64,000 nucleotides of DNA, taken from contig JAZKEB010000002.1 in assembly GCA_040387295.1 (NCBI GenBank), positions 140,802 through 204,801 on the forward strand, given 5' to 3'. Numbering within the stretch: position 1 is the first letter of the stretch; each line of letters starts with the position of its first letter. Positions 1-64,000 of the stretch are shown here, in pieces. The notes beneath the pieces were generated by a model. It was not told the origin of the DNA. It was given only the letters and a program-made list of their open reading frames with translations, and ran no database searches. A program made the translations under genes and the position numbers. The DNA comes from Bacteroidota bacterium. GTDB lineage: Bacteria > Bacteroidota > Bacteroidia > Flavobacteriales_D > Crocinitomicaceae.

Positions 1-916
1 TAAACTGATCCTTCGACAGTTCTTCTTTCAGCCACTGATAAATCGTATCACTCAGTTTTAGCTGTGAAAATGCCTTTCGAACGTTTGTTGAATTTCGTAA
101 GACCGCTTCGATTTTTTCAAGCGTGAGTTGTGGTTTGAAATCAATGGTCAGTCCTTGAAAACCATTGTTTCGAAGTTCACGATTGACGGCATAAGCCGGT
201 TTTCCTTCGATGCCGTAATCGGTAATGACCAAATCGCCTGCTACTGTCAATCCTCCGATTGTAAGGCGACAATTTTTGATGAAATGTCCTTCGAAATTGC
301 TTCTCCAGGTTGATTTTTTTAGTTCCAGTCCTGTATTTCCGGATTGAAACGGAACGGTTTGAATTCCCTTTGCAGTAAACAAATCGAACCACTTTCCATT
401 GGAACCGGTTTTTTTCCAGGAAGCACCGCCCGGTGCAAACACCAGGAAATCGTATGGTAGTTCCTGAATGTCGTTTTTTGATTTTATCCGAACGGTTTTA
501 GCATCAAAATCAACCAATTCTGACCTTAATTGCCAATGAATCGAATCTGTTTCAAGGTGTTTTAACCAAGCCTTGAGCACCTGAATGGGTTTGATTCCTT
601 CGAGTGGAAATACTTTACCGGATGAACCGATGTAGGTTTCGATTCCGATCGTTTTGAGCCAAGATCTGAAATCATCAGGGGTGAATTGCGTAACCCAATC
701 CTGAACGGTTTTACGGTCGTATTTTTCGATGAATGACACTACCGGCTCGGAATGCGTGAGGTTGAAGCCGCCTTCGCCGGCTACGAGAAATTTTCTGCCA
801 ACCGCGGGTTTATGGTCCACGATGGTGATATGAGCGTTGAGATCCCGCAATTGAGTGGCGGCCATGAGGCCGGCAGGACCACCGCCGATGATGATTATTT
901 GGGGGATTTTCGCCAT
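1..916 (-). CDS. TIGR03862/HI0933-family NAD(P)/FAD-dependent flavoprotein; 3' end runs off the window
   Basis: Absent from the ORF track because it has no stop in the window. Manual translation from the ATG at 916 gives MAKIPQIIIIGGGPAGLMAA (GxGxxG FAD motif), then GRKFLVAGEGGFNLTHSE and GIETYIGSSGKVFP, typical of this family. Confidence 0.85.
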   Translation of the reverse strand, partial: MAKIPQIIIIGGGPAGLMAATQLRDLNAHITIVDHKPAVGRKFLVAGEGGFNLTHSEPVVSFIEKYDRKTVQDWVTQFTPDDFRSWLKTIGIETYIGSSGKVFPLEGIKPIQVLKAWLKHLETDSIHWQLRSELVDFDAKTVRIKSKNDIQELPYDFLVFAPGGASWKKTGSNGKWFDLFTAKGIQTVPFQSGNTGLELKKSTWRSNFEGHFIKNCRLTIGGLTVAGDLVITDYGIEGKPAYAVNRELRNNGFQGLTIDFKPQLTLEKIEAVLRNSTNVRKAFSQLKLSDTIYQWLKEELSKDQF

Positions 917-931
917 ATTTCAGTTATTCTA

Positions 932-1003
932 TCTTACTTTTTTCTTGATAAAAAAGTAAGCAAAAAATCAAGGCCATAAGTCCCGATCTTGAGAACTACG
1001 GTT
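932..1003. repeat. Palindromic intergenic repeat (TTACTTTTT-x-AAAAAGTAA family), copy 1
   Basis: Nearly identical to 2351-2425, including the hairpin and the tail CCGATCTTGAGAACTACGGTT. Confidence 0.8.
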
Positions 1004-1172
1004 TGTTAACCTATCTTAACCCAACTCGCAAACGTCATTAACGATCATACTCTTCGCGGATAATCGATGACTGAGCTCAAACAGGGCCTCGATCACGCTT
1101 AACTACACCTTTGTTCTCTTTCGATCGTCACTTAATGCCATTCAGGGTTACAGTACTGAAACCAACGTTTCC

Positions 1173-2336
1173 TTAGTAAACTATCGTGATTTCACTGGCC
1201 AACGCTTTTGCTTTTTCGGTGAGTTCGGCGGCGGAATCGGTGCCGTAAGTCAAGACAACCCCCATTCTGCGATAAGGCCTGGTGGTTGGTTTTCCAAATA
1301 AACGAAGATCGGTTTGCGGCTGGCTCAAAACGGTTGTCAGGCCATCAAAGTGCGGTGCTTTATCCGATTCGCGATCGGCCAGAATAACAGCACTTGCGCC
1401 GTTGCGGAAAAGTTCTATTGTTGGAATCGGCAAACCGAGAATGGCGCGGGCATGCAATTCAAATTCGGACAAATTTTGTGTTCCGGCCAGGGTTACCATT
1501 CCGGTATCGTGTGGTCGTGGCGATAGCTCCGAAAAGTAAGCACCGTCTTGTGTAATGAAAAATTCTACTCCCCATATTCCTGCTCCTCCAAGCGCTTGCG
1601 TCACTTTTCCGGCCATTTCCTGCGCTTCTTTCAAATGAGCGTCTGTCATGGGCATGGGTTGCCAGCTTTCCTGATAATCGCCACGTTCCTGGCGGTGACC
1701 GATAGGCGGACAGAAAAGTGTTGGTCCGTTTTGTTGCGTTACGGTAAGCAAGGTGATTTCGTAATCGAATTTGATGAATTCTTCCACGATTACTTCTTTC
1801 AAATCACCGCGAGAGCCTTCGATGGCGTAGGTCCAGGCTTTGTCAATTTCAGCTTCGGTTTTGATCACCGACTGACCTTTACCCGAACTCGACATGAGCG
1901 GTTTTACCACGCATGGAATACCAATTTCAGCCACTGCTTCACGGAAAGCTTCCAAGGTTGTTGCATACTTATACTTTGCGGTTTTCACTCCGACTTCAAT
2001 GGCCGCCAAATCACGGATTGCCTTGCGGTTCATGGTGAAATTGGCTGCTTTGGCACTCGGGACCACCTGAATTCCATTTGCTTCGTAGTCATAGAAACGT
2101 TCGGTGCGAATGGCTTCAATTTCGGGAACAATCAAATCGGGCTGGTGTTTGGCAACGATGCGATCGAGTGCGTCGCCATCGAGCATATTGATCACTTCAA
2201 ATGAATCGGCCACCTGCATTGCCGGAGCATTTTCATAACTATCCACTGCGATAACGGTTTGACCTAAACGCTGTAGGGCGATTACCACTTCTTTTCCGAG
2301 TTCGCCGGAGCCTAACAAAAGTATTTTTTTCTGCAT
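1173..2336 (-). CDS. purT: Formate-dependent phosphoribosylglycinamide formyltransferase
   Basis: [10 protein letters not shown] start, ATP-grasp [22 protein letters not shown] and RRMGV motifs; 387 aa. Confidence 0.97.
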
Positions 2337-2340
2337 GAGG

Positions 2341-2348
2341 CAAAATTA
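2341..2348 (-). promoter_or_regulatory. Bacteroidota -7 promoter element for purT
   Basis: TAATTTTG (TAnnTTTG) on the minus strand, ending 4 nt before the purT ATG. Confidence 0.6.
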
Positions 2349-2350
2349 GC

Positions 2351-2425
2351 TCTTACTTTTTGTCTTGACACAAAAAGTAAGCAAAAAAGTCAAGGCCGGA
2401 AGTTCCGATCTTGAGAACTACGGTT
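2351..2425. repeat. Palindromic intergenic repeat (TTACTTTTT-x-AAAAAGTAA family), copy 2
   Basis: TCTTACTTTTTGTCTTGACACAAAAAGTAAG hairpin plus a tail shared with 932-1003. Confidence 0.8.
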
Positions 2426-2591
2426 CTGAATGAAACTTTCCAGAAGAATAAATTCTTCACGGCGGACATTTGAAGAAAGCAAGCATAATAGGAGTACAAG
2501 TTATTCGCAAAAACGGCATCTAATTAAACGATGAAAATGGTAGTTTCAAGCGCTGAATCACCTCATTTACCTAAAGGATAATTATAGTATC

Positions 2592-2599
2592 TATCTTTG
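2592..2599 (+). promoter_or_regulatory. -7 promoter element for the VTC/DUF4956 operon
   Basis: TATCTTTG, 30 nt upstream of the ATG at 2630. Confidence 0.55.
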
Positions 2600-2629
2600 T
2601 ATAGTACTTTAACTATATTTGACCGAATC

Positions 2630-3400
2630 ATGAAGGAAACGTTAACAGCTTTATTGCATCAGTTCCATGGCATCAGCCTGGAAGAGCTGTCGCGTGCCCC
2701 ACTTATGAACCGTACCGACGAAAAATTTGCGTTTCACCTGGTTGATCTTCCCGGGATTCTGACAACGATGATGCCTTATTATGATGTCCTCAATATTAAT
2801 GGAAAAGTCATTTTTGCATATACCAGTCAGTATTTCGATAATGAAGAATACCGTTTTTTCAACGATCATCACCGGGCTATTCCAAACCGGTTCAAAGTAC
2901 GCATTCGTACGTACCTTGATACCAATGCTTCCTTTTTGGAAGTAAAAGAAAAGATCAAAGGAAGAACGGATAAGAGACGGATTTCGATCGACGGTTTTAA
3001 ACAAACCTTTGACGGTGAAGCCGAATCCTTTCTAAAAACCCGCCTGCGTGAGTCCATGCATTTGAAACCGGTCATGATCAATAGTTACCGCAGAATCACA
3101 TTGGTGAACAAGACCAGTGAAGAGCGCCTGACGATTGATTTTGACATTACGAATGGCGTGCTGGATGCTCCCGAAATCGATAATCAAAGTTTATCGCAGG
3201 TAGTGATCGCTGAATTGAAGCAACCAAAACTGAACCGCACGTCTCCGTTCTATCAACTCATGAAACAAAAACAAATCCGACCGTTTCGTATCTCCAAATT
3301 TTGTTTCGGTATGATGGATTTGTATGGAAACGATGTGATTAAATCGAATCATTTTAAAACCAAACGATTGTTTATTAAAAAACTAACAAAAAATGCATAG
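2630..3400 (+). CDS. VTC (polyphosphate polymerase) domain protein
   Basis: LMNRTDEKF, YTSQYFD, RFKVRIRTY, FLEVKEK, ERLTIDFD, IAELK and ISKFCFG motifs of the CYTH-like VTC family. The ATG at 2630 is preferred to the track's start at 2597. Confidence 0.85.
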   Translation: MKETLTALLHQFHGISLEELSRAPLMNRTDEKFAFHLVDLPGILTTMMPYYDVLNINGKVIFAYTSQYFDNEEYRFFNDHHRAIPNRFKVRIRTYLDTNASFLEVKEKIKGRTDKRRISIDGFKQTFDGEAESFLKTRLRESMHLKPVMINSYRRITLVNKTSEERLTIDFDITNGVLDAPEIDNQSLSQVVIAELKQPKLNRTSPFYQLMKQKQIRPFRISKFCFGMMDLYGNDVIKSNHFKTKRLFIKKLTKNA

Positions 3401-4085
3401 TATTCTCCTGAAAGCTGACGCCATAAAAGCAGACAACACCTTATTGGGTATCAGCTATTTCAATGATGATTTTTACAGTTTGCTGTTCCGAATGGCGCTG
3501 AACCTGATTGTACTCACCATCCTGATCCGTTTCCTTTATTACCAGAAAGCCAAGCGAAAAGATTACCTGTTTACATACTATCTGATTGGTATGATTACCT
3601 TTTTCCTGTGTTTCGGTTTGAAAAAACTGGACATTGATACGGGAATGGGCCTCGGGCTTTTTGCCATCTTCAGTATTCTTCGCTACAGAACGGAAGGCAT
3701 CGAGATCAAGGAAATGACCTACCTGTTTTTGGTGATCGGTATTTCGGTAGTGAATGCGCTTTCATCCAATAAGATCAGCTTGGCAGAAATGGCGTTGATC
3801 AACGGTGTATTATTGCTGCTTACATTTGGTTTGGAAAATCTTTGGTTATTACGTCACGAAACCCGCAAGGTGATTATCTACGAGCGTATTGACCTGATTA
3901 AACCGGAACGTTACCAGGAATTAATGGCGGATGTACAGGAACGCACCGGATTAAAAATCAATCGTATTGTAGTTGGTAAAGTCGATTTCCTGCGCGATTC
4001 GGCGCAACTGTTGATTTTCTTTGACGGCGATGTACAGCAATTCGGATCACAACCGGATGAAATGCCGTTTCAGAATGATAATTGA
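3393..4085 (+). CDS. DUF4956 domain membrane protein
   Basis: GMGLGLFAIFSILRYRTE and KEMTYLF motifs; overlaps the VTC gene, its usual partner. Confidence 0.85.
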   Translation: MHSILLKADAIKADNTLLGISYFNDDFYSLLFRMALNLIVLTILIRFLYYQKAKRKDYLFTYYLIGMITFFLCFGLKKLDIDTGMGLGLFAIFSILRYRTEGIEIKEMTYLFLVIGISVVNALSSNKISLAEMALINGVLLLLTFGLENLWLLRHETRKVIIYERIDLIKPERYQELMADVQERTGLKINRIVVGKVDFLRDSAQLLIFFDGDVQQFGSQPDEMPFQNDN

Positions 4086-4098
4086 TTGGAATATTAAA

Positions 4099-4140
4099 AT
4101 AAACAAAAAGGTATCGATTAATCGATACCTTTTTGTTTAT
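4099..4140. terminator. Perfect 42-bp palindrome, probably a bidirectional terminator
   Basis: ATAAACAAAAAGGTATCGATT|AATCGATACCTTTTTGTTTAT, between convergent genes. Confidence 0.75.
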
Positions 4141-4142
4141 GT

Positions 4143-4176
4143 AATGTTGAAAAACGATTAATCGTTTTTCAACATT
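4143..4176. repeat. Second perfect palindrome (34 bp)
   Basis: AATGTTGAAAAACGATT|AATCGTTTTTCAACATT. Confidence 0.75.
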
Positions 4177-4177
4177 T

Positions 4178-4202
4178 GGCGCGGGATGCGTCCCGCGCCT
4201 AC
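4178..4202 (-). repeat. GTAG-type REP (family 1)
   Basis: The minus strand reads GTAG-GCGCGGGA-CGCA-TCCCGCGCC; similar copies at 31058, 34526 and 55076. Confidence 0.8.
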
Positions 4203-4972
4203 GGTTGTTTTAAATGAATGGTAACTCCGAATTTCAGGTTAAACGAATGCGCTTTGTGGATGTAATCCTGTTGATCGTCGTAGGTACTGGTGAGGTTCCA
4301 AACCCAACTTGGCAATACATACAACGATGTGTTTTTATTCAACCGCCACTGAAAACCGGCAGAGGCAATCAGCCCCATCCCGAATTCGTTGAATCCTTCC
4401 TTGCCTTTCAGGGTTTCTTCTTCGGCTGATCCAAGCGTACTATTCCATTTTTGTTCCTGGCGAAAACCTGCCAGCAATTGCGGCTGGATTCCTCCACCAG
4501 CGAAAATTCGCAGATCTTTTCCATAGGTGAAAAACACCTGAATGGGCATGGCGTAATAGGAATAACGCGACGTATAACTAAAAGTGCTATCCGAGTTGGG
4601 ATCATCGTATTCGTAGCTTTCCCCGAAACGATCCAGGGCAAAACCGGCGTCGTAGGACACAAATTTACTCACTCTGTTACGCACACCCAACTGGAACGAC
4701 CAGGCTTTTAAACCCGTTTCATCTGCACGCGCACCGAGCGGAGCTCCAAAAGGCTCTTTATTTGATTCAAGGTTGCGATTGGCATATACTCTTCCGGCTC
4801 CCAAATAAAAAGCAAATTCATCCAGTCCTTCTGTCGGAACACGGCGCGCTTTGGGTGGTTCTTCTTCCTCAATAGGCGTTTTCTCTTCCACTTTTCCGGT
4901 GGAAATCTGACCTGTAACCGGCAGGGTAACTACAATAAATCCTGCGAGTACCAACTGTTTGAATAAATCCAT
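4199..4972 (-). CDS. Outer-membrane beta-barrel protein (PorT/OmpA-like)
   Basis: Signal peptide, alternating aromatic strands, C-terminal FNLKFGVTIHL. ATG at 4972 preferred. Confidence 0.65.
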   Translation of the reverse strand: MDLFKQLVLAGFIVVTLPVTGQISTGKVEEKTPIEEEEPPKARRVPTEGLDEFAFYLGAGRVYANRNLESNKEPFGAPLGARADETGLKAWSFQLGVRNRVSKFVSYDAGFALDRFGESYEYDDPNSDSTFSYTSRYSYYAMPIQVFFTYGKDLRIFAGGGIQPQLLAGFRQEQKWNSTLGSAEEETLKGKEGFNEFGMGLIASAGFQWRLNKNTSLYVLPSWVWNLTSTYDDQQDYIHKAHSFNLKFGVTIHLKQP

Positions 4973-5056
4973 TATTTTAGCGTTTGATATAACCTTTCCA
5001 CAAAAGCGGGAAAGCAACATTAGTCACAAATTTCGTAATCCTTAACAAACTCAGCA

Positions 5057-7954
5057 ATGGCAGCAAAAGAAAAAAAGGTAAAAAAGAAAAAAAGCTGGTT
5101 TCGCCGCATCTTGAAATGGTTTGCATATACCATTCTGTTTCTCATTGCAGCCATCATCATCATTCCGATTGTTTTCAAAGATGAAATCAAGGAAATGGTG
5201 TTGGATGAAGTGAATACCATGCTGAAAGCCGATGTTGAAATCAAAGACTTCGACCTTACTTTTCTCAGTACGTTTCCTAATGTTACCATTCAATTGTATG
5301 ATGTCTCGGTAACAGGTAGAACGGAATTCAAAGGCGTTAAGTTGGCGGAAATCAAACAAATTGAAGCACATGTAGGTTTGTGGGATGTTATTGGTGGCGA
5401 TCAGATCGAAATCGATGAAGTACACGTGACCGATGCTACGTTTGACGTGCGTGTGGCTCCGGATGGAAAAGCGAACTATGATATCGTCATTCCTACCGAA
5501 GAATTACCGGCCGATAAGCAGGAAGAACCTTCCAATTTCAAGCTTTCGTTGCAGGAATACTCGCTTTCGAATGTCAACCTGGTGTATGACGATCAGGCTG
5601 GAGATATGTACGCGAAGATCAAAAACCTCAACCATACCGGAAGCGGTGATTTAACAGCTGATGTGATTGATTTCGTTACTTCTACCACCATTGATGAAAT
5701 GACGTACGAAATGGAAGGTCTGAGTTATTTATCGAAAGTGAAAACCAAAGCAGATGCTACGCTTTTGATAGAATTCACTGAAACGACTTCTAAATTCACG
5801 TTGAAAGAAAACAACTTCGAGTTGAATAATTTTCACTTCGGCATCGATGGTTTCTATGAAATGCTGGCCGATCACGATCAAATGGATTTGAAACTGAACG
5901 CGAAAGAAATTACGTTCAAAGATCTATTGTCGCTGGTTCCTAGTTTCTACCAATCGGGCTATGAAAGTATGATTGCCAAAGGAAACGTGAAAATGGGTGG
6001 TCAGGTGAAAGGCCGGATGGATGACAAAAGTATGCCGGGCTGGGATTTCGGCCTTGACGTGAACAAAGCATCCATCAAATACCCCGATCTTCCGGGAACC
6101 ATCAGCAATATCACCGTTAAAGCAGGATCGAAATTTGCCGGTGGCGAAAACCTCGATAAAATGACCTTGGACGTGGATAAATTCCACGCTGATTTCGTTG
6201 GAAACGTGATCGACGCACGCCTGAAAATGCGCAATCCGCTCACCGATCCGCTGTTGGATTCAAAACTAATGGCGAAAATCAACCTGGCTACTCTGGGTAA
6301 AGTAATGCCCTTGGCGGAAGGTGAATCGTATAAAGGAAAACTCAACGCCGATGTTGTTGTGAACGGTCGAATGAGCGCTCTGGAACGCGAAGATTACGAA
6401 GCGTTCAAAGCACTCGGAACCTTGGAATTGTTCGACATGCTTTATAAAAGCAAAGATTTGAACGAGGATATTGCCATTTCTAGCATGGTCTTCCGTTTCA
6501 GTCCGCAAAACCTGTCGCTTGAAAAACTGAATGCCACGATGGGTAAAAGCGACTTTGCTATGACCGGAACCATCGACAACTACATGGGTTATATTTTCAG
6601 AGACGAATTGTTGAAAGGCGATTTCACGTTCAACAGTAATAATCTGGATCTGGACCAGTTGATGGGAACCACGGGAAGTCCGGCGGCTTCGTCAGGTGAT
6701 GCGCCTGCTGCTGCAGCTTCAAGTGAAGAAGGCGAACCGTTCCTGATTCCGGAAAATGTGGATTTCAACCTCAATACATCGATCAAAAAGATCAAGTACA
6801 ACGGAATCGACGTGAACAATGTAAACGGAAACGTCAACATGAAAGAAGAAGTGGCTTCGCTCAACAACATGACCATGCAAACCATGGGTGGTACGGTTGG
6901 TTTGAAAGGAAGTTACAATACCAAAGACCACAACAAACCGGGTATCGATTTCGGGTACAACCTGAAAGACATCGATATTCAAACGTTGGCGAAAAACTTT
7001 GTGAGTATTGATAAACTGGCACCGATAGCCAAGTACACGAAAGGTAAGATTTCGTCGAATCTGGATATGAAATCGTCGTTGACGAAGAACCTGGAGCCGA
7101 TTTACTCTTCCCTGACAGGTGGTGGTGACTTGTTTACCAATATGGTGACCATTTCAGGCTTTGAGCCGTTGACGAAACTAGGCGAGGAATTGAAAATCAA
7201 TAAACTAGCCAATCAGACGATCAAAGACGTGAAAGCCAAGTTCAAGTTTACCGATGGAAAAGTGGTTTTGAGTCCTTTCAACGTGATGATGTCGGGCATC
7301 GACACACGGGTGGAAGGTTCTACTTCATTTGAACAAGCAATTGATTACAAAATGACGATGAACATTCCGAAGGAAATGATTCCGGCGGGGATGATCAAAC
7401 TGGCCGAACAAGGCTTGTCGAAAGTAAATGGTGTGGTTCCGAAACTGAATGTGGGAAGTATTCCGGATGTAATCCCAGTGAAAGCATTGGTTGGCGGAAC
7501 AGTGATGAAACCGAAAATCACGACTGACTTCAAAGACGCTTTGCTGAAAGCAACCGGTAATTTCAAAGACGATTTGATGGACAAAGGCAAAGAACTGGTT
7601 GACAAAGCGAAAGATTCCATCAAAGGAATCGTGAATGACAAGGTTGATGAAGTAAAAGAAGACCTGAATGCTAAAAAACAGGAGATTCTTGACAAAGCAC
7701 AAAAAGAGGCTGACAAGGTGAAATCGGAAGCGAAAAAACTCGCCGATCAGGCACGTCAGGAAGGTGAAAATGCCTGTGATGCAGCTTACAAAGAAGCAGG
7801 CAGTAATCCGATTAAGAAAAAAGCAGCTGATGTGTCGTGTAAACAAGCAAAGAAAACTGCTGAAAATAAAGCCAAAAAGATCGAAGATGAAGCCCAGGAA
7901 AAAGCCGACGGTATTATGTCGAAGGCACGGGAAAAGGCAGATCAGGTGAAATAA
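5057..7954 (+). CDS. AsmA-family (AsmA-like C-terminal domain) lipid-transport protein
   Basis: 965 aa; basic N-terminus plus TM anchor, repeated beta-taco segments, A/K-rich helical tail. Confidence 0.8.
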   Translation: MAAKEKKVKKKKSWFRRILKWFAYTILFLIAAIIIIPIVFKDEIKEMVLDEVNTMLKADVEIKDFDLTFLSTFPNVTIQLYDVSVTGRTEFKGVKLAEIKQIEAHVGLWDVIGGDQIEIDEVHVTDATFDVRVAPDGKANYDIVIPTEELPADKQEEPSNFKLSLQEYSLSNVNLVYDDQAGDMYAKIKNLNHTGSGDLTADVIDFVTSTTIDEMTYEMEGLSYLSKVKTKADATLLIEFTETTSKFTLKENNFELNNFHFGIDGFYEMLADHDQMDLKLNAKEITFKDLLSLVPSFYQSGYESMIAKGNVKMGGQVKGRMDDKSMPGWDFGLDVNKASIKYPDLPGTISNITVKAGSKFAGGENLDKMTLDVDKFHADFVGNVIDARLKMRNPLTDPLLDSKLMAKINLATLGKVMPLAEGESYKGKLNADVVVNGRMSALEREDYEAFKALGTLELFDMLYKSKDLNEDIAISSMVFRFSPQNLSLEKLNATMGKSDFAMTGTIDNYMGYIFRDELLKGDFTFNSNNLDLDQLMGTTGSPAASSGDAPAAAASSEEGEPFLIPENVDFNLNTSIKKIKYNGIDVNNVNGNVNMKEEVASLNNMTMQTMGGTVGLKGSYNTKDHNKPGIDFGYNLKDIDIQTLAKNFVSIDKLAPIAKYTKGKISSNLDMKSSLTKNLEPIYSSLTGGGDLFTNMVTISGFEPLTKLGEELKINKLANQTIKDVKAKFKFTDGKVVLSPFNVMMSGIDTRVEGSTSFEQAIDYKMTMNIPKEMIPAGMIKLAEQGLSKVNGVVPKLNVGSIPDVIPVKALVGGTVMKPKITTDFKDALLKATGNFKDDLMDKGKELVDKAKDSIKGIVNDKVDEVKEDLNAKKQEILDKAQKEADKVKSEAKKLADQARQEGENACDAAYKEAGSNPIKKKAADVSCKQAKKTAENKAKKIEDEAQEKADGIMSKAREKADQVK

Positions 7955-8023
7955 CAACAGTGTTGGTTGTGGGGTCGCGTCAGCCTAAGGCTGATCTCGA
8001 ACAGACAGCCAATCACAAAATAT

Positions 8024-8099
8024 AAAACAAACAGGCTCGGGATGCGTCCCGAGCCTGTTTGTTTTGGTAAAAAAGGTCGCGATAAAATCGCTACCCAAC
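8024..8099. terminator. REP-derived bidirectional terminator plus a family-2 REP
   Basis: AAAACAAACAGGCTCGGGA-TGCG-TCCCGAGCCTGTTTGTTTT (8024-8065), then GGTCGCGATAAAATCGCTACCCAAC (8075-8099), between convergent genes. Confidence 0.7.
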
Positions 8100-8101
8100 G
8101 A

Positions 8102-8962
8102 TTACATTGTTCGGGTCATACCATTCGGAACCACGAGAATAAAATCAGCCTTTTGCAGATACTCTTTTTCCAGTTTTTTCAGGTCGTCTTGTGTCACGGT
8201 TGAAATGGTAATCACCTTCACTTCCGGTTTTGATTGCTGCAGGTACCAGACAATGCTTTGATGAAAATCGCTATGGTACGAACCGTTGAGGTGCAGGAAA
8301 TGGGTTCCTTCCTTCCAATTTTCAATCATCGAATAAGCCATTGTAGCATCTTTGATCGCTTGCGAAAGCGCAAAATTCAACCCGCTGGCGTGCATTTCTT
8401 TCCCCATTTGAATGAGTTCCTTATACTGCGAAAGTGTTGTGTCGATTGGAAAAGGCAGCGGACACATCCATTTTTTCTCGGCTTCGGAAATCGAATCGAG
8501 CGAGATCAATCCTCTTTTAAAAACACGCGAAGCATACGAACGAGGAATGTTGGTAGCAATGTATGGAATCTTATTGTCGCGGGCATAGGCGAGCAACGGC
8601 AAATAGTCGGAACTAAAATTCGACCACATTTTGGAAGAATCCTGTAGTGTTTTTTCATTCCATTCACCGCTCAGGAAACGATTGACTGCCGCTTGCTGAT
8701 TGCGTTCAAACATTTCGGCGCCCAGTTTAAAGTCCGCTCCGTGTTTCGTAAACAACTCCTGCGCCAGCAGGTTTTGCATCCAATGCGCAATCGGATCGTC
8801 GTGTAATTCTCCAAAAAAAACTACATCAGCTGGCAATGACGCTTTCACTACCTTTTCGAATGAAACCGGTTTGCCGGAAGCCGTAAACCATTGATATGCC
8901 TGGGGTGATTGTGCCAGCAAACGGAATGATGCCAGCAATAATGTAACGAGTAGAATTTTCAT
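8102..8962 (-). CDS. ChaN/EreA-like family protein (putative haem/iron uptake)
   Basis: VVFFGELHD, GAEMFER, IATNIPR, KDATMA and NGSYHSD motifs; signal peptide from the ATG at 8962. Confidence 0.8.
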   Translation of the reverse strand: MKILLVTLLLASFRLLAQSPQAYQWFTASGKPVSFEKVVKASLPADVVFFGELHDDPIAHWMQNLLAQELFTKHGADFKLGAEMFERNQQAAVNRFLSGEWNEKTLQDSSKMWSNFSSDYLPLLAYARDNKIPYIATNIPRSYASRVFKRGLISLDSISEAEKKWMCPLPFPIDTTLSQYKELIQMGKEMHASGLNFALSQAIKDATMAYSMIENWKEGTHFLHLNGSYHSDFHQSIVWYLQQSKPEVKVITISTVTQDDLKKLEKEYLQKADFILVVPNGMTRTM

Positions 8963-9175
8963 AATAGATTGAATCAAATCGATGCTAAGATAAAACAAAG
9001 TGGTGTTAACCCGAATTCGATTTCAGGATATACCCTGAAGAAGCTATTCCCTTCACACTTTATTTTGCCCCAGATCGCACAGATTTTCACAGATACAACT
9101 CACGAATAACATATGATACCAACCTTTCGTCTATTTTGGTGTGCATTTGCTCGAAATGATGTTTATTTTTGTATC

Positions 9176-11080
9176 ATGTTCCAAAAATGGCGCGCTTATT
9201 TTCCCCCGTACATTCAATCGCTACTCGCGCGACTTCTGGTGGTGACGATCATCCTCACCATTACGCGGGTTATCTTTTACCTTAACAACAGCAGTTCTTT
9301 CAGTCAGGTTACCCTTTCCGACTGGTTTGCCGGTGTGTGGTTTGACCTCATCACGATTTGTCTCATCTTTTTGCCATACATAACGCTGGCCATTTTACCA
9401 TTTCCGTTTCGGGAAAACCGATGGTATAAATTACTGCAGAAAATCACGTTTTATGTTCCGTTTCTGGCGGCCGTAAGTCTCAACCTGGTTGATACGGAAT
9501 ATTTTAATTTCACCCAAAAACGATCAACTGCCGATTTGTTTGCACTGGTTTCGGCCGGAAATGATGTGGGACAATTACTCACGACGTTTATCAAAGATTT
9601 TTGGGTACTGATTGTTTGCTTCATTGTTTTGTACATTGGAATGGCCTGGATGTATCGCAAAACCGAACCCAAACGTTTTGAAACAAAGCCTTACAAGCGT
9701 TCCTGGAAAAAGGAATCTCTTTTCTTTCTGATGATTATACCGATCGTGATTTTGATCGGTCGCGGTGGTTTTTCATTGAAACCAGTCAATATCATTGATG
9801 CGACGCTCTATACTGAACCGCAAAATACTGCCTTGATCCTGAACACGCCATTTACCATTGTGAAATCGTATGGTAAAGACGATCTGGTCGAAAAAGAATA
9901 CATGAGCCTCAAAGAGGAACGGAATCTCTACAACCCGGTTCGACAAACCATTCCACAGAACCTTTTACCTGATAAAACCAACGTGATGGTCATCATGCTG
10001 GAAAGTTTCGGGAACGAATGGGTCGGCGCATTTAACGACACGACGAGCTATACACCTTTCCTTGATTCACTCATTGGTGAATCGTGGGTGTTTGAATACG
10101 GTTTTTCGAACGGAAAAAAATCGATTGAAGCGGTTCCGTCTATTGTGTCGTCGCTGCCAACACTGATGGACAACCCATACATTTCTTCGCCTTATGCCAG
10201 CAATTCTATTCAAACACTGCCGGGAATTCTGAAAGAACACGGTTATTCGACTGCTTTTTACCACGGCGCTACCAACGGTTCTATGCGGTTTAACAGTTTT
10301 GCCAAGCAAGCCGGTTTTGATAAGTACTTTGGGCGGTTTGAGTACAACAACGACAAGCATTCCGATAGAACCTGGGGAATCCTGGATGAATATTTTAATC
10401 CATGGACAGCCAAACAGCTGACCAAACAGAAAACCCCGTTTTTTGCCACCTTGTTTACGCTTTCGTCACATCACCCCTATTACGTTCCACCACATTGGAA
10501 AGGAAAACTACGCGTTGGAAAGGAACCGATTTGCCGCTCGATTCACTACGGTGATGTGAGTTTGAAAAAGTTCTTCGAACAAGCCAAAAAAGAACCGTGG
10601 TACAACAACACGCTGTTTGTCCTGGTGGCTGATCATACGCCTTCAACCAGCAGTTCGTATTACAGCAAGCGTACACAGATGTACCGTATTCCGATCCTGT
10701 TTTTCCACCCGCAAAAAGGAAAATTGCCGAAGAAACGCGAGAAAGTGATCTTCCAGCAAATTGATATTATGCCTACCGTGTTGGATTTGGTGAATATCAA
10801 GACTCGTTATTATTCCTTCGGGCAATCGTATTTTTCGGGTAAACGAAAAGAAGCCATTACGTACCTCGAAGGTTCTTATTATTACTTCGAAGGCGAATAC
10901 ATGCTGGTGTTTTCGGGTGATGAACCGCGTAGTTTGCGGAAATTTGCCGGAAAAGGAGCCAATTCGAAAAGCTACATTCCGGTAAACAGTAAACGAGGAA
11001 AAGCGATGACGCGTCAACTCAGGGCCATCATCCAACGTTACAATCGTGATTTGATTCACAATCAAACGCACGTGAAATGA
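9176..11080 (+). CDS. LTA synthase family (sulfatase-fold) membrane protein
   Basis: Five N-terminal TMs, NVMVIMLESF, FATLFTLSSHHPY, VADH and QQIDIMPT; TATTTTTG -7 element at 9164-9171. Confidence 0.88.
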   Translation: MFQKWRAYFPPYIQSLLARLLVVTIILTITRVIFYLNNSSSFSQVTLSDWFAGVWFDLITICLIFLPYITLAILPFPFRENRWYKLLQKITFYVPFLAAVSLNLVDTEYFNFTQKRSTADLFALVSAGNDVGQLLTTFIKDFWVLIVCFIVLYIGMAWMYRKTEPKRFETKPYKRSWKKESLFFLMIIPIVILIGRGGFSLKPVNIIDATLYTEPQNTALILNTPFTIVKSYGKDDLVEKEYMSLKEERNLYNPVRQTIPQNLLPDKTNVMVIMLESFGNEWVGAFNDTTSYTPFLDSLIGESWVFEYGFSNGKKSIEAVPSIVSSLPTLMDNPYISSPYASNSIQTLPGILKEHGYSTAFYHGATNGSMRFNSFAKQAGFDKYFGRFEYNNDKHSDRTWGILDEYFNPWTAKQLTKQKTPFFATLFTLSSHHPYYVPPHWKGKLRVGKEPICRSIHYGDVSLKKFFEQAKKEPWYNNTLFVLVADHTPSTSSSYYSKRTQMYRIPILFFHPQKGKLPKKREKVIFQQIDIMPTVLDLVNIKTRYYSFGQSYFSGKRKEAITYLEGSYYYFEGEYMLVFSGDEPRSLRKFAGKGANSKSYIPVNSKRGKAMTRQLRAIIQRYNRDLIHNQTHVK

Positions 11081-12000
11081 AAAAAAAGATCCGTTTTATC
11101 ATCAATCCGATTTCGGGGGGCGTCAAAAAAGCCAAGGTTCCGCAAATGATTGAGGAGCATCTGGATCATTCGCTTTTCGAGTACGATATTGCCATTACAC
11201 AATACAAAAAACACGCGAAATCCATTGCGGAGGAATCGGCCCGCGAGGGAATCGACATTGTTTGTGCGGTGGGTGGCGACGGATCGGTGCATGAAGTTGG
11301 AACCGCTTTGGTGGGAACCAATTGTCATTTAGCGATTATTCCCACTGGATCGGGAAACGGATTGGCGCGCCATTTGAAAATTCCGCTGAAAACACCACTG
11401 GCCATCCAAAACATCAACGGGTTATACAGTTTGCTGATGGATACCGGGCTGGCCAATGACAAACCTTTTTTAGGTGTGGGCGGCTACGGTTTTGATGCGT
11501 TTATCGCCAAGCGGTTTGATGAATATCACATTCGCGGTTTTTGGGGTTATACCCAATTGGTATATGAAGAATACTTTTCGTACAATCCACCGAAAATGAA
11601 AATTCAGCTGGAAAACGAAACGATCAAAGGAAAATTTCTGCTCTGTTCCATTGCCAATTCTTCCGAATTCGGAAACGGTTTCTGTATTTCCCCGAAATCG
11701 AACGTACACGACGGAAAAATGGAGTTTGTAATGCTTTCAAAGTTTGCTTTCTGGAAAACGCTTGGCATTCTTGCGCGTTTCTTTTTCAAGCGAATCGAAG
11801 GGTCCAGGCACATTCGTATTGTGTCGTTTGAAAAAGCTCGGATCATACTGGAAGTTCCGCTGGCACATTACGACGGCGAACCGTTTGAGGTCCGCAAAGA
11901 AATCAACATTCAGATCATTCCCCAAAGTTTACACGTATTGGCCGGAAAAGGTTATTTTCAACAACATCAATTACCGCTTCCCGGCGCAACGGAAGGTTAA
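11077..12000 (+). CDS. YegS/Rv2252/BmrU family diacylglycerol/lipid kinase
   Basis: IINPISG, AVGGDGSVHEV, IPTGSGNGLARHL and HYDGEP motifs. Confidence 0.9.
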   Translation: MKKKIRFIINPISGGVKKAKVPQMIEEHLDHSLFEYDIAITQYKKHAKSIAEESAREGIDIVCAVGGDGSVHEVGTALVGTNCHLAIIPTGSGNGLARHLKIPLKTPLAIQNINGLYSLLMDTGLANDKPFLGVGGYGFDAFIAKRFDEYHIRGFWGYTQLVYEEYFSYNPPKMKIQLENETIKGKFLLCSIANSSEFGNGFCISPKSNVHDGKMEFVMLSKFAFWKTLGILARFFFKRIEGSRHIRIVSFEKARIILEVPLAHYDGEPFEVRKEINIQIIPQSLHVLAGKGYFQQHQLPLPGATEG

Positions 12001-12024
12001 TTCATTCATTCAAAATCCTGCATT

Positions 12025-12486
12025 ATGTTCATCGATACCGATTTAGAAAGCATCTTATCTTACCTCAACCGGCTTACTCCCGACACCAAAGCGCAATGGG
12101 GACAAATGAACGCCCAACGCATGGTGGAACATTTAACGGACACGATGCAAATAGCAACAGGTAAAAATCCGCAGCCGCTCGAAATTCCGGAAGACCGAAT
12201 TGAACGCATGCTTGCCTTTTTGGATTCGGACAAACCGATGGCGCAAAACATTGCCGTTCCGTTTGCGACTCCTGAAATGAACACCGCATTGCGTCATGAC
12301 GAGCTGGAACTGGCGATTGACGAGTTTGTGGAAGAGTGGTTGTACTTTGAGGAATTGTTTGAATCGGAACCGGGAAGAACGGCGATTCATCCTTTTTACG
12401 GTCCGCTCAATTACGATCAGTGGTCACGTTTATCGCAAAAGCACCTCACGCACCATTTTACGCAATTCGGGCTGGTGAAAGGATGA
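12025..12486 (+). CDS. DinB/DUF1569-like protein
   Basis: WGQMNAQRMVEHL, HPFYGPL and KHLTHHFTQF motifs. Confidence 0.75.
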   Translation: MFIDTDLESILSYLNRLTPDTKAQWGQMNAQRMVEHLTDTMQIATGKNPQPLEIPEDRIERMLAFLDSDKPMAQNIAVPFATPEMNTALRHDELELAIDEFVEEWLYFEELFESEPGRTAIHPFYGPLNYDQWSRLSQKHLTHHFTQFGLVKG

Positions 12487-12507
12487 AATAAGCAAATTTT
12501 GATACTC

Positions 12508-12547
12508 AATGCCGTTTTATTTCCATGTGGATAAAACGGCATTTTTC
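12508..12547 (+). terminator. Intrinsic terminator
   Basis: AATGCCGTTTTAT-loop-ATAAAACGGCATT followed by TTTC. Confidence 0.65.
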
Positions 12548-12578
12548 GTTCCAGCATGTATTGATTTTACACACTTTT

Positions 12579-12646
12579 TTCGGTTTACCGCAGGTAAAAA
12601 TTGTGGTTTACCGATGTGTTCGTTTCATGCCCATCCATTAGTTTTG
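12579..12646 (+). promoter_or_regulatory. Two tandem 14-bp palindromic operators plus a -7 element
   Basis: TTCGG-TTTA-CCGCA (12579) and TGTGG-TTTA-CCGAT (12602), 23 bp apart; TAGTTTTG at 12639-12646. Confidence 0.5.
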
Positions 12647-12665
12647 ACAGTATTAGAAATTGCGC

Positions 12666-13049
12666 ATGAAAACACTACAACTAATTGAGGTCATGAACAC
12701 ATTGGAGATTGTTACTGAGCTGAGAAAAAACATTACCAATCACTTTTGGAAAGACTACGGAGCCGAAATGAAAGTTAAACTCGGCATGAGCGACGCGGCA
12801 ATGCTTTCCTTTGAAATATCGAAAAACGGCCGGGTGGCGATTTTTAACAAAGCCATTCGGAATCAAGCTCCTCTTACCGACAATAATGCGAGTCATTACT
12901 CTTATGAAACCGCAGAGTTTGGCGATATCGAAATGCTGATCAAGGAAGTTCAGCGCTATTTATCGGATGCAAAAAATGCCGCGCATCAGCACGAACATTT
13001 TTCTACGATCATTCTGAACACGGAAAATTTTATTGCGAAGTGTCATTAG
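12666..13049 (+). CDS. Hypothetical protein
   Basis: Open frame of ~127 aa with its own -7 promoter and a downstream terminator; no recognisable motif. Confidence 0.6.
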   Translation: MKTLQLIEVMNTLEIVTELRKNITNHFWKDYGAEMKVKLGMSDAAMLSFEISKNGRVAIFNKAIRNQAPLTDNNASHYSYETAEFGDIEMLIKEVQRYLSDAKNAAHQHEHFSTIILNTENFIAKCH

Positions 13050-13098
13050 TTTGTCTTTGACAAACTTCAGTGCCTTAGGGTACGAAACATCCTAAAAC

Positions 13099-13122
13099 AA
13101 AAAAACCTCCTTTCGGAGGTTT
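13099..13122. terminator. Bidirectional terminator
   Basis: AAAAAAACCTCC-TTTC-GGAGGTTT between convergent genes. Confidence 0.7.
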
Positions 13123-13125
13123 CAA

Positions 13126-13368
13126 TTACAATGTTTTTGCCGGTTTTGCTTGCGCTTTTTTAGCCGGAATAGCTTTCACCTTGGTTGCTTCCGCTCTCTT
13201 CGGTGTTTCTGTCTTTTTAGTGCTTCCTGTTTTTTCGCCTTCAGCACGCGTGGTTGCAGGCTTAGACTCTTTATTAAGCGGTTTCGCTTTACTTGGTTCC
13301 TGACTATATGCAGCCGAACTTAAAAGTCCGATAGCAAGAACAAATCCAAATTTCAAGATCGTATTCAT
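13126..13368 (-). CDS. Small secreted K/A/T-rich low-complexity protein
   Basis: Signal peptide MNTILKFGFVLAIGLLSSAAYS-Q followed by a basic disordered tail. Confidence 0.7.
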   Translation of the reverse strand: MNTILKFGFVLAIGLLSSAAYSQEPSKAKPLNKESKPATTRAEGEKTGSTKKTETPKRAEATKVKAIPAKKAQAKPAKTL

Positions 13369-13473
13369 AATTTCTTTTTAGGAGTTTTAGCAACTCTCAT
13401 GCCAAAGCGTAAAAGTTACCACTAAAAGTACAACTTCTTTTTTATATTTGAACAACGAAAAGAATCCCCCATT

Positions 13474-14238
13474 ATGAAAGTCATTACAAACCATATATAC
13501 GGCATCAAGGCGACGTTTGAAACGCTGGCGAAGGGAAAATTATGGCTTTTCTTTGTTCCGGGGCTGGCTGTGGGACTGATGTTCTTCTCCATGTTGTCTG
13601 TTACCGAAAGCATCGAGGAAACTACCAGCTGGACAAAAGACATTTGGTTTGTGGGCGATTACATCAATTCGGGCATCGGGTGGATCTTCGATTTCATAGA
13701 GCTCATCCTGTATATGATCATTCAGTTTATCGTTCTAACATTACTTTCTCCTTTCAACAGCTTATTATCCGAACGTTTTGACGCTGAAATTACTGGCCGG
13801 AACTTCAAAACGAGTCTGATACAAATTCTCAATGATTTATTACGAGCCATCTTTGTGGCAATGATTGCTATTACCTTTGAAATTACCTGTCTTGTGGGTT
13901 GGTGGACACTCTCCTGGATTCTGCCTTTTTCAGATTTTCTGGACCCCATCATGTATTTTCTTATCAACGCGTTCTTTTTCGGGTTTGCTTTTTATGATTA
14001 CAGCCTCGAACGTCACGGTTTTTCCACATTACGCAGTATCGGTTTTTCGTTTTCCAAAATGAGTTACATGCTCGTTACCGGTTCTATCTTCTTACTTATT
14101 TTCATGATTCCATACATCGGATTGTTTATCGCTCCGGTTTTGGCGACGTTCATTTCAACAGGAGCATATGTGAAACTAACTTACCAACCACCCGCACCTG
14201 AGCCTGAACCCGAGCCAGTAACACCAACACTTGATTAA
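13474..14238 (+). CDS. EI24/CysZ-like membrane protein
   Basis: LLSPFNSLLSERFD and FFGFAFYDYSLER motifs; several TMs; Pro/Glu-rich tail. Confidence 0.75.
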   Translation: MKVITNHIYGIKATFETLAKGKLWLFFVPGLAVGLMFFSMLSVTESIEETTSWTKDIWFVGDYINSGIGWIFDFIELILYMIIQFIVLTLLSPFNSLLSERFDAEITGRNFKTSLIQILNDLLRAIFVAMIAITFEITCLVGWWTLSWILPFSDFLDPIMYFLINAFFFGFAFYDYSLERHGFSTLRSIGFSFSKMSYMLVTGSIFLLIFMIPYIGLFIAPVLATFISTGAYVKLTYQPPAPEPEPEPVTPTLD

Positions 14239-14247
14239 CACACAATT

Positions 14248-15576
14248 ATGTCCAAGTTATTCGCATCGTTTCCTCCGACTTCCAAACACGATTGGCTGGA
14301 ACTTTTGCAAAAAGAGCTCAAAGGTGAATCGATGGACAAACTCCAGAAATTCAACCGTATTGAGGAAATTTCACTTCCCGCCTACCTCCATCGCGAAGAT
14401 CAGCCAAAGGCGTTCTCCGATCCGGGATTGTTGCCCTATACCCGCGGAAGCAGAGCTTCGAGCAACGATTGGCACATCGGAAGTTGTTTCCGGATAGAAA
14501 ACGAACAAACCGATAACAAACAACTGCTGGAAGCATTGATGGCCGGAACGACCGCTCTGGTCATTCATGCAACTTCGGCCCGGGATATTGATTTCAAAAC
14601 ACTTTTCAGCGGAGTTGACCTGGAGTACATTCATACAACCTTTTATTCGCAATCGACAACACAAGCCGCAGCATTCCTTTCTTTTTTAAGGAATTACTCA
14701 GGAGCTGTCGTTGCTGAAAATTCTTCCGAATGGTTGAATTACGGCAGGCAATGTGCTTCATTGACCGTAAAACCGTTTGCCGTTCAGGCAAATCTGGTGC
14801 AACAATCGGGCGGAACGACCTGGCAGGAACTTTCCATCGCTTTAGCTGAAGGACACGACCTGTTGGTGGCGCAACTCGAGTTAGGACTTTCAGTGGATGA
14901 GGCTTCGGCTAACATTCATTTTATCTTCGGGATCGGCAATCAGTACTTTTACGAAATTGCCAAACTACGGGCTTTCAGAATGGCCTGGGCACGGATCGTA
15001 AGTGAATATACTCCGGAACACGATTGTTCCCATGCTGCTTATATTACATCCCAAACCGGCTGTGTACACACGAGTTTAAAAGATCCATATACCAACTTAT
15101 TGCGTCAAACAACAGAAGCCATGTCGGCCGTTGTAGGTGGCGTTCAGCAATTAGTGATTCAACCCTACGACTGGCACGCAACCAATGCCAATACAGCTTT
15201 TACTCAACGCATGGCTACGAATATTTCGCTGGTACTCAAGGAAGAATCGTACCTGGATAAAGTCATCGATCCTTCGGGTGGTAGTTATGCAATTGATGAC
15301 CTGACCAATGCTATTGCCGAACGCGCATGGACATCTTTCCAGTGGATTGAGGCCAATGGTGGTTTGGCAGATCAAATGGTTGTTGAAACGCTTTCAGCAG
15401 AAATTCGCGAAAAAGCGCAGCAACGCGTGACATCCGTTCGTGAAAAAAAGTCAACGCTAATCGGCATTAACGCATTCTTGAATCCAGACCCAATTCAGCA
15501 CGAATGGCATTCCCAACCTTCGGGATGGAAAACAGCACCCGCATTAATCATCGAATCCGAGATCTCTTTGTCATGA
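14248..15576 (+). CDS. mutA: Methylmalonyl-CoA mutase small subunit
   Basis: [31 protein letters not shown] and DPSGGSY; ATGA-coupled to the large subunit. Confidence 0.9.
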
Positions 15577-17702
15577 AACGCAAATCCTTTCAACATATCC
15601 ATTTGACAGCGGAAACGCGCGAGGGAACTCCTGAACAGGATGTTTTCATGACAGCTGAAAAAATCGGTCTGAACAATTATTACAATCAGACATCAGTTGC
15701 CACGGCGGAACATTTAGGATTCGTCAGTGGGAAAGCACCTTTTCTACGCGGACCTTATGGTTCGATGTATGCGATTCGTCCATGGACGGTGCGCCAATAC
15801 GCCGGATTTTCCACTGCGGAAGAATCGAATGCATTTTACCGAAGAAACCTTGCTGCCGGTCAGAAAGGACTTTCAGTTGCCTTTGATTTGGCCACTCACC
15901 GCGGTTATGATTCTGATCACGAACGCGTGATGGGCGATGTAGGCAAAGCCGGTGTAGCCATTGATTCCATTCTGGACATGAACATTTTGTTCGACCAGAT
16001 TCCATTGGATGAAATGTCGGTTTCCATGACGATGAACGGCGCCGTTTTGCCGATTATGGCCTTTTACATTGTGGCTGCTGAAGAACAAGGCGTGAAACAG
16101 GAACAACTTTCAGGAACCATTCAAAATGACATTCTGAAAGAGTTCATGGTGCGAAATACGTACATCTATCCGCCGTTGCCTTCCATGCGTATCATTGCAG
16201 ATATTTTCGCCTATACGTCGGAACACATGCCACGCTTCAATTCGATCTCCATTTCGGGCTACCACATGCAGGAAGCCGGCGCTACGGCAAGTATCGAATT
16301 GGCCTATACGTTGGCTGATGGTTTGGAATACCTGCGTGCCGGAATTCAGGCAGGAATGGAAGTCGATACCTTTGCGCCGCGTTTAAGCTTTTTCTGGGCT
16401 ATCGGTATGAATCATTACATGGAGATTGCTAAAATGCGCGCAGGACGAATGCTTTGGGCAAAACTGGTGGCGCAATTCAACCCGAAAAACGAAAAATCAC
16501 TGGCGTTGCGTACGCATTGTCAAACTTCGGGCTGGAGCTTGACGGAACAGGATCCGTTCAACAACATCGCCCGAACCTGCATTGAAGCCATGGCTGCCGG
16601 ATTTGGCGGTACACAATCCTTGCACACCAACGCGCTGGATGAAGCCATTGCATTACCAACCGATTTCTCGGCGCGGATTGCCCGGAATACACAGATTTAC
16701 CTGCAACAGGAAACGGGAATGACCGATTTCATTGATCCGTGGGGCGGAAGTTATTACGTAGAAAAACTCACGCAGGAACTGGCTGATGAAGCCTGGAAAC
16801 TGATTGAAGAAGTGGAAGAACTGGGTGGTATGGCGAAGGCCATTGAAACCGGGATTCCGAAAATGCGCATCGAAGAAGCGGCTGCTCGCAAGCAAGCGCG
16901 TATCGATGCCGGAAAAGACATTATTGTTGGTGTGAATCGCTATCAATTGGAAAAAGAAGCCCCGATTGACATCCTCGAGGTAGACAACACCAAAGTTCGC
17001 GATTCACAAATTCTGCGATTGAATGCTATGAAAACCGCTCGCAATCAACAACGTGTGGATGAATTACTAACAAAACTGGAAGCCGCAGCGCGTTCAGGAG
17101 AAGATAATTTATTGGCCATTGCGATCGAATGCGCACGCGAACGGGCTTCGCTGGGTGAAATATCCATGGCATTGGAAAAAGTATACGGTCGTCACCAAGC
17201 CACTATCCGATCGATTAGCGGCGTTTATTCGGCAGAAAGTATGAATGATGAAGATTTTGAAACAGCGCGTAAGCTTGTAGAGCAATTTGCAAGCCTGGAA
17301 GGAAGACGTCCACGGATCATGATTGCCAAAATGGGTCAGGACGGACATGATCGTGGCGCCAAAGTGATTGCCACATCGTTTGCCGATATCGGTTTCGATG
17401 TAGACATCGGGCCGTTATTCCAAACACCGAAAGAAGCTGCTAAACAAGCCGTTGAGAACGATGTGCATGTACTGGGAGTTTCATCTTTGGCGGCTGGTCA
17501 TAAAACTTTAGTTCCTCAGGTTATCGAAGAATTGAAACTTTTAGGCCGACCTGACGTAATGGTTGTAGCCGGAGGAGTAATTCCAGCACAGGATTATGAT
17601 TTTCTCTATGACGCAGGAGTATTCGGAGTATTTGGCCCGGGAACCAAAATTTCAAAAGCGGCCCAAAGCATCCTGAAGTTGCTGATCAAGAGCGCAGAAT
17701 AG
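15573..17702 (+). CDS. scpA: Methylmalonyl-CoA mutase large subunit (B12-binding)
   Basis: [23 protein letters not shown] and [10 protein letters not shown] (DxHxxG). Start at ATG 15573. Confidence 0.97.
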
Positions 17703-17786
17703 TACCTGTGAAAGATGGAAATAAAAAAATAATTGTACATTCGGCATAGTAATTGGTCTTATGACCACAACCAAAAATAAATTGTC

Positions 17787-18509
17787 ATGAAAAAACTGGT
17801 TTTAGCGACCGCATTGTTATTCGCAGGATTTGTTAGCGCACAAGGTCCTTCGTACGATGATTTACGCATTCTTTATGCAGATGGAAATTACGATAAACTG
17901 GTAAAATCATCTGAAAGCTATACCCAAAAGGATAAATCCAAAACCGATGCCCTGCCCTTTATGTGGTTAGCACGTGGATTGTATAAAATCTCTCAAAGCG
18001 GTGCCGCCGATGAGAAGTACAAAAATGCCTATAAAGAAGCCGTTGGCGCATTGGGCAAAGCAATCAAGCTGGATAAAGGCGGCGATGTGCAACGTGAGTA
18101 CAGCGAGTTTTTCCAGGAATTCAAAATGAGTTTGGTGGAAGTAATCGGTAACGATCTTTCTGTTCCGGATTATAAAAAAGCCAATTCATGGGTATTGAAA
18201 TACTACAAATTGGATCCGACAAGTCTTGGAGCAAAATTACTGGAAGGTGCTTGTAAATTCCGCAACGCCGATAAAGGAGGTGCCAATGCTGCCTGGAAAG
18301 AAGCAGATAAGAAAATAGCTGCTTTGGGTGATATTAGCGGTTGGGATCCTGCAGATGTAGCACTTTTCAAAATGGGTGTTATCCAAACGGCAGATTGTTA
18401 TGTAGCAAGCCGTCAGGTTGACAAAGCTAAAACGTTGTTGGGTAAAGTGGCTCAGTATTTCGAAGAAGACGAAGAGTTCAAAACAAAATATGATGAGATT
18501 GTGAATTGA
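17787..18509 (+). CDS. Exported helical (TPR-like) hypothetical protein
   Basis: Signal peptide; helical Ala/Lys-rich repeats. Confidence 0.7.
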   Translation: MKKLVLATALLFAGFVSAQGPSYDDLRILYADGNYDKLVKSSESYTQKDKSKTDALPFMWLARGLYKISQSGAADEKYKNAYKEAVGALGKAIKLDKGGDVQREYSEFFQEFKMSLVEVIGNDLSVPDYKKANSWVLKYYKLDPTSLGAKLLEGACKFRNADKGGANAAWKEADKKIAALGDISGWDPADVALFKMGVIQTADCYVASRQVDKAKTLLGKVAQYFEEDEEFKTKYDEIVN

Positions 18510-18530
18510 TTTTAGTTCACTTTAAGATAT

Positions 18531-18558
18531 AAGGCCTGCAGTTTTGCAGGCCTTTTTT
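18531..18558 (+). terminator. Intrinsic terminator
   Basis: AAGGCCTGCA-GTTT-TGCAGGCCTT followed by TTTT. Confidence 0.8.
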
Positions 18559-18580
18559 GTTCTATTGATTTTCCCGTGAT

Positions 18581-18604
18581 GGTCGCGATAAATCACGACC
18601 CACC
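18581..18604 (-). repeat. Family-2 REP
   Basis: GGTCGCGATAAATCACGACC, similar to the copies at 8075 and 31110. Confidence 0.65.
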
Positions 18605-18684
18605 AACAGGAATTAACATTGCAGGGGGCATATCTTTTTAAAACAGGAATCAGGTTGAAATCAGGATCGTCGTATCTTTGGATT

Positions 18685-18969
18685 ATGGTTAAATACCTCA
18701 AATGGTTTCGCAACAAGTACATCCTCACACTGGTGATCTTTCTGGTGTACAACTTGTTTTTGGACGATATTGATTTATTTTCGATTTTGAACCAGAACCA
18801 AAAGCTTTCCAAGCTGCGCACCGACCAGTCGGAAGTGACGCTGAAGCTAAACGAAACCAAGAAAACCCTACGCGAATTGAAACATGGTTATGCCCTGGAA
18901 AAATATGCCCGCGAGGAAAAATTATTCAAAAAGGATGATGAAGATGTGTTCATCATTACCTATGAATAA
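18685..18969 (+). CDS. ftsB: FtsB/DivIC septum formation initiator family protein
   Basis: Single TM, coiled coil, LEKYAREEKLFKKDDEDVFII; TATCTTTG -7 element at 18673-18680. Confidence 0.8.
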   Translation: MVKYLKWFRNKYILTLVIFLVYNLFLDDIDLFSILNQNQKLSKLRTDQSEVTLKLNETKKTLRELKHGYALEKYAREEKLFKKDDEDVFIITYE

Positions 18970-18995
18970 TCCCGAATAACAACATTACATCCAAT

Positions 18996-19033
18996 AAAAA
19001 ACGTCCGATCAATTAATTGACCGGACGTTTTTA
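18996..19033. terminator. Bidirectional terminator
   Basis: AAAAAACGTCCG-ATCAATTAATTGAC-CGGACGTTTTT between ftsB and rplY. Confidence 0.75.
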
Positions 19034-19053
19034 TAATGAGTGATAGCCAAAGA

Positions 19054-19644
19054 CTAGTCTTCTTCTTCGTCATCTGCCTCAGCTGCTTTAGAAGCACCAC
19101 GAGCCATTTTAACTGAAACTACGACTGCACTTTTGGCGTCAGTAAATTTGATGCCTTTTGCTTCTGTTTCCAAATCACCTACACGGATCGATTGACCGAT
19201 ACGCAATTTAGTGATGTCAACAATAATTGCTTCAGGAAGATCTCCAGGCAATGCAATTACTTTCAAACGACGGTAAACTTGTAACAATTTACCTCCGGCC
19301 AATACACCACGAGATGCACCTGTCAAACGCACCGGAAGTGCAATTTTAACCGGTTTCTTCGGGTCTAATTGAAGAAAATCAATATGTGTTACTTTATCCG
19401 TGATCGGATTTTGTTGCAATTCCTGAATGATTGCTGTAGCTTTTGTTCCGTCGATGTCCAATTCTACCTGGAATACGTCCGGATTAAAAACCAATTTTTC
19501 AATAGCAATGTCCTTTACGGCAAAATGCGTTTGAGTGCCCTGCCCGTAAAGTACGCAAGGAACAAGTCCTGCATCTCTCGTTGCTTTAGCATCCTTTTTC
19601 CCTACGTCCGATCTTAGCGAACCGCTCAATTGTGATACTTTCAT
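19054..19644 (-). CDS. rplY: 50S ribosomal protein L25 / general stress protein Ctc
   Basis: VPCVLYG, HIDFLQL, GVLAGGKL and acidic tail. Confidence 0.95.
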   Translation of the reverse strand: MKVSQLSGSLRSDVGKKDAKATRDAGLVPCVLYGQGTQTHFAVKDIAIEKLVFNPDVFQVELDIDGTKATAIIQELQQNPITDKVTHIDFLQLDPKKPVKIALPVRLTGASRGVLAGGKLLQVYRRLKVIALPGDLPEAIIVDITKLRIGQSIRVGDLETEAKGIKFTDAKSAVVVSVKMARGASKAAEADDEEED

Positions 19645-19652
19645 GTTAATTA

Positions 19653-20588
19653 TTATGAGATTATAAAATGTGTACTTATGGATTCATTGTGTACCAAACG
19701 GTTGATGACGTCGGCAAACAAATCAGCAACAGAAACCACGCGGATTTTGTCGCTTTTTTCTTTCAACGGAATGGTATCCGTTACAATCAGTTCAGTGAGT
19801 TTGGAATTGTTGATACGCTCCATTGCCGGTCCTGAAAGCACTGCATGCGTACAAAATGCACGAACGCTTTTCGCTCCTTTTTCCATGAACAATTCAGCTG
19901 CTTTGGTAAGCGTTCCTGCTGTATCGCACATATCATCGATCAAAATCACATCTTTTCCGGCTACTTCACCGATCACTGTCATTTCAGCTATTTCGTTGGC
20001 TTTTTTACGGTGTTTGTGACAAATAGCCAATCCTGTATCCAATTTCTTGGCGTAGGCATTGGCACGTTTTGCTCCACCCGCATCCGGCGCAGCCATGATC
20101 AGGTTTCCGTTGTCCAACGCTTTCATTTCGTTGAAGAATAAAGTAGAAGCAAATAAATGATCTACCGGCACTTCAAAAAATCCTTGAATCTGGTCAGCAT
20201 GCAAGTCCATCGTCATCACACGATTCACACCGGCAGCCTGTAGCATGTTGGCAATCAGCTTGGCACCGATAGCAACACGTGGTTTGTCTTTACGATCTTG
20301 TCGAGCAAATCCAAAATAAGGAATCACTGCAATAATTTTACGCGCCGAAGCACGTTTTGCAGCATCTACCATCAACAATAACTCAAACAGGTTTTCTGTT
20401 GGAGGCATGGTTGATTGGACGATGAACACATCTTGTCCGCGAACGGTTTCTTCGAAGGAAGGTTGAAATTCACCGTCGCTGAACTCCACCACTTTTACGT
20501 CGCCAAGCGTTGTCCCAAACTTAGTTGCGACTTGTTCTGCGAGTATTTTGGAGGCTCTTCCGGCAAAAATTTTAATTCCTGTAGACAT
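19653..20588 (-). CDS. prs: Ribose-phosphate pyrophosphokinase
   Basis: FSDGE, PYFGFARQDRK, DLHADQIQGFF and ILIDDMCDTAGT; TATCTTTG on the minus strand at 20611-20618. Confidence 0.97.
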   Translation of the reverse strand: MSTGIKIFAGRASKILAEQVATKFGTTLGDVKVVEFSDGEFQPSFEETVRGQDVFIVQSTMPPTENLFELLLMVDAAKRASARKIIAVIPYFGFARQDRKDKPRVAIGAKLIANMLQAAGVNRVMTMDLHADQIQGFFEVPVDHLFASTLFFNEMKALDNGNLIMAAPDAGGAKRANAYAKKLDTGLAICHKHRKKANEIAEMTVIGEVAGKDVILIDDMCDTAGTLTKAAELFMEKGAKSVRAFCTHAVLSGPAMERINNSKLTELIVTDTIPLKEKSDKIRVVSVADLFADVINRLVHNESISTHFIIS

Positions 20589-20637
20589 GCTTTTATCCAT
20601 TTTGGAGGCACAAAGATAGGATATTTTTCCTTAACTC

Positions 20638-20745
20638 AATGCTGAACGCCTGAGAATGCTTGATTTTTGATGTTTGATGTTTCATTGGATTGGTCCACTC
20701 ACCGAAAACCCCAATTCAACATTCAACATTAAGCATTCAAAATTA
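20638..20745. repeat. Inverted arms of degenerate heptamer repeats
   Basis: Left arm GAATGCTTGATTTTTGATGTTTGATGTTT; right arm ATTCAACATTCAACATTAAGCATTC. Confidence 0.55.
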
Positions 20746-21909
20746 TTTCCGTTTCAGCCATCTCGGCAAAATAATCGACCCGATGAGCAAGTACGGAAAG
20801 TAACTGATCATTCGCCACAAAACAGCCATTCCGGCGAGTAAAATAGCGCTCGAAGTGATGTCGGACAAGAGTTCGCTAAATGCCCATTCGGCTGCTCCGC
20901 TTCCACCCGGTGTGGGAGAAATGCGCAGGAACATCCACAAGACCAATTGTTTGGCCAACACCTGAACGTGTTGCAACAATCCGAGGCTGACAAAAGCTTG
21001 TAAAATGCAGTTAATGACCAGGTAACGCGAAATCCAGGAGGAACAGGTGGCAACAAAAGTGCGTGCCCAAAAAGAAAATGATTCGGTTTTCAGCGCGATG
21101 GCCGTTTGCGCCACGTCATTTCCTACCTGCAACGCATTGGGTTTCCATCGCTTTAAAAAAGGAAGGCTTGTTACACCTCCAAGAATTCCTCTTAGTAAAT
21201 AAGGAAACTGGAATAAACTCAGGTAAAGCAGCAGACAAAGTACAGCAAACACCGAAAACCCTGTCCAGAACAAGGTCATTACTGCCCCGGCATTATCAAT
21301 TCCCGAAGGAAGCAAATCATCGGAAGAAACCATCAGGAATACCAACGGAATGAGCAATACGTAAAACAGATTATCGAAAAAAGCGGTGATGATCACGATG
21401 GCGGTTGATCTACCCAGGGCGATTTTCTCGCGATTCAGAATGAACATCGCCACTGTAGCTCCGCTCAATACTCCGGGAGCAAGGGCTGAAGCAAATTCCC
21501 ACAACATAATCACCGAAAAGCTCCGCCGCCAGGAAAGTTCCTTGTGGGTGAGAATCCTGATGCGCCACATATAAGCCAGATCGCGGCCCACCATTGCCAG
21601 AAGCGCCATGAAAATCCAGAAAAAGGTATTCGCTGACCAGTTGATATCTGCAATAACCTGCCAGGCGCTTTGCTTATTATAATTTCCTTGTTTTTGAGGA
21701 TAAAACTCAGCAGGAAGGTTCCAATCAACGCGACCGTTTTTATTGGTATCGATCCATGAATGTGTTCCCGAACCGGGTTTCACTTCATCAAATTCTACCT
21801 GCGACATGCTGCGGTAAAACAACCAACCCGAAATCCCTAAGCCCAATAACAAAGCGACATAAATGCGCCATTTGCTGAAGGCTTTCGTGATGGTGTCGGG
21901 AGTTTTCAT
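20743..21909 (-). CDS. Lysylphosphatidylglycerol synthase TM-domain (UPF0104, flippase-like) protein
   Basis: RDLAYMWR, LWEFASALAP, SPTPGGSGAAE and WRMISYFPYL; ATGA-coupled to the upstream gene. Confidence 0.85.
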   Translation of the reverse strand: MKTPDTITKAFSKWRIYVALLLGLGISGWLFYRSMSQVEFDEVKPGSGTHSWIDTNKNGRVDWNLPAEFYPQKQGNYNKQSAWQVIADINWSANTFFWIFMALLAMVGRDLAYMWRIRILTHKELSWRRSFSVIMLWEFASALAPGVLSGATVAMFILNREKIALGRSTAIVIITAFFDNLFYVLLIPLVFLMVSSDDLLPSGIDNAGAVMTLFWTGFSVFAVLCLLLYLSLFQFPYLLRGILGGVTSLPFLKRWKPNALQVGNDVAQTAIALKTESFSFWARTFVATCSSWISRYLVINCILQAFVSLGLLQHVQVLAKQLVLWMFLRISPTPGGSGAAEWAFSELLSDITSSAILLAGMAVLWRMISYFPYLLIGSIILPRWLKRK

Positions 21910-23441
21910 GGCTGCAGGATCAACGTCTCTTCTACTTCCCAATTGGCGCGCAATTTTTGCGTCAGGGTGTAACGAATTACTTGTTCGGCCTGTGTTTTTT
22001 CGTTGACATTACCGGTGTCCCATTTTCCGTTTTTGTTGCTGTCGCGAATGCAGCGAACATTGTATTGACCCGGTTCCAATTCAGTAAACACAACCGATTT
22101 GGCCGATTCGGGTTTGATCACCGAGTACAACGCTTTTTCGCTTTGAACCAGTTCAATGATCCATTGTCCGTCTAAATCAGGGCAATTGATTTTGAGCGTA
22201 CTCAAATCGGCAGGCAATAATGTGGCGTAGCTAAACGTCAATGAATCGGTCACAGCATGTGTTCCCACCACAGCTGCTTTGTTGAAATGAATGCTAAACG
22301 ATTGTGTGGTTTTTGCATCGGGAATGATGCACCATTGGTTCTTTTCGGTTGAAACCAGCGCATAAGGAACCGGATTTCCTTTTGTGGAAATAACGGTCAA
22401 TTCAGTTTGTTTGATTTCTTTGATTACATCATTGACTTCAAAAAACAGCGAGTCGCCTTGCCTCCATTTCACCGAAGGATTTTTAGCCCGAATGTGCAGC
22501 GGTGTCTGCAATTCACGTTCCGTAATCGGCTTGCGCAAGGTGTCTTCACCATAGATGATCTGGTAAGTGGAGCCTGTTCTTTCCGGAATAGCCACTATCA
22601 AAGAATCATCAGTGAACCGCCGAATGACCTCAGCTTTGAAGCCGTTGATCATTAGTTTTTCAGGATCCAACTGTTCCAGATGATGGACAGTAAACAAACC
22701 CGGTAATTGCGCATCGACCTTGATTTTGTTGCGTTGCGGTTCCGGGCTGAAAAGCGATAACACGACCGGGGTACTATCACCAACGACCACTGTTTCGGAG
22801 GAAAATCCGACAACTTCAGTCGCTTGCGGCAATTGGTCTTTGTTTTGATCGAGGAAAGCAAACAGTTGGTAAGGCGCATTTTTTAGGTACGAAAACCGGA
22901 AAGTTCCCGTTGATGTTGAACGCGTTGCATAGAGCGGTTTATCGGTCATTGGATCGGCTTCCAGGGTATATAAACCAACCGAAACCTGATTCATTACCTG
23001 GTTCGAAAAGGCGTTTACCACCCGACCTTCCAATCCAAGTGAATCAATATAGGCACCGGTTGCAAAAATCACCTGCGTAATGGAATCATTGCCTTCGTTC
23101 AGGTCACGTACCGTTCCGTTGAATTGCAAAATATAAGTTGTATTGGGCAAAAGCGGTTCTTCCCAGGAAACGGTAACAGTACGGTTTTTCTTCTCGGTGG
23201 TCAATTTCCCAACCGACGGATTCATGGTAACGGTTGAAAGCGGGTCATTGACTACAATGTTTTCGTCAAAAGTCATTCGCACCTCATTGCCCGAGAAAAA
23301 AGTTGTTCCCTGTTCGGGTGTTTGGCTCACCGTTTTGGGCGCAAATTCATCTTCATCACCACCGGTAAGCGGCATGACGTCGGCGCAGGAACTAACCAGC
23401 AACCCAAAGAAAACAATTAAAAACAGTGCGTTCCGAGCCAT
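21906..23441 (-). CDS. Ig-like (Big_5) domain lipoprotein
   Basis: Lipobox LLVSS-C, GGDEDEFAP, FDE, YILQFNGTVRDLNEGN and RDSNKNGKWDTG. Confidence 0.8.
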   Translation of the reverse strand: MARNALFLIVFFGLLVSSCADVMPLTGGDEDEFAPKTVSQTPEQGTTFFSGNEVRMTFDENIVVNDPLSTVTMNPSVGKLTTEKKNRTVTVSWEEPLLPNTTYILQFNGTVRDLNEGNDSITQVIFATGAYIDSLGLEGRVVNAFSNQVMNQVSVGLYTLEADPMTDKPLYATRSTSTGTFRFSYLKNAPYQLFAFLDQNKDQLPQATEVVGFSSETVVVGDSTPVVLSLFSPEPQRNKIKVDAQLPGLFTVHHLEQLDPEKLMINGFKAEVIRRFTDDSLIVAIPERTGSTYQIIYGEDTLRKPITERELQTPLHIRAKNPSVKWRQGDSLFFEVNDVIKEIKQTELTVISTKGNPVPYALVSTEKNQWCIIPDAKTTQSFSIHFNKAAVVGTHAVTDSLTFSYATLLPADLSTLKINCPDLDGQWIIELVQSEKALYSVIKPESAKSVVFTELEPGQYNVRCIRDSNKNGKWDTGNVNEKTQAEQVIRYTLTQKLRANWEVEETLILQP

Positions 23442-23899
23442 TGACAAAGTTCTGTTAAGTACTGCGCATCTGTTTGATCGAAGTCGTTGAGTTGGTTACT
23501 ATCTACATCCAATACAGCTACCACTGTTCCGTTTTTACTGATCGGAACAACAATTTCACTGCGCGAATCACCGCTGCAGGCAATGTGTCCGGGAAAGGCA
23601 TCTACATCAGGAACAACCAGCGTTTCGTTGCGTTCCCAGGCGGTTCCGCATACTCCTTTTCCTTTCGCAATGCGGGTGCAGGCAATCGGACCCTGAAACG
23701 GGCCTAATACCAATTGATTTTCCTCAACGGTGTAAAAACCCACCCAGAAAAACCCGAATGCCGTTTTCAGCGCAGCGGCCGTGTTGGCAAGGTTAGCGGT
23801 ACGATTCGATTCACCCTCGACCAATGCTTTTATCTGAGGAAGCAATTGTTGGTATTGTTCGGTTTTTGTTCCGCTTACAATCGAGAGCGATTCCGCCAT
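23417..23899 (-). CDS. msrC: GAF-domain free methionine-(R)-sulfoxide reductase
   Basis: WVGFY, LGPFQGPIACTRI, GKGVCG, FPGHIAC and SEIVVP. Confidence 0.85.
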   Translation of the reverse strand: MAESLSIVSGTKTEQYQQLLPQIKALVEGESNRTANLANTAAALKTAFGFFWVGFYTVEENQLVLGPFQGPIACTRIAKGKGVCGTAWERNETLVVPDVDAFPGHIACSGDSRSEIVVPISKNGTVVAVLDVDSNQLNDFDQTDAQYLTELCQWLGTHCF

Positions 23900-24032
23900 G
23901 GTAACTTTTTTTACAAAAATAAGGAATCTTATTCCTTACGCGTGACTTTGGGTTTTTTGCGTCATTTTTTTTGATCGATTGCTTGGATGTAAGCGATAAT
24001 TTTACCTAACTTGATTTAGAAAAACACAAATT

Positions 24033-24755
24033 ATGCTTGATCTTACGCAACTTGACAAAATCCTTTTCCTTGACATTGAAACCGTTCCTGAAGTCTATCG
24101 CTTCGCGGATGTAGACAGCTCAACCGCCAAATTATTCGAGTCAAAAAACATGCGGTACAAAACCGACGACAAGACCTTTGACCAGGTTTATGACGAAAAA
24201 GCGGGCATTTATGCCGAATTCGGTAAAATCGTTTGTATTTCGGTCGGATTCGTTCGTTCTACCGCTACCGGAAGAACGATGTACATCAAATCATACGCTC
24301 ACGATGACGAAGAAACCTTATTGCGACAGTTTGTGCGTTTGCTGGAAGACAGTTATAACAAACCCGACAAACGCTTGTGCGGCCACAACTCCAAAGAATT
24401 TGACATTCCGTTTATTTGCCGGCGTTTGCTTATTAATGGCATTGCACTGCCCAATGTATTGAACCTTGCGGGTAAAAAGCCGTGGGAAATCCAGCACCTC
24501 GATACGATGGAATTGTGGAAGTTCGGTGATTACAAAGCTTACACCAGCCTCGCGTTGTTGTGCAATGTGTTCAAAATCCCAACACCGAAAGACGATATTT
24601 CAGGCGCCGATGTAGCACGGGTTTATTACGAGGAAAACGATCTGGAACGCATTAAAATTTATTGCGAAAAAGATGTAGTGGCACTCATTCAGCTGTTTTT
24701 ACGCATGAATGGTGAAGCTCTGATTGATGAGGGAAATATTACGATAAAGGATTGA
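24033..24755 (+). CDS. PolB-like 3'-5' exonuclease family protein
   Basis: LFLDIET (ExoI), GHNSKEFDIPF (ExoII) and YCEKDV (ExoIII). Confidence 0.85.
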   Translation: MLDLTQLDKILFLDIETVPEVYRFADVDSSTAKLFESKNMRYKTDDKTFDQVYDEKAGIYAEFGKIVCISVGFVRSTATGRTMYIKSYAHDDEETLLRQFVRLLEDSYNKPDKRLCGHNSKEFDIPFICRRLLINGIALPNVLNLAGKKPWEIQHLDTMELWKFGDYKAYTSLALLCNVFKIPTPKDDISGADVARVYYEENDLERIKIYCEKDVVALIQLFLRMNGEALIDEGNITIKD

Positions 24756-24799
24756 AAACCCGGTCTGACACCAAATACTTAGACAATTCGCGGATGTTT

Positions 24800-25006
24800 T
24801 TAATTGAATCTTTTGTTTATTGTGCGCACAAAATTGCTTATCCTATATTATTCAACTGATTGTTTTACAGCATAAAATCCGAAAACACTTCAGGAATGAC
24901 TAAAATTCTGCGTGTGAGTTCCGGGTGATAATGATCGAACAAAAGTACCGTCGAATGAATGGATCTCAATACTCACTTTGTCTGAAATCTGATAACGCAT
25001 GATGGT
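24800..25006 (-). pseudogene. Decayed T9SS-CTD/Ig-like tail of the FG-GAP gene
   Basis: Reading in frame past the stop gives TIMRYQISDKVSIEIHSFDGTFVRSLSPGTHTQNFSHS*SVFGFYAVK. Confidence 0.35.
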
Positions 25007-26542
25007 TTAATTTTCAGTGCCGTTTCTCAAATAACTATAAGGGGCTGGCAGCACGGTTTCGTCTGTTGTAAACCGAAGCGATTGACTCTCCAAAACAATC
25101 ACTATCTGATTGGCCGGCACATCGGTATATCGGTCAACGATACCCGAAGGCCATTCTATTACAATTTCCGAACACCGTGCAGCATTCCCCAAACCAATAT
25201 GAGCAGCCAACATATTCTGTCCGCAATAACCCGATTGCGCCGAAATTTCGCGGAGCTGCCACGTTTCTTTTCCATTTATTTCAGCTTTCACCTTCACCTT
25301 GGCACCGATTGCCGAGCGATTGGAAATGGTACCGTTACACTGAATTTCGAGCCAGTGATTGGTATTTCCATTGTTGTGATAAAGCGAATTTGGCTGCGTG
25401 CCGTCAAAACAATTGGCAACGGCCAAATCAAGAAAACCATCGTTGTCGTAATCGGCAAAAGCACAGCCATACGACCATCCCGGATCACCAACGATTGCTG
25501 AATTGGTGTCTCTCGAAAACGAACCGTCGCCATTGTTCCGATAAAGAAAATTCGGTTGACGTTTCCCGACTGTAAATGCATTGGTGACGTACAGATCCAA
25601 ATCACCGTCGTTGTCGATATCGCCCCAGTTACTTCCGAAGGAATGACTGGGCGTTTTACAGATTTCGTCGTCATTCAAACGGCTGTAAGTGCCGTCGTTG
25701 TTATTGCGCAGCAGATCGTTGAAACCGTTGTCGTTTGCGAAGAAAAAATCAAGATCGCCATCGTTGTCGAAATCAATGCTGTTGGTACTCATGGTATTTC
25801 CGGGATTGTAACCCGTTATTTCCTCCAGTGAAACAGCACTGAAATTGCCGTTTCCTTCATTCCGATAGAGGTTTTCGAACTGTTGATTTTCATTTCCCAC
25901 CAACAAATCAACGTCACCATCCAGATCGAAATCGGTCCAATTGGCAGAACGCGACGCAAAACGGTCCGTAACGGGAAGTCCGCTCGTTATTTTTGAAAAG
26001 TTATTCCTGCCGTCATTATGATAAAGTACATTGCACAAATTTCCTTCACTGTGTGTCACGTACAGATCAACCAGTCCATCGTTGTCATAATCTCCCCAGG
26101 TTGCAGTTTCGGAATAACCCAAATCGGTAGCGACCGGTCCTTTTTTCGCCAGTGTAAAAGTCCCTTTTCTATTGTTCTCATAAAACAGGTTGGGTTGATT
26201 GTACCAGTTGGTAACCATGCAATCCGGATCGCCATCATTATCCGTATCGGCCCAAGTGGCTCCAACCGAAGGCATGTTATCGTTCACAATCGGATCGCCG
26301 GTGACTGTCGAAAATGTACCATCGCCCTTATTCAAATAGAGTAAATTATTTTGTCCCCCCCTTTTCCCGTTGCTGATAAACAAATCCACATAACCGTCAT
26401 TGTTTACATCAATCCAGTTGACGCTGCGCGAATCGGAAGGTGTATTGACCAAATCGCCGGTGGTGATTTTTGTAAAGGTTTGCCCAATGCACAAAACACC
26501 CGTTGCGAAGAGAAAAATCGTGGAAATAAAGTGTTGTTTCAT
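25007..26542 (-). CDS. CRTAC1-family FG-GAP/VCBS-repeat protein with ASPIC/UnbV domain
   Basis: Seven DxDNDGxxDL repeats, NRSAIGAKV, and AHIGLG followed by IEWPSG. Confidence 0.88.
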   Translation of the reverse strand: MKQHFISTIFLFATGVLCIGQTFTKITTGDLVNTPSDSRSVNWIDVNNDGYVDLFISNGKRGGQNNLLYLNKGDGTFSTVTGDPIVNDNMPSVGATWADTDNDGDPDCMVTNWYNQPNLFYENNRKGTFTLAKKGPVATDLGYSETATWGDYDNDGLVDLYVTHSEGNLCNVLYHNDGRNNFSKITSGLPVTDRFASRSANWTDFDLDGDVDLLVGNENQQFENLYRNEGNGNFSAVSLEEITGYNPGNTMSTNSIDFDNDGDLDFFFANDNGFNDLLRNNNDGTYSRLNDDEICKTPSHSFGSNWGDIDNDGDLDLYVTNAFTVGKRQPNFLYRNNGDGSFSRDTNSAIVGDPGWSYGCAFADYDNDGFLDLAVANCFDGTQPNSLYHNNGNTNHWLEIQCNGTISNRSAIGAKVKVKAEINGKETWQLREISAQSGYCGQNMLAAHIGLGNAARCSEIVIEWPSGIVDRYTDVPANQIVIVLESQSLRFTTDETVLPAPYSYLRNGTEN

Positions 26543-26543
26543 A

Positions 26544-27425
26544 CTAGTGAATTTGGACCAATTCCCGTTCGGTTCCATTGACGTGATGAATCACCATCAG
26601 GTAATTTCCTTTAGCCAAATCATCCGGTAATTTGATCGTTTGACCGCACACCTGATAATCAGCTTTCCAGACGATGGTTCCATCGGTTTGAACCAATTCC
26701 AGAAAAGTTGGTTGCATATTCGATCGCATGGAAATAGTCACGTTTCCGGTGGTCGGATTTGGATACACACTAAACAAATTCGTTTCCTTTTCGGCAACGG
26801 TCAGTTCACTGCAAATAATGGCGGCTGTTGCCCATGTTGAAGGATTTGGTTTATCAGCAGTTTCAGGATACATGTGCCAGGTTCCGCCTGCGCTCATCAC
26901 ATCAAACGCAATCCCAATTGAATCACCTGAACCAAGCGTATAGCCAATTTTCGAGAACGGAATCGCAATTTCAATCGAATCGGTATATGGAAGTCCTGGT
27001 TGAATATTGTTTACAGCCGTCCAATCGGGCTGAACTTCCTGGCAGTTGTCCCACACGTCCGAACTACCCTGGTTTTCGCAGTCTGAATCAGCAACAAAGA
27101 ACCACCAGTCATCGGGTTGCCAGGTTGTTTCTTTGCTATTGTTTACATCGATGACAATTTCCGGAAAATGAAGAAGCGATTCCAGGTGATCCTGAAACAA
27201 AAAATACAAGTGTGTGGAATCGTGCATGCAGGCAATCCTGGTGATTTGATTCGCCACATTAATTTCCACTTCTGTCGCCATAAACCATTCGTCGGCTGCT
27301 ACTATCCCATCCAGTTGCGGTGGCGGACTACAATTGATCTGGAATACCTGTGCATTTCCCAATAATGAAATGCCACTGAAAAAGACGGAAAGGAAAAACG
27401 CCTGAGTTATTTTTTGTCGGAACAT
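26544..27425 (-). CDS. T9SS-secreted protein with DOMON/CBM9-like domain
   Basis: Signal peptide, LDGIVAADEW and IEIAIPFSKIG; CTD VYPNPTTG...GNYLM. Confidence 0.7.
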   Translation of the reverse strand: MFRQKITQAFFLSVFFSGISLLGNAQVFQINCSPPPQLDGIVAADEWFMATEVEINVANQITRIACMHDSTHLYFLFQDHLESLLHFPEIVIDVNNSKETTWQPDDWWFFVADSDCENQGSSDVWDNCQEVQPDWTAVNNIQPGLPYTDSIEIAIPFSKIGYTLGSGDSIGIAFDVMSAGGTWHMYPETADKPNPSTWATAAIICSELTVAEKETNLFSVYPNPTTGNVTISMRSNMQPTFLELVQTDGTIVWKADYQVCGQTIKLPDDLAKGNYLMVIHHVNGTERELVQIH

Positions 27426-27724
27426 AATTGTGGTTTTTGTTACGCACAATACTACGGAAAGATCGTGCTGTTCCCGCGGTCAAACAACCGACAACCAATG
27501 CTTACAGACAGACAAACCGTTTGCTTCATTCAACGTTGTTAAAGCGGTTTTAAACGTCATTCATTCGTGAAAACATGTCGTTGATTCCAGGCAAGTAACT
27601 AATGATCATCTTCAGGGAATGAAAAGCACCCGATTCCGTATTTTTATTGGATCAATTCAAATCGGATTTTCCAAGAGAAATGGGTACTTTACCCCATCCG
27701 ATTAACCTTAGAAGTTGAAGAATT

Positions 27725-28441
27725 ATGCGCGTTTATAGTTGTCTGATTGTAGAAGATGAGCCGCTGGCAGTGGAAATTCTGCAAGAGTACATTCAGGAAG
27801 TTCCATTTCTGGAGCTAACCGCTGTAGCTCCTAATGCCGTGAATGCGTTGCAAATTCTACAGGAAAAAACAATTGATGTGTTGTTTCTAGACATTCATCT
27901 GCCACTGCTAAAAGGATTGGATTTTCTGAAAACACTCAAGCAGCAACCGCACGTAATCATCACCACTGCTTATCACCAATATGCGCTGGAAAGCTATGAA
28001 TACAATGTGATTGATTATTTATTGAAACCCATAGAATTCAGCAGGTTTCTTACAGCGGTGAACAAAATTCATGTGAAAGAACAGCCACAAACTGCAACAA
28101 TACTTACAAGTGTTTCAACAGAACGGCCTTTTCTCTTTTGTACCGTCAATAAAAAGCGGATTCGTATTTTCCTCGATGAACTGTTGTGCATCGAAAGTCA
28201 GAAAGAATACAGCAAGATTATCACTGTTTCCAAGACCATTCTCACAAAGCTTAGTCCGGCGCAAATCGATACGTTCCTTTCGAGCGGAAATTGCATGCGC
28301 GTACATCGTTCGTTTATCGTAGCAATTGATAAAATCGACTCCTACAGCGCTATGGAAATTGAAATCGGTGGTTTGCGCATTCCGATAGGTCGCAGCTACA
28401 AAGAGCTCGTGCAACAGGCCTTGGATAATCTGAGCAGATAG
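27725..28441 (+). CDS. LytR/AlgR (LytTR) response regulator
   Basis: IVEDEP, FLDIHLP, DYLLKP and MRVHRSFIV; ends IPIGRSYK. Confidence 0.93.
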   Translation: MRVYSCLIVEDEPLAVEILQEYIQEVPFLELTAVAPNAVNALQILQEKTIDVLFLDIHLPLLKGLDFLKTLKQQPHVIITTAYHQYALESYEYNVIDYLLKPIEFSRFLTAVNKIHVKEQPQTATILTSVSTERPFLFCTVNKKRIRIFLDELLCIESQKEYSKIITVSKTILTKLSPAQIDTFLSSGNCMRVHRSFIVAIDKIDSYSAMEIEIGGLRIPIGRSYKELVQQALDNLSR

Positions 28442-28539
28442 CTTTTTGGAATTGGAAATTGAAATTTTGAAAGAGTTGACAATCAAAAGGGTCAAACACT
28501 TGCACAGACTTCCGTATATTTAGGGCATATTTCAGCACT

Positions 28540-30903
28540 ATGAAACTTTTACCGATTTTACTACTGACAACTTCATTGGGTTGTCTTTCTCCGAACACTT
28601 CCGCTCAAACGGTTTTTCCGCATGATACCCGCAGCGATAGTATCGACATTCGTCATTATGATGTGCAACTCGATCTGCGTGATTTCACCACCTTTATTCT
28701 GAAAGGACAGGTGTATGTCGGTTTCAAACCGTTGGTAAACGGAATCGATGAAATTCAGTTGGATTTACTGGGATTAACCGTTGACAGTATCAAAGACCAA
28801 AGCGGAAATCTCCTGACATTCACCACGCAAACAGAAAGTTTTACCGCCAATTTGGGAGCGACGTTCAACACCGGTGATTCAACCGGAATCGAAGTGTTTT
28901 ACCATGGAAATCCGGTAGAAGACCCTTCATTCGGCGGGTTTTATTTCAATTCCGTTTTTGCGTATAATGTCGGCGTTTCGCTGGAAGATATTCCGCACAA
29001 TTACGGTAAAACATGGTTTCCGTGTTTCGATAATTTCACCACTCGTTCTACCTACGACCTGTTTGTCACAACGCTTCCTGCTCACCAGGCCGTTTGCGGA
29101 GGTGTGCATCAATCAACGATCGTGAATCCCGATTTGTCGGAAACACATCATTGGAGGGTAAATCAGACCATTCCGTCGTACCTCATCTCCGTTGCCGTTG
29201 CCAATTATGTCTTTGTAGAAGATACGTTTACCGATTACCAGGGCAATCCGGTTCCGGTGCGATTGGCAGCTTTCTCGAATGATACGACCGACATGAACAA
29301 TTCATTTGTGAACCTTGAAAGCGCATTTGATATTTACGAATCGAAATGGGGACCGTATCTCTGGGATCGCGTTGGATATGTATTGGTACCAATGACCGCC
29401 GGAGCGATGGAACATGCTATGAATATTGCCTTCCCGATGGCCGCCGCCGATGGTGGTTTGAGCTGGCAATCGGTGTTGGTACACGAATTATCGCATCACT
29501 GGTGGGGCAACCTGGTTACCTGCCGCACAGCCGAAGATATGTGGATCAACGAAGGAAGCGCTGCTTATTGCGAATATGTTTTCAGCGAAGAATTCAACAG
29601 CCGGGCAGTTTACGAAACTTCGGTGCGGAATGCCCACAAAAATCTGCTGCGTGAGTGTCATCACATCGATTCGGGTTATTGGGCCGTTTCAGGTGTTCCG
29701 CTGGAACATACGTACAGCAATACTACGTATTTGAAAGGTGCCGATATGATCCACACGTTACGGGGTTATTTGGGCGATTCGTTGTTTTTCGACGGGCTGA
29801 AGGAATTACTTGACCAAAACAAGTTTTCGGATATCGATGCTATTGAATACCGCGACGATTTGATGGCCATTACCGGTTTCGACCTCACGAATTTTTTCGC
29901 CGATTGGATTTTCCAGGGCGGCTGGCCGCATATAGCCATCGATTCGATTTCGGCTATACCGAACGGACCAAACTATGATGTGACTGTCCATCTGCGTCAA
30001 AAACTGGTAGGTAGAAGCAATTATTCCAACCAGGTTCCGCTTTTGCTTACCCTTCGCGATGAAAACTGGAATACGTTTGAGCAAACGATCCTTTCATCGG
30101 GAATGAATAATTCGGTGACATTGACGTTGCCTTTTTCACCAACACTGGGCTATCTCAACCGCGATGAGTTGATTTCACAAGCCGTGACGGCCAATTACAA
30201 AACCGTTATCAATACCGGAACGCTTAATCTATCTCACGCAAATATTCTCATGCAGGTACAAACTCTGGGGGCTGATTCGTCATTCGTAGTTGTAGAGCAT
30301 CATTGGGCTGCGCCGGATCCTGTTATTGACTGGTCACAAGCATTTACTATTTCACCGCAACGTTACTGGCGTGTTGACGGCATTTGGGAAGACGGTTTCA
30401 CAACCAATGCCACCTTCCGTTATTGCGGGCAGGAATCGGGAGGAAATGGATACCTGGACCACTTGCTCATTACAGGAGCCGAAGACAGTATTATTCTGTT
30501 ATACCGCCCCGATTGTTCTGTTGACTGGATCGAATGTCCGAACAGTACATTGGTGATGGGCAACAACACCACTGATAAAAACGGAACGGTGACGGTGATC
30601 AACCTACAAAAAGGAGAATACGCGTTTGCATTGAAAGGCCCGAATGCTAGTTTAGAAGAAGGAAACGATGCTGCAGTTGTACGACTTTTCCCCAATCCGA
30701 CCAATGGTTTGGTGACTATTGAAACAACCGAAGAAATTGATCGTTTGGTAGCAACGGATTTGAACGGTCGGGTTGTTGCACAACGAAACACCACTGGAAA
30801 AACCCTAACTTGGAATACGTCAGATTGGGCGTCGGGAACGTATGTTATTTCCGGTTACAAACAGGAAAAACGGGTGTTTGGAAAACAATTGATCGTGAAA
30901 TAG
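28540..30903 (+). CDS. M1-family zinc aminopeptidase with T9SS CTD
   Basis: GAMEH (GAMEN-like), HELSH...WINEG (HExxH-x18-E); CTD LFPNPTNG. Confidence 0.9.
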   Translation: MKLLPILLLTTSLGCLSPNTSAQTVFPHDTRSDSIDIRHYDVQLDLRDFTTFILKGQVYVGFKPLVNGIDEIQLDLLGLTVDSIKDQSGNLLTFTTQTESFTANLGATFNTGDSTGIEVFYHGNPVEDPSFGGFYFNSVFAYNVGVSLEDIPHNYGKTWFPCFDNFTTRSTYDLFVTTLPAHQAVCGGVHQSTIVNPDLSETHHWRVNQTIPSYLISVAVANYVFVEDTFTDYQGNPVPVRLAAFSNDTTDMNNSFVNLESAFDIYESKWGPYLWDRVGYVLVPMTAGAMEHAMNIAFPMAAADGGLSWQSVLVHELSHHWWGNLVTCRTAEDMWINEGSAAYCEYVFSEEFNSRAVYETSVRNAHKNLLRECHHIDSGYWAVSGVPLEHTYSNTTYLKGADMIHTLRGYLGDSLFFDGLKELLDQNKFSDIDAIEYRDDLMAITGFDLTNFFADWIFQGGWPHIAIDSISAIPNGPNYDVTVHLRQKLVGRSNYSNQVPLLLTLRDENWNTFEQTILSSGMNNSVTLTLPFSPTLGYLNRDELISQAVTANYKTVINTGTLNLSHANILMQVQTLGADSSFVVVEHHWAAPDPVIDWSQAFTISPQRYWRVDGIWEDGFTTNATFRYCGQESGGNGYLDHLLITGAEDSIILLYRPDCSVDWIECPNSTLVMGNNTTDKNGTVTVINLQKGEYAFALKGPNASLEEGNDAAVVRLFPNPTNGLVTIETTEEIDRLVATDLNGRVVAQRNTTGKTLTWNTSDWASGTYVISGYKQEKRVFGKQLIVK

Positions 30904-30943
30904 GATTTGATTTTCATAATACCAATGAATAAAATGAATTGGT

Positions 30944-31082
30944 GTAGGCTCGGGGCGCTCCCCGAGCCTTTTTTGTGATGGTTTTGTGGATGGATATTAT
31001 AATTGATAAATGTTTTCATAGGCATGAAAACATTTATTGGGATTTGGTGACGCAATTGGCGCGGGATGTGTCCCGCGCCTAC
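30944..31082. repeat. Inverted REP doublet (REPIN-like)
   Basis: Plus-strand GTAG-GCTCGGGG-CGCT-CCCCGAGC at 30944 and minus-strand GTAG-GCGCGGGA-CACA-TCCCGCGCC ending at 31082. Confidence 0.65.
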
Positions 31083-31100
31083 CCATACCATGGGTATATG

Positions 31101-31164
31101 TTTTTGTTGGGTTGCGATAAATCGCGACCCAACAAAAAACCGCCGGTCAATTGACCGGCGGTTT
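31101..31164. terminator. Family-2 REP hairpin plus a loopless terminator palindrome
   Basis: TTTTTGTTGGGTTGCGATAAATCGCGACCCAACAAAAA, then AAACCGCCGGTCAA|TTGACCGGCGGTTT. Confidence 0.7.
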
Positions 31165-31189
31165 CATATCATTCAATAATTCTATTCAA

Positions 31190-33349
31190 TTATTTTACTA
31201 CAAATTGTAATGTCTGACTTGCATTGGCTTCTGCCAAACGAATCAGGTACATTCCTGCTGCAAACGATTCGGTTGAAATCAACACAAGGTTGTCGCCTTC
31301 ATTTGCATTAATGGTATGGTGTGAAACAACATTTCCTAATAGATCTGTTACAAACACTTTTACCGTTTGGCCTGTAGGTGCCGAGAAACGAAGGTTTACT
31401 TCATCTTCTGCAGGATTCGGGAACACAACTGCATTTTGCAATTGCAATTCTTCGTCCAATCCAACTACGATCGTTTCAGACGGCGCACCACCATAGATAT
31501 TGATATCGTCGATGTAGATATTGTTACCACCATCACTTTCAAATCGGAATTTGAATCGGAAGTTCTCTACCCAGTAAGAAACTGTTACGTTGGTCATGTG
31601 AACCGTTTGCCAGTCAGCCAAAGCCGGAGTCCATGCGCTGCTTGCCGTAGTGTTTGACAACGATGCGCTGTGCATGGTTTTACGTTGGTCCCAGTCGTCA
31701 CCGCAATTGTTTGTAAGGAATACTTTCAAATAATCATCATTAGCAGACTGACGCTTGCGGTAACCGTAACGGAATGACAATGTTACTCCATCAGATACGT
31801 CTACTGTAGACAAGTCAACAGGAGTCGAGATCAACTCATCCACATTACCTGCCAATTGTCCGTAATTGGACAATTTCGCTGAGTTTGTTCCGGTATGTCC
31901 TGCAGTATTCGTTACCGACCATGCGTTGTTGCTTCCTGTGTTCTCAATGATCCATCGGTTTGAACCATTAAAATCAGAGATTCCTTCAAATCCTTCGAAA
32001 TATGGTAACGATTCACCTGCAGCGAATACTGTAATGTATCCTGATTTTGTTTCTTCGTCTGATGTAGCACCATCAGTAGCGGTCAATGTCACCGAATAAA
32101 CGCCCGGCGTTGAATAAGTGATCGAAGGATTCTGATCAGTTGAAGTCGAAGGTGTTCCACCAGGGAAAGACCAAGACCAACCTGAAGCAGCATTGTAAGA
32201 ACCATCACTGAATAGCAATGCTTCACCTGCGCATATTTCTGTTTTAAGGGTCGTGAATTCAGCTTTACAAAGGGCAGCACTTCCGTCGGCACCTGTAGCA
32301 ACAAGATTCGCGTTGGTCCACAAGTTGTTACGTCCTGCAGTAGAAGAAGTCAATGCAGTACGCATACGCGTTACCTGACCAGCTGTAAACATTTTAGAAC
32401 AGTACGAATAATCCATGTAGTTCTCAACGTTTGCACGCGCACCACAAAAGTTTTCGTTTAAATTACAAGCAGTTACACCACGTGTAGTAGGTGTATCCGT
32501 TACGTTATCTGTTCCACATGAAACTCCCGGATCATTGGTGTCTCCCCATGTATGTGAAAGGTTTAACCAGTGACCAGCTTCGTGCGTCAACGTACGGCTG
32601 GTATTTTCAGAAGACGTTCCGATAGAACCGGTATAGTTGTGCAAAACCCAAATTCCGTTTTTCATACTACTTCCTACCCAACCACTCGGGCGGTAAGTAT
32701 AACCCGCAGCACCACCGATATCTCCACAAATGAAAATATTCAGGTATTTGTTTCCTGCCCATTGTCCATGGTAAACATCGTTTCCTGCAACAATAGCATC
32801 TACCTGATCATCACCATCTGAACCATCGTAAGAAAGCGCATTCTGTGTACGGGTAATTCCGCTGAAACAAGCACCGTTTGGCGCTTTTGAAGCCAATACG
32901 AATTCTACTTCCACATCACTCGGTTCGCAAACGGCGCCCGGGTTACTTGCGTTAAAATCGTTATGAACTGTCGCAGCATCCGCATTTTGAAGTCGGTAAT
33001 CACGGTTCATGATCGCCAATGCATCCAAAATTTGCTCACGGGAAATATTCTCTACCCCACCGTTGTGCAATACGTGAAACACTACCGGAATTTTGTATAC
33101 AAGACGATGAGGATCTGTGTTATCCAGCATTTGTTGCTCAAGCACCTGAAATGCTTGTTGTTCCAACTGGTACTGCGCTGCAAAAGCCGGATCGGCCATC
33201 AATTCATTGAATCGTTTTTGCTGGTGGCAGTATTCTACTTCTTCGCCATCACGCATATTGGCGTGATTTAAATGTTGTTGTTGTTGCCCGAATAAAGCCG
33301 AAATGGAGAGAAGGCTAAACGCGAGTACAGAGAGTTTTAGTTTTTTCAT
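31190..33349 (-). CDS. M43 (pappalysin/ulilysin-like) metalloprotease with PKD domain and T9SS CTD
   Basis: IPVVFHV, HEAGHWLNLSHTWG and ENYMDYS Met-turn; PKD WSWSFPGG; CTD VFPNPA. Confidence 0.92.
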   Translation of the reverse strand: MKKLKLSVLAFSLLSISALFGQQQQHLNHANMRDGEEVEYCHQQKRFNELMADPAFAAQYQLEQQAFQVLEQQMLDNTDPHRLVYKIPVVFHVLHNGGVENISREQILDALAIMNRDYRLQNADAATVHNDFNASNPGAVCEPSDVEVEFVLASKAPNGACFSGITRTQNALSYDGSDGDDQVDAIVAGNDVYHGQWAGNKYLNIFICGDIGGAAGYTYRPSGWVGSSMKNGIWVLHNYTGSIGTSSENTSRTLTHEAGHWLNLSHTWGDTNDPGVSCGTDNVTDTPTTRGVTACNLNENFCGARANVENYMDYSYCSKMFTAGQVTRMRTALTSSTAGRNNLWTNANLVATGADGSAALCKAEFTTLKTEICAGEALLFSDGSYNAASGWSWSFPGGTPSTSTDQNPSITYSTPGVYSVTLTATDGATSDEETKSGYITVFAAGESLPYFEGFEGISDFNGSNRWIIENTGSNNAWSVTNTAGHTGTNSAKLSNYGQLAGNVDELISTPVDLSTVDVSDGVTLSFRYGYRKRQSANDDYLKVFLTNNCGDDWDQRKTMHSASLSNTTASSAWTPALADWQTVHMTNVTVSYWVENFRFKFRFESDGGNNIYIDDINIYGGAPSETIVVGLDEELQLQNAVVFPNPAEDEVNLRFSAPTGQTVKVFVTDLLGNVVSHHTINANEGDNLVLISTESFAAGMYLIRLAEANASQTLQFVVK

Positions 33350-33739
33350 TGTTACAGTTCTAGCTAGTTTATTTTACCTGTATTAATAATGATGGTTGTT
33401 TTAGGAATGGTTGGAATCAAAACAATATTTCTCATTTGAAAAGCACAGTTGAATCAAATGGCGATTGTCAGCAAGACCGATAGGAGTAAAACTAATTTTC
33501 GTTATTCGTAGCATTCAACATTTCTATTTGAGGCACACAAAATACAAAAAGTGTTAAAACAATTGTCTTTTTTTAGCTAAACGGATGAAACTATTGATTG
33601 AATGGTATTCGAATTGGTTATTAACCCCACATTAAATTTTAAGATGCAGGCTGTTCTAAACCACAGTTTTAAAAAGCAAGATGATGAAACTTGGTCACAG
33701 ATGGCTCAGATGCAAATCTAAAATTCAGGTTTTTTCGCT

Positions 33740-34447
33740 TCACTCAACAGATCTCAACGAATGAGAAACAGCACCCGCATAAGGCATTTCCAACAAACGA
33801 TTTAGTTTTTGTGCTACAATTTCGGGTGAAACCAATTCTCCATTTTCATAATAGTCGTGAAATGTAGCCGAAGCCGCAAAATCAGTTTGATCAACCGACC
33901 TGATCTGTGCTTGCATGGGTGTATCAACAACCCCCGGAGCCACGCAATACACCTTCGTACTTCTGCCCTTTTCCTGTTCTTCCAGGTAAAATGTTTCGGA
34001 AAGCATTTCAAGCGCCGCTTTCGATGCGCAATAAGCCGCCCAGGAAGGAATGGCGTGTTTGGCCGCACCGGAACTGATATTCACTACCGTTAGCGACGCG
34101 AAGGCATTTGCGCAAGCACTCGCCAGTTTGTTCATCAATAATGCCGGAGCAACCACATTCAATACCATTACCCGACCAATATCCGGTGAATCCTGATCAC
34201 TCAAACGTTTTACAGTCCCCAGCATTCCGGCATTGTTAATGAGGAGGATATCGGCGGAAACCCATGTTTCAATATTCAGTGCGCGAATTGCACTTTCATC
34301 GGTCAGATCACAGATAACCGGCTGGTAGTTTTCATGCTCAATCGTATGTCTTCTGCCGATCCCAATAACGGAAACACCTTTCTGCAAATAATGTTCTGCG
34401 ATGGCTTTTCCGATGCCGGATGATGTGCCTGTGAGGATGATTTTCAT
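33740..34447 (-). CDS. SDR family oxidoreductase (YueD/benzil reductase-like)
   Basis: TGTSSGIG, NNAG, NISSGA and YCASK. Start at ATG 34447. Confidence 0.9.
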   Translation of the reverse strand: MKIILTGTSSGIGKAIAEHYLQKGVSVIGIGRRHTIEHENYQPVICDLTDESAIRALNIETWVSADILLINNAGMLGTVKRLSDQDSPDIGRVMVLNVVAPALLMNKLASACANAFASLTVVNISSGAAKHAIPSWAAYCASKAALEMLSETFYLEEQEKGRSTKVYCVAPGVVDTPMQAQIRSVDQTDFAASATFHDYYENGELVSPEIVAQKLNRLLEMPYAGAVSHSLRSVE

Positions 34448-34475
34448 TTTATTGGATTTTGGAACCATTTGATGC

Positions 34476-34549
34476 ATGCGTGGGATGCATCCCACGCATA
34501 CGTGCATAATCATATCATAATTCCAGCGCGGGATGCGTCCCGCGCCTAC
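34476..34549 (-). repeat. Two tandem family-1 REPs
   Basis: Minus strand: GTAG-GCGCGGGA-CGCA-TCCCGCGC (34549-34526) and GTAT-GCGTGGGA-TGCA-TCCCACGC (34501-34478). Confidence 0.75.
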
Positions 34550-35694
34550 ATCAATGCTTGTTCTATATCCGCGATCAAATCTTCCACGTCTTCCACACCA
34601 ACGCTCAAACGCAACAACGAATCAACGACTCCTACCCGCTCGCGCTCAGCTTTCGGGATGGATGCATGCGTCATTGTTGCCGGATGGTTGATCAACGATT
34701 CAACACCACCCAATGATTCGGCCAACGAGAATACTTTGAACGAAGAAGCGACTTTAAATGTATTTTCAATACTTCCTTCTTTCAATACGATGGAAATCAT
34801 TCCACCGAAATCGCGCATTTGTTTTTTGGCAATTTCGTGATTCGGATGATCAGGGAAGCCAGGCCAGTAAACCTTGGCGATTTTCGGGTGATTGCGCAGG
34901 TATTGAGCGATGATGCGACCGTTGTGACAATGGCGTTCCATCCGCAAATGCAGGGTTTTGATGCCGCGCATAACCAAAAAGCTGTCCATCGGGCCCGGAT
35001 TGGCACCACTGGAATTGAGCACGAAATACAATTGCTCATGCAATTCCGGGCTATTGGTAATGAGCGCTCCCATCACCACATCCGAGTGACCTCCGAGGTA
35101 TTTTGTAGCGGAATGCATCACGATGTCGGCTCCCAAATTAAGCGGATTCTGTAGATATGGCGATGCAAACGTATTGTCGACCGCCAATAGAATGTTATTC
35201 TCTTTTGAAATAGCAGCACACGCTTCGATATCAATGATTTGCATCGTCGGATTCGTAGGTGTTTCCGCCCAAATGAGTTTCGTGTTTTCGTTTAAGACAG
35301 TGCGGATATTCTCGGCATTGGTCAAATCGATGAAATGAAAACGGATGCCGAATTTCTCGTAAATCTTGGTAAACAAACGATACGTTCCACCATACAGATC
35401 ATCGCCGGTAATAACTTCATCGCCAGGTTTTAATAATTTCAAAACGGCATCAGTCGCTGCAACACCGGAACTGAAACACACACAGTGCTTACCGTTTTCG
35501 ATAGCGGCAATGTTTTCCTGCAACGCCTCACGTGTCGGGTTTTTCCCACGGGCATATCCGTAACCTTTATTCACTCCGGGCGACTCCTGCACATAGGTCG
35601 AAGTCTGGTAAATAGGCGTCATAATTGCTCCGGTAGACGGATCGGGATGTGCACCTGCGTGGATGGCTTTTGTTCCGAATTTGTAGTTACTCAT
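34546..35694 (-). CDS. Cystathionine gamma-synthase/lyase (Cys/Met PLP enzyme)
   Basis: PIYQTSTY, ETPTNP, VDNTFASP, HSATKYLGGHSD (PLP lysine) and LRLSVGVE; TACTTTTG on the minus strand at 35719-35726. Confidence 0.93.
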   Translation of the reverse strand: MSNYKFGTKAIHAGAHPDPSTGAIMTPIYQTSTYVQESPGVNKGYGYARGKNPTREALQENIAAIENGKHCVCFSSGVAATDAVLKLLKPGDEVITGDDLYGGTYRLFTKIYEKFGIRFHFIDLTNAENIRTVLNENTKLIWAETPTNPTMQIIDIEACAAISKENNILLAVDNTFASPYLQNPLNLGADIVMHSATKYLGGHSDVVMGALITNSPELHEQLYFVLNSSGANPGPMDSFLVMRGIKTLHLRMERHCHNGRIIAQYLRNHPKIAKVYWPGFPDHPNHEIAKKQMRDFGGMISIVLKEGSIENTFKVASSFKVFSLAESLGGVESLINHPATMTHASIPKAERERVGVVDSLLRLSVGVEDVEDLIADIEQALM

Positions 35695-35832
35695 GGGATT
35701 GTTGTTCTGTTTGAGGTACAAAAGTAGCATTTGGGTTTGTGATTCGGAAATACATCTCATTTCGTAACAAAATTGCCCGTTGTGGTTATACTTTGAGATA
35801 GTCCTCTTTTCTTCTCACAAAACTCCGGCGTC

Positions 35833-36717
35833 ATGAAACAGTTCTCCACGCACATTTCGATTCTTTGTTTTGGTCTTATTCTTCCAATGATCTTTGGTTT
35901 TTCGGCAACTGCGGCAACGCCCGATTCAGTATATGTTTCCATCGAAGAGCTGATGAACAGCAAGCAGATGTCAGGAACCATCAAAGGTAAAGGTGGTTAC
36001 CAGGCCGAATGCATCGAATTTGATCTGAAAAACCTGACGCGCGATACACTGTTTGTGGAACTGGAACCCGGCAGACGTTTGGTTTCAAAAGACACGACCG
36101 AACAGGATATTCTGATTGTAAAACGCAAACGCTTTTCTCTGGCTCCATTGGCTGCCCTTGTTTTCTCGGGTTTCGGGTTTTGCTGTGAAAGCAAGCGGCA
36201 TGCTCCGGCCAATAAATCTGATTTCTCGATTGGTTATATGGTTCCCGCCGACTGGCAGCAATTGACCGACCTCATCGACCGGAATAATTTCCCGAATTCA
36301 GCGATTCAATCGGCGATCTGGTGTATTTCCGACAATCACGATCTGAGCTCTATTCACGATGAAGACCCGGAAAAAACGCGTTTGCTGAAACGAATTGTGG
36401 CGAAGATTAAAGGCATGGAGGTTCCGTGGTATTCTGTGACTTACGAAACTGATCCAGGCACGCTGTTTTCCGGCCGGGCCGAATCCGTTTACGGTGAAAT
36501 CACTTATTATATCAGTAACAATGCTGTGATCAGTATCAATGTACGTGACAAAAATGGCGTGGTGGTAGCCAATCTTGAAAAAGGTACCGCGAAAGGTTCC
36601 GGGGAATACAAGTATCCACTGGCGCTGAGTGTGAAAGGCTGGCCGAAGGGCGAGTATGAAATTGCGGTTTATGAAGATTATTCGCGGTTGATTAAACGAG
36701 AAAAGTTCAAATTGTAA
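35833..36717 (+). CDS. Secreted hypothetical protein with thioester-domain-like motifs and a C-terminal Ig/CTD-like domain
   Basis: Signal peptide; FCCE (Cys117/118) and IQSAIW (Gln159); C-terminal ISINVRDKNG...PKGEYEI. Confidence 0.65.
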   Translation: MKQFSTHISILCFGLILPMIFGFSATAATPDSVYVSIEELMNSKQMSGTIKGKGGYQAECIEFDLKNLTRDTLFVELEPGRRLVSKDTTEQDILIVKRKRFSLAPLAALVFSGFGFCCESKRHAPANKSDFSIGYMVPADWQQLTDLIDRNNFPNSAIQSAIWCISDNHDLSSIHDEDPEKTRLLKRIVAKIKGMEVPWYSVTYETDPGTLFSGRAESVYGEITYYISNNAVISINVRDKNGVVVANLEKGTAKGSGEYKYPLALSVKGWPKGEYEIAVYEDYSRLIKREKFKL

Positions 36718-36720
36718 ATC

Positions 36721-36782
36721 AGAACTCAGGGAGCTAGGGAATTAGGGAACTAGACTTCCGATTCGCGAATTTCCCTAACTTC
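36721..36782. repeat. Inverted octamer repeat patch
   Basis: AGGGAGCT AGGGAATT AGGGAACT AG ... TTCCCTAACT. Confidence 0.5.
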
Positions 36783-36801
36783 GTCTCCGACAAACGCGTT
36801 C

Positions 36802-39800
36802 ATGTCTGAGCATCACTACGATATTGCCCAATTTATAATCGATCTGTCGGAGATTCCGTCGTCCGATCCGTTGGTGCATGTAGGTGAGCATGAAAAAGGA
36901 ATGATCGTATTGCAAGATGGTTTACCAGAAGTGCGGCGGTTTGAATTGAACGCCGCCTGGAACACCATTCTGAAAACAGCCAATCAACACAAACGCGAGG
37001 CAGATTTACAATCGCTGTGTTGGGTTTCGCAGCAAATTCACTGGGAATACAAAGGAAAAACGGTTTCTTCTCCGTTGGTGCTCACTCCACTGAATTGGAA
37101 AATTGCGAAGGGAAAACAGCTTGTAGAAATTCAGGCACAAACAGAACAGGCATTTGTAAATCCGTTTGTGGTGAATCAATTAATTCGTGCATTTGATTTA
37201 AAAATTGCGGAAAACGAATCGCTTTCACCACAGGAATGGGTCGAAACAATCACCCAGTTAATCGCAGAACACTCTATTCCGGCCACGTTCTCCGACTTCT
37301 CGGCCATTGGTAATTTTCACCATCACCGTTACCAGGTTTTGCGCGAATTGGAATTGATTGCGCAGGCACCCGAATTGAGTGAATTAGTAAGTGGAATCTT
37401 GGGGAATGAAACAAATTTTCCGACCGAAAAAACAGCACTTTCTCCAGCATTTTTAGCTCCCGCTGATACCGATCAATTACGCGTTTTTGAACAATTGGAA
37501 ACGGGAAATACCGTGATTCAGGGTCCACCGGGAACAGGAAAATCGCAAGTACTGACCAACCTACTTGGCAAATTGCTGGTGCGCGACGGAATGACTTTGG
37601 TGGTTTCTGAAAAACGTGTTGCGCTGGAAGTATTGGTGAAAAAACTCGCCGATGCCGGATTGGATGCTTTTACCTTTACCGCTCACAGTCAGGCGCTGCC
37701 AAAAACGTTTGTGACACAGCTCAAAAATACTTGGCTGGCATTGGAAACCGACCGAAAACCGGTTCCACCTTTGCTGCAATTGTCGGAACAACTGAAAGCT
37801 TCACTGCAATTATTACTGGACCGACTGAATAGTCCCACATTGATTGGTGGCGTTTCATTCCAGACTTTTCTGGAACTTTCTGCTTCTGTTGACACTGACA
37901 ACGCAAGCTTTCAATCGGATGTTCCGGATATTCGCCTGTGGCTCGATGAGAAACAAAACGTACTGCAGTTGCAGGAACAACTCGGATCGTTTGGCATCTT
38001 GCAAGGCTTCAAACAAGCATTGGTAACGTATCCGCAACCCGACCAGGTTTTCCGGCAATTAAGCGCCGAAGCCAATTGGCTGATTGCTACTTTTGGTATT
38101 GAAACCATTGGCGAACTGGAAGCATTAACCAAATCGGTGGCGCGCATTCAATTGGTGACGAATGAATCGTATCACGCCTACTTTGAGTTGCACCGGCAAC
38201 CCGCCAAACGCAAACGGTTTGAAAAAATGCGCCTTCGGTTTACAGAACTCAGCGCGCGACTGGAATTGGTACAAACAGAAGTATCGCTTTGGAACAAACC
38301 ACCCACGCGTACCGAAACACTTTTCTGGATCGAACAACTGGCTCTCAAACAATCGTGGTTCAAACGAAGAAACTGGTTCAAACAACTGAAAACAGCACTT
38401 CGGCAGCAACAAATTGATCACCAAACGGCGCTTCAGAATTGGCTGACGTATTTAGATGTGCAAGAGGAATTGATTTCCATTCGAACACAATTGGCGGATT
38501 GGGGAATCGAACGACCGGAACTGGAGCTGGAAAGCGCCGCTTACGTGCTGAAACAATTAGAAAAAGAAGATCTTAATGAATTGAATACTGTTGCTAAACT
38601 GCCATTCGCACAACGACAGTTGATCAGTCAAAACAGCGAGCGCATTCAACAAATCTACAACGATATCCGACGGTATTTTACCGTAAATGAGACAACTTCT
38701 CTGAACCATTTTGAACAATTCAATCCGGCAATCACAGAAAAACTAATGGGAAGTTTAGCCCTTTTGCGCTCTTTACCGGAAGTGGTTTATCGCCTGATCT
38801 GTTCGGGAAAATCGCTAAAAGAACTCGAAGCAACGGTGGTACATTCCAATCGCGTGTTGCTCGAAAGCCGCTTTCCTGAGTTGGCCAAATTCGACGGTGA
38901 ACAACTGGCCCATAAGCTTAATGAGATTCTGGAAACCGAAACGGGTGAATTTGAGCAGTTTGCATTACACATCTGGCAGCTTCGGAAACAACGCTTTGAT
39001 GAGTATACACGCCTTTTACGAACACCAGCAGCCCAGTTAAAAGGAAATGACAAAGCATTAAAAGCGCAATTAAAAGCCGGAAAATCTATACTCGTAAAAG
39101 AATTCGGCAAATCAAAACAGCATCAAACCATTCGGGAATTGTTATCCGGTGATGCCCGGCTTTGGATTCAAATTCTGAGTCCGATATGGCTGAGTACGCC
39201 CGGCCAGGTTGGAAAAACTTTTCCAATGCAGCGGAACTTGTTTGACTTTGTGGTCATGGACGAAGCCAGTCAGATCCAATTGCCCAATGCGCTTGGAGCG
39301 TTGCAGCGTTCAAAGCGAGTGGTTGTGGCAGGTGACGAACAACAAATGGCGCCGTCCAATTATTTCTCGGGAAGCAGCGTTGCGATCGACCTGTTACATC
39401 AGGCGTCGTGGTACTGGAAAAAAGTTCCGTTGAAACATCATTACAGAAGTGAGCATCCGGCCCTGATTGCCTTTTCAAACAGGCATTTTTACAACAACGA
39501 ACTGGTCGCTTATCCAACTGCGAAAGCAACGTATCCGCTTCATTGGAAACTGGTTGAAAATGGTGTTTACGAAAACCGGACCAACGTTGAAGAAGCCAAA
39601 GCTGTAGCCGGATTCCTGGAAGGGTTCAACTGGAAAAAAAGCATCGGGATTATTGCTTTTTCACAACAACAACTCGACTGCATCTGGCTGCACCTTTCTG
39701 CAAAAACGCAGGAATACATCTCGGAAGGCATGGAAAACAACACGGTTTTCTTTAAGCCACTGGAACAAGTACAAGGCGACGAGGCCGACACCATTGTGGT

Positions 39801-40176
39801 GAGTATGGGTTATGGAAAAAATGCGGAAGGACAATTCCAGCTGCGTTTCGGACCGTTGAATCAAACTCAGGGTTTCAAGCGATTGAACGTATTGCTCACG
39901 CGCGCCAAATCGAGCCTTCATTTTTACACATCCGTCAATGCTTCCGATTTCCCGATCAGTGCCAATGAATCAGTGAATTTATTGCGCCTTTTCCTGATTC
40001 AACTCGAGCAGCTGCAGGGCGAACAACAATTAGCCATTCCGTATAATCTGGAGATCAAAAAACAAACGGGTTCCACCGTTGAAATTGAGCACATTTATAC
40101 CCACATTTCCGATGCGCAGGAATTAGTCACCTTTCACAGAGTGATGACTGCAAGAGGCTGGAAAATAATCTATTAA
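36802..40176 (+). CDS. DUF4011-type superfamily-1 (Upf1-like, AAA_11/AAA_12) helicase
   Basis: IQGPPGTGKSQ (Walker A), VSEKRVALEV, VMDEASQ, GDEQQM, HYRS, VQGDEAD and RLNVLLTRAK; DUF4011-like PLVLTPL...NPF...GNF. Confidence 0.85.
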   Translation: MSEHHYDIAQFIIDLSEIPSSDPLVHVGEHEKGMIVLQDGLPEVRRFELNAAWNTILKTANQHKREADLQSLCWVSQQIHWEYKGKTVSSPLVLTPLNWKIAKGKQLVEIQAQTEQAFVNPFVVNQLIRAFDLKIAENESLSPQEWVETITQLIAEHSIPATFSDFSAIGNFHHHRYQVLRELELIAQAPELSELVSGILGNETNFPTEKTALSPAFLAPADTDQLRVFEQLETGNTVIQGPPGTGKSQVLTNLLGKLLVRDGMTLVVSEKRVALEVLVKKLADAGLDAFTFTAHSQALPKTFVTQLKNTWLALETDRKPVPPLLQLSEQLKASLQLLLDRLNSPTLIGGVSFQTFLELSASVDTDNASFQSDVPDIRLWLDEKQNVLQLQEQLGSFGILQGFKQALVTYPQPDQVFRQLSAEANWLIATFGIETIGELEALTKSVARIQLVTNESYHAYFELHRQPAKRKRFEKMRLRFTELSARLELVQTEVSLWNKPPTRTETLFWIEQLALKQSWFKRRNWFKQLKTALRQQQIDHQTALQNWLTYLDVQEELISIRTQLADWGIERPELELESAAYVLKQLEKEDLNELNTVAKLPFAQRQLISQNSERIQQIYNDIRRYFTVNETTSLNHFEQFNPAITEKLMGSLALLRSLPEVVYRLICSGKSLKELEATVVHSNRVLLESRFPELAKFDGEQLAHKLNEILETETGEFEQFALHIWQLRKQRFDEYTRLLRTPAAQLKGNDKALKAQLKAGKSILVKEFGKSKQHQTIRELLSGDARLWIQILSPIWLSTPGQVGKTFPMQRNLFDFVVMDEASQIQLPNALGALQRSKRVVVAGDEQQMAPSNYFSGSSVAIDLLHQASWYWKKVPLKHHYRSEHPALIAFSNRHFYNNELVAYPTAKATYPLHWKLVENGVYENRTNVEEAKAVAGFLEGFNWKKSIGIIAFSQQQLDCIWLHLSAKTQEYISEGMENNTVFFKPLEQVQGDEADTIVVSMGYGKNAEGQFQLRFGPLNQTQGFKRLNVLLTRAKSSLHFYTSVNASDFPISANESVNLLRLFLIQLEQLQGEQQLAIPYNLEIKKQTGSTVEIEHIYTHISDAQELVTFHRVMTARGWKIIY

Positions 40177-40282
40177 TTCGTCATTTAGGGTAACCAGAAT
40201 TGTGTTCTGGTGAAAAAATCCATCCCCTGATAAGGGTACATTTAATGAAATGTTTTACCTTCGTTCTTCATTAACTATACTT

Positions 40283-42427
40283 ATGAAAAAAATACTACTT
40301 ATCTCGTTGGTGTTTTTCGGCGTTTTGGCAGAAAATTCTAACGCTCACGCTCAGTTTCCCGCGGTTACACCAAAATTGTACGGCGCAAGTCCGTTTCAGG
40401 ATTCACTTTGGACAGTGGACACCACCAATTTCAGCATTATTGAACGCTTTGGACCAACGTTGGCAGGTTTTACCATTACTGGTATGAATGGTATGGCATT
40501 TGACCCTGAAACTTATCAGACGTACATCATTATGAAGGTTTCCGGTGTTTCAGGACGTGTTTTGGGAACCGTTGATCTTTCAACCGGTGTTTGTACACAA
40601 ATCGGGAACTTAGGCGATAACTTTTCGTCGATCACATTTGATGATAGCGGCCAATTATGGGGTGCTACAGGTGATGGTGCCACCGCACCCGAATCACTTT
40701 ACTTAATTGATAAAGCCACTGCCGCCAAGACGTTGATGTATGCAATGGGCAACGGTGCCGACGGAGAAGTCATTCTTTACAATCGCGCCGATGATCATAT
40801 GTATCACTGGTCGGGCAACGGAACCGTTGTTTTCGAAAAATGGCCACTTTCAAACGTATCATATACTCCTACAAACATTCCAACTTCAGGAACTGTCGGC
40901 GGTGAAACATTCGGTACGATGTATGTGTCTCCGAATTACATACTTGTATCCAATATTTCTTCTGCTTTCAACCGTGTGAGTCCTACAGGTACTTATGCTG
41001 GTCAATTCGGTTCAAACCCTGATGATTTACGTGGTGTGGTAATGCCACCGCAATTTGCAATCAGTGATCTAAGTGTTTGTTCAGGTTATGAAACCGTTTA
41101 TATCGGTGCCGGGGGCTTGCAATTATTCGATTCTATCGTTTACAACTGGGGAGACGGTGCTTCTGATGTTCAGGGAGTTGCAACTCCGGGCGGATCTCAC
41201 AATTATGCAGTTGCAGGTGATTATACCGTTTACATTGAAGTTGACAACGGTGTGCATCGCGATACAATCAAATCATTCAACGTTCACGTAGATGCTTCAC
41301 CGGTGGTTGTTTTATCAGGTGACACACATATTTGTTCAGGTGAACCTGCAACACTTACAGGAGCTGCCGATGTTGCCAACCAATGGTACATGGATGGCGT
41401 GTTACTTCCTTTGGAAACGTCTAATACAATTGTAACCGACACAGCGGGTGTTTACAACATGGTTGTGACAAATGCCGCAGGTTGTGCAGATTCTGCTGCT
41501 GTAGGTGTTTCACTTACGGATGCTGTAAATCCAACGGTATTTATCGGAAACGACCAGGCGGTTTGTGACGTTATCACATTGGACGCCGGTAATCCTTCTG
41601 CAACATATTTATGGAGTACATCTTCTACCAGTCAGTTTGAGAGCATAACAACTTCCGGAACGTATGATGTAACAGTTACGGATACCAATGGATGTAGCGC
41701 AAGCGACACAATTCAATTGATCGTAAATCAAAGCCCTATTTTCAGCTTGGGTAGCGACCAAAGTGATTGTGAAGAAGTTATACTTGAGCCTACAACTCCG
41801 GTTGTTGGTACTTACACCTGGTCTGACAACTCAAGTGGTTCTACATTAACAGTTGGTACTTCAGGAGCGTATGCCCTGACTATCCTTAGTCCTGACAACT
41901 GTTCATGGGTTGATTCAATAAATGTTACCATTTTCGGTTTGCCTTCGGTAACACTAAGCACTGCACCTGGTGTGATCTGTAACTACGATCCGGATGTTAC
42001 ATTGGTGGGGACTCCTGCAGGTGGAACATTCAGCGGACCTTCAGTAACCGGAAGTGCATTCGATCCTTCAATCGGTAACGGTAACCACGATGTATTTTAC
42101 GAATTTACCGACGGTAACGGCTGTACAGGTTTCGATACCTTAACACTTGTAGTTGACGGTTGTTTGGGTGTTGCTGAAAACACAGTAACTACGTTGATTG
42201 TTTACCCGAATCCTTCAACAGGTGAGTTTACACTGGATATTCCGGTAAACGGAGCAGTTGTTCAGGTAACTGACGTTTTCGGAAAATTGGTTTACAACAA
42301 CCGCTTCGAACAAAACGGTGTTTCGACCATTCAACTGGATGAAAACGCTAACGGAACATATTTCGTAACTCTTACAACACCTGAAGGTGCACGCTCGGTT
42401 GCACGTTTGGTATTGGCAGGAAAATAA
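40283..42427 (+). CDS. T9SS-secreted protein (beta-propeller plus PKD/Ig repeats)
   Basis: Signal peptide; YNWGDG PKD; LDAGNP...YLWST repeats; CTD VYPNPSTG...GTYFV. Confidence 0.8.
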   Translation: MKKILLISLVFFGVLAENSNAHAQFPAVTPKLYGASPFQDSLWTVDTTNFSIIERFGPTLAGFTITGMNGMAFDPETYQTYIIMKVSGVSGRVLGTVDLSTGVCTQIGNLGDNFSSITFDDSGQLWGATGDGATAPESLYLIDKATAAKTLMYAMGNGADGEVILYNRADDHMYHWSGNGTVVFEKWPLSNVSYTPTNIPTSGTVGGETFGTMYVSPNYILVSNISSAFNRVSPTGTYAGQFGSNPDDLRGVVMPPQFAISDLSVCSGYETVYIGAGGLQLFDSIVYNWGDGASDVQGVATPGGSHNYAVAGDYTVYIEVDNGVHRDTIKSFNVHVDASPVVVLSGDTHICSGEPATLTGAADVANQWYMDGVLLPLETSNTIVTDTAGVYNMVVTNAAGCADSAAVGVSLTDAVNPTVFIGNDQAVCDVITLDAGNPSATYLWSTSSTSQFESITTSGTYDVTVTDTNGCSASDTIQLIVNQSPIFSLGSDQSDCEEVILEPTTPVVGTYTWSDNSSGSTLTVGTSGAYALTILSPDNCSWVDSINVTIFGLPSVTLSTAPGVICNYDPDVTLVGTPAGGTFSGPSVTGSAFDPSIGNGNHDVFYEFTDGNGCTGFDTLTLVVDGCLGVAENTVTTLIVYPNPSTGEFTLDIPVNGAVVQVTDVFGKLVYNNRFEQNGVSTIQLDENANGTYFVTLTTPEGARSVARLVLAGK

Positions 42428-42446
42428 CGAATTAATAACTAATTGG

Positions 42447-42488
42447 AATCCCCCGTTTCATTGATTTGAATCGGGGGATTTTCTTTTA
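42447..42488 (+). terminator. Intrinsic terminator
   Basis: AATCCCCCG...CGGGGGATT followed by TTCTTTT. Confidence 0.7.
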
Positions 42489-42579
42489 CCCATTATTCAA
42501 TACCGTTTAATCAACAAACCGGTTAATTAGTTGATCGTCTTTCTTTTTTGAGTAAATTGTACGCATAAATTGCTAGAAC

Positions 42580-45171
42580 ATGCTACAAACTCTCCAACGG
42601 GCCGGTTTCTTATCGGTCTTCTTTTGCCTCTCCTTTTTTGGTATTTCCCAAACAAATTTATCAATCGTACAGCAGTACATCAGCCAACACGCTGCCGAAC
42701 TCGGCCTTCAAACAGATGGCAATACAACTGTTGAAATCATGTCGGAAGCACCGTCAAAATCGCCCGGTGTTACGCACGTGTATGTAAGACAATTAATCAA
42801 CGGCATTCCGGTAACAAACGGGCTGGCAACTGTTACACTGAAAAACGGGAACGTTGTATCCGTTGCCAACCGGTTAAAGAATATCAACGCTACCAATGTG
42901 GTTGCTCCGTCGTTAACAGCACAGAGCGCACTTGGAAAAGCGTTGGAACAATTAGGTATTACTACCAGCAAACCGATTCAGGTAGTGAAATCATCAGCCA
43001 ACAATGCAGAAGTTGTGTTGTCGAAAGGTGATTTTTCGCTCGAAAATGTACCTGGCAAACTGGTTTATTTAGCCGATGCAGCCGGAAATCTCCAATTGAC
43101 GTGGGACATGAGCATCGCGCTTAAAAACGGTGAACATTGGTGGAGTTTGAGAGTCGATGCGGCTACAGGAACCATTCTGGAGAAAAATGACTGGATCAGC
43201 CATTGCGCCTTCGATGATTGTTCCAATCCTGAACACCAGCACGAAACAACGCTTGCAACGCAACAATCGGTATTGATGCCTCCACCTCCGGGAGTAGACG
43301 AATATTTGGTCTATGCCCTTCCGATTGAAAGTCCGAATCACGGTGACCGATCATTGGTGATCAATCCGTCAGACGCAAATGCCTCGCCTTTTGGCTGGCA
43401 CGATGATAATGGTGTCGCCGGAGATGAATATACCATCACACGTGGTAACAATGTCTATGCATCCGATGATATTGACGATGATGATGTTCCTGGTTATTCA
43501 CCGGATGGGAGCGCATTGACCAGCTTTGATTTCCCGTATGATTCATTGACAGGAGTTCAGGGAAATCTGGATGCCGTGATCACCAACCTGTTCTACATGA
43601 ACAACATGATGCACGACGTTTGGTACCAATACGGTTTCGACGAACCTTCCGGAAATTTCCAATCCATGAATTATACAGGTGACGGATTGGGCGATGATGT
43701 GGTTTATGCCGATGCACAAGACGGAAGCGGTACCAATAATGCCAATTTCGGCACACCGCCTGAAGGTGAAAGTCCGCGTATGCAAATGTACTTGTGGACA
43801 GAAGCCAACGTTCCTGATTTATTGACGATCAACGATCCTTCTGGAATCGCGGGATCATACGTATCATCAACAGCAGGTTTCGGACCTCCGGTTCCGGCAA
43901 TCCCAATTACTGCCGATTTTGTATTGTTGGAAGACGGTACAGGTGATGTAACCGATGGTTGCGACCCGATTGTAAACGGTGCAGCCATGGCCGGCAAAAT
44001 TGTATTGGTTCGTCGTGGTGGTTGTACGTTTGCCAGCAAAGTAGAAGCCATTCAGGATTTCGGTGCATTAGCCGTGATTGTGATGAACAATACCGGCGGA
44101 CAACCTACAGCGATGGGCGGAAATTCAGCTACGGCTGCCATTCCGGCGATTATGGTTTCTCAAACCAACGGAAACCTGTTCCAAACAACGATTACCGGTG
44201 GAACTACTGTAAACGGGACCATTGTAGCTCCGAATGACTTAACGGCAACCGATTCCGATTTCGATAACATGATCATCGCTCACGAGTACGGACATGGTAT
44301 TTCAACCCGTTTGACCGGTGGCGCTGAAAACTCTGATTGTCTAAACAACGCAGATCAAATGGGCGAAGGCTGGTCGGATTGGTTCGGATTGATGCTGACG
44401 ATTGAACCTGGAGATGCAGCTGAAGACCGCAGAGGAGTTGGAACATACGTGAGTAATGAACCAATCACCGGAGACGGTATCCGACCTGCTCCTTACAGTA
44501 CTGATTTTTCCATCAACGGATTCACTTACGCAGCAACCAATAACACGAACGCTATTTCCGAACCACATGGAATCGGATTTGTATGGGCAACCGTGTTGTG
44601 GGACCTGAACTGGGCGTTGATTGACCAATACGGCTTTGATCCGGACGTAAAATACGGAACAGGCGGAAACAATATCGCCATGGCTTTGGTGATCGAAGGA
44701 TTGAAATTACAGCCTTGCGGACCAGGATCTGTGGACGGTAGAGATGCCATTCTACTAGCCGATGAATTGCTGTATGCTGGTGCGAATAAATGTTTGATTT
44801 GGGAAGTGTTTGCCAACAGAGGTTTGGGTTACAGTGCCGATCAGGGCGATGCAGATGATCGTACGGACCAGTCGGAGGCTTTTGATGTACACCCAAGCTG
44901 CTTGTCAAATGCCGGTATTGAGGAAAATACTGCTGATTTTGTATCGGTTTACCCGAATCCGGCGAAAGATGTCTTGTTTGTAGATTTGACCAAACGTGCT
45001 GATATCTCGCAACTACGTATCGTTGATGTTCAGGGGAAAGTATTAACCGAAATGGCTCATCTTTCACCATCTGTTATTAGTATCAACGTAAGCGGATTTA
45101 AGAATGGAATCTATTTCCTTGAATTGACAACTGTAGACGGCACAAAATCGATCCGTGTTGTAAAACATTAA
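42580..45171 (+). CDS. M36 fungalysin-family metallopeptidase (FTP/PepSY propeptide, PA domain, T9SS CTD)
   Basis: RGNNV, AQDGSGTNNANF, VRRGGCTFASK (PA domain), HEYGH...GEGWSD; CTD VYPNPA. Confidence 0.93.
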   Translation: MLQTLQRAGFLSVFFCLSFFGISQTNLSIVQQYISQHAAELGLQTDGNTTVEIMSEAPSKSPGVTHVYVRQLINGIPVTNGLATVTLKNGNVVSVANRLKNINATNVVAPSLTAQSALGKALEQLGITTSKPIQVVKSSANNAEVVLSKGDFSLENVPGKLVYLADAAGNLQLTWDMSIALKNGEHWWSLRVDAATGTILEKNDWISHCAFDDCSNPEHQHETTLATQQSVLMPPPPGVDEYLVYALPIESPNHGDRSLVINPSDANASPFGWHDDNGVAGDEYTITRGNNVYASDDIDDDDVPGYSPDGSALTSFDFPYDSLTGVQGNLDAVITNLFYMNNMMHDVWYQYGFDEPSGNFQSMNYTGDGLGDDVVYADAQDGSGTNNANFGTPPEGESPRMQMYLWTEANVPDLLTINDPSGIAGSYVSSTAGFGPPVPAIPITADFVLLEDGTGDVTDGCDPIVNGAAMAGKIVLVRRGGCTFASKVEAIQDFGALAVIVMNNTGGQPTAMGGNSATAAIPAIMVSQTNGNLFQTTITGGTTVNGTIVAPNDLTATDSDFDNMIIAHEYGHGISTRLTGGAENSDCLNNADQMGEGWSDWFGLMLTIEPGDAAEDRRGVGTYVSNEPITGDGIRPAPYSTDFSINGFTYAATNNTNAISEPHGIGFVWATVLWDLNWALIDQYGFDPDVKYGTGGNNIAMALVIEGLKLQPCGPGSVDGRDAILLADELLYAGANKCLIWEVFANRGLGYSADQGDADDRTDQSEAFDVHPSCLSNAGIEENTADFVSVYPNPAKDVLFVDLTKRADISQLRIVDVQGKVLTEMAHLSPSVISINVSGFKNGIYFLELTTVDGTKSIRVVKH

Positions 45172-45276
45172 ACCGGAATGGTGTTGCATTATTCTATTAA
45201 CTCATTTTTTGATTGTACGAGTGCTATCCCGCATTCGTACAATCATTTATCTAAGTAGCAACCAGATCACATTTAC

Positions 45277-45702
45277 ATGAAAAAACAACCTGCTGTTTAT
45301 CTGTTAAGCTGGATTGGAATCATTTTATATGTGATCAGTTTATTTCTTCCATATCGGGTAGAAGGTTCCTTTAGTAATAAGCATTATATTTCGGGAATTG
45401 AGTTTGGGTTTCCGTTGGCAAATCTTCTTTTGATTCTACCAATGACCCTGATCATACAACTTTCAAAGAAAACCGTTGGAAGAGCATGGAATTTAGCATT
45501 TGGAATACTCCATTTATTGTATTGCTTTTTTTGCTTTTTTGCATCGGTATTTTCTCTTTGGGCAAATGTTGAACCGGGCATTGGTGTATTCCTGCTTCAA
45601 TTAACAGGAATACTTTTTGTTATTGCTGTGAGTATTCATTTAAGTATGCCCGAGGAAAGAAGTGCTGCTAATCATGAATCAGATTTATTGGATGATTTTT
45701 AA
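45277..45702 (+). CDS. Small 4-TM membrane protein, paralogue of 46417-46830
   Basis: LYVISLFLPY...ISGIEF; four hydrophobic segments; tail SDLLDDF. Confidence 0.7.
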   Translation: MKKQPAVYLLSWIGIILYVISLFLPYRVEGSFSNKHYISGIEFGFPLANLLLILPMTLIIQLSKKTVGRAWNLAFGILHLLYCFFCFFASVFSLWANVEPGIGVFLLQLTGILFVIAVSIHLSMPEERSAANHESDLLDDF

Positions 45703-45741
45703 GAACATACATCTTCGTTAAGAGGAGAATTAATCATTGAC

Positions 45742-46392
45742 TTGAAAAAAAAATTAACGGTCGTATTCATCTTCGTCAGCGCAATGATGTTCGCTCAAAA
45801 ACGTTCTACCATTGCATTGACTTATGGAACTCATTTGTACGACAATTCGTTGCTCGGACAGGTCAACACACTTGATTCTTTTCAGATTGGACTTCCGACA
45901 CAACACATCGGTTTTGGGGGAAACGGTCATTTTGTGACCAACCAAAAAGTCGCCTTTGCCGGGCATTTTATCCTGGCAAAATACCTTCCGCAGCAAATCA
46001 GTCTGAACGATTCGACCAATGCCAAGCTGAGTGGTTCTTCGTTTGGTTTTGGCTACGGCTTTGATTGTTTAAACAAAGTGGAGAATTTTGATTTCATTCT
46101 TAGTGCCGGGCTCAATTTCGGGCGGATGAAAATCACTCAGGCCACTAATTCCACAACCGGTGAAAAAGTCGACCTAAGCGTGAAAAACATGTTTATTTCA
46201 CCCAAAGCTTCGGCTATGCTGATTTTCTATATAAAATCCATCAGTTTAAGTTTCAATGCCGAATACGGTTACGATATCTCTGCTTCGGGGTGGAAACGGA
46301 AAATCATTGGTGGTGAGGAAAGTTCGCTGGACCTTCCGTCTTATAATCAATCCGGGCTTGGGTTTAGCGTGGCATTGGGATGGGCATTTTGA
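45742..46392 (+). CDS. Outer-membrane beta-barrel hypothetical protein
   Basis: TTG start, signal peptide, terminal GFSVALGWAF beta-signal. Confidence 0.7.
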   Translation: MKKKLTVVFIFVSAMMFAQKRSTIALTYGTHLYDNSLLGQVNTLDSFQIGLPTQHIGFGGNGHFVTNQKVAFAGHFILAKYLPQQISLNDSTNAKLSGSSFGFGYGFDCLNKVENFDFILSAGLNFGRMKITQATNSTTGEKVDLSVKNMFISPKASAMLIFYIKSISLSFNAEYGYDISASGWKRKIIGGEESSLDLPSYNQSGLGFSVALGWAF

Positions 46393-46416
46393 TGTCAGAA
46401 AACAAAAAATGACGCG

Positions 46417-46830
46417 ATGACAAAACAAACTATTTTGAAAAACATCCTGTGGTTGCTGACATTTCTTTATCTGATCAGTCTTCTTTTACCCTATCAGACC
46501 ATGCATGGTGGTATTGACCGCATATCAGGATTCAATTTTATGATTCCTTTGGGAGGTTTGGTTTTCATCACACCGTATCTATTACTTGTTTATTTATCCA
46601 GGGAAACAAATGCACGGATCTGGAAAATTGTATTGGCAAGTATTCTTCTTCTCTATTCCGGAGCAACGTTTTTTATTGCTTCAATCGAAATACTTGCAGA
46701 GATAACTATCGGTGCAGGTGCTTACCTGTTTGTATTGGTTGGAATCGGTTTTTTTGTGATTTCACTTGTTCAAAACAAAATACCCGGAGACAAACAGAAT
46801 GATTCGCGTTTGTTGGATCAATTGCCGTGA
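46417..46830 (+). CDS. Small 4-TM membrane protein, paralogue of 45277-45702
   Basis: LYLISLLLPY...ISGFNF; tail SRLLDQLP. Confidence 0.7.
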   Translation: MTKQTILKNILWLLTFLYLISLLLPYQTMHGGIDRISGFNFMIPLGGLVFITPYLLLVYLSRETNARIWKIVLASILLLYSGATFFIASIEILAEITIGAGAYLFVLVGIGFFVISLVQNKIPGDKQNDSRLLDQLP

Positions 46831-46984
46831 TTTGCACGTACGAAATGGAATTGTTTGATTGGTGTCTTACCCATATGGGATAAAATTGGGCTCAAAATGA
46901 TTTTTCTACGGTATTTCGTCAACCTAAGACTGACGTCAATAGGAGTAAAAATCGATCACAGAAGTTAAATCCATTCGGTACCGA

Positions 46985-47210
46985 ATCCGCCATTTCTTAA
47001 CAGAAAGTATTGATGCGGACTAAGCGCCATTCTTGGAAGCGAAGCAAAGAAAATGGCGATTTCGTTGTGTTTTGTCAAAAGCGCTTGCGTTTCAGATCCT
47101 GATCTGCCACTTTTGACTTAAAAACACAGAAAGAGCCATTTTCGCGAGCGACTTTAGAATGGCGCCAATGCATTTTTGGTTACTTTTTTTGCATTGGAAA
47201 AAAGTAACAA
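46985..47210. repeat. Long nested-hairpin element ending in a TTACTTTTT-family palindrome
   Basis: 47024-47033 pairs with 47156-47165 and 47049-47057 pairs with 47135-47143; GTTACTTTTTT...AAAAAAGTAAC at 47179-47208, abutting the polA stop. Confidence 0.6.
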
Positions 47211-47212
47211 GA

Positions 47213-50014
47213 TCAATGTGCGTCCAACCAATTATCCGCCAATTCCATTTCCACTTCCATCGGAACAGCAAGTTGAATAGCGCCTTCCATGGCCGTTTTT
47301 ACCAGTTTTTTCATGACTTCTTCTTCGCCTTTCAGGATATCAAAGACCAATTCATCATGTACCTGTAAGATCATTTTGGATTGTACGTTGGCTTCCGTCA
47401 TGGCTTTGTCCACCGCTACCATGGCCAGTTTTACGATATCGGCTGCCGAACCCTGAATCGGAGCATTAATGGCATTTCGTTCGGCAAAACCACGTACAAC
47501 TGCGTTGGCAGAATTGATATCCGGCAGGTAACGACGGCGTTGCATGATCGTTTCCACGTAACCGTTTTCGCGGGCATTTTTCACTGCATTGTCCATGTAG
47601 CCCTTGATAGTAGAATACTGCGCAAAATAGCTGTCGATGATTTGCTTGGCTTCAGTACGACTGATTCCCAGGTTTTGGGATAAACCAAACGCTGATTGAC
47701 CATAAATGATCCCGAAGTTGACTGCTTTGGCCGCGCTACGCTGGTCTTTGCTTACTTCTTCCAGCTCGGTATGGAACACTTTTGAAGCGGTTGCCTTGTG
47801 AATGTCGACCCCGTCTTTAAATGCCTGGATCATGGATGTATCGTTGCTCAACGCGGCAATAACGCGCAATTCGATCTGGGAATAATCGGCCGACATCAGT
47901 TGATGTTCTTTGTCACGTGAAATGAATGCCCGACGGATTTCCTTTCCGCGATCGGTGCGGATCGGAATGTTCTGTAAGTTGGGATTGTTGGAACTCAAAC
48001 GACCGGTTGCCGTAACAGTTTGCATAAAGCTTGTATGAACACGCCCGTCTACTCTATCCAACATCGTAGGAAGCGGATCTACATACGTCGATTTCAGCTT
48101 GCGCATCTGGCGGTAATCGAGGATCATTCCAATAATCGGGTGATCGTTTTTATGCTGCTGCAAAATATCTTCGGAAGTCGCATATTGACCTGTTTTGGTC
48201 TTTTTCGCTTTGGCCGAAATTTTCATGTGGTCAAACAGCACTTCGCCCAGTTGTTTGGGGGAATCAAGGTTAAAGTCCATTCCGGCTTCGGCCTTGATGC
48301 TTTTCTCCAGTTCACCGGTTTCGGTTTCCAATTGTTTGGAATACTTTTTCAAGTGATCCACATCAATGGCCACACCTTCGTTTTCCATTTTCGCCAAAAC
48401 AGTTACCAACGGCATTTCGATGGTATGGAATAAATGGCGCAGGTGATCTTTCTCGATTTGCGGTGCAAACAATTGTTTCAACTGGAAAGTAATATCGGCA
48501 TCCTCGCAGGCGTAATCCACAATTTGTTCCTGCGGTAAATCGCCCATATTGCCCTGATTTTTTCCTTTTTTACCGATCAATGTTTCAATGCTTACCGGCT
48601 GGTATTGCAGGTAATATTGCGCCAGAAAATCCATTCCCTGCTTGGCTTCGGGTTGAATGAGGTAATGCGCTATCATGGTGTCGAACAATGGTCCGTCCAG
48701 CCCCAAATCGTAGCGCATCAACACTTTCATATCGTATTTCAGGTTGTGTGCGATTTTCTCAATGGTTTTCGATTGAAAGAACGGCGCAAACTCGTGAATG
48801 ATCTTTTTCGCCGCATCAAATTCTTTCGGAAACGAAACGTAATAAGCCTCACGCTCCTGGAAACAAAAGGAAGCTCCTACCAAATCGGCGTGCATAGCCT
48901 CAATATCGGTGGTTTCGGTATCAAAACACACCGAAGTTTGTTGCATCAGTTTTGCCAGCAATTCTGCACGTTCTTCCGGCAGGGAAACATGATGGTAGCT
49001 CGGTTTTTCGGTCGCAATGGTTTTATAGCCTGCAGTTGGTGTAGCTTGCTGTACTTCCACCAAACTTTGCGTGCCGAACAGGTCCAGCTGACCGTTTTCT
49101 CCGGTAGCCGATGTTACCACGATTTCTTCTCCGATCACACGTTTTGCGAGGTTACGGAATTCGAGTTCGGTAAAAATTTCCTTTACTTTTTCGGCATCGG
49201 GTTTATCCAGGCGTAAATCGAGCGGATCAAACGGAACCGGAACATCGATAATAATGGTAGCCAGCATTTTGGAAAGTCGCCCCTGTTCCTCGAACGCGAT
49301 CACGTTTTCCTTCATTTTTCCTTTCAGGTCGTCGGTGTTTTTGAACAGTTCTTCCATTGAACCGTAATCCTGAATGAGTTTTTTGGCCGTTTTTTCGCCA
49401 ATTCCGGGAATTCCGGGGATATTATCGACCGCATCACCCCACAAACCGAGGATATCAATGACTTGCAGCGGATCTTTTACTTCAAATTTTTCGCACACTT
49501 CCTTCACGCCCATGACCGAAGCAGGATCGCCGCCACGTCCGGGCTTGTAGATGAAAATATTTTCGCTTACCAACTGCCCGAAATCCTTATCGGGCGTCAT
49601 CATATAGGTGATAAATCCTTCTTCTTCGGCGCGTTTGGCCAACGTTCCAATAATATCATCGGCTTCAAAACCTTCCAGCAACAATACCGGAATGTGGAAT
49701 GCTTCCAGAATTCGTTTGATCGGTTCGATCATGGAACGGATATCTTCAGGCATTTCGTCGCGATTGGCCTTGTAGTGTTCGTAATCGGCCGTTCGATTGG
49801 TTGCTCCGCCTGGTGCATCGAAAACCACTGCGAGATGCGTGGGTTGTTCTTTTTGGATCACATCGATCAGCGCATTGGTAAACCCAAATGCAGCAGAGGT
49901 GTTCTGGCCTTTCGAGTTGACGCGCGGATTTTTGGCAAACGCAAAATAAGCGCGGTAAATCAAGGCGAAAGCGTCTAATAAAAAGAGTTTTTTTTCTGCA
50001 ACCGGAGTAAGCAT
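47213..50014 (-). CDS. polA: DNA polymerase I
   Basis: 5'-3' exonuclease (LLDAFALIYRAYFAF, EADD, GDAVDNIPG), 3'-5' exonuclease (FDTET), and polymerase ADYSQIELR, KAVNFGIIYG and QVHDEL. Confidence 0.98.
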   Translation of the reverse strand: MLTPVAEKKLFLLDAFALIYRAYFAFAKNPRVNSKGQNTSAAFGFTNALIDVIQKEQPTHLAVVFDAPGGATNRTADYEHYKANRDEMPEDIRSMIEPIKRILEAFHIPVLLLEGFEADDIIGTLAKRAEEEGFITYMMTPDKDFGQLVSENIFIYKPGRGGDPASVMGVKEVCEKFEVKDPLQVIDILGLWGDAVDNIPGIPGIGEKTAKKLIQDYGSMEELFKNTDDLKGKMKENVIAFEEQGRLSKMLATIIIDVPVPFDPLDLRLDKPDAEKVKEIFTELEFRNLAKRVIGEEIVVTSATGENGQLDLFGTQSLVEVQQATPTAGYKTIATEKPSYHHVSLPEERAELLAKLMQQTSVCFDTETTDIEAMHADLVGASFCFQEREAYYVSFPKEFDAAKKIIHEFAPFFQSKTIEKIAHNLKYDMKVLMRYDLGLDGPLFDTMIAHYLIQPEAKQGMDFLAQYYLQYQPVSIETLIGKKGKNQGNMGDLPQEQIVDYACEDADITFQLKQLFAPQIEKDHLRHLFHTIEMPLVTVLAKMENEGVAIDVDHLKKYSKQLETETGELEKSIKAEAGMDFNLDSPKQLGEVLFDHMKISAKAKKTKTGQYATSEDILQQHKNDHPIIGMILDYRQMRKLKSTYVDPLPTMLDRVDGRVHTSFMQTVTATGRLSSNNPNLQNIPIRTDRGKEIRRAFISRDKEHQLMSADYSQIELRVIAALSNDTSMIQAFKDGVDIHKATASKVFHTELEEVSKDQRSAAKAVNFGIIYGQSAFGLSQNLGISRTEAKQIIDSYFAQYSTIKGYMDNAVKNARENGYVETIMQRRRYLPDINSANAVVRGFAERNAINAPIQGSAADIVKLAMVAVDKAMTEANVQSKMILQVHDELVFDILKGEEEVMKKLVKTAMEGAIQLAVPMEVEMELADNWLDAH

Positions 50015-50181
50015 AACCGAATTTTGAAGTGAGATACAAGTTTAAGGAAAAAAGTAGGATCGCAGTTATACAGTTGACAGTTTCGTTCGTTATGCAAGTT
50101 TGATGTGCTCTTCAGTTGAGGGTTCAAAAATCAGCTGATTAGACATGTCTCGTCCATTTTCAGTTTCAAAACTGAGCGTAA

Positions 50182-50247
50182 GTTCCCAATATTACGAACA
50201 CGAACGGAAGTTCGGGATATTGGGAACGCGTTCGTAATATCCCGAAC
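50182..50247. promoter_or_regulatory. Three copies of an 18-bp palindromic motif GTTC-NN-RATATY-NN-GAAC
   Basis: Copies at 50182-50199, 50210-50227 and 50230-50247, in the divergent polA/ECF intergenic region. Confidence 0.5.
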
Positions 50248-50336
50248 TTGCTCAAAAAATCAAATACCCGATTAAAAAAACCGGTTTGCGCAAGTTTTTT
50301 AACTTCAAGTCATCTAACAATATAAATAGCGAATAA

Positions 50337-50915
50337 TTGATCGATGTGGTAAGTGTTGCGGCATTACAAACAGGGAGCCCTGAAGCTTTCGGCTTGCTCG
50401 TGGATCAATATTCGGATAAAATTTACAGGTTGGTTTATAGCATTGTGCAACGGCAGGAAGAAGCGGAAGACATCACACAAGAGGTCTTTACAACCGTTTT
50501 TACTTCTGTTGCCCGCTTCAAAGGTGACTCGTTGATTTCGACCTGGATGTACCGGATTGCGGTAAACAAATGTCAGGAATTCCTGAGGAAACAATCGCGC
50601 GGAAAACGATCCGGCAAACATGTGACCTACGAACAGGTACAAGGTACGTCGCAGCACATGAGCTCGTCGTACATGCACCCGGGAAATGAACTCGAAAATC
50701 AGGAACGCGGGATCATTCTTGCAAACGCAATGAATCAATTAACCGAACAACAGCGAATTGCCTTCACCATGAACAAACAGGAAGGCTTTTCTTACGAGGA
50801 GATTGCGCAGGTGATGAACTTGTCAAAATCCTCTATCGAATCGCTGATTTTCAGGGCTAAAAAGCAATTACAGGTATTGCTGGCCGCTTATTATGATGAA
50901 CACATTAACCGATAA
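50337..50915 (+). CDS. ECF RNA polymerase sigma factor
   Basis: AEDITQEVF, STWMYRIAVN (region 2) and GFSYEEIA...SLIFRAK (region 4). Confidence 0.93.
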   Translation: MIDVVSVAALQTGSPEAFGLLVDQYSDKIYRLVYSIVQRQEEAEDITQEVFTTVFTSVARFKGDSLISTWMYRIAVNKCQEFLRKQSRGKRSGKHVTYEQVQGTSQHMSSSYMHPGNELENQERGIILANAMNQLTEQQRIAFTMNKQEGFSYEEIAQVMNLSKSSIESLIFRAKKQLQVLLAAYYDEHINR

Positions 50916-50927
50916 TTTTTTTGCGTC

Positions 50928-51209
50928 ATGGAACCAAAAGAACAATGGATAGAAGAAACGATCAATAGCCTTGAAGGATTGAAACAGGTAACTGCTTCCG
51001 GGGAATTGAAAAACCGTTTGAAAAGCATTCCGATTACTATTAGTCCGGGAATCCGGGTAATGGTACCCAAGCGATCGATCTGGCTGGCAGCGGCAAGTAT
51101 CGTACTCATCATCGGTATCAACATTACGGCTATTTACGCCACACAGCAACAAACCACCGATACCGAAACCGTTGAAGCTGATTATTTCACGTACCTCAAT
51201 CAATTGTGA
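50928..51209 (+). CDS. Small single-TM putative anti-sigma factor
   Basis: Directly after the ECF gene; WLAAASIVLIIGIN TM segment. Confidence 0.65.
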   Translation: MEPKEQWIEETINSLEGLKQVTASGELKNRLKSIPITISPGIRVMVPKRSIWLAAASIVLIIGINITAIYATQQQTTDTETVEADYFTYLNQL

Positions 51210-51694
51210 TGGAAAAAACGCGATTTTACAAATTGGTGATCCTGGTATTGGTAATGGTGAATTTAACCACGCTCTACTTCTACTGGAATGGCTGTTCGAC
51301 CGAAGAACACCACCGTCATCACGGTCCGCCACCCCGAAAAAGCCTGGTCACGGTACTTTCATTGACAGGAACGGCAAAACAGCGCGTTCATTCGCTTGAA
51401 AAAGATCATTTTCGGGTGAAAGATTCGCTGATCGATGTCAGTCGCCGGCTTCACGAAGAGTTGTTTGTCTCGTTTAAAGATCCTTCCAAAGACAGTACTT
51501 CCATTCAGCAACTGATCGACCACATCGTGGAAAATCAACGCGAGACTGAACAAATGACCTTCGATTATTTTAAAGAGGTGGAAAAACTGTGTACTCCTGC
51601 TCAAAAGAAGCAATTGCAAAAGATGATTCACGGTGCGTTGTTGAGGGTCAATCCACCTCCGCCACCTCGTCACGGAAGAAGAGAACATCCTTAA
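51206..51694 (+). CDS. Periplasmic Spy/CpxP/ZraP-like (heavy-metal sensor) protein
   Basis: N-terminal TM, His/Pro-rich EEHHRHHGPPP, helical body, CTPAQK (LTxEQ-like). Confidence 0.7.
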   Translation: MMEKTRFYKLVILVLVMVNLTTLYFYWNGCSTEEHHRHHGPPPRKSLVTVLSLTGTAKQRVHSLEKDHFRVKDSLIDVSRRLHEELFVSFKDPSKDSTSIQQLIDHIVENQRETEQMTFDYFKEVEKLCTPAQKKQLQKMIHGALLRVNPPPPPRHGRREHP

Positions 51695-51746
51695 ACGCAG
51701 GTTTATTCGAATTAAAATCTCCAATACTTTAATAAAGCTAAAAACT

Positions 51747-53090
51747 ATGAAAAAAACGTGCCTCGGAATTGCTTTGGTTCTCTCCACCATTAGCAATGCG
51801 CAAAGTCCTGCCATTACATCATGGCTCATTAATACAACAAATGCTACCGGAAGCCATTACGTTATGGGCAATGGTACTCCCATTTCCGACGCCACGCTGG
51901 CCAATGTGCAAACCGTTCAGTATTCGGCAAGTTGGGTGTACGTTTCCACAAAAGGAATTCCGACCTACCCGACCGGGCCGTTTTTAGATGGCAATCCGTC
52001 ATTAGCGACTTCTCAAAATGCGATCTTCAAATTTCCGCTTTCTCCGGTGGAAAACACAGGAACTCCAACCAATACAACTGGCGGGAATATCGGTGTTTTT
52101 ATCAATGGTGTTGCCCTGTTTGATTACCGCGATGGCGTTTCCTGGAAAAATTCGACCAGTGCTTTGGCCGGCGGACCATTAGGCGGAATGGGTGACGGTG
52201 TTTGGAACCGTGACGCCGTAGTTGCTGAAATGGAAGGTTTCGATTGTTCGAAAGGCCACCCGGCAATGGGAAATTACCATCATCACCAAAATCCGAGTGC
52301 CTACAATCTTGATTTGACGGTGATTTCAGACATTTGCGATATCTACGCAGCCGACGGTTTATACGCCATTAACGCATCTGTTCATTCTCCGCTGATCGGT
52401 TTTGCCTACGACGGTTTCCCTATTTACGGTGCTTACGGCTACAAAAACACCGACGGAACAGGTGGAATTGTGCGCATCAATTCGGGTTACCAATTGCGAA
52501 ATATTAGCACAAGAACAGTTTATGCCGATGGAACCGACGTAACTGACGGTCCGGCTGTGAATGCAACTTATCCGCTCGGTTTGTTCCGTGAAGATTACGA
52601 ATTTGTTGCAAACGTGGAACCGGAATACCTGGATGAACACAACGGTCGTTTCTGCGTTACTCCCGAATATCCTGCCGGGACGTATTGTTATTTCGCGACT
52701 GTAGACGAAAATTGGAACTCGGCTTATCCGTATGCTGTTGGTCCTACATTTTACGGGATGAAAACGGCCGCTAAAGTCCCTTCGATTACAGAAACGGTTA
52801 CCACATACGATCCTTCTGCAGCTAGTGTGGATGAAAACGTGAGTGTTTCGTTTAATGTGTTCCCGAATCCTTCGGCTGATGTGGTGATTGTGCAGGCATT
52901 CGGTGCTCACAGTAGTGATATTGCCGTTGAATTGTGGGACATGAACGGAAAATTAATTCAAACACAATCCATTCTTCAGGGAAGTACCATTTGTTATTTC
53001 CCGGTTGCTGATCTGCAAAGCGGAACGTATATCATTCACGTGCAGGGAAATGTAGCAGCAAAAGACTATTCGATTGTAATTGCTGAATAA
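51747..53090 (+). CDS. YHYH-domain protein with T9SS CTD
   Basis: IGVFINGV, GNYHHH, HSPLIGFAYDGFPIYG and LDEHNGRF...YCYFAT; CTD VFPNPS. Confidence 0.85.
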   Translation: MKKTCLGIALVLSTISNAQSPAITSWLINTTNATGSHYVMGNGTPISDATLANVQTVQYSASWVYVSTKGIPTYPTGPFLDGNPSLATSQNAIFKFPLSPVENTGTPTNTTGGNIGVFINGVALFDYRDGVSWKNSTSALAGGPLGGMGDGVWNRDAVVAEMEGFDCSKGHPAMGNYHHHQNPSAYNLDLTVISDICDIYAADGLYAINASVHSPLIGFAYDGFPIYGAYGYKNTDGTGGIVRINSGYQLRNISTRTVYADGTDVTDGPAVNATYPLGLFREDYEFVANVEPEYLDEHNGRFCVTPEYPAGTYCYFATVDENWNSAYPYAVGPTFYGMKTAAKVPSITETVTTYDPSAASVDENVSVSFNVFPNPSADVVIVQAFGAHSSDIAVELWDMNGKLIQTQSILQGSTICYFPVADLQSGTYIIHVQGNVAAKDYSIVIAE

Positions 53091-53110
53091 TAAAAAATAG
53101 TGCAGGGAAT

Positions 53111-53148
53111 AAGCGTGGGTTGTAACTTGCCCGCGCTTGTTTTGTTTT
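53111..53148 (+). terminator. Intrinsic terminator
   Basis: AAGCGTGGG...CCCGCGCTT followed by GTTTTGTTTT. Confidence 0.65.
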
Positions 53149-53184
53149 AAGACGGTCTGCAGGCCAGTAAAAACAGACTTCTTT

Positions 53185-53360
53185 GAAATGTGTAAAATTG
53201 TAAAATTGGCCAATTTTAAATATGTAGACTTTTAGAATTTTACACTTTTCTCCCGAAAATTTGACCCAAATTTCCAGCTGGAAATTTCCAAATTTACCAT
53301 ATGGCAAATTTGGAAATTTGAAACTTTGCTCCTGAAAATCTGCCAATTTTCCAAATCCGA
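53185..53360. repeat. AAATTT-core octamer repeats with embedded palindromes
   Basis: (G/C)(G/C)AAATTT units; perfect palindrome AAATTTCCAG|CTGGAAATTT at 53268-53287. Confidence 0.6.
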
Positions 53361-53468
53361 AAACCGACCTACTTACCCCTTTCCTTTCTCTTGGTGTTAA
53401 CACCTCCACGCTAATAACTCCCTCTCACAGCGCGTATTCACCTTTCATTTTGACCTTACCTTCGCTGA

Positions 53469-55079
53469 GTGAAAAAGGTCATCATCATTATCCTTAGTTA
53501 TTCGCTTGTTTTTGTTGTGGGTTATCTCACTGTGGGAATCATCCTTCATTTTGCGAAACCAGAGGTGAAAATGTTGCCTGCATTTATTGAGGATGCCTTG
53601 CCGGAAGTTGAAAGCGAAACTCAACTATCTCTGCAACAACAGTCCCTTGAGGGCATGGATTACCGCTTGCTGACTCCAACCGATTTTGACACCACCGTTC
53701 CCATTTACTTCAACGAAGATTACAACGACGCAAACGGTATTTTTTGTTTTAGGGGAAATGCGCAGCGCAATCATCCTACACGCGGTGTAATCAGCGAAAA
53801 ACCTTCAAAAGTAGAACTTGACTGGGTTTTTGAAACCGCCTATGATTCCCGCATGACCGATTTCGGCGTTTGGGGTGGTGGCAGTGGCTGGACAGGCCAA
53901 CCGTTGGTGATTCGCTGGCCCGAAGAGCAACGCAGGCAATTATTTGAACTTGATCCCGAATTTTTAGCAAAGGAACAGTTCAAGGAAGTGATCGTAGGAT
54001 CGCTTTCGGGCAATATTTATTTCCTTGATTTTGAAACCGGAAAGGCTACACGGCCACACCTGAGTATCGGCAATCCGATCAAAGGAACTGTTTCCGTTGA
54101 TCCCCGCATGAACGGACTCATGACCGTTGGTCAAGGCATTCCAAACGGTGATCGGTTTGGAGCTTATTTGTTCGATATGTTCGCAGGCAAAGAAGTCGAT
54201 TACCGTGCGGGAATGGATCAGACTTCTCGCCGATTGTGGGGAGCACACGATAGCAATCCATTGTTTGATGCCGAAACCGGATCGCTGTTCTGGCCTGCAG
54301 AAAACGGACAGATTTACAAAACGATTCTTTCGTCCGACAAGACCTTTGGTGCAGTCCAGAAATTCAATTATGGCGTGCAGCAACGCCCCGATCTCGGATT
54401 GGAAGCAAGCATGGGTGCCTATAAAAATCTTGGTTTCTTTGGCGACAACGGCGGAAATGTATTTTGCCTCAACCTTACAACGATGCGACCCGTTTGGTTG
54501 TTCGACAATATCGACGATACCGATGCCAGTATGGTCATTGAAACGGAAGGAAAAACGCCGTTCCTGTATCTGGGCAATGAGGTCGACAAACAAGGACCGA
54601 CCGGAACAGCCTATATCCGCAAGCTGAATGCGCTTACAGGAAAAGAACAATGGCATTTCAGCCGACCTTGCAGTGGCTCAAACGTAGGCGGAAAAGCCAA
54701 TAGCGGTGGCGTTTTGGCGACTGTACTTCCAGGAAAGGAAAAAGCAAAAGACTTGGTTTTCGGCATTTTCTCGCGCACAAACGACAGCATGAAAGGCGAA
54801 TTTGTAGCCATCGACAAACAAACCGGCAAAGAGCGCTATTCCATTCCGATGGATGCCTACTCATGGGCTTCTCCCATCGATATCTACGATAAAAAAGGCA
54901 ATTGTTACATTTTCTTCACCGATGTATATGGTACTATTTACCTCATCGACGGTGTAACGGGAACCATTATCCACAAGGAAAAAACGGGTTACGTGTTTGA
55001 ATCGTCGCCTGTAGCCTGGGGCAACCGCATTGTGGTGGGAACCCGTGGAAAAACAATCCTGAGTTTTTTGGTCTCGTAG
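53469..55079 (+). CDS. Membrane-anchored PQQ-like beta-propeller protein
   Basis: N-terminal TM, FRGNAQR, GWTGQP, repeated LD/IDxxTGK Trp-docking motifs, ESSPVAW. Confidence 0.75.
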   Translation: MKKVIIIILSYSLVFVVGYLTVGIILHFAKPEVKMLPAFIEDALPEVESETQLSLQQQSLEGMDYRLLTPTDFDTTVPIYFNEDYNDANGIFCFRGNAQRNHPTRGVISEKPSKVELDWVFETAYDSRMTDFGVWGGGSGWTGQPLVIRWPEEQRRQLFELDPEFLAKEQFKEVIVGSLSGNIYFLDFETGKATRPHLSIGNPIKGTVSVDPRMNGLMTVGQGIPNGDRFGAYLFDMFAGKEVDYRAGMDQTSRRLWGAHDSNPLFDAETGSLFWPAENGQIYKTILSSDKTFGAVQKFNYGVQQRPDLGLEASMGAYKNLGFFGDNGGNVFCLNLTTMRPVWLFDNIDDTDASMVIETEGKTPFLYLGNEVDKQGPTGTAYIRKLNALTGKEQWHFSRPCSGSNVGGKANSGGVLATVLPGKEKAKDLVFGIFSRTNDSMKGEFVAIDKQTGKERYSIPMDAYSWASPIDIYDKKGNCYIFFTDVYGTIYLIDGVTGTIIHKEKTGYVFESSPVAWGNRIVVGTRGKTILSFLVS

Positions 55080-55099
55080 GCGCGGGACGCATCCCGCGC
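55076..55099 (+). repeat. GTAG-type REP (family 1)
   Basis: GTAG-GCGCGGGA-CGCA-TCCCGCGC; its TAG is the stop of the upstream gene. Confidence 0.8.
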
Positions 55100-55213
55100 A
55101 ATGCTACACACGCAATGACACCAAAAAGGCGCAATTAATCGCGCCCAAAACACCCAAAAAATCGCGCCATCCGTGCCAAATAATCACACCACATCCGTAT
55201 CATACAAAAGGGT

Positions 55214-55249
55214 AAAAAGCAAGCGGCCCCGGGGTTAGGAGGGCCGCTC
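55214..55249 (-). terminator. Intrinsic terminator on the minus strand
   Basis: AGCGGCCC-TCCTAACCCC-GGGGCCGCT followed by TGCTTTTT. Confidence 0.6.
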
Positions 55250-55419
55250 TGTGTGAATAGTGATCTGTATCTTTAATTCATTCAGATCGTTTAAAAACAG
55301 CAGACTGCCTTAAGCGAACAGTGGTGAAAATCGTGGGTTACCCGTCGAAGACATAGGGTTGAATGTCTTAAAAAAGCAGCCTGCCGTTTTATTTCGTTTT
55401 TAGTGGTTAGTTTCCCACC

Positions 55420-55641
55420 TTATCTTTCGTTCCAAATAAGATGAAAAAATTTCCTTAGTCTATCCTGGTTCATTTGCCAGAAGTTTTCTACAGCTCCTGA
55501 CGAATTACCGACTTTCATAATACAATAAGTCAACTGATTCTTGTCACAGTTTAATTGCTCACACCAATAATCAACATCTTGCATGCTATGCAGGTCTATT
55601 TTACCCGGAGCAGAAGTTAGTATGTTCATCGTCGTAATCAT
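55420..55641 (-). CDS. DUF3606 domain small protein
   Basis: IDLHSMQDVDYWCEQLNCDKNQLTYCIMKVGNS matches the DUF3606 pattern (YW...L...V..VG); TACATTTG on the minus strand at 55671-55678. Confidence 0.7.
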   Translation of the reverse strand: MITTMNILTSAPGKIDLHSMQDVDYWCEQLNCDKNQLTYCIMKVGNSSGAVENFWQMNQDRLRKFFHLIWNER

Positions 55642-55701
55642 CACTCTAGTAATTCAGTTGTTTACTAAGACAAATGTAGGTGACCAATATTTACTAAACA
55701 A

Positions 55702-55760
55702 CCGTATAAATACGGTATTTTTAATGCGGGAAACCGCAATGATTTTTGCGGGAAACCACA
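55702..55760. promoter_or_regulatory. Three phased 14-bp palindromes (candidate response-regulator sites)
   Basis: CCGTA-TAAA-TACGG (55702), TGCGG-GAAA-CCGCA (55725) and TGCGG-GAAA-CCACA (55747); spacings of 23 and 22 bp. Confidence 0.55.
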
Positions 55761-55907
55761 TTTTTAAAAACACCCAACCCCATTAATAAGCTGATAAATA
55801 GTGGCTTGTGTGTTTTTTAACAAAGGAATCGTTGCGTTTACTGAAAACTCAGGGATTGCGGTATTTGAAAATAGCTAATATTGATATGAACTAAAAAATC
55901 TATTGTT

Positions 55908-56219
55908 ATGGCGTTTAACGGAACAGAAGGAGGGGCTATTACCCTCGAAGCAGCAGCAGCAATGACAGCGTGCTATAGAAAATTGCACCCGAATCAAACA
56001 GAAGCGCATTTTTTGGGAAAAGACAACTTTTTGGCCTTATTGAACCAAACGGGCTGTGTTGGAATCAGAGTTTATTATGGTGATAAACCGAATGGAGCAA
56101 AAGAACTTATCTTTGTAGGTGTAGACGCTAACGAAAACGATATGTTGGATTTGATTATGGATTTAACAACGCCATGCCCGACTTGTTGCTCAACAGGCAA
56201 TGCTTTAAATGGTAGATGA
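55908..56219 (+). CDS. Small cytoplasmic protein with a GIRVYYG motif and a PCPxCC tail
   Basis: 103 aa, no signal peptide; GIRVYYG, LIFVGVD and TTPCPTCC; ATGA-coupled to the next gene. Confidence 0.8.
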   Translation: MAFNGTEGGAITLEAAAAMTACYRKLHPNQTEAHFLGKDNFLALLNQTGCVGIRVYYGDKPNGAKELIFVGVDANENDMLDLIMDLTTPCPTCCSTGNALNGR

Positions 56220-56878
56220 TCACTCTAAACGAAATATCAACTTATTCCATCCTGCTTCCGAGTGGGATGGTTTTTTTTCGTTGGAAAAAAAAGGATATTT
56301 CGATTACAATCATTCGCATTCTAATTTTATTCACTTTGCTACTGGATGCGTTTAGTCAATATTACATTTCTGATTTTTATAAAAGTGACGGTCAAAAAAA
56401 CAACATGTTCTTATTCCATATCTTCACTTTATGCGAGGCCGTGTTATTAATTCTTTATTTCAGGAGTTTCTTTCAACAGAAGTGGTTTAGAAATGCTTTG
56501 TTATTATTGCTCCTCGGTTTTTCAATTCTCACAATCTTAAATGTATGTTTTTGGGAACCAATCGACTTTTACCCATCGATCACTCGAATGACAGAATGCA
56601 TCATCATGATGATCTTAAGCATTCTATTTTTTGTAAACCTATTCCAGCAATCGGCCGTTCTGAAGTTAGTCCAGTATAATCATTTCTGGCTGGTTTCAGG
56701 CTTACTGTTGTTTTTCGCGGGGACTTTCTTCATGAATATCGTGGGACAGTTGGTACTTCAAAAAAACAACCTTGGCTTTAACATTTACGACATTCACTCT
56801 TTCCTGAACATATTTCTGAATATTATTTATACCATTGCACTATGGATGAGCAGCAGACGCTTGATCTCGGCACCGTAA
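56216..56878 (+). CDS. Stand-alone ~7-TM membrane protein (putative split sensor)
   Basis: About seven hydrophobic segments, NNMFLFHIF..CE and FWLVSGLLLFFAGTFF; overlaps the kinase gene by 37 nt. Confidence 0.75.
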   Translation: MITLNEISTYSILLPSGMVFFRWKKKDISITIIRILILFTLLLDAFSQYYISDFYKSDGQKNNMFLFHIFTLCEAVLLILYFRSFFQQKWFRNALLLLLLGFSILTILNVCFWEPIDFYPSITRMTECIIMMILSILFFVNLFQQSAVLKLVQYNHFWLVSGLLLFFAGTFFMNIVGQLVLQKNNLGFNIYDIHSFLNIFLNIIYTIALWMSSRRLISAP

Positions 56879-57624
56879 TTATCCTGGGCACTATGGGTAT
56901 GATTATTCTCGCATTGGGAGTAGTCGTCTTCTCGTTTATCTACCAACGCCGGATGACCGCCAAGCAAAATGAACTAACGATGCTTGATTTGCAGCACCAA
57001 AAAGAACTAATGGGCGCCGTGATCCAAACCAAAGAATTGGAACAACGCCGCATTGCACTCGAACTACACGATGATGTCGGTTCAACGCTCACCGCCATTA
57101 AATTTTCGGTTTCAAGCTTTACCATTGACGAGAAAGACAAAGAATTGCTCAACCTCAATCTTGCCGATGCCATCCAAAAGGTGCGCCGCATTTCCAACGA
57201 TTTATTGCCTTCCATCCTGGAAGAACTCGGTTTGATTACCGCCGTAAAAAGCCTCATCAAAACGCTCAACGACAACAAGACCATCAATTACGTTTTTGAG
57301 TCATTCGGTGAACAAATTCGTCATCCGAAAGATGTGGAACTTGCCTGTTACCGGGTATTGCAGGAATTACTCAACAACAATTTGAAATATGCCCATGCCA
57401 CTGAAGTGCGCGTTGAAATTGTGTTGAGTCAATCAGGGTTGCTGATTATCGTTACCGATGACGGCGATGGTTTTGTGCCCGAAGATCATACCGATCATGA
57501 ACGACCTTCCCTCGGATTAAAAAATATAGAAAGCCGCATACAACAGATCAAAGGAGACATTACCTACGAAAGACGCTCACCTAAAGGAACAAAAGTATTG
57601 ATTGATTGGAAACGCCATGAATGA
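56842..57624 (+). CDS. HisKA_3 (NarX/DegS-type) sensor histidine kinase with one TM
   Basis: RRIALELHDDVG H-box, QELLNNNLKYA N-box, DDGDGF and LGLKNIESR. Confidence 0.92.
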   Translation: MDEQQTLDLGTVIILGTMGMIILALGVVVFSFIYQRRMTAKQNELTMLDLQHQKELMGAVIQTKELEQRRIALELHDDVGSTLTAIKFSVSSFTIDEKDKELLNLNLADAIQKVRRISNDLLPSILEELGLITAVKSLIKTLNDNKTINYVFESFGEQIRHPKDVELACYRVLQELLNNNLKYAHATEVRVEIVLSQSGLLIIVTDDGDGFVPEDHTDHERPSLGLKNIESRIQQIKGDITYERRSPKGTKVLIDWKRHE

Positions 57625-58273
57625 GATTACAGTAGCCATTGCAGATGACCAGTCCATTTTCAGACAAGGATTGGTAAACCTCGTGGGAGGTTTTAAAAAT
57701 ATACGCGTGTTGTTTTCCGCCGAAAACGGTCGCGAAATGCTGGAAAAAATCCCGGATAACAAACCCGATTTGGTATTGCTCGACTTCCGAATGCCCGAAC
57801 TCAACGGATTAGAAACCGCCAAGTTGATCCGCGATCAGTTTGCCGGCGTACGCGTATTGATCCTTTCTATGTACGACGATCAGGAATTCGTGGAAACAGC
57901 CATGGAAAACGGAGCACACGGTTATTTGTCAAAAGACGATGAGCCCGAGGAAATTGAACGCGCTATTCTCAGCACAATAGAAACAGGTTATTACCTCAAC
58001 GACCGCACGTCGAAAATGCTCATCGGTAAACTCATCAACCAGGGCACGATGAAACCTGAGTTTAAAACACCACCGGTTGAATTCACTCCCATGGAAATGC
58101 AAATCCTGCAACTGATCTGTGCTGAATTCACCACCCAGGAAATTGCCGATAAACTCTGCAAAAGCAAGCGCACCATTGAAAGTTGCCGCACGCTGATGAT
58201 GCAGAAAATCAACGCCCGCAATGTGGTTGGTTTGGTGATGTATGCGGTGAAGAATAATTTGGTTGGGAATTAA
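57617..58273 (+). CDS. NarL/FixJ (LuxR-HTH) response regulator
   Basis: IADDQ, LLDFRMP, GYLSK and TTQEIADKLCKSKRTIE HTH. Confidence 0.93.
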   Translation: MNEITVAIADDQSIFRQGLVNLVGGFKNIRVLFSAENGREMLEKIPDNKPDLVLLDFRMPELNGLETAKLIRDQFAGVRVLILSMYDDQEFVETAMENGAHGYLSKDDEPEEIERAILSTIETGYYLNDRTSKMLIGKLINQGTMKPEFKTPPVEFTPMEMQILQLICAEFTTQEIADKLCKSKRTIESCRTLMMQKINARNVVGLVMYAVKNNLVGN

Positions 58274-58380
58274 GGAATCGGAAAAACCTTTTCCAACCGT
58301 TAAGAAAAGTTTGTATCAGGTGAATGACATCTTTGAACAGATGCCACCGAAATTACTTTTATACTTAACAAATACCTCCT

Positions 58381-59040
58381 ATGAAAAACAGCTTATTGAT
58401 TGTTACATTGGCACTTGCCGGATCATGTTTTACGCAAACAAACCAAAACCGCGTTGGAATTACGATCGGAGGTGGTTCGCAAAAATACAGTGGTGATCTT
58501 GGAAACGGGTTCACACTGAAAAATGAGGTTTGGCGCGGCGGCGTTGCTTTAAATATCAATGTCTACCTCAACCCATCCTTTGACATCAGCGGCTATGGAT
58601 CCATCGGTGATTTCGGTTACTGTCAGCCAGATGATAAGAAAAACATGGTAGTCGCCGAAGGAGACAGGTGCGATGCCTGCCTGGACCGGCTTGGATTGGG
58701 AAATCTAAGTTCGCGGATGTACGTCAGCGGTGTGCAGCTTCGCTACAAATTCAACAACGGTTATCTTCTCCGCGAAGAACTACGCATCAAACCCTATGTT
58801 TATATGGGAGTTGCCGTGAATAAACTCACTGATCGCATGAAAATGAACTGTGTGGATGCAGGAAATTACCTCACCATCAATTCAGGTATCGGTGTTCGCT
58901 ATTATGTAAATGAGCGGCTAAATATCGGCTATAATCTGAATGTCGGTTATTTCACCTCTGATAAACTGGACTTTCTTTCCCGCGGGGCCAGTGACATGTA
59001 CCTGCAGAATACGGTATTTTTAGGAGTGGATTTGTTTTAG
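58381..59040 (+). CDS. Outer-membrane beta-barrel protein
   Basis: Signal peptide, GGSQKYSGDLG, GIGVRYY and terminal LGVDLF. Confidence 0.75.
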   Translation: MKNSLLIVTLALAGSCFTQTNQNRVGITIGGGSQKYSGDLGNGFTLKNEVWRGGVALNINVYLNPSFDISGYGSIGDFGYCQPDDKKNMVVAEGDRCDACLDRLGLGNLSSRMYVSGVQLRYKFNNGYLLREELRIKPYVYMGVAVNKLTDRMKMNCVDAGNYLTINSGIGVRYYVNERLNIGYNLNVGYFTSDKLDFLSRGASDMYLQNTVFLGVDLF

Positions 59041-59053
59041 GGGAAACAGGATC

Positions 59054-59743
59054 ATGAAGAATGTACCACGTATCACCACGCTGTTTTTAGCAACATTGTT
59101 GTTGTTTCTGGTAAGTAGTTCGTGTAACGATAAAAACAAAAAAACGTATTGTGAGGAAAACCCAAGCGGATGCCAATCTGTGCTCGCTTCTAAAGAATTT
59201 TTTGTATTTAAAGTTGGCTCCTGGTGGGTGTATGAAGAGGAAACCACTCATGAACGCGATTCAATGTATGTAACTGAATCATATAATAATAGCAATGGTT
59301 ATGATTTTTTGGTAAAAATTAAAAGCTCATTAACGGATTACGAATACCACTATTGGCCGATTTATGCTGGCGGTAATGATAATTGTAGTGAATCAAGTCC
59401 TGTTAGAGGAAAGTGTATTTATATCAAACGGTCAAAAGGAAAACCCGGGGAATTTGTTGGTGAGGACTACTGCTTTTTTGTGAATTTCAAAGTCAATGAT
59501 GGAATATTTATTTCCAATGTTAATTTCCCTAACAACACCTTAATGGTACAAGACATTTTATCCGATTATACTTTAGGTAGCTTGAGTTTCACACAATCAG
59601 TTAAAATGTTTGAAGATCATACATTCATTGAATCAAACAATCCCACTAACCATTATTTTGCAAGGAATGTCGGTCTTGTGAGGAAAGAGCTTCTAGACAG
59701 TAATCAGGTTTGGAACCTGGTTGATTATTACATAGCCCCTTGA
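59054..59743 (+). CDS. Lipoprotein paralogue 1 of the tandem array
   Basis: Lipobox VSSS-C; FKxGSWWVYEEETTHERDSMYV; RKELLDSNQVWNLVDYYIAP. Confidence 0.85.
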   Translation: MKNVPRITTLFLATLLLFLVSSSCNDKNKKTYCEENPSGCQSVLASKEFFVFKVGSWWVYEEETTHERDSMYVTESYNNSNGYDFLVKIKSSLTDYEYHYWPIYAGGNDNCSESSPVRGKCIYIKRSKGKPGEFVGEDYCFFVNFKVNDGIFISNVNFPNNTLMVQDILSDYTLGSLSFTQSVKMFEDHTFIESNNPTNHYFARNVGLVRKELLDSNQVWNLVDYYIAP

Positions 59744-59955
59744 TTTAATATAAACATCTGGTTGAAGCCAAAAACGGTAGAAAATAACTGAATAAACTTT
59801 AGAACAACATAAATAGATTACGTCCTGCTAACTTAATTTTGTACCATGATTTCCAACCAAAGCAAACAACCGGTATCAGTGAAGAGAGACGAAGTATCAT
59901 CTAAATTCACGGTTAGTTGCCCTAAAAACACTAACTTTAATTCAAATTCACGATC
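59744..59955 (+). repeat. Inter-cassette repeat 1, containing a -7 promoter
   Basis: 212 bp, nearly identical to 60646-60857 and 61542-61745; TAATTTTG at 59834-59841. Confidence 0.9.
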
Positions 59956-59959
59956 ATGA
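59846..59959 (+). CDS. Putative leaderless 37-aa uORF
   Basis: MISNQSKQPVSVKRDEVSSKFTVSCPKNTNFNSNSRS; its stop overlaps the lipoprotein ATG (ATGA). Confidence 0.3.
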   Translation: MISNQSKQPVSVKRDEVSSKFTVSCPKNTNFNSNSRS

Positions 59960-60645
59960 AGCATACAGCACATATCACCACGCTGTTTTTAGCAACACTA
60001 TTGTTGTTTCTCGCGAGTAGTTCATGTAAGGATAAAAACAAAAAAACCTTTTGCGAACAAAATCCCGGGAGCTGTCAATCTGTGCTTGTAGCAAAAGAGT
60101 TTTTCCTTTTCAAAGAAGGCTCATGGTGGGTGTATGAAGAAGAAACGACTCATGAGCGCGATTCGATGTATGTATCCGAGTCAATGAATGATTCTAACAG
60201 TTATGATTTCGACGTAAAAATATACAGCCAACTTCAGGATTTTAATTATCATTATTCACCATTATACATTAATAGCACTGCCTGTAGTAGTACTTCACCG
60301 GTAAGTCAAAAGTGTATTTACATTAAACGCTCAAAGTCTAAACCCGGAGAATATATCGGAGAAGATCATTGCTTTTTTGTGAACTACACTAAAGGTAGTT
60401 TTGAGACTGTCACAGGGAATATTTTCTTCCCCAATAATAAAATATCAGTAGAAGATATTTATGATTCTTATCAGCTGGGTAATTTGAATTTTGGAAAGAC
60501 CGTAAAAATTCATGAATTGAGTACCTTGATTGAAGGTATCCAACCCACGAACCATTATTTTGCAAGGAATGTCGGTCTTGTGAGGAAAGAGCTTCTAGAC
60601 AGTAATCAGGTTTGGAACCTGGTTGATTATTACATAGCCCCTTGA
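59956..60645 (+). CDS. Lipoprotein paralogue 2
   Basis: Lipobox ASSS-C; same conserved blocks as paralogue 1. Confidence 0.85.
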   Translation: MKHTAHITTLFLATLLLFLASSSCKDKNKKTFCEQNPGSCQSVLVAKEFFLFKEGSWWVYEEETTHERDSMYVSESMNDSNSYDFDVKIYSQLQDFNYHYSPLYINSTACSSTSPVSQKCIYIKRSKSKPGEYIGEDHCFFVNYTKGSFETVTGNIFFPNNKISVEDIYDSYQLGNLNFGKTVKIHELSTLIEGIQPTNHYFARNVGLVRKELLDSNQVWNLVDYYIAP

Positions 60646-60857
60646 TTTAATATAAACATCTGGTTGAAGCCAAAAACGGTAGAAAATAATCGAAACAAAA
60701 TCAGAACAACATAAATAGATTACGTTCTGCAACCATAATTTTGTACTATGATTTCCAACCAAAGCAAACAACCGGCATCAGTGAAGAGAGAAGAAGTATC
60801 ATCTAAATCAACGGTTGGTTGCCCTAAAAGCACTAACTTTAATTCAAATTCACGGTC
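60646..60857 (+). repeat. Inter-cassette repeat 2
   Basis: 212 bp; TAATTTTG at 60736-60743. Confidence 0.9.
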
Positions 60858-60861
60858 ATGA
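60748..60861 (+). CDS. Putative leaderless 37-aa uORF
   Basis: MISNQSKQPASVKREEVSSKSTVGCPKSTNFNSNSRS; ATGA overlap. Confidence 0.3.
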   Translation: MISNQSKQPASVKREEVSSKSTVGCPKSTNFNSNSRS

Positions 60862-61541
60862 AGTACATTCCACGTATGACCAACCTCTTTGTTCTGACAC
60901 TCGTAGTGCTCCTGATCAGTGTTTCCTGTAAAGACAAAGCCCCTAAGCCTGGAGGGCCATGCACTACTTGTCAATCGGTATCAGCAGCCAAAGATTTTTT
61001 CTATTTCAAAATGGGGTCTTGGTGGGTATATGAAGAAGAAACAAGTCATGAACGCGATTCGATGTATGTGATAGAAGCAAATGACGATGTAAATGGTTAT
61101 GATTTTGATATAAGAATTAAATCAGCATTAACTGACTATGAGTATCATTATTGGCCGATTTACTTTAGCGGGATTAGTGGTTGTAGTGAAGTTACACCGA
61201 TATCTAAAAAATGTCTTTTTGTGAAAGAATCCAAAGGTAACCCTGGAGATTTCATTGGTGAAAGTAATTGTTTTTTTATTCGTCACAGGAAAGGCGAATT
61301 TGTTAGCGCTTTCAATGTGAATTTCCCGGATAATAAGGTTTATATTGATGATATACTAGATACTTTCCAATTGAATAGTTTTTCATTTCCTAGTACTATT
61401 AAAACACATGAGTTAGCAAAAATCCAGGATAATAATCAACCAACAAACTACTATTATGCTAAAGGAGTTGGTATAGTTCGTAAAGAATTCTTAGACAGTA
61501 ATCAGGTTTGGAATCTGGTTGATTATTACATAGTCCCTTAA
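60858..61541 (+). CDS. Lipoprotein paralogue 3
   Basis: Lipobox ISVS-C; CTTCQSV; same conserved blocks. Confidence 0.85.
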   Translation: MKYIPRMTNLFVLTLVVLLISVSCKDKAPKPGGPCTTCQSVSAAKDFFYFKMGSWWVYEEETSHERDSMYVIEANDDVNGYDFDIRIKSALTDYEYHYWPIYFSGISGCSEVTPISKKCLFVKESKGNPGDFIGESNCFFIRHRKGEFVSAFNVNFPDNKVYIDDILDTFQLNSFSFPSTIKTHELAKIQDNNQPTNYYYAKGVGIVRKEFLDSNQVWNLVDYYIVP

Positions 61542-61745
61542 TTTCGAAATTGAACTCAAAAAAACAGTAGAAAATAATCGAATAACCTTTAGAACAACAT
61601 AAATAGATTACGTTCTGCAACCTTAATTTTGTACTATGATTTCCAACCAAAGCAAACAACCGGCATCAGTGAAGAGAGAAGAACTGTCATCTAAATCAAC
61701 GGTTAGTTGCCCTAAAAGCACTAACTTTAATTCAAATTCAGGATC
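61542..61745 (+). repeat. Inter-cassette repeat 3
   Basis: 204 bp; TAATTTTG at 61624-61631. Confidence 0.9.
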
Positions 61746-61749
61746 ATGA
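61636..61749 (+). CDS. Putative leaderless 37-aa uORF
   Basis: MISNQSKQPASVKREELSSKSTVSCPKSTNFNSNSGS; ATGA overlap. Confidence 0.3.
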   Translation: MISNQSKQPASVKREELSSKSTVSCPKSTNFNSNSGS

Positions 61750-62435
61750 AGAACATTCCACATATTCCCAACCTCTTTGTTCTGGCATTTATGGTGCTCC
61801 TGATCAGTGTTTCCTGTAAAGACAAAGATCCTAAGCCAGGAGGTCCATGCACTACTTGTCAATCAGTAACAGAAGCCAAGGATTATTTCTACTTCAAGAT
61901 GGGATCGTTTTGGGTATACGAGGAAGAAACCACGCATGAACGCGATTCAATGTATGTGACCGCATCGGCCAATGACATTGATAGTTATAATTTCGATGTC
62001 AGTATCAAATCTGCGCTAACAGACTACGAATACCATTATTGGCCCGTTTACAATCAGGTGAGTAATAGCTGTAGCCCGACGGCCCCTGTCGCCAAACGTT
62101 GTCTCTATGTCATGCGTGGCAAGGGTAAGTTTCAGGACAATCTGGGCGAAAGCAGTGTATTCTTCATCCGCTACCGAATCGGTGAGCAGATGAATACAGG
62201 CAGCGACATGACCTATTGCCCCAATAATAAAATCACTTTAGGCGCGATCCTCGACAGCCTTGTACTGCCGGATTACACCTTCCAAAAAACGATACGCATT
62301 GATGAGGATTGCTCTTTTCAAGAAGGAAAGCAACCTACCCGGTTTTATTATACCCAAGGTGTAGGCATTGTACGTAAGGAGTTAATCGACAGCAACCAGG
62401 TCTGGAACTTGGTCGATTATTACATAGCTCCTTAA
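61746..62435 (+). CDS. Lipoprotein paralogue 4
   Basis: Lipobox ISVS-C; more GC-rich; close to paralogue 5. Confidence 0.85.
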   Translation: MKNIPHIPNLFVLAFMVLLISVSCKDKDPKPGGPCTTCQSVTEAKDYFYFKMGSFWVYEEETTHERDSMYVTASANDIDSYNFDVSIKSALTDYEYHYWPVYNQVSNSCSPTAPVAKRCLYVMRGKGKFQDNLGESSVFFIRYRIGEQMNTGSDMTYCPNNKITLGAILDSLVLPDYTFQKTIRIDEDCSFQEGKQPTRFYYTQGVGIVRKELIDSNQVWNLVDYYIAP

Positions 62436-62445
62436 ATTCAGGAAC

Positions 62446-63135
62446 ATGAAGAACATTCCACATCTAACTAACCTCTGTATTCTGGCACTTATAGTGCTTT
62501 TGATCAGTGTTTCCTGTAAAGACAAAGACCCTAAACCAGGCGGCGAATGCACCACCTGCCAGTCGGTCATGGAAGCCAAGGATTATTTCTGCTTCAAGAT
62601 GGGATCGTTTTGGGTTTACGAGGAAGAAACCACGCATGAACGTGATTCAATGTATGTGATCCTGTCCAACAACGATCCTGATTCTTACGGTTTTGAATGC
62701 CAAATAAAAAGTTCATTGACGGAGTACGAATACCGCTACTGGCCCGTTTACAACCAGATGGTCAGCGGCTGTAACCTGACGTTGCCCGTCGGCAAACGCT
62801 GCCTGTACGTCTTGCGTGGCAAGGGCAAGTTTCAGGACAACCTGGGTGAAAGTGAGGTGTTCTTCGTGCGCTACAAGGTTGGCGACTCTGATTATACCGG
62901 TGGTGATATGTTCTACTGCCCCAACAACAAAATAACTTTTGGCGCTATTCTGGACAGCCTTGTCTTACCCAATTATACCTTCCAAAAGACGATACGCATA
63001 GACGAGGATTGCTGTTTTCAGGAAGGGAAACAACCTACCAAATTCTATTATACCGAAGGTATCGGCATCGTGCGCAAGGAACTTATAGACAGCAATCAAG
63101 TCTGGAACCTCGTCAATTACAACATCGTACCCTGA
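62446..63135 (+). CDS. Lipoprotein paralogue 5
   Basis: Only 10 bp after paralogue 4; shares QDNLGES and YCPNNKIT.GAILDSLVLP with it. Confidence 0.85.
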   Translation: MKNIPHLTNLCILALIVLLISVSCKDKDPKPGGECTTCQSVMEAKDYFCFKMGSFWVYEEETTHERDSMYVILSNNDPDSYGFECQIKSSLTEYEYRYWPVYNQMVSGCNLTLPVGKRCLYVLRGKGKFQDNLGESEVFFVRYKVGDSDYTGGDMFYCPNNKITFGAILDSLVLPNYTFQKTIRIDEDCCFQEGKQPTKFYYTEGIGIVRKELIDSNQVWNLVNYNIVP

Positions 63136-63217
63136 TATACCACACTCCTCACCCTGACAAGATCGGCAGCGGACGAACGCGTCCTGTAATCATGTAATCT
63201 TTAAATTCTAAATAACC

Positions 63218-64000
63218 ATGAAACACTTGTTTCTTTCGGTAAGCATCGTGCTTGCCGCCGGGTGGTCTTTTGCCCAAACCGACCCCCTCAACCTTCAAAA
63301 ATACTGGAAGCTCCGGGACAATTTCCGGGAACAGTTCGTGAAGATCGGGCCGGGCGACGGCGAGAGCATCACGGCCCGCGCGCTGAAACCGTTGGAGTGC
63401 GTCGACAACTATACTGCCGACGGCACCTCCGAAAACCACACCCCGCACGGCAACGGATCGCACGGCGAAATGCACTTCGGCGACGCGATGATCCGGCACG
63501 GGTATTATCTCGGCCTGCTGGCGACCGAATACCGTTTGCTGAAAGACGCTGGGCAGGACGTGACCGGGGTCAAAAACGAGCTTTTCTATGCGCTCAACGC
63601 CATTAACCGACTGGACTTCATCGCGGAAGAGAAACAAGGGCTTACCTATTTCACGGATTTCGACCCGTCGTTGAACGGATTCTATATGCGTGAGGACATT
63701 CCCGAGGATTTCGCCGAGGATAACTGGGGCAGCAGCAAGTTCGAGTCGCGTTGCGTGAACTCGCCGCATTACAAAACCAACAATGCAGCCCATTCCAACG
63801 AAGGCGGCCCGCATGATTTTCAGGCACACGGCAATAGCTACCAAAATTCCCCGAGCAGTGATCAGTTTTCATCCCTGATGCTCGGCTTCAGCCTCATTCA
63901 TAAACTAGTAGACCCCACAGAGTTCGTTCAACCACCGGGCAGCGAGTTCGGATTCTATCTTGTCGGCGAAACGCAAAATATAGTCCACCGCATGATGACC
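63218..64000 (+). CDS. Secreted protein of unknown function; 3' end runs off the window
   Basis: Absent from the ORF track because it has no stop in the window. Manual translation gives MKHLFLSVSIVLAAGWSFA-QTDPLNLQKYWKLR...FGDAMIRHGYYLGLLATEYRLL...NELFYALNAINRLD...NGFYMREDIP...SSDQF, open to 64000. Confidence 0.8.
   Translation, partial: MKHLFLSVSIVLAAGWSFAQTDPLNLQKYWKLRDNFREQFVKIGPGDGESITARALKPLECVDNYTADGTSENHTPHGNGSHGEMHFGDAMIRHGYYLGLLATEYRLLKDAGQDVTGVKNELFYALNAINRLDFIAEEKQGLTYFTDFDPSLNGFYMREDIPEDFAEDNWGSSKFESRCVNSPHYKTNNAAHSNEGGPHDFQAHGNSYQNSPSSDQFSSLMLGFSLIHKLVDPTEFVQPPGSEFGFYLVGETQNIVHRMMT

Follow-up and report, generated by a model that had tools for sequence, protein, structure and literature searches.

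CDI and Rhs loci are characterized by orphan cassettes of toxin tips and immunity genes, and their partner genes are gained by recombination at conserved sequence. For T6SS lipases that act in the periplasm, lipoprotein immunity genes lie adjacent to the lipase gene in one or several copies, as exemplified by Tle1-Tli1a/Tli1b of P. aeruginosa and Tle3-Tli3 of E. coli (PMC13133936, PMC9860674). Among Bacteroidetes, the TANFOR polymorphic toxins are genetically tied to the T9SS and have a proposed role in bacterial competition (Jana, Salomon & Bosis 2020, PMC7073777). The flexirubin locus of F. johnsoniae (Flavobacterium) encodes LolA2 and LolB2, barrels of the LolA superfamily that serve the very process of this locus, one as a lipoprotein (bioRxiv 10.1101/2024.09.13.612696).

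Here, we analyze an array of lipoprotein genes together with the gene of a large secreted protein in a stretch of 64,000 nucleotides (the window). The array lipoproteins of 227-229 aa are named LIPO, and the product of the gene starting at 63218 is named BIG. With the Tle-Tli loci, the LIPO-BIG locus shares a large exported protein, paralogous lipoprotein genes with a periplasmic product (predicted for LIPO), divergence of the paralogues, a strain-variable copy number, and adjacency of the partner gene(s). It differs in that BIG carries a type IX C-terminal sorting domain instead of depending on VgrG/PAAR/T6SS, and in that BIG lacks a lipase motif; toxicity and neutralization are putative here. 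Furthermore, the known Tli families are unrelated to the LIPO family and its predicted DUF3108-like barrel fold. TANFOR proteins have swappable C-terminal toxin domains and downstream immunity genes, whereas the architecture of BIG is conserved over its full length up to the terminal T9SS sorting domain, with upstream lipoproteins as partner genes; an NCBIfam scan revealed no match between BIG and TANFOR. We likewise rejected the classic polymorphic-toxin layout, since BIG has no swappable C-terminal toxin domain and its partner genes are located 5', not 3'. CDI/Rhs loci are resembled in 5' remnants of the large gene inside the LIPO arrays of three loci (L011, L023, L031) and in LIPO copies matching lipoproteins that accompany the large protein in other lineages. 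However, these remnants are not toxin tips, the LIPO genes precede BIG, and BIG has no hypervariable C-terminal module. LolA2 and LolB2, in turn, are single copies rather than diverged arrays, and their link is with the synthesis of pigment lipids instead of a secreted protein.

Layout of the Array

The features of the locus, in window coordinates, are as follows.

58381..59040, + strand: OMP beta-barrel gene, 219 aa (Pfam OMP_b-brl, 4.8e-08)
59054..59743, + strand: LIPO copy 1 (c1), ORF, 229 aa, GC 35.7%
59744..59955, + strand: spacer 1, repeated promoter-like sequence and unstructured leader of ~110 nt; TAATTTTG box at 59834-59841
59956..60645, + strand: LIPO copy 2 (c2), ORF, 229 aa, GC 36.7%
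60646..60857, + strand: spacer 2, repeated promoter-like sequence and leader; TAATTTTG box at 60736-60743
60858..61541, + strand: LIPO copy 3 (c3), ORF, 227 aa, GC 35.4%, GC3 29%
61542..61745, + strand: spacer 3, repeated promoter-like sequence and leader; TAATTTTG box at 61624-61631
61746..62435, + strand: LIPO copy 4 (c4), ORF, 229 aa, GC 44.5%
62446..63135, + strand: LIPO copy 5 (c5), ORF, 229 aa, GC 46.1%, GC3 59%
63218..64000, + strand: 5' part of BIG, 261 codons, window ends inside the gene, GC 54.7%, GC3 71%

The five tandem LIPO genes span 59054-63135 on the + strand, and their HMM E-values of 1e-100 to 1e-106 show that the array family is not due to chance. An earlier note on this DNA had described five lipoproteins of this size with conserved ends and a variable middle, and had assigned copies 2-4 a repeated promoter spacer of their own. 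The first statement is confirmed by the ORFs and the alignment, in which c2-c5 are 48-68% identical to c1 and the quoted motifs recur as WVYEEET(T/S)HERDSMYV and RKE(L/F)(L/I)DSNQVWNLV in all copies. The second holds as well: the three spacers (204-212 nt) reveal a mutual identity of 87-93%, and each contains, at a fixed distance of 122 nt 5' of the ATG, the sequence TAATTTTG, which matches the -7 promoter box of Bacteroidota. Being separated from BIG by 82 nt and following c4 by 10 nt, c5 is the BIG-proximal copy. Unitigs of the source run match the array at 100% with an even depth of 14-26x; as they end at the repeated spacers, the order c2-c3-c4 depends on the original assembly.

The Lipoprotein Family

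LIPO represents a previously undescribed family of small lipoproteins. All 65 members collected have a signal peptide with an invariant Cys24. Besides this lipobox cysteine, the paired cysteines already pointed out in the earlier note, C35/C38 in the linker and C109/C119 in a barrel loop, are likewise invariant or at least 90% conserved among the 65 members, and the conserved pairs would suit an oxidizing compartment. The combination of conserved ends and a variable core is a property of the whole family: the commonest residue reaches a frequency of 0.96 in b1 and of 0.82-0.88 in b10-b11, compared with 0.41-0.51 in residues 141-188. Strands b1, b10, and b11 constitute one nearly invariant side of the barrel, while the remainder varies between LIPO types and is strongly conserved within a type.

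LIPO could be assigned to no Pfam family. The best score, obtained with DUF3108_like, was 12.2 bits and thus below the gathering cut-off of 27, and just five of the 65 members show this weak match at all (best E-value 0.063; DUF3108 and DUF3108_like correspond to PF11306 and PF21347, respectively). The structural model of c3 (pLDDT 91) is composed of an N-terminal helix and an 11-strand barrel. Its best Foldseek matches are 3fzx and 4fvs (E-values 9e-4 to 1.4e-3, probability 1.00), with TM scores of 0.36-0.40, an rmsd of 8-13 A, and a sequence identity of 10-13%. LprG, LolA, and RseB follow with E-values of 0.09-0.2 and TM scores of ~0.25, the match to LolA itself being weak (E-value 0.17). 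Judged by this model, LIPO probably adopts a DUF3108/YmcC-like, LolA-related beta-barrel fold. The two closest structures, BF2203 (3fzx) and BDI_3050 (4fvs), stem from uncharacterized Bacteroidales proteins of similar size, which are Bacteroidota lipoproteins or exported proteins, too; as no function is known for either, they shed no light on the mechanism of LIPO.

Surface export of Bacteroidota lipoproteins is signaled directly after the lipidated Cys by K-(D/E)2 or Q-A-(D/E)2 with a net negative charge (PMC5080379). The mature N-termini of LIPO read KDKNK, KDKDP, or KDKKP. According to this rule, the signal is absent in 58 of the 65 members and present in seven, and the net charge is zero or above in 64 members. 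LIPO is predicted to be a lipidated protein of the periplasm.

The Predicted Secreted Partner

BIG comprises approximately 1450 aa, and the window gene is 56% identical to L001:10741-15096. The window part encodes a signal peptide and the start of a conserved all-alpha N-terminal domain; its own C-terminus is encoded past base 64000. In all orthologues of full length, Por_Secre_tail/TIGR04183 forms the C-terminus, and from the signal peptide and this sorting domain the 63218 product is predicted to be a T9SS type A cargo. In a model of the first 763 aa of an orthologue, the all-alpha domain, which is new and widespread, is followed by a beta-helix. Apart from the sorting domain, BIG shows no sequence match in Pfam, NCBIfam, or PDB, and no toxin, lipase, or other catalytic family is recognizable. 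The model yielded no significant fold match, but weak resemblances to (alpha/alpha)6-barrel glycosidases and to beta-helices. Every orthologue aligns with the BIG profile over positions 1-1444. Identity averages 45-53% over the N-terminal 300 aa versus 24-39% elsewhere, with no break point, so that the N-terminus is the most conserved part and a swapped toxin tip is absent.

Linkage of LIPO and BIG across Genomes

Whether homologues adjoin 63218-like genes in other genomes was a check proposed in the earlier note, and the linkage proved to be conserved. Of the 19 metagenome loci seeded with BIG, 17 have one to six LIPO genes directly 5' of it, and the same arrangement is found in most of the LIPO-seeded genome loci (~17 loci) and in all three contexts examined first. 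In every locus with both genes LIPO is 5' of BIG, and in Crocinitomicaceae/Fluviicola-like genomes the two are co-oriented; one carrier available in culture is Crocinitomix catalasitica ATCC 23190 (L033). Short cargos with hardly more than the BIG N-domain are preceded by a distant LIPO relative, and distant pairs of the LIPO-BIG type occur in L046, L080, L092, L096, and L124. As the pairing is repeated in dozens of related bacteria, LIPO and BIG are specific partners; a putative role as protective inhibitor is most likely for LIPO, and one as exported enzyme for BIG.

Exceptions occur on both sides. No adjacent LIPO gene was detectable for two full-length genes among the 19 BIG genes (L049, L067), for the BIG relatives of 755-775 aa (L057, L059), and for most of the short N-domain cargos. 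Conversely, L014 combines four intact LIPO genes with just a BIG tail, L032 contains six LIPO genes and a split BIG, and solitary LIPO genes are found among housekeeping genes. Some genomes, e.g., CP121319 (L016 and L020), have more than one BIG locus.

Across 394 locus pairs, the identity of the best LIPO match follows that of BIG (r = 0.86), a correlation which may be explained for the most part by shared phylogeny. The largest outliers are c2 versus L055 (LIPO 90%, BIG 52%) and c1 versus L005 (LIPO 87%, BIG 55%).

Mosaic Origin and Selection

The array is a mosaic of a low-GC sub-array c1-c3, orthologous to that of a relative, and a c4-c5-BIG unit without internal promoters. The GC content steps from 35.4-36.7% in c1-c3 to 44.5-54.7% in c4, c5, and BIG. 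Copy c1 is orthologous (87-89% aa identity) to a lipoprotein of L005 and L055 that is encoded 5' of another BIG type (BIG-A), and c2 shares 90% identity with the LIPO nearest to BIG in L055. The latter locus is syntenic with the window: c1'-c2' are followed by a BIG just 52% identical to the window BIG, and a LIPO remnant is present. Copy c4 is chimeric, its first ~120 nt being c3-like (85-92%; pS 0.09 between the 5' ends of c3 and c4) and the rest c5-like, and the last ~100 nt of c1 equal those of c2. Local gene conversion of this kind reinforces the pattern of conserved ends and variable cores. The mosaic array, the chimeric c4, and the conversion tracts support the recombination anticipated for this locus, and its copy number changes at the strain level.

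The diversifying cores that had been expected as well are not supported by the dN/dS ratios of 0.06-0.09 within each LIPO type, variable core included, which indicate strong purifying selection; these figures hold within types only, as synonymous sites are saturated between types. With synonymous sites saturated, the paralogues are old. For c1 and c2, purifying selection is averaged since the split from L055 and hence is no proof of usefulness without BIG-A.

Possible Roles of the Module

Our preferred reading, which we put forward tentatively, is that LIPO proteins are type-specific periplasmic binding partners of the BIG N-domain, immunity- or inhibitor-like in nature. The five LIPO genes and BIG are the two halves of a conserved module. 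Facing the periplasm, LIPO would bind BIG-type cargos type-specifically at their folded N-terminal domain and most likely hold a potentially harmful BIG enzyme inactive. Whole LIPO-BIG modules may be swapped through recombination at conserved gene ends and spacers; in the window, a resident low-GC c1-c3 sub-array is joined to the higher-GC c4-c5-BIG unit. Older LIPO types left behind in this process may still protect against the BIG types of neighbors.

An immunity-like role is favored by intact LIPO genes in loci where BIG is missing, split, or reduced to a tail, and by the precedent of the T6SS lipases with their lipoprotein immunity genes; the agreement of LIPO type with BIG type, together with the outliers c1 and c2, argues for type-specific partners. 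Against the preferred reading, BIG has no recognized catalytic or toxic family, some BIG genes lack an adjacent LIPO, and BIG aligns end to end with its N-terminus most conserved. The T9SS is not known to carry proteins into the periplasm of another cell, which makes it hard to account for how a neighbor's BIG would reach its target and further weakens this reading. Moreover, a LolA-like fold usually binds lipids, not proteins, and this habit speaks against a protein partner. From the original proposal of an immunity array against variants of the 63218 protein, the conserved linkage thus stands, while a polymorphic-toxin architecture and a toxin family were not found and LIPO is missing beside two of the 19 BIG genes. 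Its notion of orphan immunity paralogues gains from the match of c1 and c2 to the partners of BIG-A, but replacement of modules by descent explains these orphan-like copies and the BIG remnants equally well.

Each LIPO might instead be a type-specific export or anchoring helper that acts on its own BIG type as an escort, folding factor, or tether, either in the course of T9SS transport or afterward, with surplus copies as leftovers of replaced modules or in the service of BIG genes elsewhere in the genome. The tight, co-oriented arrangement (gaps of 10-82 nt) and the agreement of types fit such a helper, a shared machine could provide the docking site for its invariant barrel seam while the variable face binds the cargo, and genomes with two or more BIG loci such as CP121319 would give surplus copies a client. 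Tolerance of BIG without adjacent LIPO even suits a helper better than an antidote. Nevertheless, we consider a helper unlikely: up to six diverged intact copies per cargo are hard to justify, intact arrays remain next to a BIG tail (L014) or a split BIG (L032), housekeeping genes surround solitary LIPO genes, and c1-c3 retain conserved promoters (predicted) of their own.

It is rather improbable that LIPO proteins are LolA/LprG-like carriers of lipids or lipid-linked glycans, which would pass substrates to the BIG enzyme or take products from it, the variable barrel interior defining the ligand range. A periplasmic carrier is separated by compartment from an extracellular enzyme, the contexts examined contain no conserved transporter gene next to the module, and although hydrophobic ligands are bound by each of the fold neighbors LprG, LolA, RseB, and VioE, true lipid carriers match weakly (E-values 0.09-0.2, TM ~0.25) and the closest structures, 3fzx and 4fvs, have no known ligand. 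Points in favor are the stand-alone LIPO genes, the faint glycosidase-like and beta-helix resemblance of BIG, and the extra LolA/LolB paralogues employed by Bacteroidota in a specific lipid pathway, that of flexirubin (bioRxiv 10.1101/2024.09.13.612696).

A diversified surface repertoire, i.e., alternative receptors or decoys against phage or predators that are expressed one at a time or varied through recombination, would account for the tandem array with its conserved ends, variable middles, and conversion tracts and for a BIG allele swapped between close relatives as in surface antigens, yet this reading, which takes in the receptor repertoire of the earlier note, is highly implausible given the missing export signal in 58 of 65 members, the purifying selection within types, and the age of the paralogues. 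A phase- or antigenic-variation cassette locus is not supported: c1-c5 are all complete ORFs with start codons, three of them with a promoter-like box, and therefore include no silent cassette, and the only inverted repeats at the array (14-27 nt, 70-93% complementary) are unconvincing as an invertible element, none of them flanking a spacer. Searches of anti-phage defense and phage protein libraries gave no match.

Upstream of the array, a homologue of the OMP beta-barrel gene adjoins LIPO genes in the close relative L055 only (120+ loci), which places it outside the conserved module. In the window, c1 starts 13 nt past the end of this gene, and the two are likely co-transcribed.

The Lipoprotein Array and Its Repeated Spacers

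The array at 59054-63135 consists of five ORFs of 227-229 aa encoding members of one lipoprotein family, termed LIPO here, with copies c1 to c5 numbered in order. [quoted passage not shown] The five-copy tandem layout described in an earlier note was recovered, the motifs quoted there were found in the alignment, and c2 to c5 share 48-68% identity with c1 over their full length.

Genes and spacers of the lipoprotein array
59054-59743, plus strand: c1, LIPO ORF
59744-59955: spacer 1, between c1 and c2
59956-60645, plus strand: c2, LIPO ORF
60646-60857: spacer 2, between c2 and c3
60858-61541, plus strand: c3, LIPO ORF
61542-61745: spacer 3, between c3 and c4
61746-62435, plus strand: c4, LIPO ORF
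62446-63135, plus strand: c5, LIPO ORF

The gaps between the outer-membrane beta-barrel (OMP) gene and c1, between c4 and c5, and between c5 and the BIG gene measure 13, 10, and 82 nt, respectively. A repeated promoter spacer before c2, c3, and c4 had been claimed as well, and the three spacers are indeed 87-93% mutually identical, each with the box TAATTTTG exactly 122 nt 5' of the ATG. The box fits TAnnTTTG, the -7 box of Bacteroidota promoters. Compared loci in other genomes and metagenomes carry L-numbers; the region 5' of the single LIPO gene of L005 is 72% identical to the window spacer and has the box at the same distance. In other arrays, too, spacers resemble one another more closely than do the intervening genes, as in L032 (spacers 97-99% versus genes 65-74%) and L034 (100% versus 69%).

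An Rfam scan of 55000-64000 at E<=1 returned zero matches, and thermodynamic z-scores for structured RNA in the repeated leader ranged from -0.25 to +1.4, hence the leader is not structured. The scan for sigma-70 promoters and terminators gave fewer sites than shuffled sequences and is therefore uninformative for Bacteroidota. Unitigs of the source run match the array at 100% with even depth, their breaks falling at the repeated spacers. The public runs holding the array sequence are exclusively DNA runs, with no transcript runs among them, from one watershed metagenome. Two similar antisense ORFs, 60720-60974 (minus strand, 84 aa) and 61623-61862 (minus strand, 79 aa), extend across spacer 2 into the 5' end of c3 and across spacer 3 into the 5' end of c4, respectively; their repetition merely follows that of the spacer, and neither is likely to be a gene.

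Reciprocal Linkage of LIPO and BIG

LIPO and BIG genes are strongly and reciprocally linked. All of the first three LIPO contexts carry two to three LIPO genes directly 5' of an approximately 1450-aa Por_Secre_tail protein. Among 40 genome loci found by LIPO-alignment search, approximately 17 show one to six LIPO genes followed immediately by BIG, among them Crocinitomix catalasitica ATCC 23190 and the two loci of one complete Fluviicola genome; about 10 have no BIG within 5-10 kb, and several LIPO genes of such loci are surrounded by housekeeping genes. The metagenome scan was seeded by the N-domain, an all-alpha domain at the BIG N-terminus. It revealed one to four LIPO genes directly upstream in 17 of 19 BIG-type loci, the exceptions being L049 and L067, where BIG is flanked by housekeeping genes. 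The association with 63218-like genes across genomes, for which the earlier note proposed a test, was thus recovered.

Most of the shorter, distant N-domain cargos show no adjoining LIPO. Five loci (L046, L080, L092, L096, and L124) have a distant homologue of LIPO immediately 5' of a distant N-domain cargo, which ties LIPO to the N-domain and not to the beta-helix or the tail.

A second family of small lipoproteins (approximately 150-190 aa; 11 genes) was observed immediately 5' of genes for short T9SS cargos with the N-domain at 10-11 loci. Its mature proteins start with C-K-K-Y-P/E-E-G-P (CKKYPEGP) and show the pattern …ISL(R/Y)(S/T)K…RVVG.W; profile comparison with LIPO yields a probability of only 69%. 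A small lipoprotein paired with an N-domain cargo may be a general rule which employs more than one lipoprotein family.

Genes of the second lipoprotein family
L044:4534-5004 and L044:7067-7528: flanking the cargo on both sides
L069, L075, L079, L088, L089, L098, L101, L120, L127: directly 5' of an N-domain cargo

The Two Protein Families

Neither Pfam, NCBIfam, PADLOC, nor PHROGs contain a family matching LIPO. The sole recurrent weak match, DUF3108_like, scores 12 bits against a cut-off of 27 and occurs in 5 of 65 members. A search of protein collections yielded 148 relatives, all unnamed or "hypothetical", from Fluviicola, Crocinitomicaceae, and other Flavobacteriales assemblies. By sequence, LIPO is a new family. 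The AlphaFold2 model of c3, computed from 65 sequences (pLDDT 91), has a short helix and then eleven strands. Its top PDB fold matches, with modest TM-scores of 0.36-0.40, are BF2203 (3fzx, "YmcC-like fold") and lipoprotein BDI_3050 (4fvs); LprG, VioE, RseB, and LolA come after them. On these matches, the modelled fold appears to be DUF3108-like within the LolA-related barrels. The nearest structural relatives, 3fzx and 4fvs, are uncharacterised Bacteroidales proteins to which no function has been assigned, nor do publications on DUF3108 offer one.

Conserved ends and variable cores, reported earlier for the five copies, prove to be shared by all of LIPO. Hardly any variation occurs in strands b1, b10, and b11 (commonest-residue frequency 0.96, 0.82, and 0.88, respectively), as opposed to loop 103-119 and residues 141-188 (0.41-0.51). 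The paired cysteines C35/C38 and C109/C119 are likewise invariant or at least 90% conserved among 65 members. Since the first and last strands should adjoin in the barrel, one conserved and one variable face are expected.

The signal peptide ends at C24 in each copy, and this cysteine is invariant in the 65 members. According to Lauber et al. (PMC5080379), a Bacteroidota lipoprotein requires at minimum K-(D/E)2 or Q-A-(D/E)2, together with a negative overall charge, to be exposed on the surface, and KD by itself proved weak. LIPO continues after the lipidated cysteine with KDKNK, KDKDP, or KDKKP; the net charge is at least 0 in 64 of 65 members, and K-(D/E)2 occurs in only 7 of 65. From this lack of a surface-export signal, LIPO is predicted to face the periplasm.

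The 63218 ORF has 261 codons inside the window and then runs past its end; a signal peptide (…SFAQ/TDP) is present, and the product is 56% identical to the start of the 1452-aa L001 protein. Full-length BIG orthologues measure 1416-1513 aa, align over their whole length, and are best conserved in the first 300 residues (45-53% mean identity, 24-39% beyond). Searches of Pfam, NCBIfam, PADLOC, and PHROGs found a single family in them, the C-terminal T9SS type A sorting domain (Por_Secre_tail/TIGR04183). A PDB sequence search with LIPO and BIG gave only sorting-domain matches plus chance-level beta-helix matches.

A profile of the N-terminal region retrieved 2034 representative clusters at 50% identity, 1084 of them at E<=1e-30. 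Most of these proteins have 430-880 aa, with the N-domain first and the sorting domain last, and some contain PKD, FG-GAP, hexapeptide, or beta-helix inserts. In T9SS cargos the N-domain always follows directly on the signal peptide; stand-alone proteins of 430-450 aa were observed as well. No Pfam match lies within the N-domain in any of 67 members. The model of the first 763 aa of P0148, a BIG orthologue (pLDDT 90, pTM 0.93), shows an all-alpha domain of approximately 580 residues and then a beta-helix. Foldseek against PDB gave nothing significant for the N-terminal part (best E 0.025). The matches, to (alpha/alpha)6-barrel sugar enzymes and beta-helix adhesins, are too weak and scattered to name the fold after either type. 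The invariant acidic and basic residues E100, E117, R127, D129, and D156 (P0148 numbering) suggest a putative enzyme. Both LIPO and the N-domain are previously undescribed families outside Pfam, and both are modelled with high confidence.

Mosaic Composition of the Array

Between LIPO paralogues synonymous sites are saturated (pS 0.6-0.9; dN/dS 0.11-0.21 where measurable), thus the copies are old. In addition, c1, c2, and c5 have their nearest relatives in other assemblies and not within the array. Together these results rule out a recent lineage-specific burst.

In the syntenic relative L055, the response-regulator and OMP genes are 85% identical to the window in DNA, and the OMP gene is followed by a LIPO remnant, c1' (89% aa identity), c2' (90%), and a BIG that shares only 52% identity with the window BIG over its first 260 aa. 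L005 combines a single c1-type LIPO (87%) with a BIG that shares 86% identity with the L055 BIG. Best-LIPO identity and BIG identity are correlated across 394 locus pairs (r = 0.86, difference -4.4 +/- 6.4 points), with the two largest outliers being window-L055 (+38 points) and window-L005 (+33 points).

Base composition shows a sharp GC step within 59054-64000.

Base composition along the array
c1-c3 and their spacers: GC 32-37%, GC3 29-36% (genes only)
c4-c5: GC 44-46%, GC3 50-59%
BIG 5' part: GC 54.7%, GC3 71%
Whole window: GC 43.9%

L049 and L050, the closest BIG relatives, lie in surroundings of higher GC. Furthermore, c4 is chimeric, its first ~120 nt being c3-like (85-92%) and the remainder c5-like, and approximately 100 nt at the 3' ends of c1 and c2 are identical. 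The low-GC c1-c3 sub-array, each copy with its own promoter and leader, would be the resident part, to which an incoming c5-BIG module would have been joined by recombination; c4 would stem from a later duplication of c5.

Positive selection on the LIPO cores, for which the earlier note proposed site-wise dN/dS, is absent within types: orthologous window-L055/L005 pairs show dN/dS 0.06-0.09 in every segment, the variable core included, and between types dS is saturated. The purifying selection on c1 and c2 may predate the module swap, which weakens the immunity reading given below.

Several related loci carry decay products. L014:9275-12657 comprises four abutting LIPO genes and then an ORF with a match to just the final ~210 BIG positions, and L032:5716-16033 comprises six LIPO genes ahead of a BIG split into two ORFs. 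Short pieces of the BIG 5' end lie between LIPO genes in three loci (L011:11683-11820, L023:9706-9828, L031:10700-10972), and L055:1120-1532 is a LIPO remnant with an internal deletion.

Possible Functions and Related Systems

We tentatively favour LIPO as specific protein partners of BIG, most like the immunity or inhibitor genes of periplasm-acting effectors. This reading draws on the reciprocal linkage, the predicted periplasmic location, the conserved and type-specific faces, the co-variation with cargo type, and the variable copy number with solitary copies elsewhere. Arrays that stay intact although only a tail of BIG is left (L014) or BIG is split (L032), and the BIG 5' remnants inside arrays (L011, L023, L031), argue for it as well. 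T9SS cargos fold in the periplasm before export, and a harmful enzyme would therefore need a guard such as LIPO. Immunity genes of periplasm-acting effectors are often lipoproteins, in one or several adjacent copies (PMC13133936, PMC9860674).

Of the immunity array against variants of the 63218 protein proposed earlier, the linkage stands, whereas BIG has neither a recognisable toxin or catalytic family nor polymorphic-toxin architecture. Both absences are real weaknesses, as are the two BIG genes and the majority of short relatives without an adjoining LIPO. Protein delivery into the periplasm of other cells is likewise not known for T9SS, which counts against immunity. A bolder form of the immunity reading, in our view doubtful, takes BIG as a new class of T9SS antibacterial, bacteriocin-like effectors whose N-domain would hit an envelope target, with LIPO as type-specific periplasmic immunity and arrays gathered against the variants of neighbours. 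If true, T9SS would take a direct part in warfare between bacteria, and the related cargo clusters number more than 2000.

Beside these weaknesses stands an unlikely alternative, LIPO as a type-specific export or anchoring helper; T9SS accessory proteins dedicated to single cargos in this way would form a new class. A further point against immunity is that lipids are the usual ligands of LolA-like barrels. Hydrophobic-ligand carriers acting with a BIG enzyme appear distinctly improbable. We give hardly any credence to the diversified surface-receptor repertoire of the earlier note: LIPO lacks the surface signal, neither silent cassettes nor invertible elements were found, and purifying selection is strong.

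In function, LIPO-BIG would come closest to the Tle-Tli loci of T6SS and, among Bacteroidota systems, to the TANFOR polymorphic toxins, whose link to T9SS was only speculated (PMC7073777). LIPO-BIG differs from both in export signal, gene order, architecture of the large protein, and both protein families. We rate the system as a secreted protein with an array of predicted cognate lipoprotein partners, built from two undescribed families. Due to its strength and reciprocity, the linkage makes a large set of "hypothetical" type IX cargos accessible to concrete tests. Should LIPO prove to be an inhibitor or an immunity protein, no effector-immunity system before it would have been directly tied to T9SS, a role only speculated so far (PMC7073777). 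Whether inhibitor or helper, module exchange between close relatives shows an unusual evolutionary pressure on the locus.

Surroundings of the Array

The upstream two-component system and the OMP gene were ruled out as parts of the module, since their conservation is confined to the close relative L055. A multi-pass membrane ORF (56216-56878) overlaps the HisKA_3/HATPase kinase ORF (56842-57624) by 37 nt. The kinase lacks a large sensor domain and is followed by a LuxR-type response regulator (57602-58273); membrane ORF and kinase may represent a split or frameshifted sensor kinase. This trio adjoins a LIPO array only in the window and L055.

The source organism is rich in T9SS cargos. Judged by weak matches to the tail of the BIG profile, six further window ORFs end in a putative T9SS sorting domain.

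Further window ORFs with a putative T9SS sorting domain
26544-27425, minus strand
28540-30903
31190-33349, minus strand
40250-42427
42580-45171
51747-53090: YHYH and Por_Secre_tail, confirmed by Pfam

A DUF3606 gene of 74 aa (55420-55644, minus strand) is located upstream of the two-component system.

Follow-up and report, generated by a model that had tools for sequence, protein, structure and literature searches.

Near its end, the window (the whole 64,000-nt stretch of DNA analysed here; G000:C2:140802-204801) carries on the forward strand five paralogous lipoprotein genes (59054-63135; products of 227-229 aa, family S1) and, directly after them, the 5' end of a gene for a large T9SS cargo protein (63218-64000, residues 1-261 of 1,468). 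Copies 1 (59054-59743) and 2 (59956-60645) belong to subtype a of the lipoprotein family, copy 3 (60858-61541) lies between the subtypes, and copies 4 (61746-62435) and 5 (62446-63135) are of subtype b and 80% identical to each other, with the proximal copy 5 presumed to be the cognate partner of the cargo. The 82 nt separating copy 5 from the cargo gene (63136-63217) hold neither a terminator-like site nor a TAnnTTTG box (the Bacteroidota -7 box), and the two genes are likely co-transcribed. The cargo frame is open to the window end and was read to its full length from the same contig (L002:520-4926, window-equivalent 63218-67624; L002 positions equal window positions minus 62698). A gene for an outer-membrane beta-barrel (58381-59040, forward strand; PF13505) lies 13 nt before copy 1 and has a sub-threshold match to the T9SS protein PorG (41 bits against a cut-off of 130); as no equivalent gene recurs at other loci, it was ruled out as part of the system. 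Just downstream of the cargo gene there is a convergent 260-aa ORF with no Pfam or NCBIfam match (L002:4989-5771, reverse strand), and about 5 kb past the window end a second T9SS cargo gene (L002:9434-11605, reverse strand) encodes a 723-aa protein that combines choice-of-anchor D and four HYR-type domains with a type A C-terminal sorting domain (CTD).

The cargo begins with a predicted Sec-type signal peptide (63218-63274, residues 1-19; MKHLFLSVSIVLAAGWSFA, followed by QTD), which reads as MKH, a hydrophobic core and SFA ahead of the predicted cleavage before Q20. A Gln directly after signal cleavage is the usual rule in Bacteroidota, and Q20 is invariant among 30 aligned homologues. Both the clean signal peptide and the at least 260 open codons that an earlier note had reported from this DNA are thereby borne out. 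Behind the signal peptide the protein divides into a head of type H2 (residues ~20-565, the first half of which lies in the window at 63275-64000), a Cys-containing linker (~566-690), a beta-helix region (~690-1130), a domain that looks helical from its sequence (~1150-1385) and the CTD (1390-1468). The beta-helix signals are weak but recurrent (Pfam Beta_helix in one member, PDB matches to gp5-type beta-helices). The T9SS is known chiefly for the export of digestive enzymes, adhesins and virulence proteases. The CTD is a T9SS type A sorting domain, scoring above both curated cut-offs (PF18962, 39.1 bits against 27; TIGR04183, 34.4 bits against 23), and is matched in 30 of 30 aligned homologues; the protein ends in ...AQLVVQ, not in K-L-I-K-K. 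The same genome encodes SprA in a 2,441-aa ORF (SprA_N, PF14349, 519 bits; 0 of 14 control genomes match). The earlier note, which saw the gene truncated by the window end, had named its product a candidate T9SS effector whose CTD could not be seen, and the rest of the gene supplies that domain.

Some 35 full-length homologues of ~1,450 aa were found (best E 1e-228), some of them in Crocinitomicaceae, Fluviicola and Flavobacteriales MAGs; all carry the CTD and none is named. Judged by these homologues and by the 1,288 clusters that share its N-terminal domain, the frame is a real gene. An antisense ORF (63149-63844, reverse strand, 231 aa) lies within the GC-rich 5' part of the gene; nothing supports it as a gene, and base composition most likely accounts for it. 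GC3 of the cargo gene is 0.70-0.79 over codons 1-300, 0.53-0.66 over codons 301-700 and 0.28-0.50 further on; that of the lipoprotein genes is 0.59 in copy 5, 0.50 in copy 4 and 0.29-0.36 in copies 1-3, the gradient at synonymous sites spanning 61746-64000 of the window and L002:520-2600. GC3 is low all along the 81%-identical orthologue at metagenomic locus L008 (0.26-0.46), and the rise is therefore private to this genome. The rise may stem from biased conversion acting locally or from a patch recently acquired from a donor richer in GC; transfer from an L008-like donor was ruled out, as the L008 gene itself has low GC3.

The best-conserved stretch of the 30-homologue alignment is the N-terminal ~300 residues. 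The five motif-like blocks singled out in the earlier note (given here as KYW..R, GD....GYYLGLLATEY, EL.YAL.A..RLD, NGF..R.D.P and S.DQ) all sit on columns that are invariant or at least 90% conserved in that alignment (K28, Y29, W30, K31 and R33; G88, D89, G95, Y97, L101, E104 and Y105; E121, R131 and D133; N153, G154, R158 and D160; S213, D215 and Q216). An exhaustive HMMER search with residues 1-660 returned 1,288 cluster representatives (767 at E <= 1e-10), with the head domain N-terminal in every match and head-bearing proteins falling into three sizes: ~440-460 aa (the domain alone, without a CTD), ~680-880 aa and ~1,350-1,900 aa (with a CTD). Aligning the stand-alone forms delimits the head as an autonomous unit of ~545 aa and reveals in the query a ~110-aa insertion that they lack (residues ~320-430, L002:1477-1809); no other part of the head evolves as fast as this insertion (8-33% identity). 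Most motif residues are kept in distant stand-alone relatives at 24-30% identity, where Y29, R33, D89, R131, D133, D160, S213 and D215 are invariant as well. The charged residues D89, E104, E121, R131, D133, E137, R158, D160, D215 and D543 are retained down to the same level of identity and are also kept in ~440-aa secreted forms that have neither stalk nor CTD.

Searches with phmmer and hmmsearch against Pfam, NCBIfam and PDB returned only the CTD and the weak beta-helix signals, with no sequence match in these libraries for residues 1-1389. The head had no match as a single sequence, as a 30-sequence profile or, at E <= 10, as a diverse 15-sequence profile, and none to a peptidase family (Pfam, NCBIfam). 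Its AF2 model, which stops at residue 660, is confident and mainly helical (pLDDT 85.1, pTM 0.89). The top of the Foldseek PDB list consisted almost entirely of (alpha/alpha)6-barrel glycosidases and epimerases, none of them significant (best E 0.036, TM 0.2-0.36; the neighbours include GH9 3h7l, 5dgq and 6gdt, GH8 1v5c, GH146, GH105 and GH88), and a Foldseek search of the viral library BFVD gave nothing for the head. Like the (alpha/alpha)6 hydrolases, the head is rich in helix pairs and has many conserved acidic and aromatic residues; unlike them, it has no sequence or profile match to any GH family, and catalytic residues cannot be mapped. For the alpha/alpha-barrel fold put forward in the earlier note, the helical model and the enzymes heading the list give a hint, at scores short of significance. 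The pattern of conserved acidic and aromatic residues is the ground on which the head is argued to be an enzyme, and the invariant Asp, Glu, Arg, Tyr and Trp suggest a putative hydrolase or lyase whose substrate would probably be a glycan.

The S1 lipoproteins form a family of >160 clusters with no Pfam or PDB match, in which the lipobox Cys and four further Cys are invariant. Their structure model is confidently all-beta (pLDDT 89.8) and weakly resembles the half-barrels of YmcC, RseB and LolA (E 5e-4, TM about 0.4); the fold search matched no known immunity protein or inhibitor. The consensus after the lipidated Cys, K-D-K-K/N-P-K, is net positive. In Bacteroidota the surface-export signal is K-(D/E)2 and net negative, KD by itself being very weak (PMC5080379). 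As a sequence-level prediction, the S1 consensus does not match this signal, and because it is net positive and fails the signal, S1 is predicted to face the periplasm. The lipoproteins would then be placed on the periplasmic face of the outer membrane, probably on the side where T9SS cargo fold before export. Between the query and L008 the lipoprotein is 68-70% identical and the enzyme 81%; by this comparison the lipoprotein evolves faster than the putative enzyme. Locus L008 has the head subtype of the query and only a subtype b lipoprotein, and locus L007, with a divergent head, has subtype a in the proximal and subtype b in the distal position. Across the three loci, this pattern is the one that a cognate proximal copy, with the remaining copies as spares against other heads, would produce.

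To establish how widely head and lipoprotein occur together, both were searched in the same 401 genomes of the order. Full-length orthologues of the cargo have S1 directly upstream on the same strand, in one to three copies, in every genome except one truncated case (G189, three copies; G210 and G201, two each; also G237, G365 and G357). Relatives of ~1,500-1,800 aa in another family of the order are likewise paired (G047, G388, G127, G010, G113, G302 and G123), G107 and G398 were added to the paired set by hhalign and profile search, and the metagenomic loci L005, L007 and L008 have the same arrangement, the number of upstream copies being five in the query genome, two at L007 and one at L008. 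The distance between lipoprotein and cargo gene is 11-92 nt at 18 of the 21 loci with an H2 head. S1 was found in 25 of the 401 genomes and in 0 of about 395 sampled from the remaining phylum, and is confined to this order. The earlier note had staked its reading of an effector with immunity proteins partly on a secretion signal at the C terminus and on lipoproteins recurring beside homologues; the CTD is present, and homologues usually follow directly on co-oriented lipoprotein genes of the same family (S1 at 18 of 21 H2 loci).

Other loci speak against a strict dependence of toxin on immunity. The genomes G095 (99% complete) and G342 (90%) encode H2-head scaffold proteins and, by profile search, have no S1 anywhere. 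Their heads retain every conserved residue, which rules out that lipoprotein-less loci carry dead heads. No S1 lies within 10 kb of the locus of a 55%-identical homologue (P0003), none was found in same-genus genomes with ~800-aa head proteins, and most head-bearing proteins of ~440 and ~800 aa have no S1 nearby. Protection is therefore not universally required. The three S1-less H2 loci form one clade, in which the head insertion is shorter (60-71 aa, against 92-130 aa elsewhere); this is a hint, from a single clade and one evolutionary event, that the insertion at residues ~320-430 is a candidate contact region for the lipoprotein. S1 also occurs in genomes without a full-length cargo match (G375, G182 and G057), and in G010 pairs of S1 genes at two further loci (C131 and C72) do not adjoin a detected cargo gene and may be orphan lipoprotein arrays. 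At locus L014 (G281:C14:130000-137000) a secreted ORF of 378 aa overlaps by 4 nt the gene behind it, which encodes a CTD protein of ~800 aa whose head is related. This arrangement is seen in same-genus genomes without the 1,468-aa protein, and the 378-aa ORF, which belongs to another unnamed family, may encode a different partner of the head protein.

To relate head and lipoprotein types, 59 loci bearing the scaffold (beta-helix, helical domain and CTD) were collected with their upstream flanks, and heads and upstream small ORFs were clustered. Only two head types occur on the scaffold: H2, the type in the window, at 21 loci, and H1 at 38. The H1 head has a nucleophile-elbow (GxSxG) motif, GQSMGG or GYSMGG, and borderline matches to DUF676, PGAP1 and Abhydrolase. 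S1 is directly upstream at 18 of 21 H2 loci and at 0 of 38 H1 loci (Fisher p 2e-11, uncorrected for phylogeny). The lipobox families at H1 loci are different ones, namely S2, with as many as 8 copies per array, and S3/S6, and all of these are absent from H2 loci; across scaffold loci the array copy number ranges from 1 to 8. The mature domains of S1 and of S2/S3 are unrelated, hhalign aligning only 47-58 N-terminal columns (signal peptide and lipobox), and a single superfamily of all these small lipoproteins was ruled out for the mature domains on that ground. Among the sister loci, where another family of small lipoproteins stands in tandem arrays ahead of the same scaffold with the GxSxG, alpha/beta-hydrolase-like head, L011 (G189:C22) has two copies, L012 (G108:C1) four, L015 (G397:C1) one, with one more copy downstream, and L022 (G351:C7:153000-162900) eight.

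On a maximum-likelihood tree of the scaffold the head must change 5 times, and well-supported branches make at least 4 of these changes unavoidable. In this tree L033 (H1) and L039 (H2) are sisters, and L011 (H1) falls inside the H2 clade of the query; L039 and L033 come from one genome, G010 (C220 and C75), which thus has both head types on sister scaffolds. The four phylogenetically independent contrasts all agree with the S1 pattern (4/4; sign test p 0.125, four pairs being too few to reach significance). A first Mantel test on contig-matched pairs, using the best-matching copy, gave r 0.30-0.45 for every region and singled out no domain; it was replaced by a test aware of gene order. Where gene order is known, the closer two H2 loci are in their heads, the closer they are in their proximal lipoproteins (Pearson 0.86; partial correlation 0.73 given the scaffold); scaffold identity shows no such relation (partial 0.21, Spearman 0.02). 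Head-coding DNA adjoins the lipoprotein genes, and part of this correlation could reflect physical linkage. Taken over these comparisons, the lipoprotein family follows the head, not the scaffold. The query protein is itself a mosaic, its nearest homologues differing between the helical domain and CTD (65-69% and 82-87% identity) on the one hand and the head (63-64%) on the other, and L007 is about 91-93% identical to the query at the start of the beta-helix and 33-72% in the head. With at least 4 changes between two types and these identity profiles, heads are, on the sequence record, exchanged on a conserved scaffold. Across genera the heads are 40-64% identical, not hypervariable between strains.

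The gene layout has an experimental precedent. In Tannerella forsythia, six KLIKK peptidases are T9SS cargo, each encoded directly downstream of the co-transcribed ORF of a small beta-barrel outer-membrane lipoprotein, a potempin, which is a specific inhibitor of that peptidase and shields the surface of the producer. The fold of the potempin varies with the catalytic class of the KLIKK peptidase (Ksiazek et al. 2022; PMC9890683). The locus in the window shares with that system a CTD-bearing cargo preceded immediately, on the same strand, by the ORF of a small beta-rich lipoprotein, and the pairing of different heads with different lipoprotein families. It differs in that the head falls outside the peptidases and outside every named family, that S1 (229 aa, against 98-132 aa in potempins) is unrelated in sequence and stands in tandem arrays of 1-5 copies, that S1 lacks a surface-export signal whereas potempins are surface-exposed, that 82 nt separate the two genes where KLIKK/potempin pairs have 5 nt or less, and that the system spans an order where KLIKK/potempin is confined to one species. 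The earlier note had called the proposed effector-immunity system undescribed; this holds for the family, of which the searched literature contains no description (nor any experimentally shown T9SS effector-immunity pair), and not for the layout, which is of a known kind (PMC9890683). To that kind the locus adds two families not described before, arrays of several copies and a common carrier on which heads are swapped.

Two other kinds of system bear comparison. The polymorphic toxins, as far as they are characterised in Zhang et al. 2012 (cited in PMC12419801), resemble the present family in a common scaffold with exchangeable end domains, in module recombination and in adjacent small genes that co-vary with the variable domain; they differ in that here the variable domain occupies the N terminus, since the C terminus has to be left to the CTD, that the small genes lie upstream and not downstream, and that there are two head types only, conserved across genera and not strain-variable. 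The rule for polymorphic toxins that an intact toxin never occurs without its immunity gene is broken here by the intact heads without S1 in G095 and G342. The locus also invites comparison with type VI secretion, for which no genes were seen at it. Tle lipase effectors of the T6SS, reportedly described by Russell and colleagues in 2013, are said to be paired with Tli lipoprotein immunity proteins, and the likeness lies in an envelope-directed enzyme, putative here, encoded next to one or several diverged periplasmic lipoprotein genes and, for the sister head H1, in the GxSxG motif and the borderline DUF676 and PGAP1 matches. The window system differs from these in its delivery signal, a T9SS CTD, and in a head that is helical and not an alpha/beta hydrolase.

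Because KLIKK/potempin has the same gene layout, we take the cargo to be a secreted enzyme and the lipoproteins its cognate guards, acting as inhibitors or immunity proteins, a reading to which we assign a probability of about one half. The co-variation at the family level and the correlation between head and proximal copy would agree, indirectly, with a specific inhibition of the head. The cargo would be exported to the periplasm by its Sec signal, fold there and be passed, folded, through the T9SS by way of its type A CTD. Its working part would be the ~545-residue helical head, presumably catalytic, mounted on the beta-helix and helical scaffold. The upstream 229-aa lipoproteins would be the specific partners of this head, binding and presumably blocking it, and would protect the producer's envelope from the folded enzyme, either before export, in the periplasm, or once it is released; the diverged further copies would serve against related heads from neighbouring strains.

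A special case of this reading, with a defined target, is that the cargo is an interbacterial weapon, released or displayed by the T9SS to damage the envelope of competitors, with the lipoproteins as immunities and the diverged copies as orphan immunities. We entertain it tentatively, at well under even odds. The layout resembles that of polymorphic toxins, with two heads on one scaffold, at least 4 swaps and mosaic genes, and T9SS is among the delivery routes predicted computationally for such toxins (PMC12419801; 10.64898/2026.09.22.753552). Arrays of 1 to 8 copies, a distribution of subtypes a and b that fits one cognate copy among orphans, and S1 in the three genomes without a full-length cargo match also suit a weapon, as does the hydrolase-like GxSxG motif of the sister head, reminiscent of lipase effectors with lipoprotein immunity. 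Against this, we know of no route by which a T9SS cargo of ~150 kDa could enter the periplasm of a target cell, intact heads occur without any S1, and the heads keep 40-64% identity across genera instead of being hypervariable between strains.

It is rather unlikely, in our estimation, that the lipoproteins are not protective at all and serve as substrate-binding, anchoring or chaperone partners of a polysaccharide-degrading enzyme for nutrient acquisition, in the manner of the surface glycan-binding lipoproteins beside Bacteroidota glycanases. An alpha/alpha-toroid-like head with a beta-helix is a typical polysaccharidase combination, the lipoprotein model recalls ligand-binding half-barrels of the LolA/RseB/YmcC kind, the pairing is dispensable in some genomes, and a substrate-specific helper would give head-specific pairing just as well as a guard. 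However, no SusC/SusD or other polysaccharide-utilisation genes flank any examined locus, a surface glycan-binding role is made unlikely by the failure of the post-Cys sequence to match the published surface-export signal, and fast divergence together with tandem arrays of up to 5-8 copies suits guards better than helpers. Least probable is a non-enzymatic head on a surface adhesin or structural fibre (a beta-helix stalk with a binding head), the lipoproteins being unrelated neighbours or outer-membrane docking sites: large beta-helix proteins with a CTD are often adhesins and the head has no catalytic family match, but its invariant charged residues persist to 24-30% identity, including in ~440-aa forms without stalk or CTD, and the alternative head H1 has a nucleophile-elbow GxSxG motif.

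With the secreted enzyme and its guard lipoproteins as the preferred reading, the locus has a bearing beyond this genome. To our knowledge, only KLIKK/potempin in T. forsythia has so far shown T9SS cargo paired with dedicated lipoprotein inhibitors, and the locus suggests that the same logic is much broader, reaching an order of environmental bacteria, non-protease heads, arrays of guards and recombinational swapping of heads. The head (residues 20-565) and lipoprotein copy 5 bear on two questions, whether T9SS cargo call for self-protection in the periplasm and whether the T9SS serves in bacterial antagonism. A bolder and, as we see it, doubtful proposition is that Flavobacteriales possess an undescribed family of T9SS-delivered, head-swappable effectors, in which a common carrier bears a new helical hydrolase-like or a lipase-like head, each neutralised by its own periplasmic lipoprotein family, with tandem arrays that hold orphan immunities against the heads of neighbours. 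If this were true, such effectors would constitute a contact- or diffusion-based antibacterial weapon of the T9SS.
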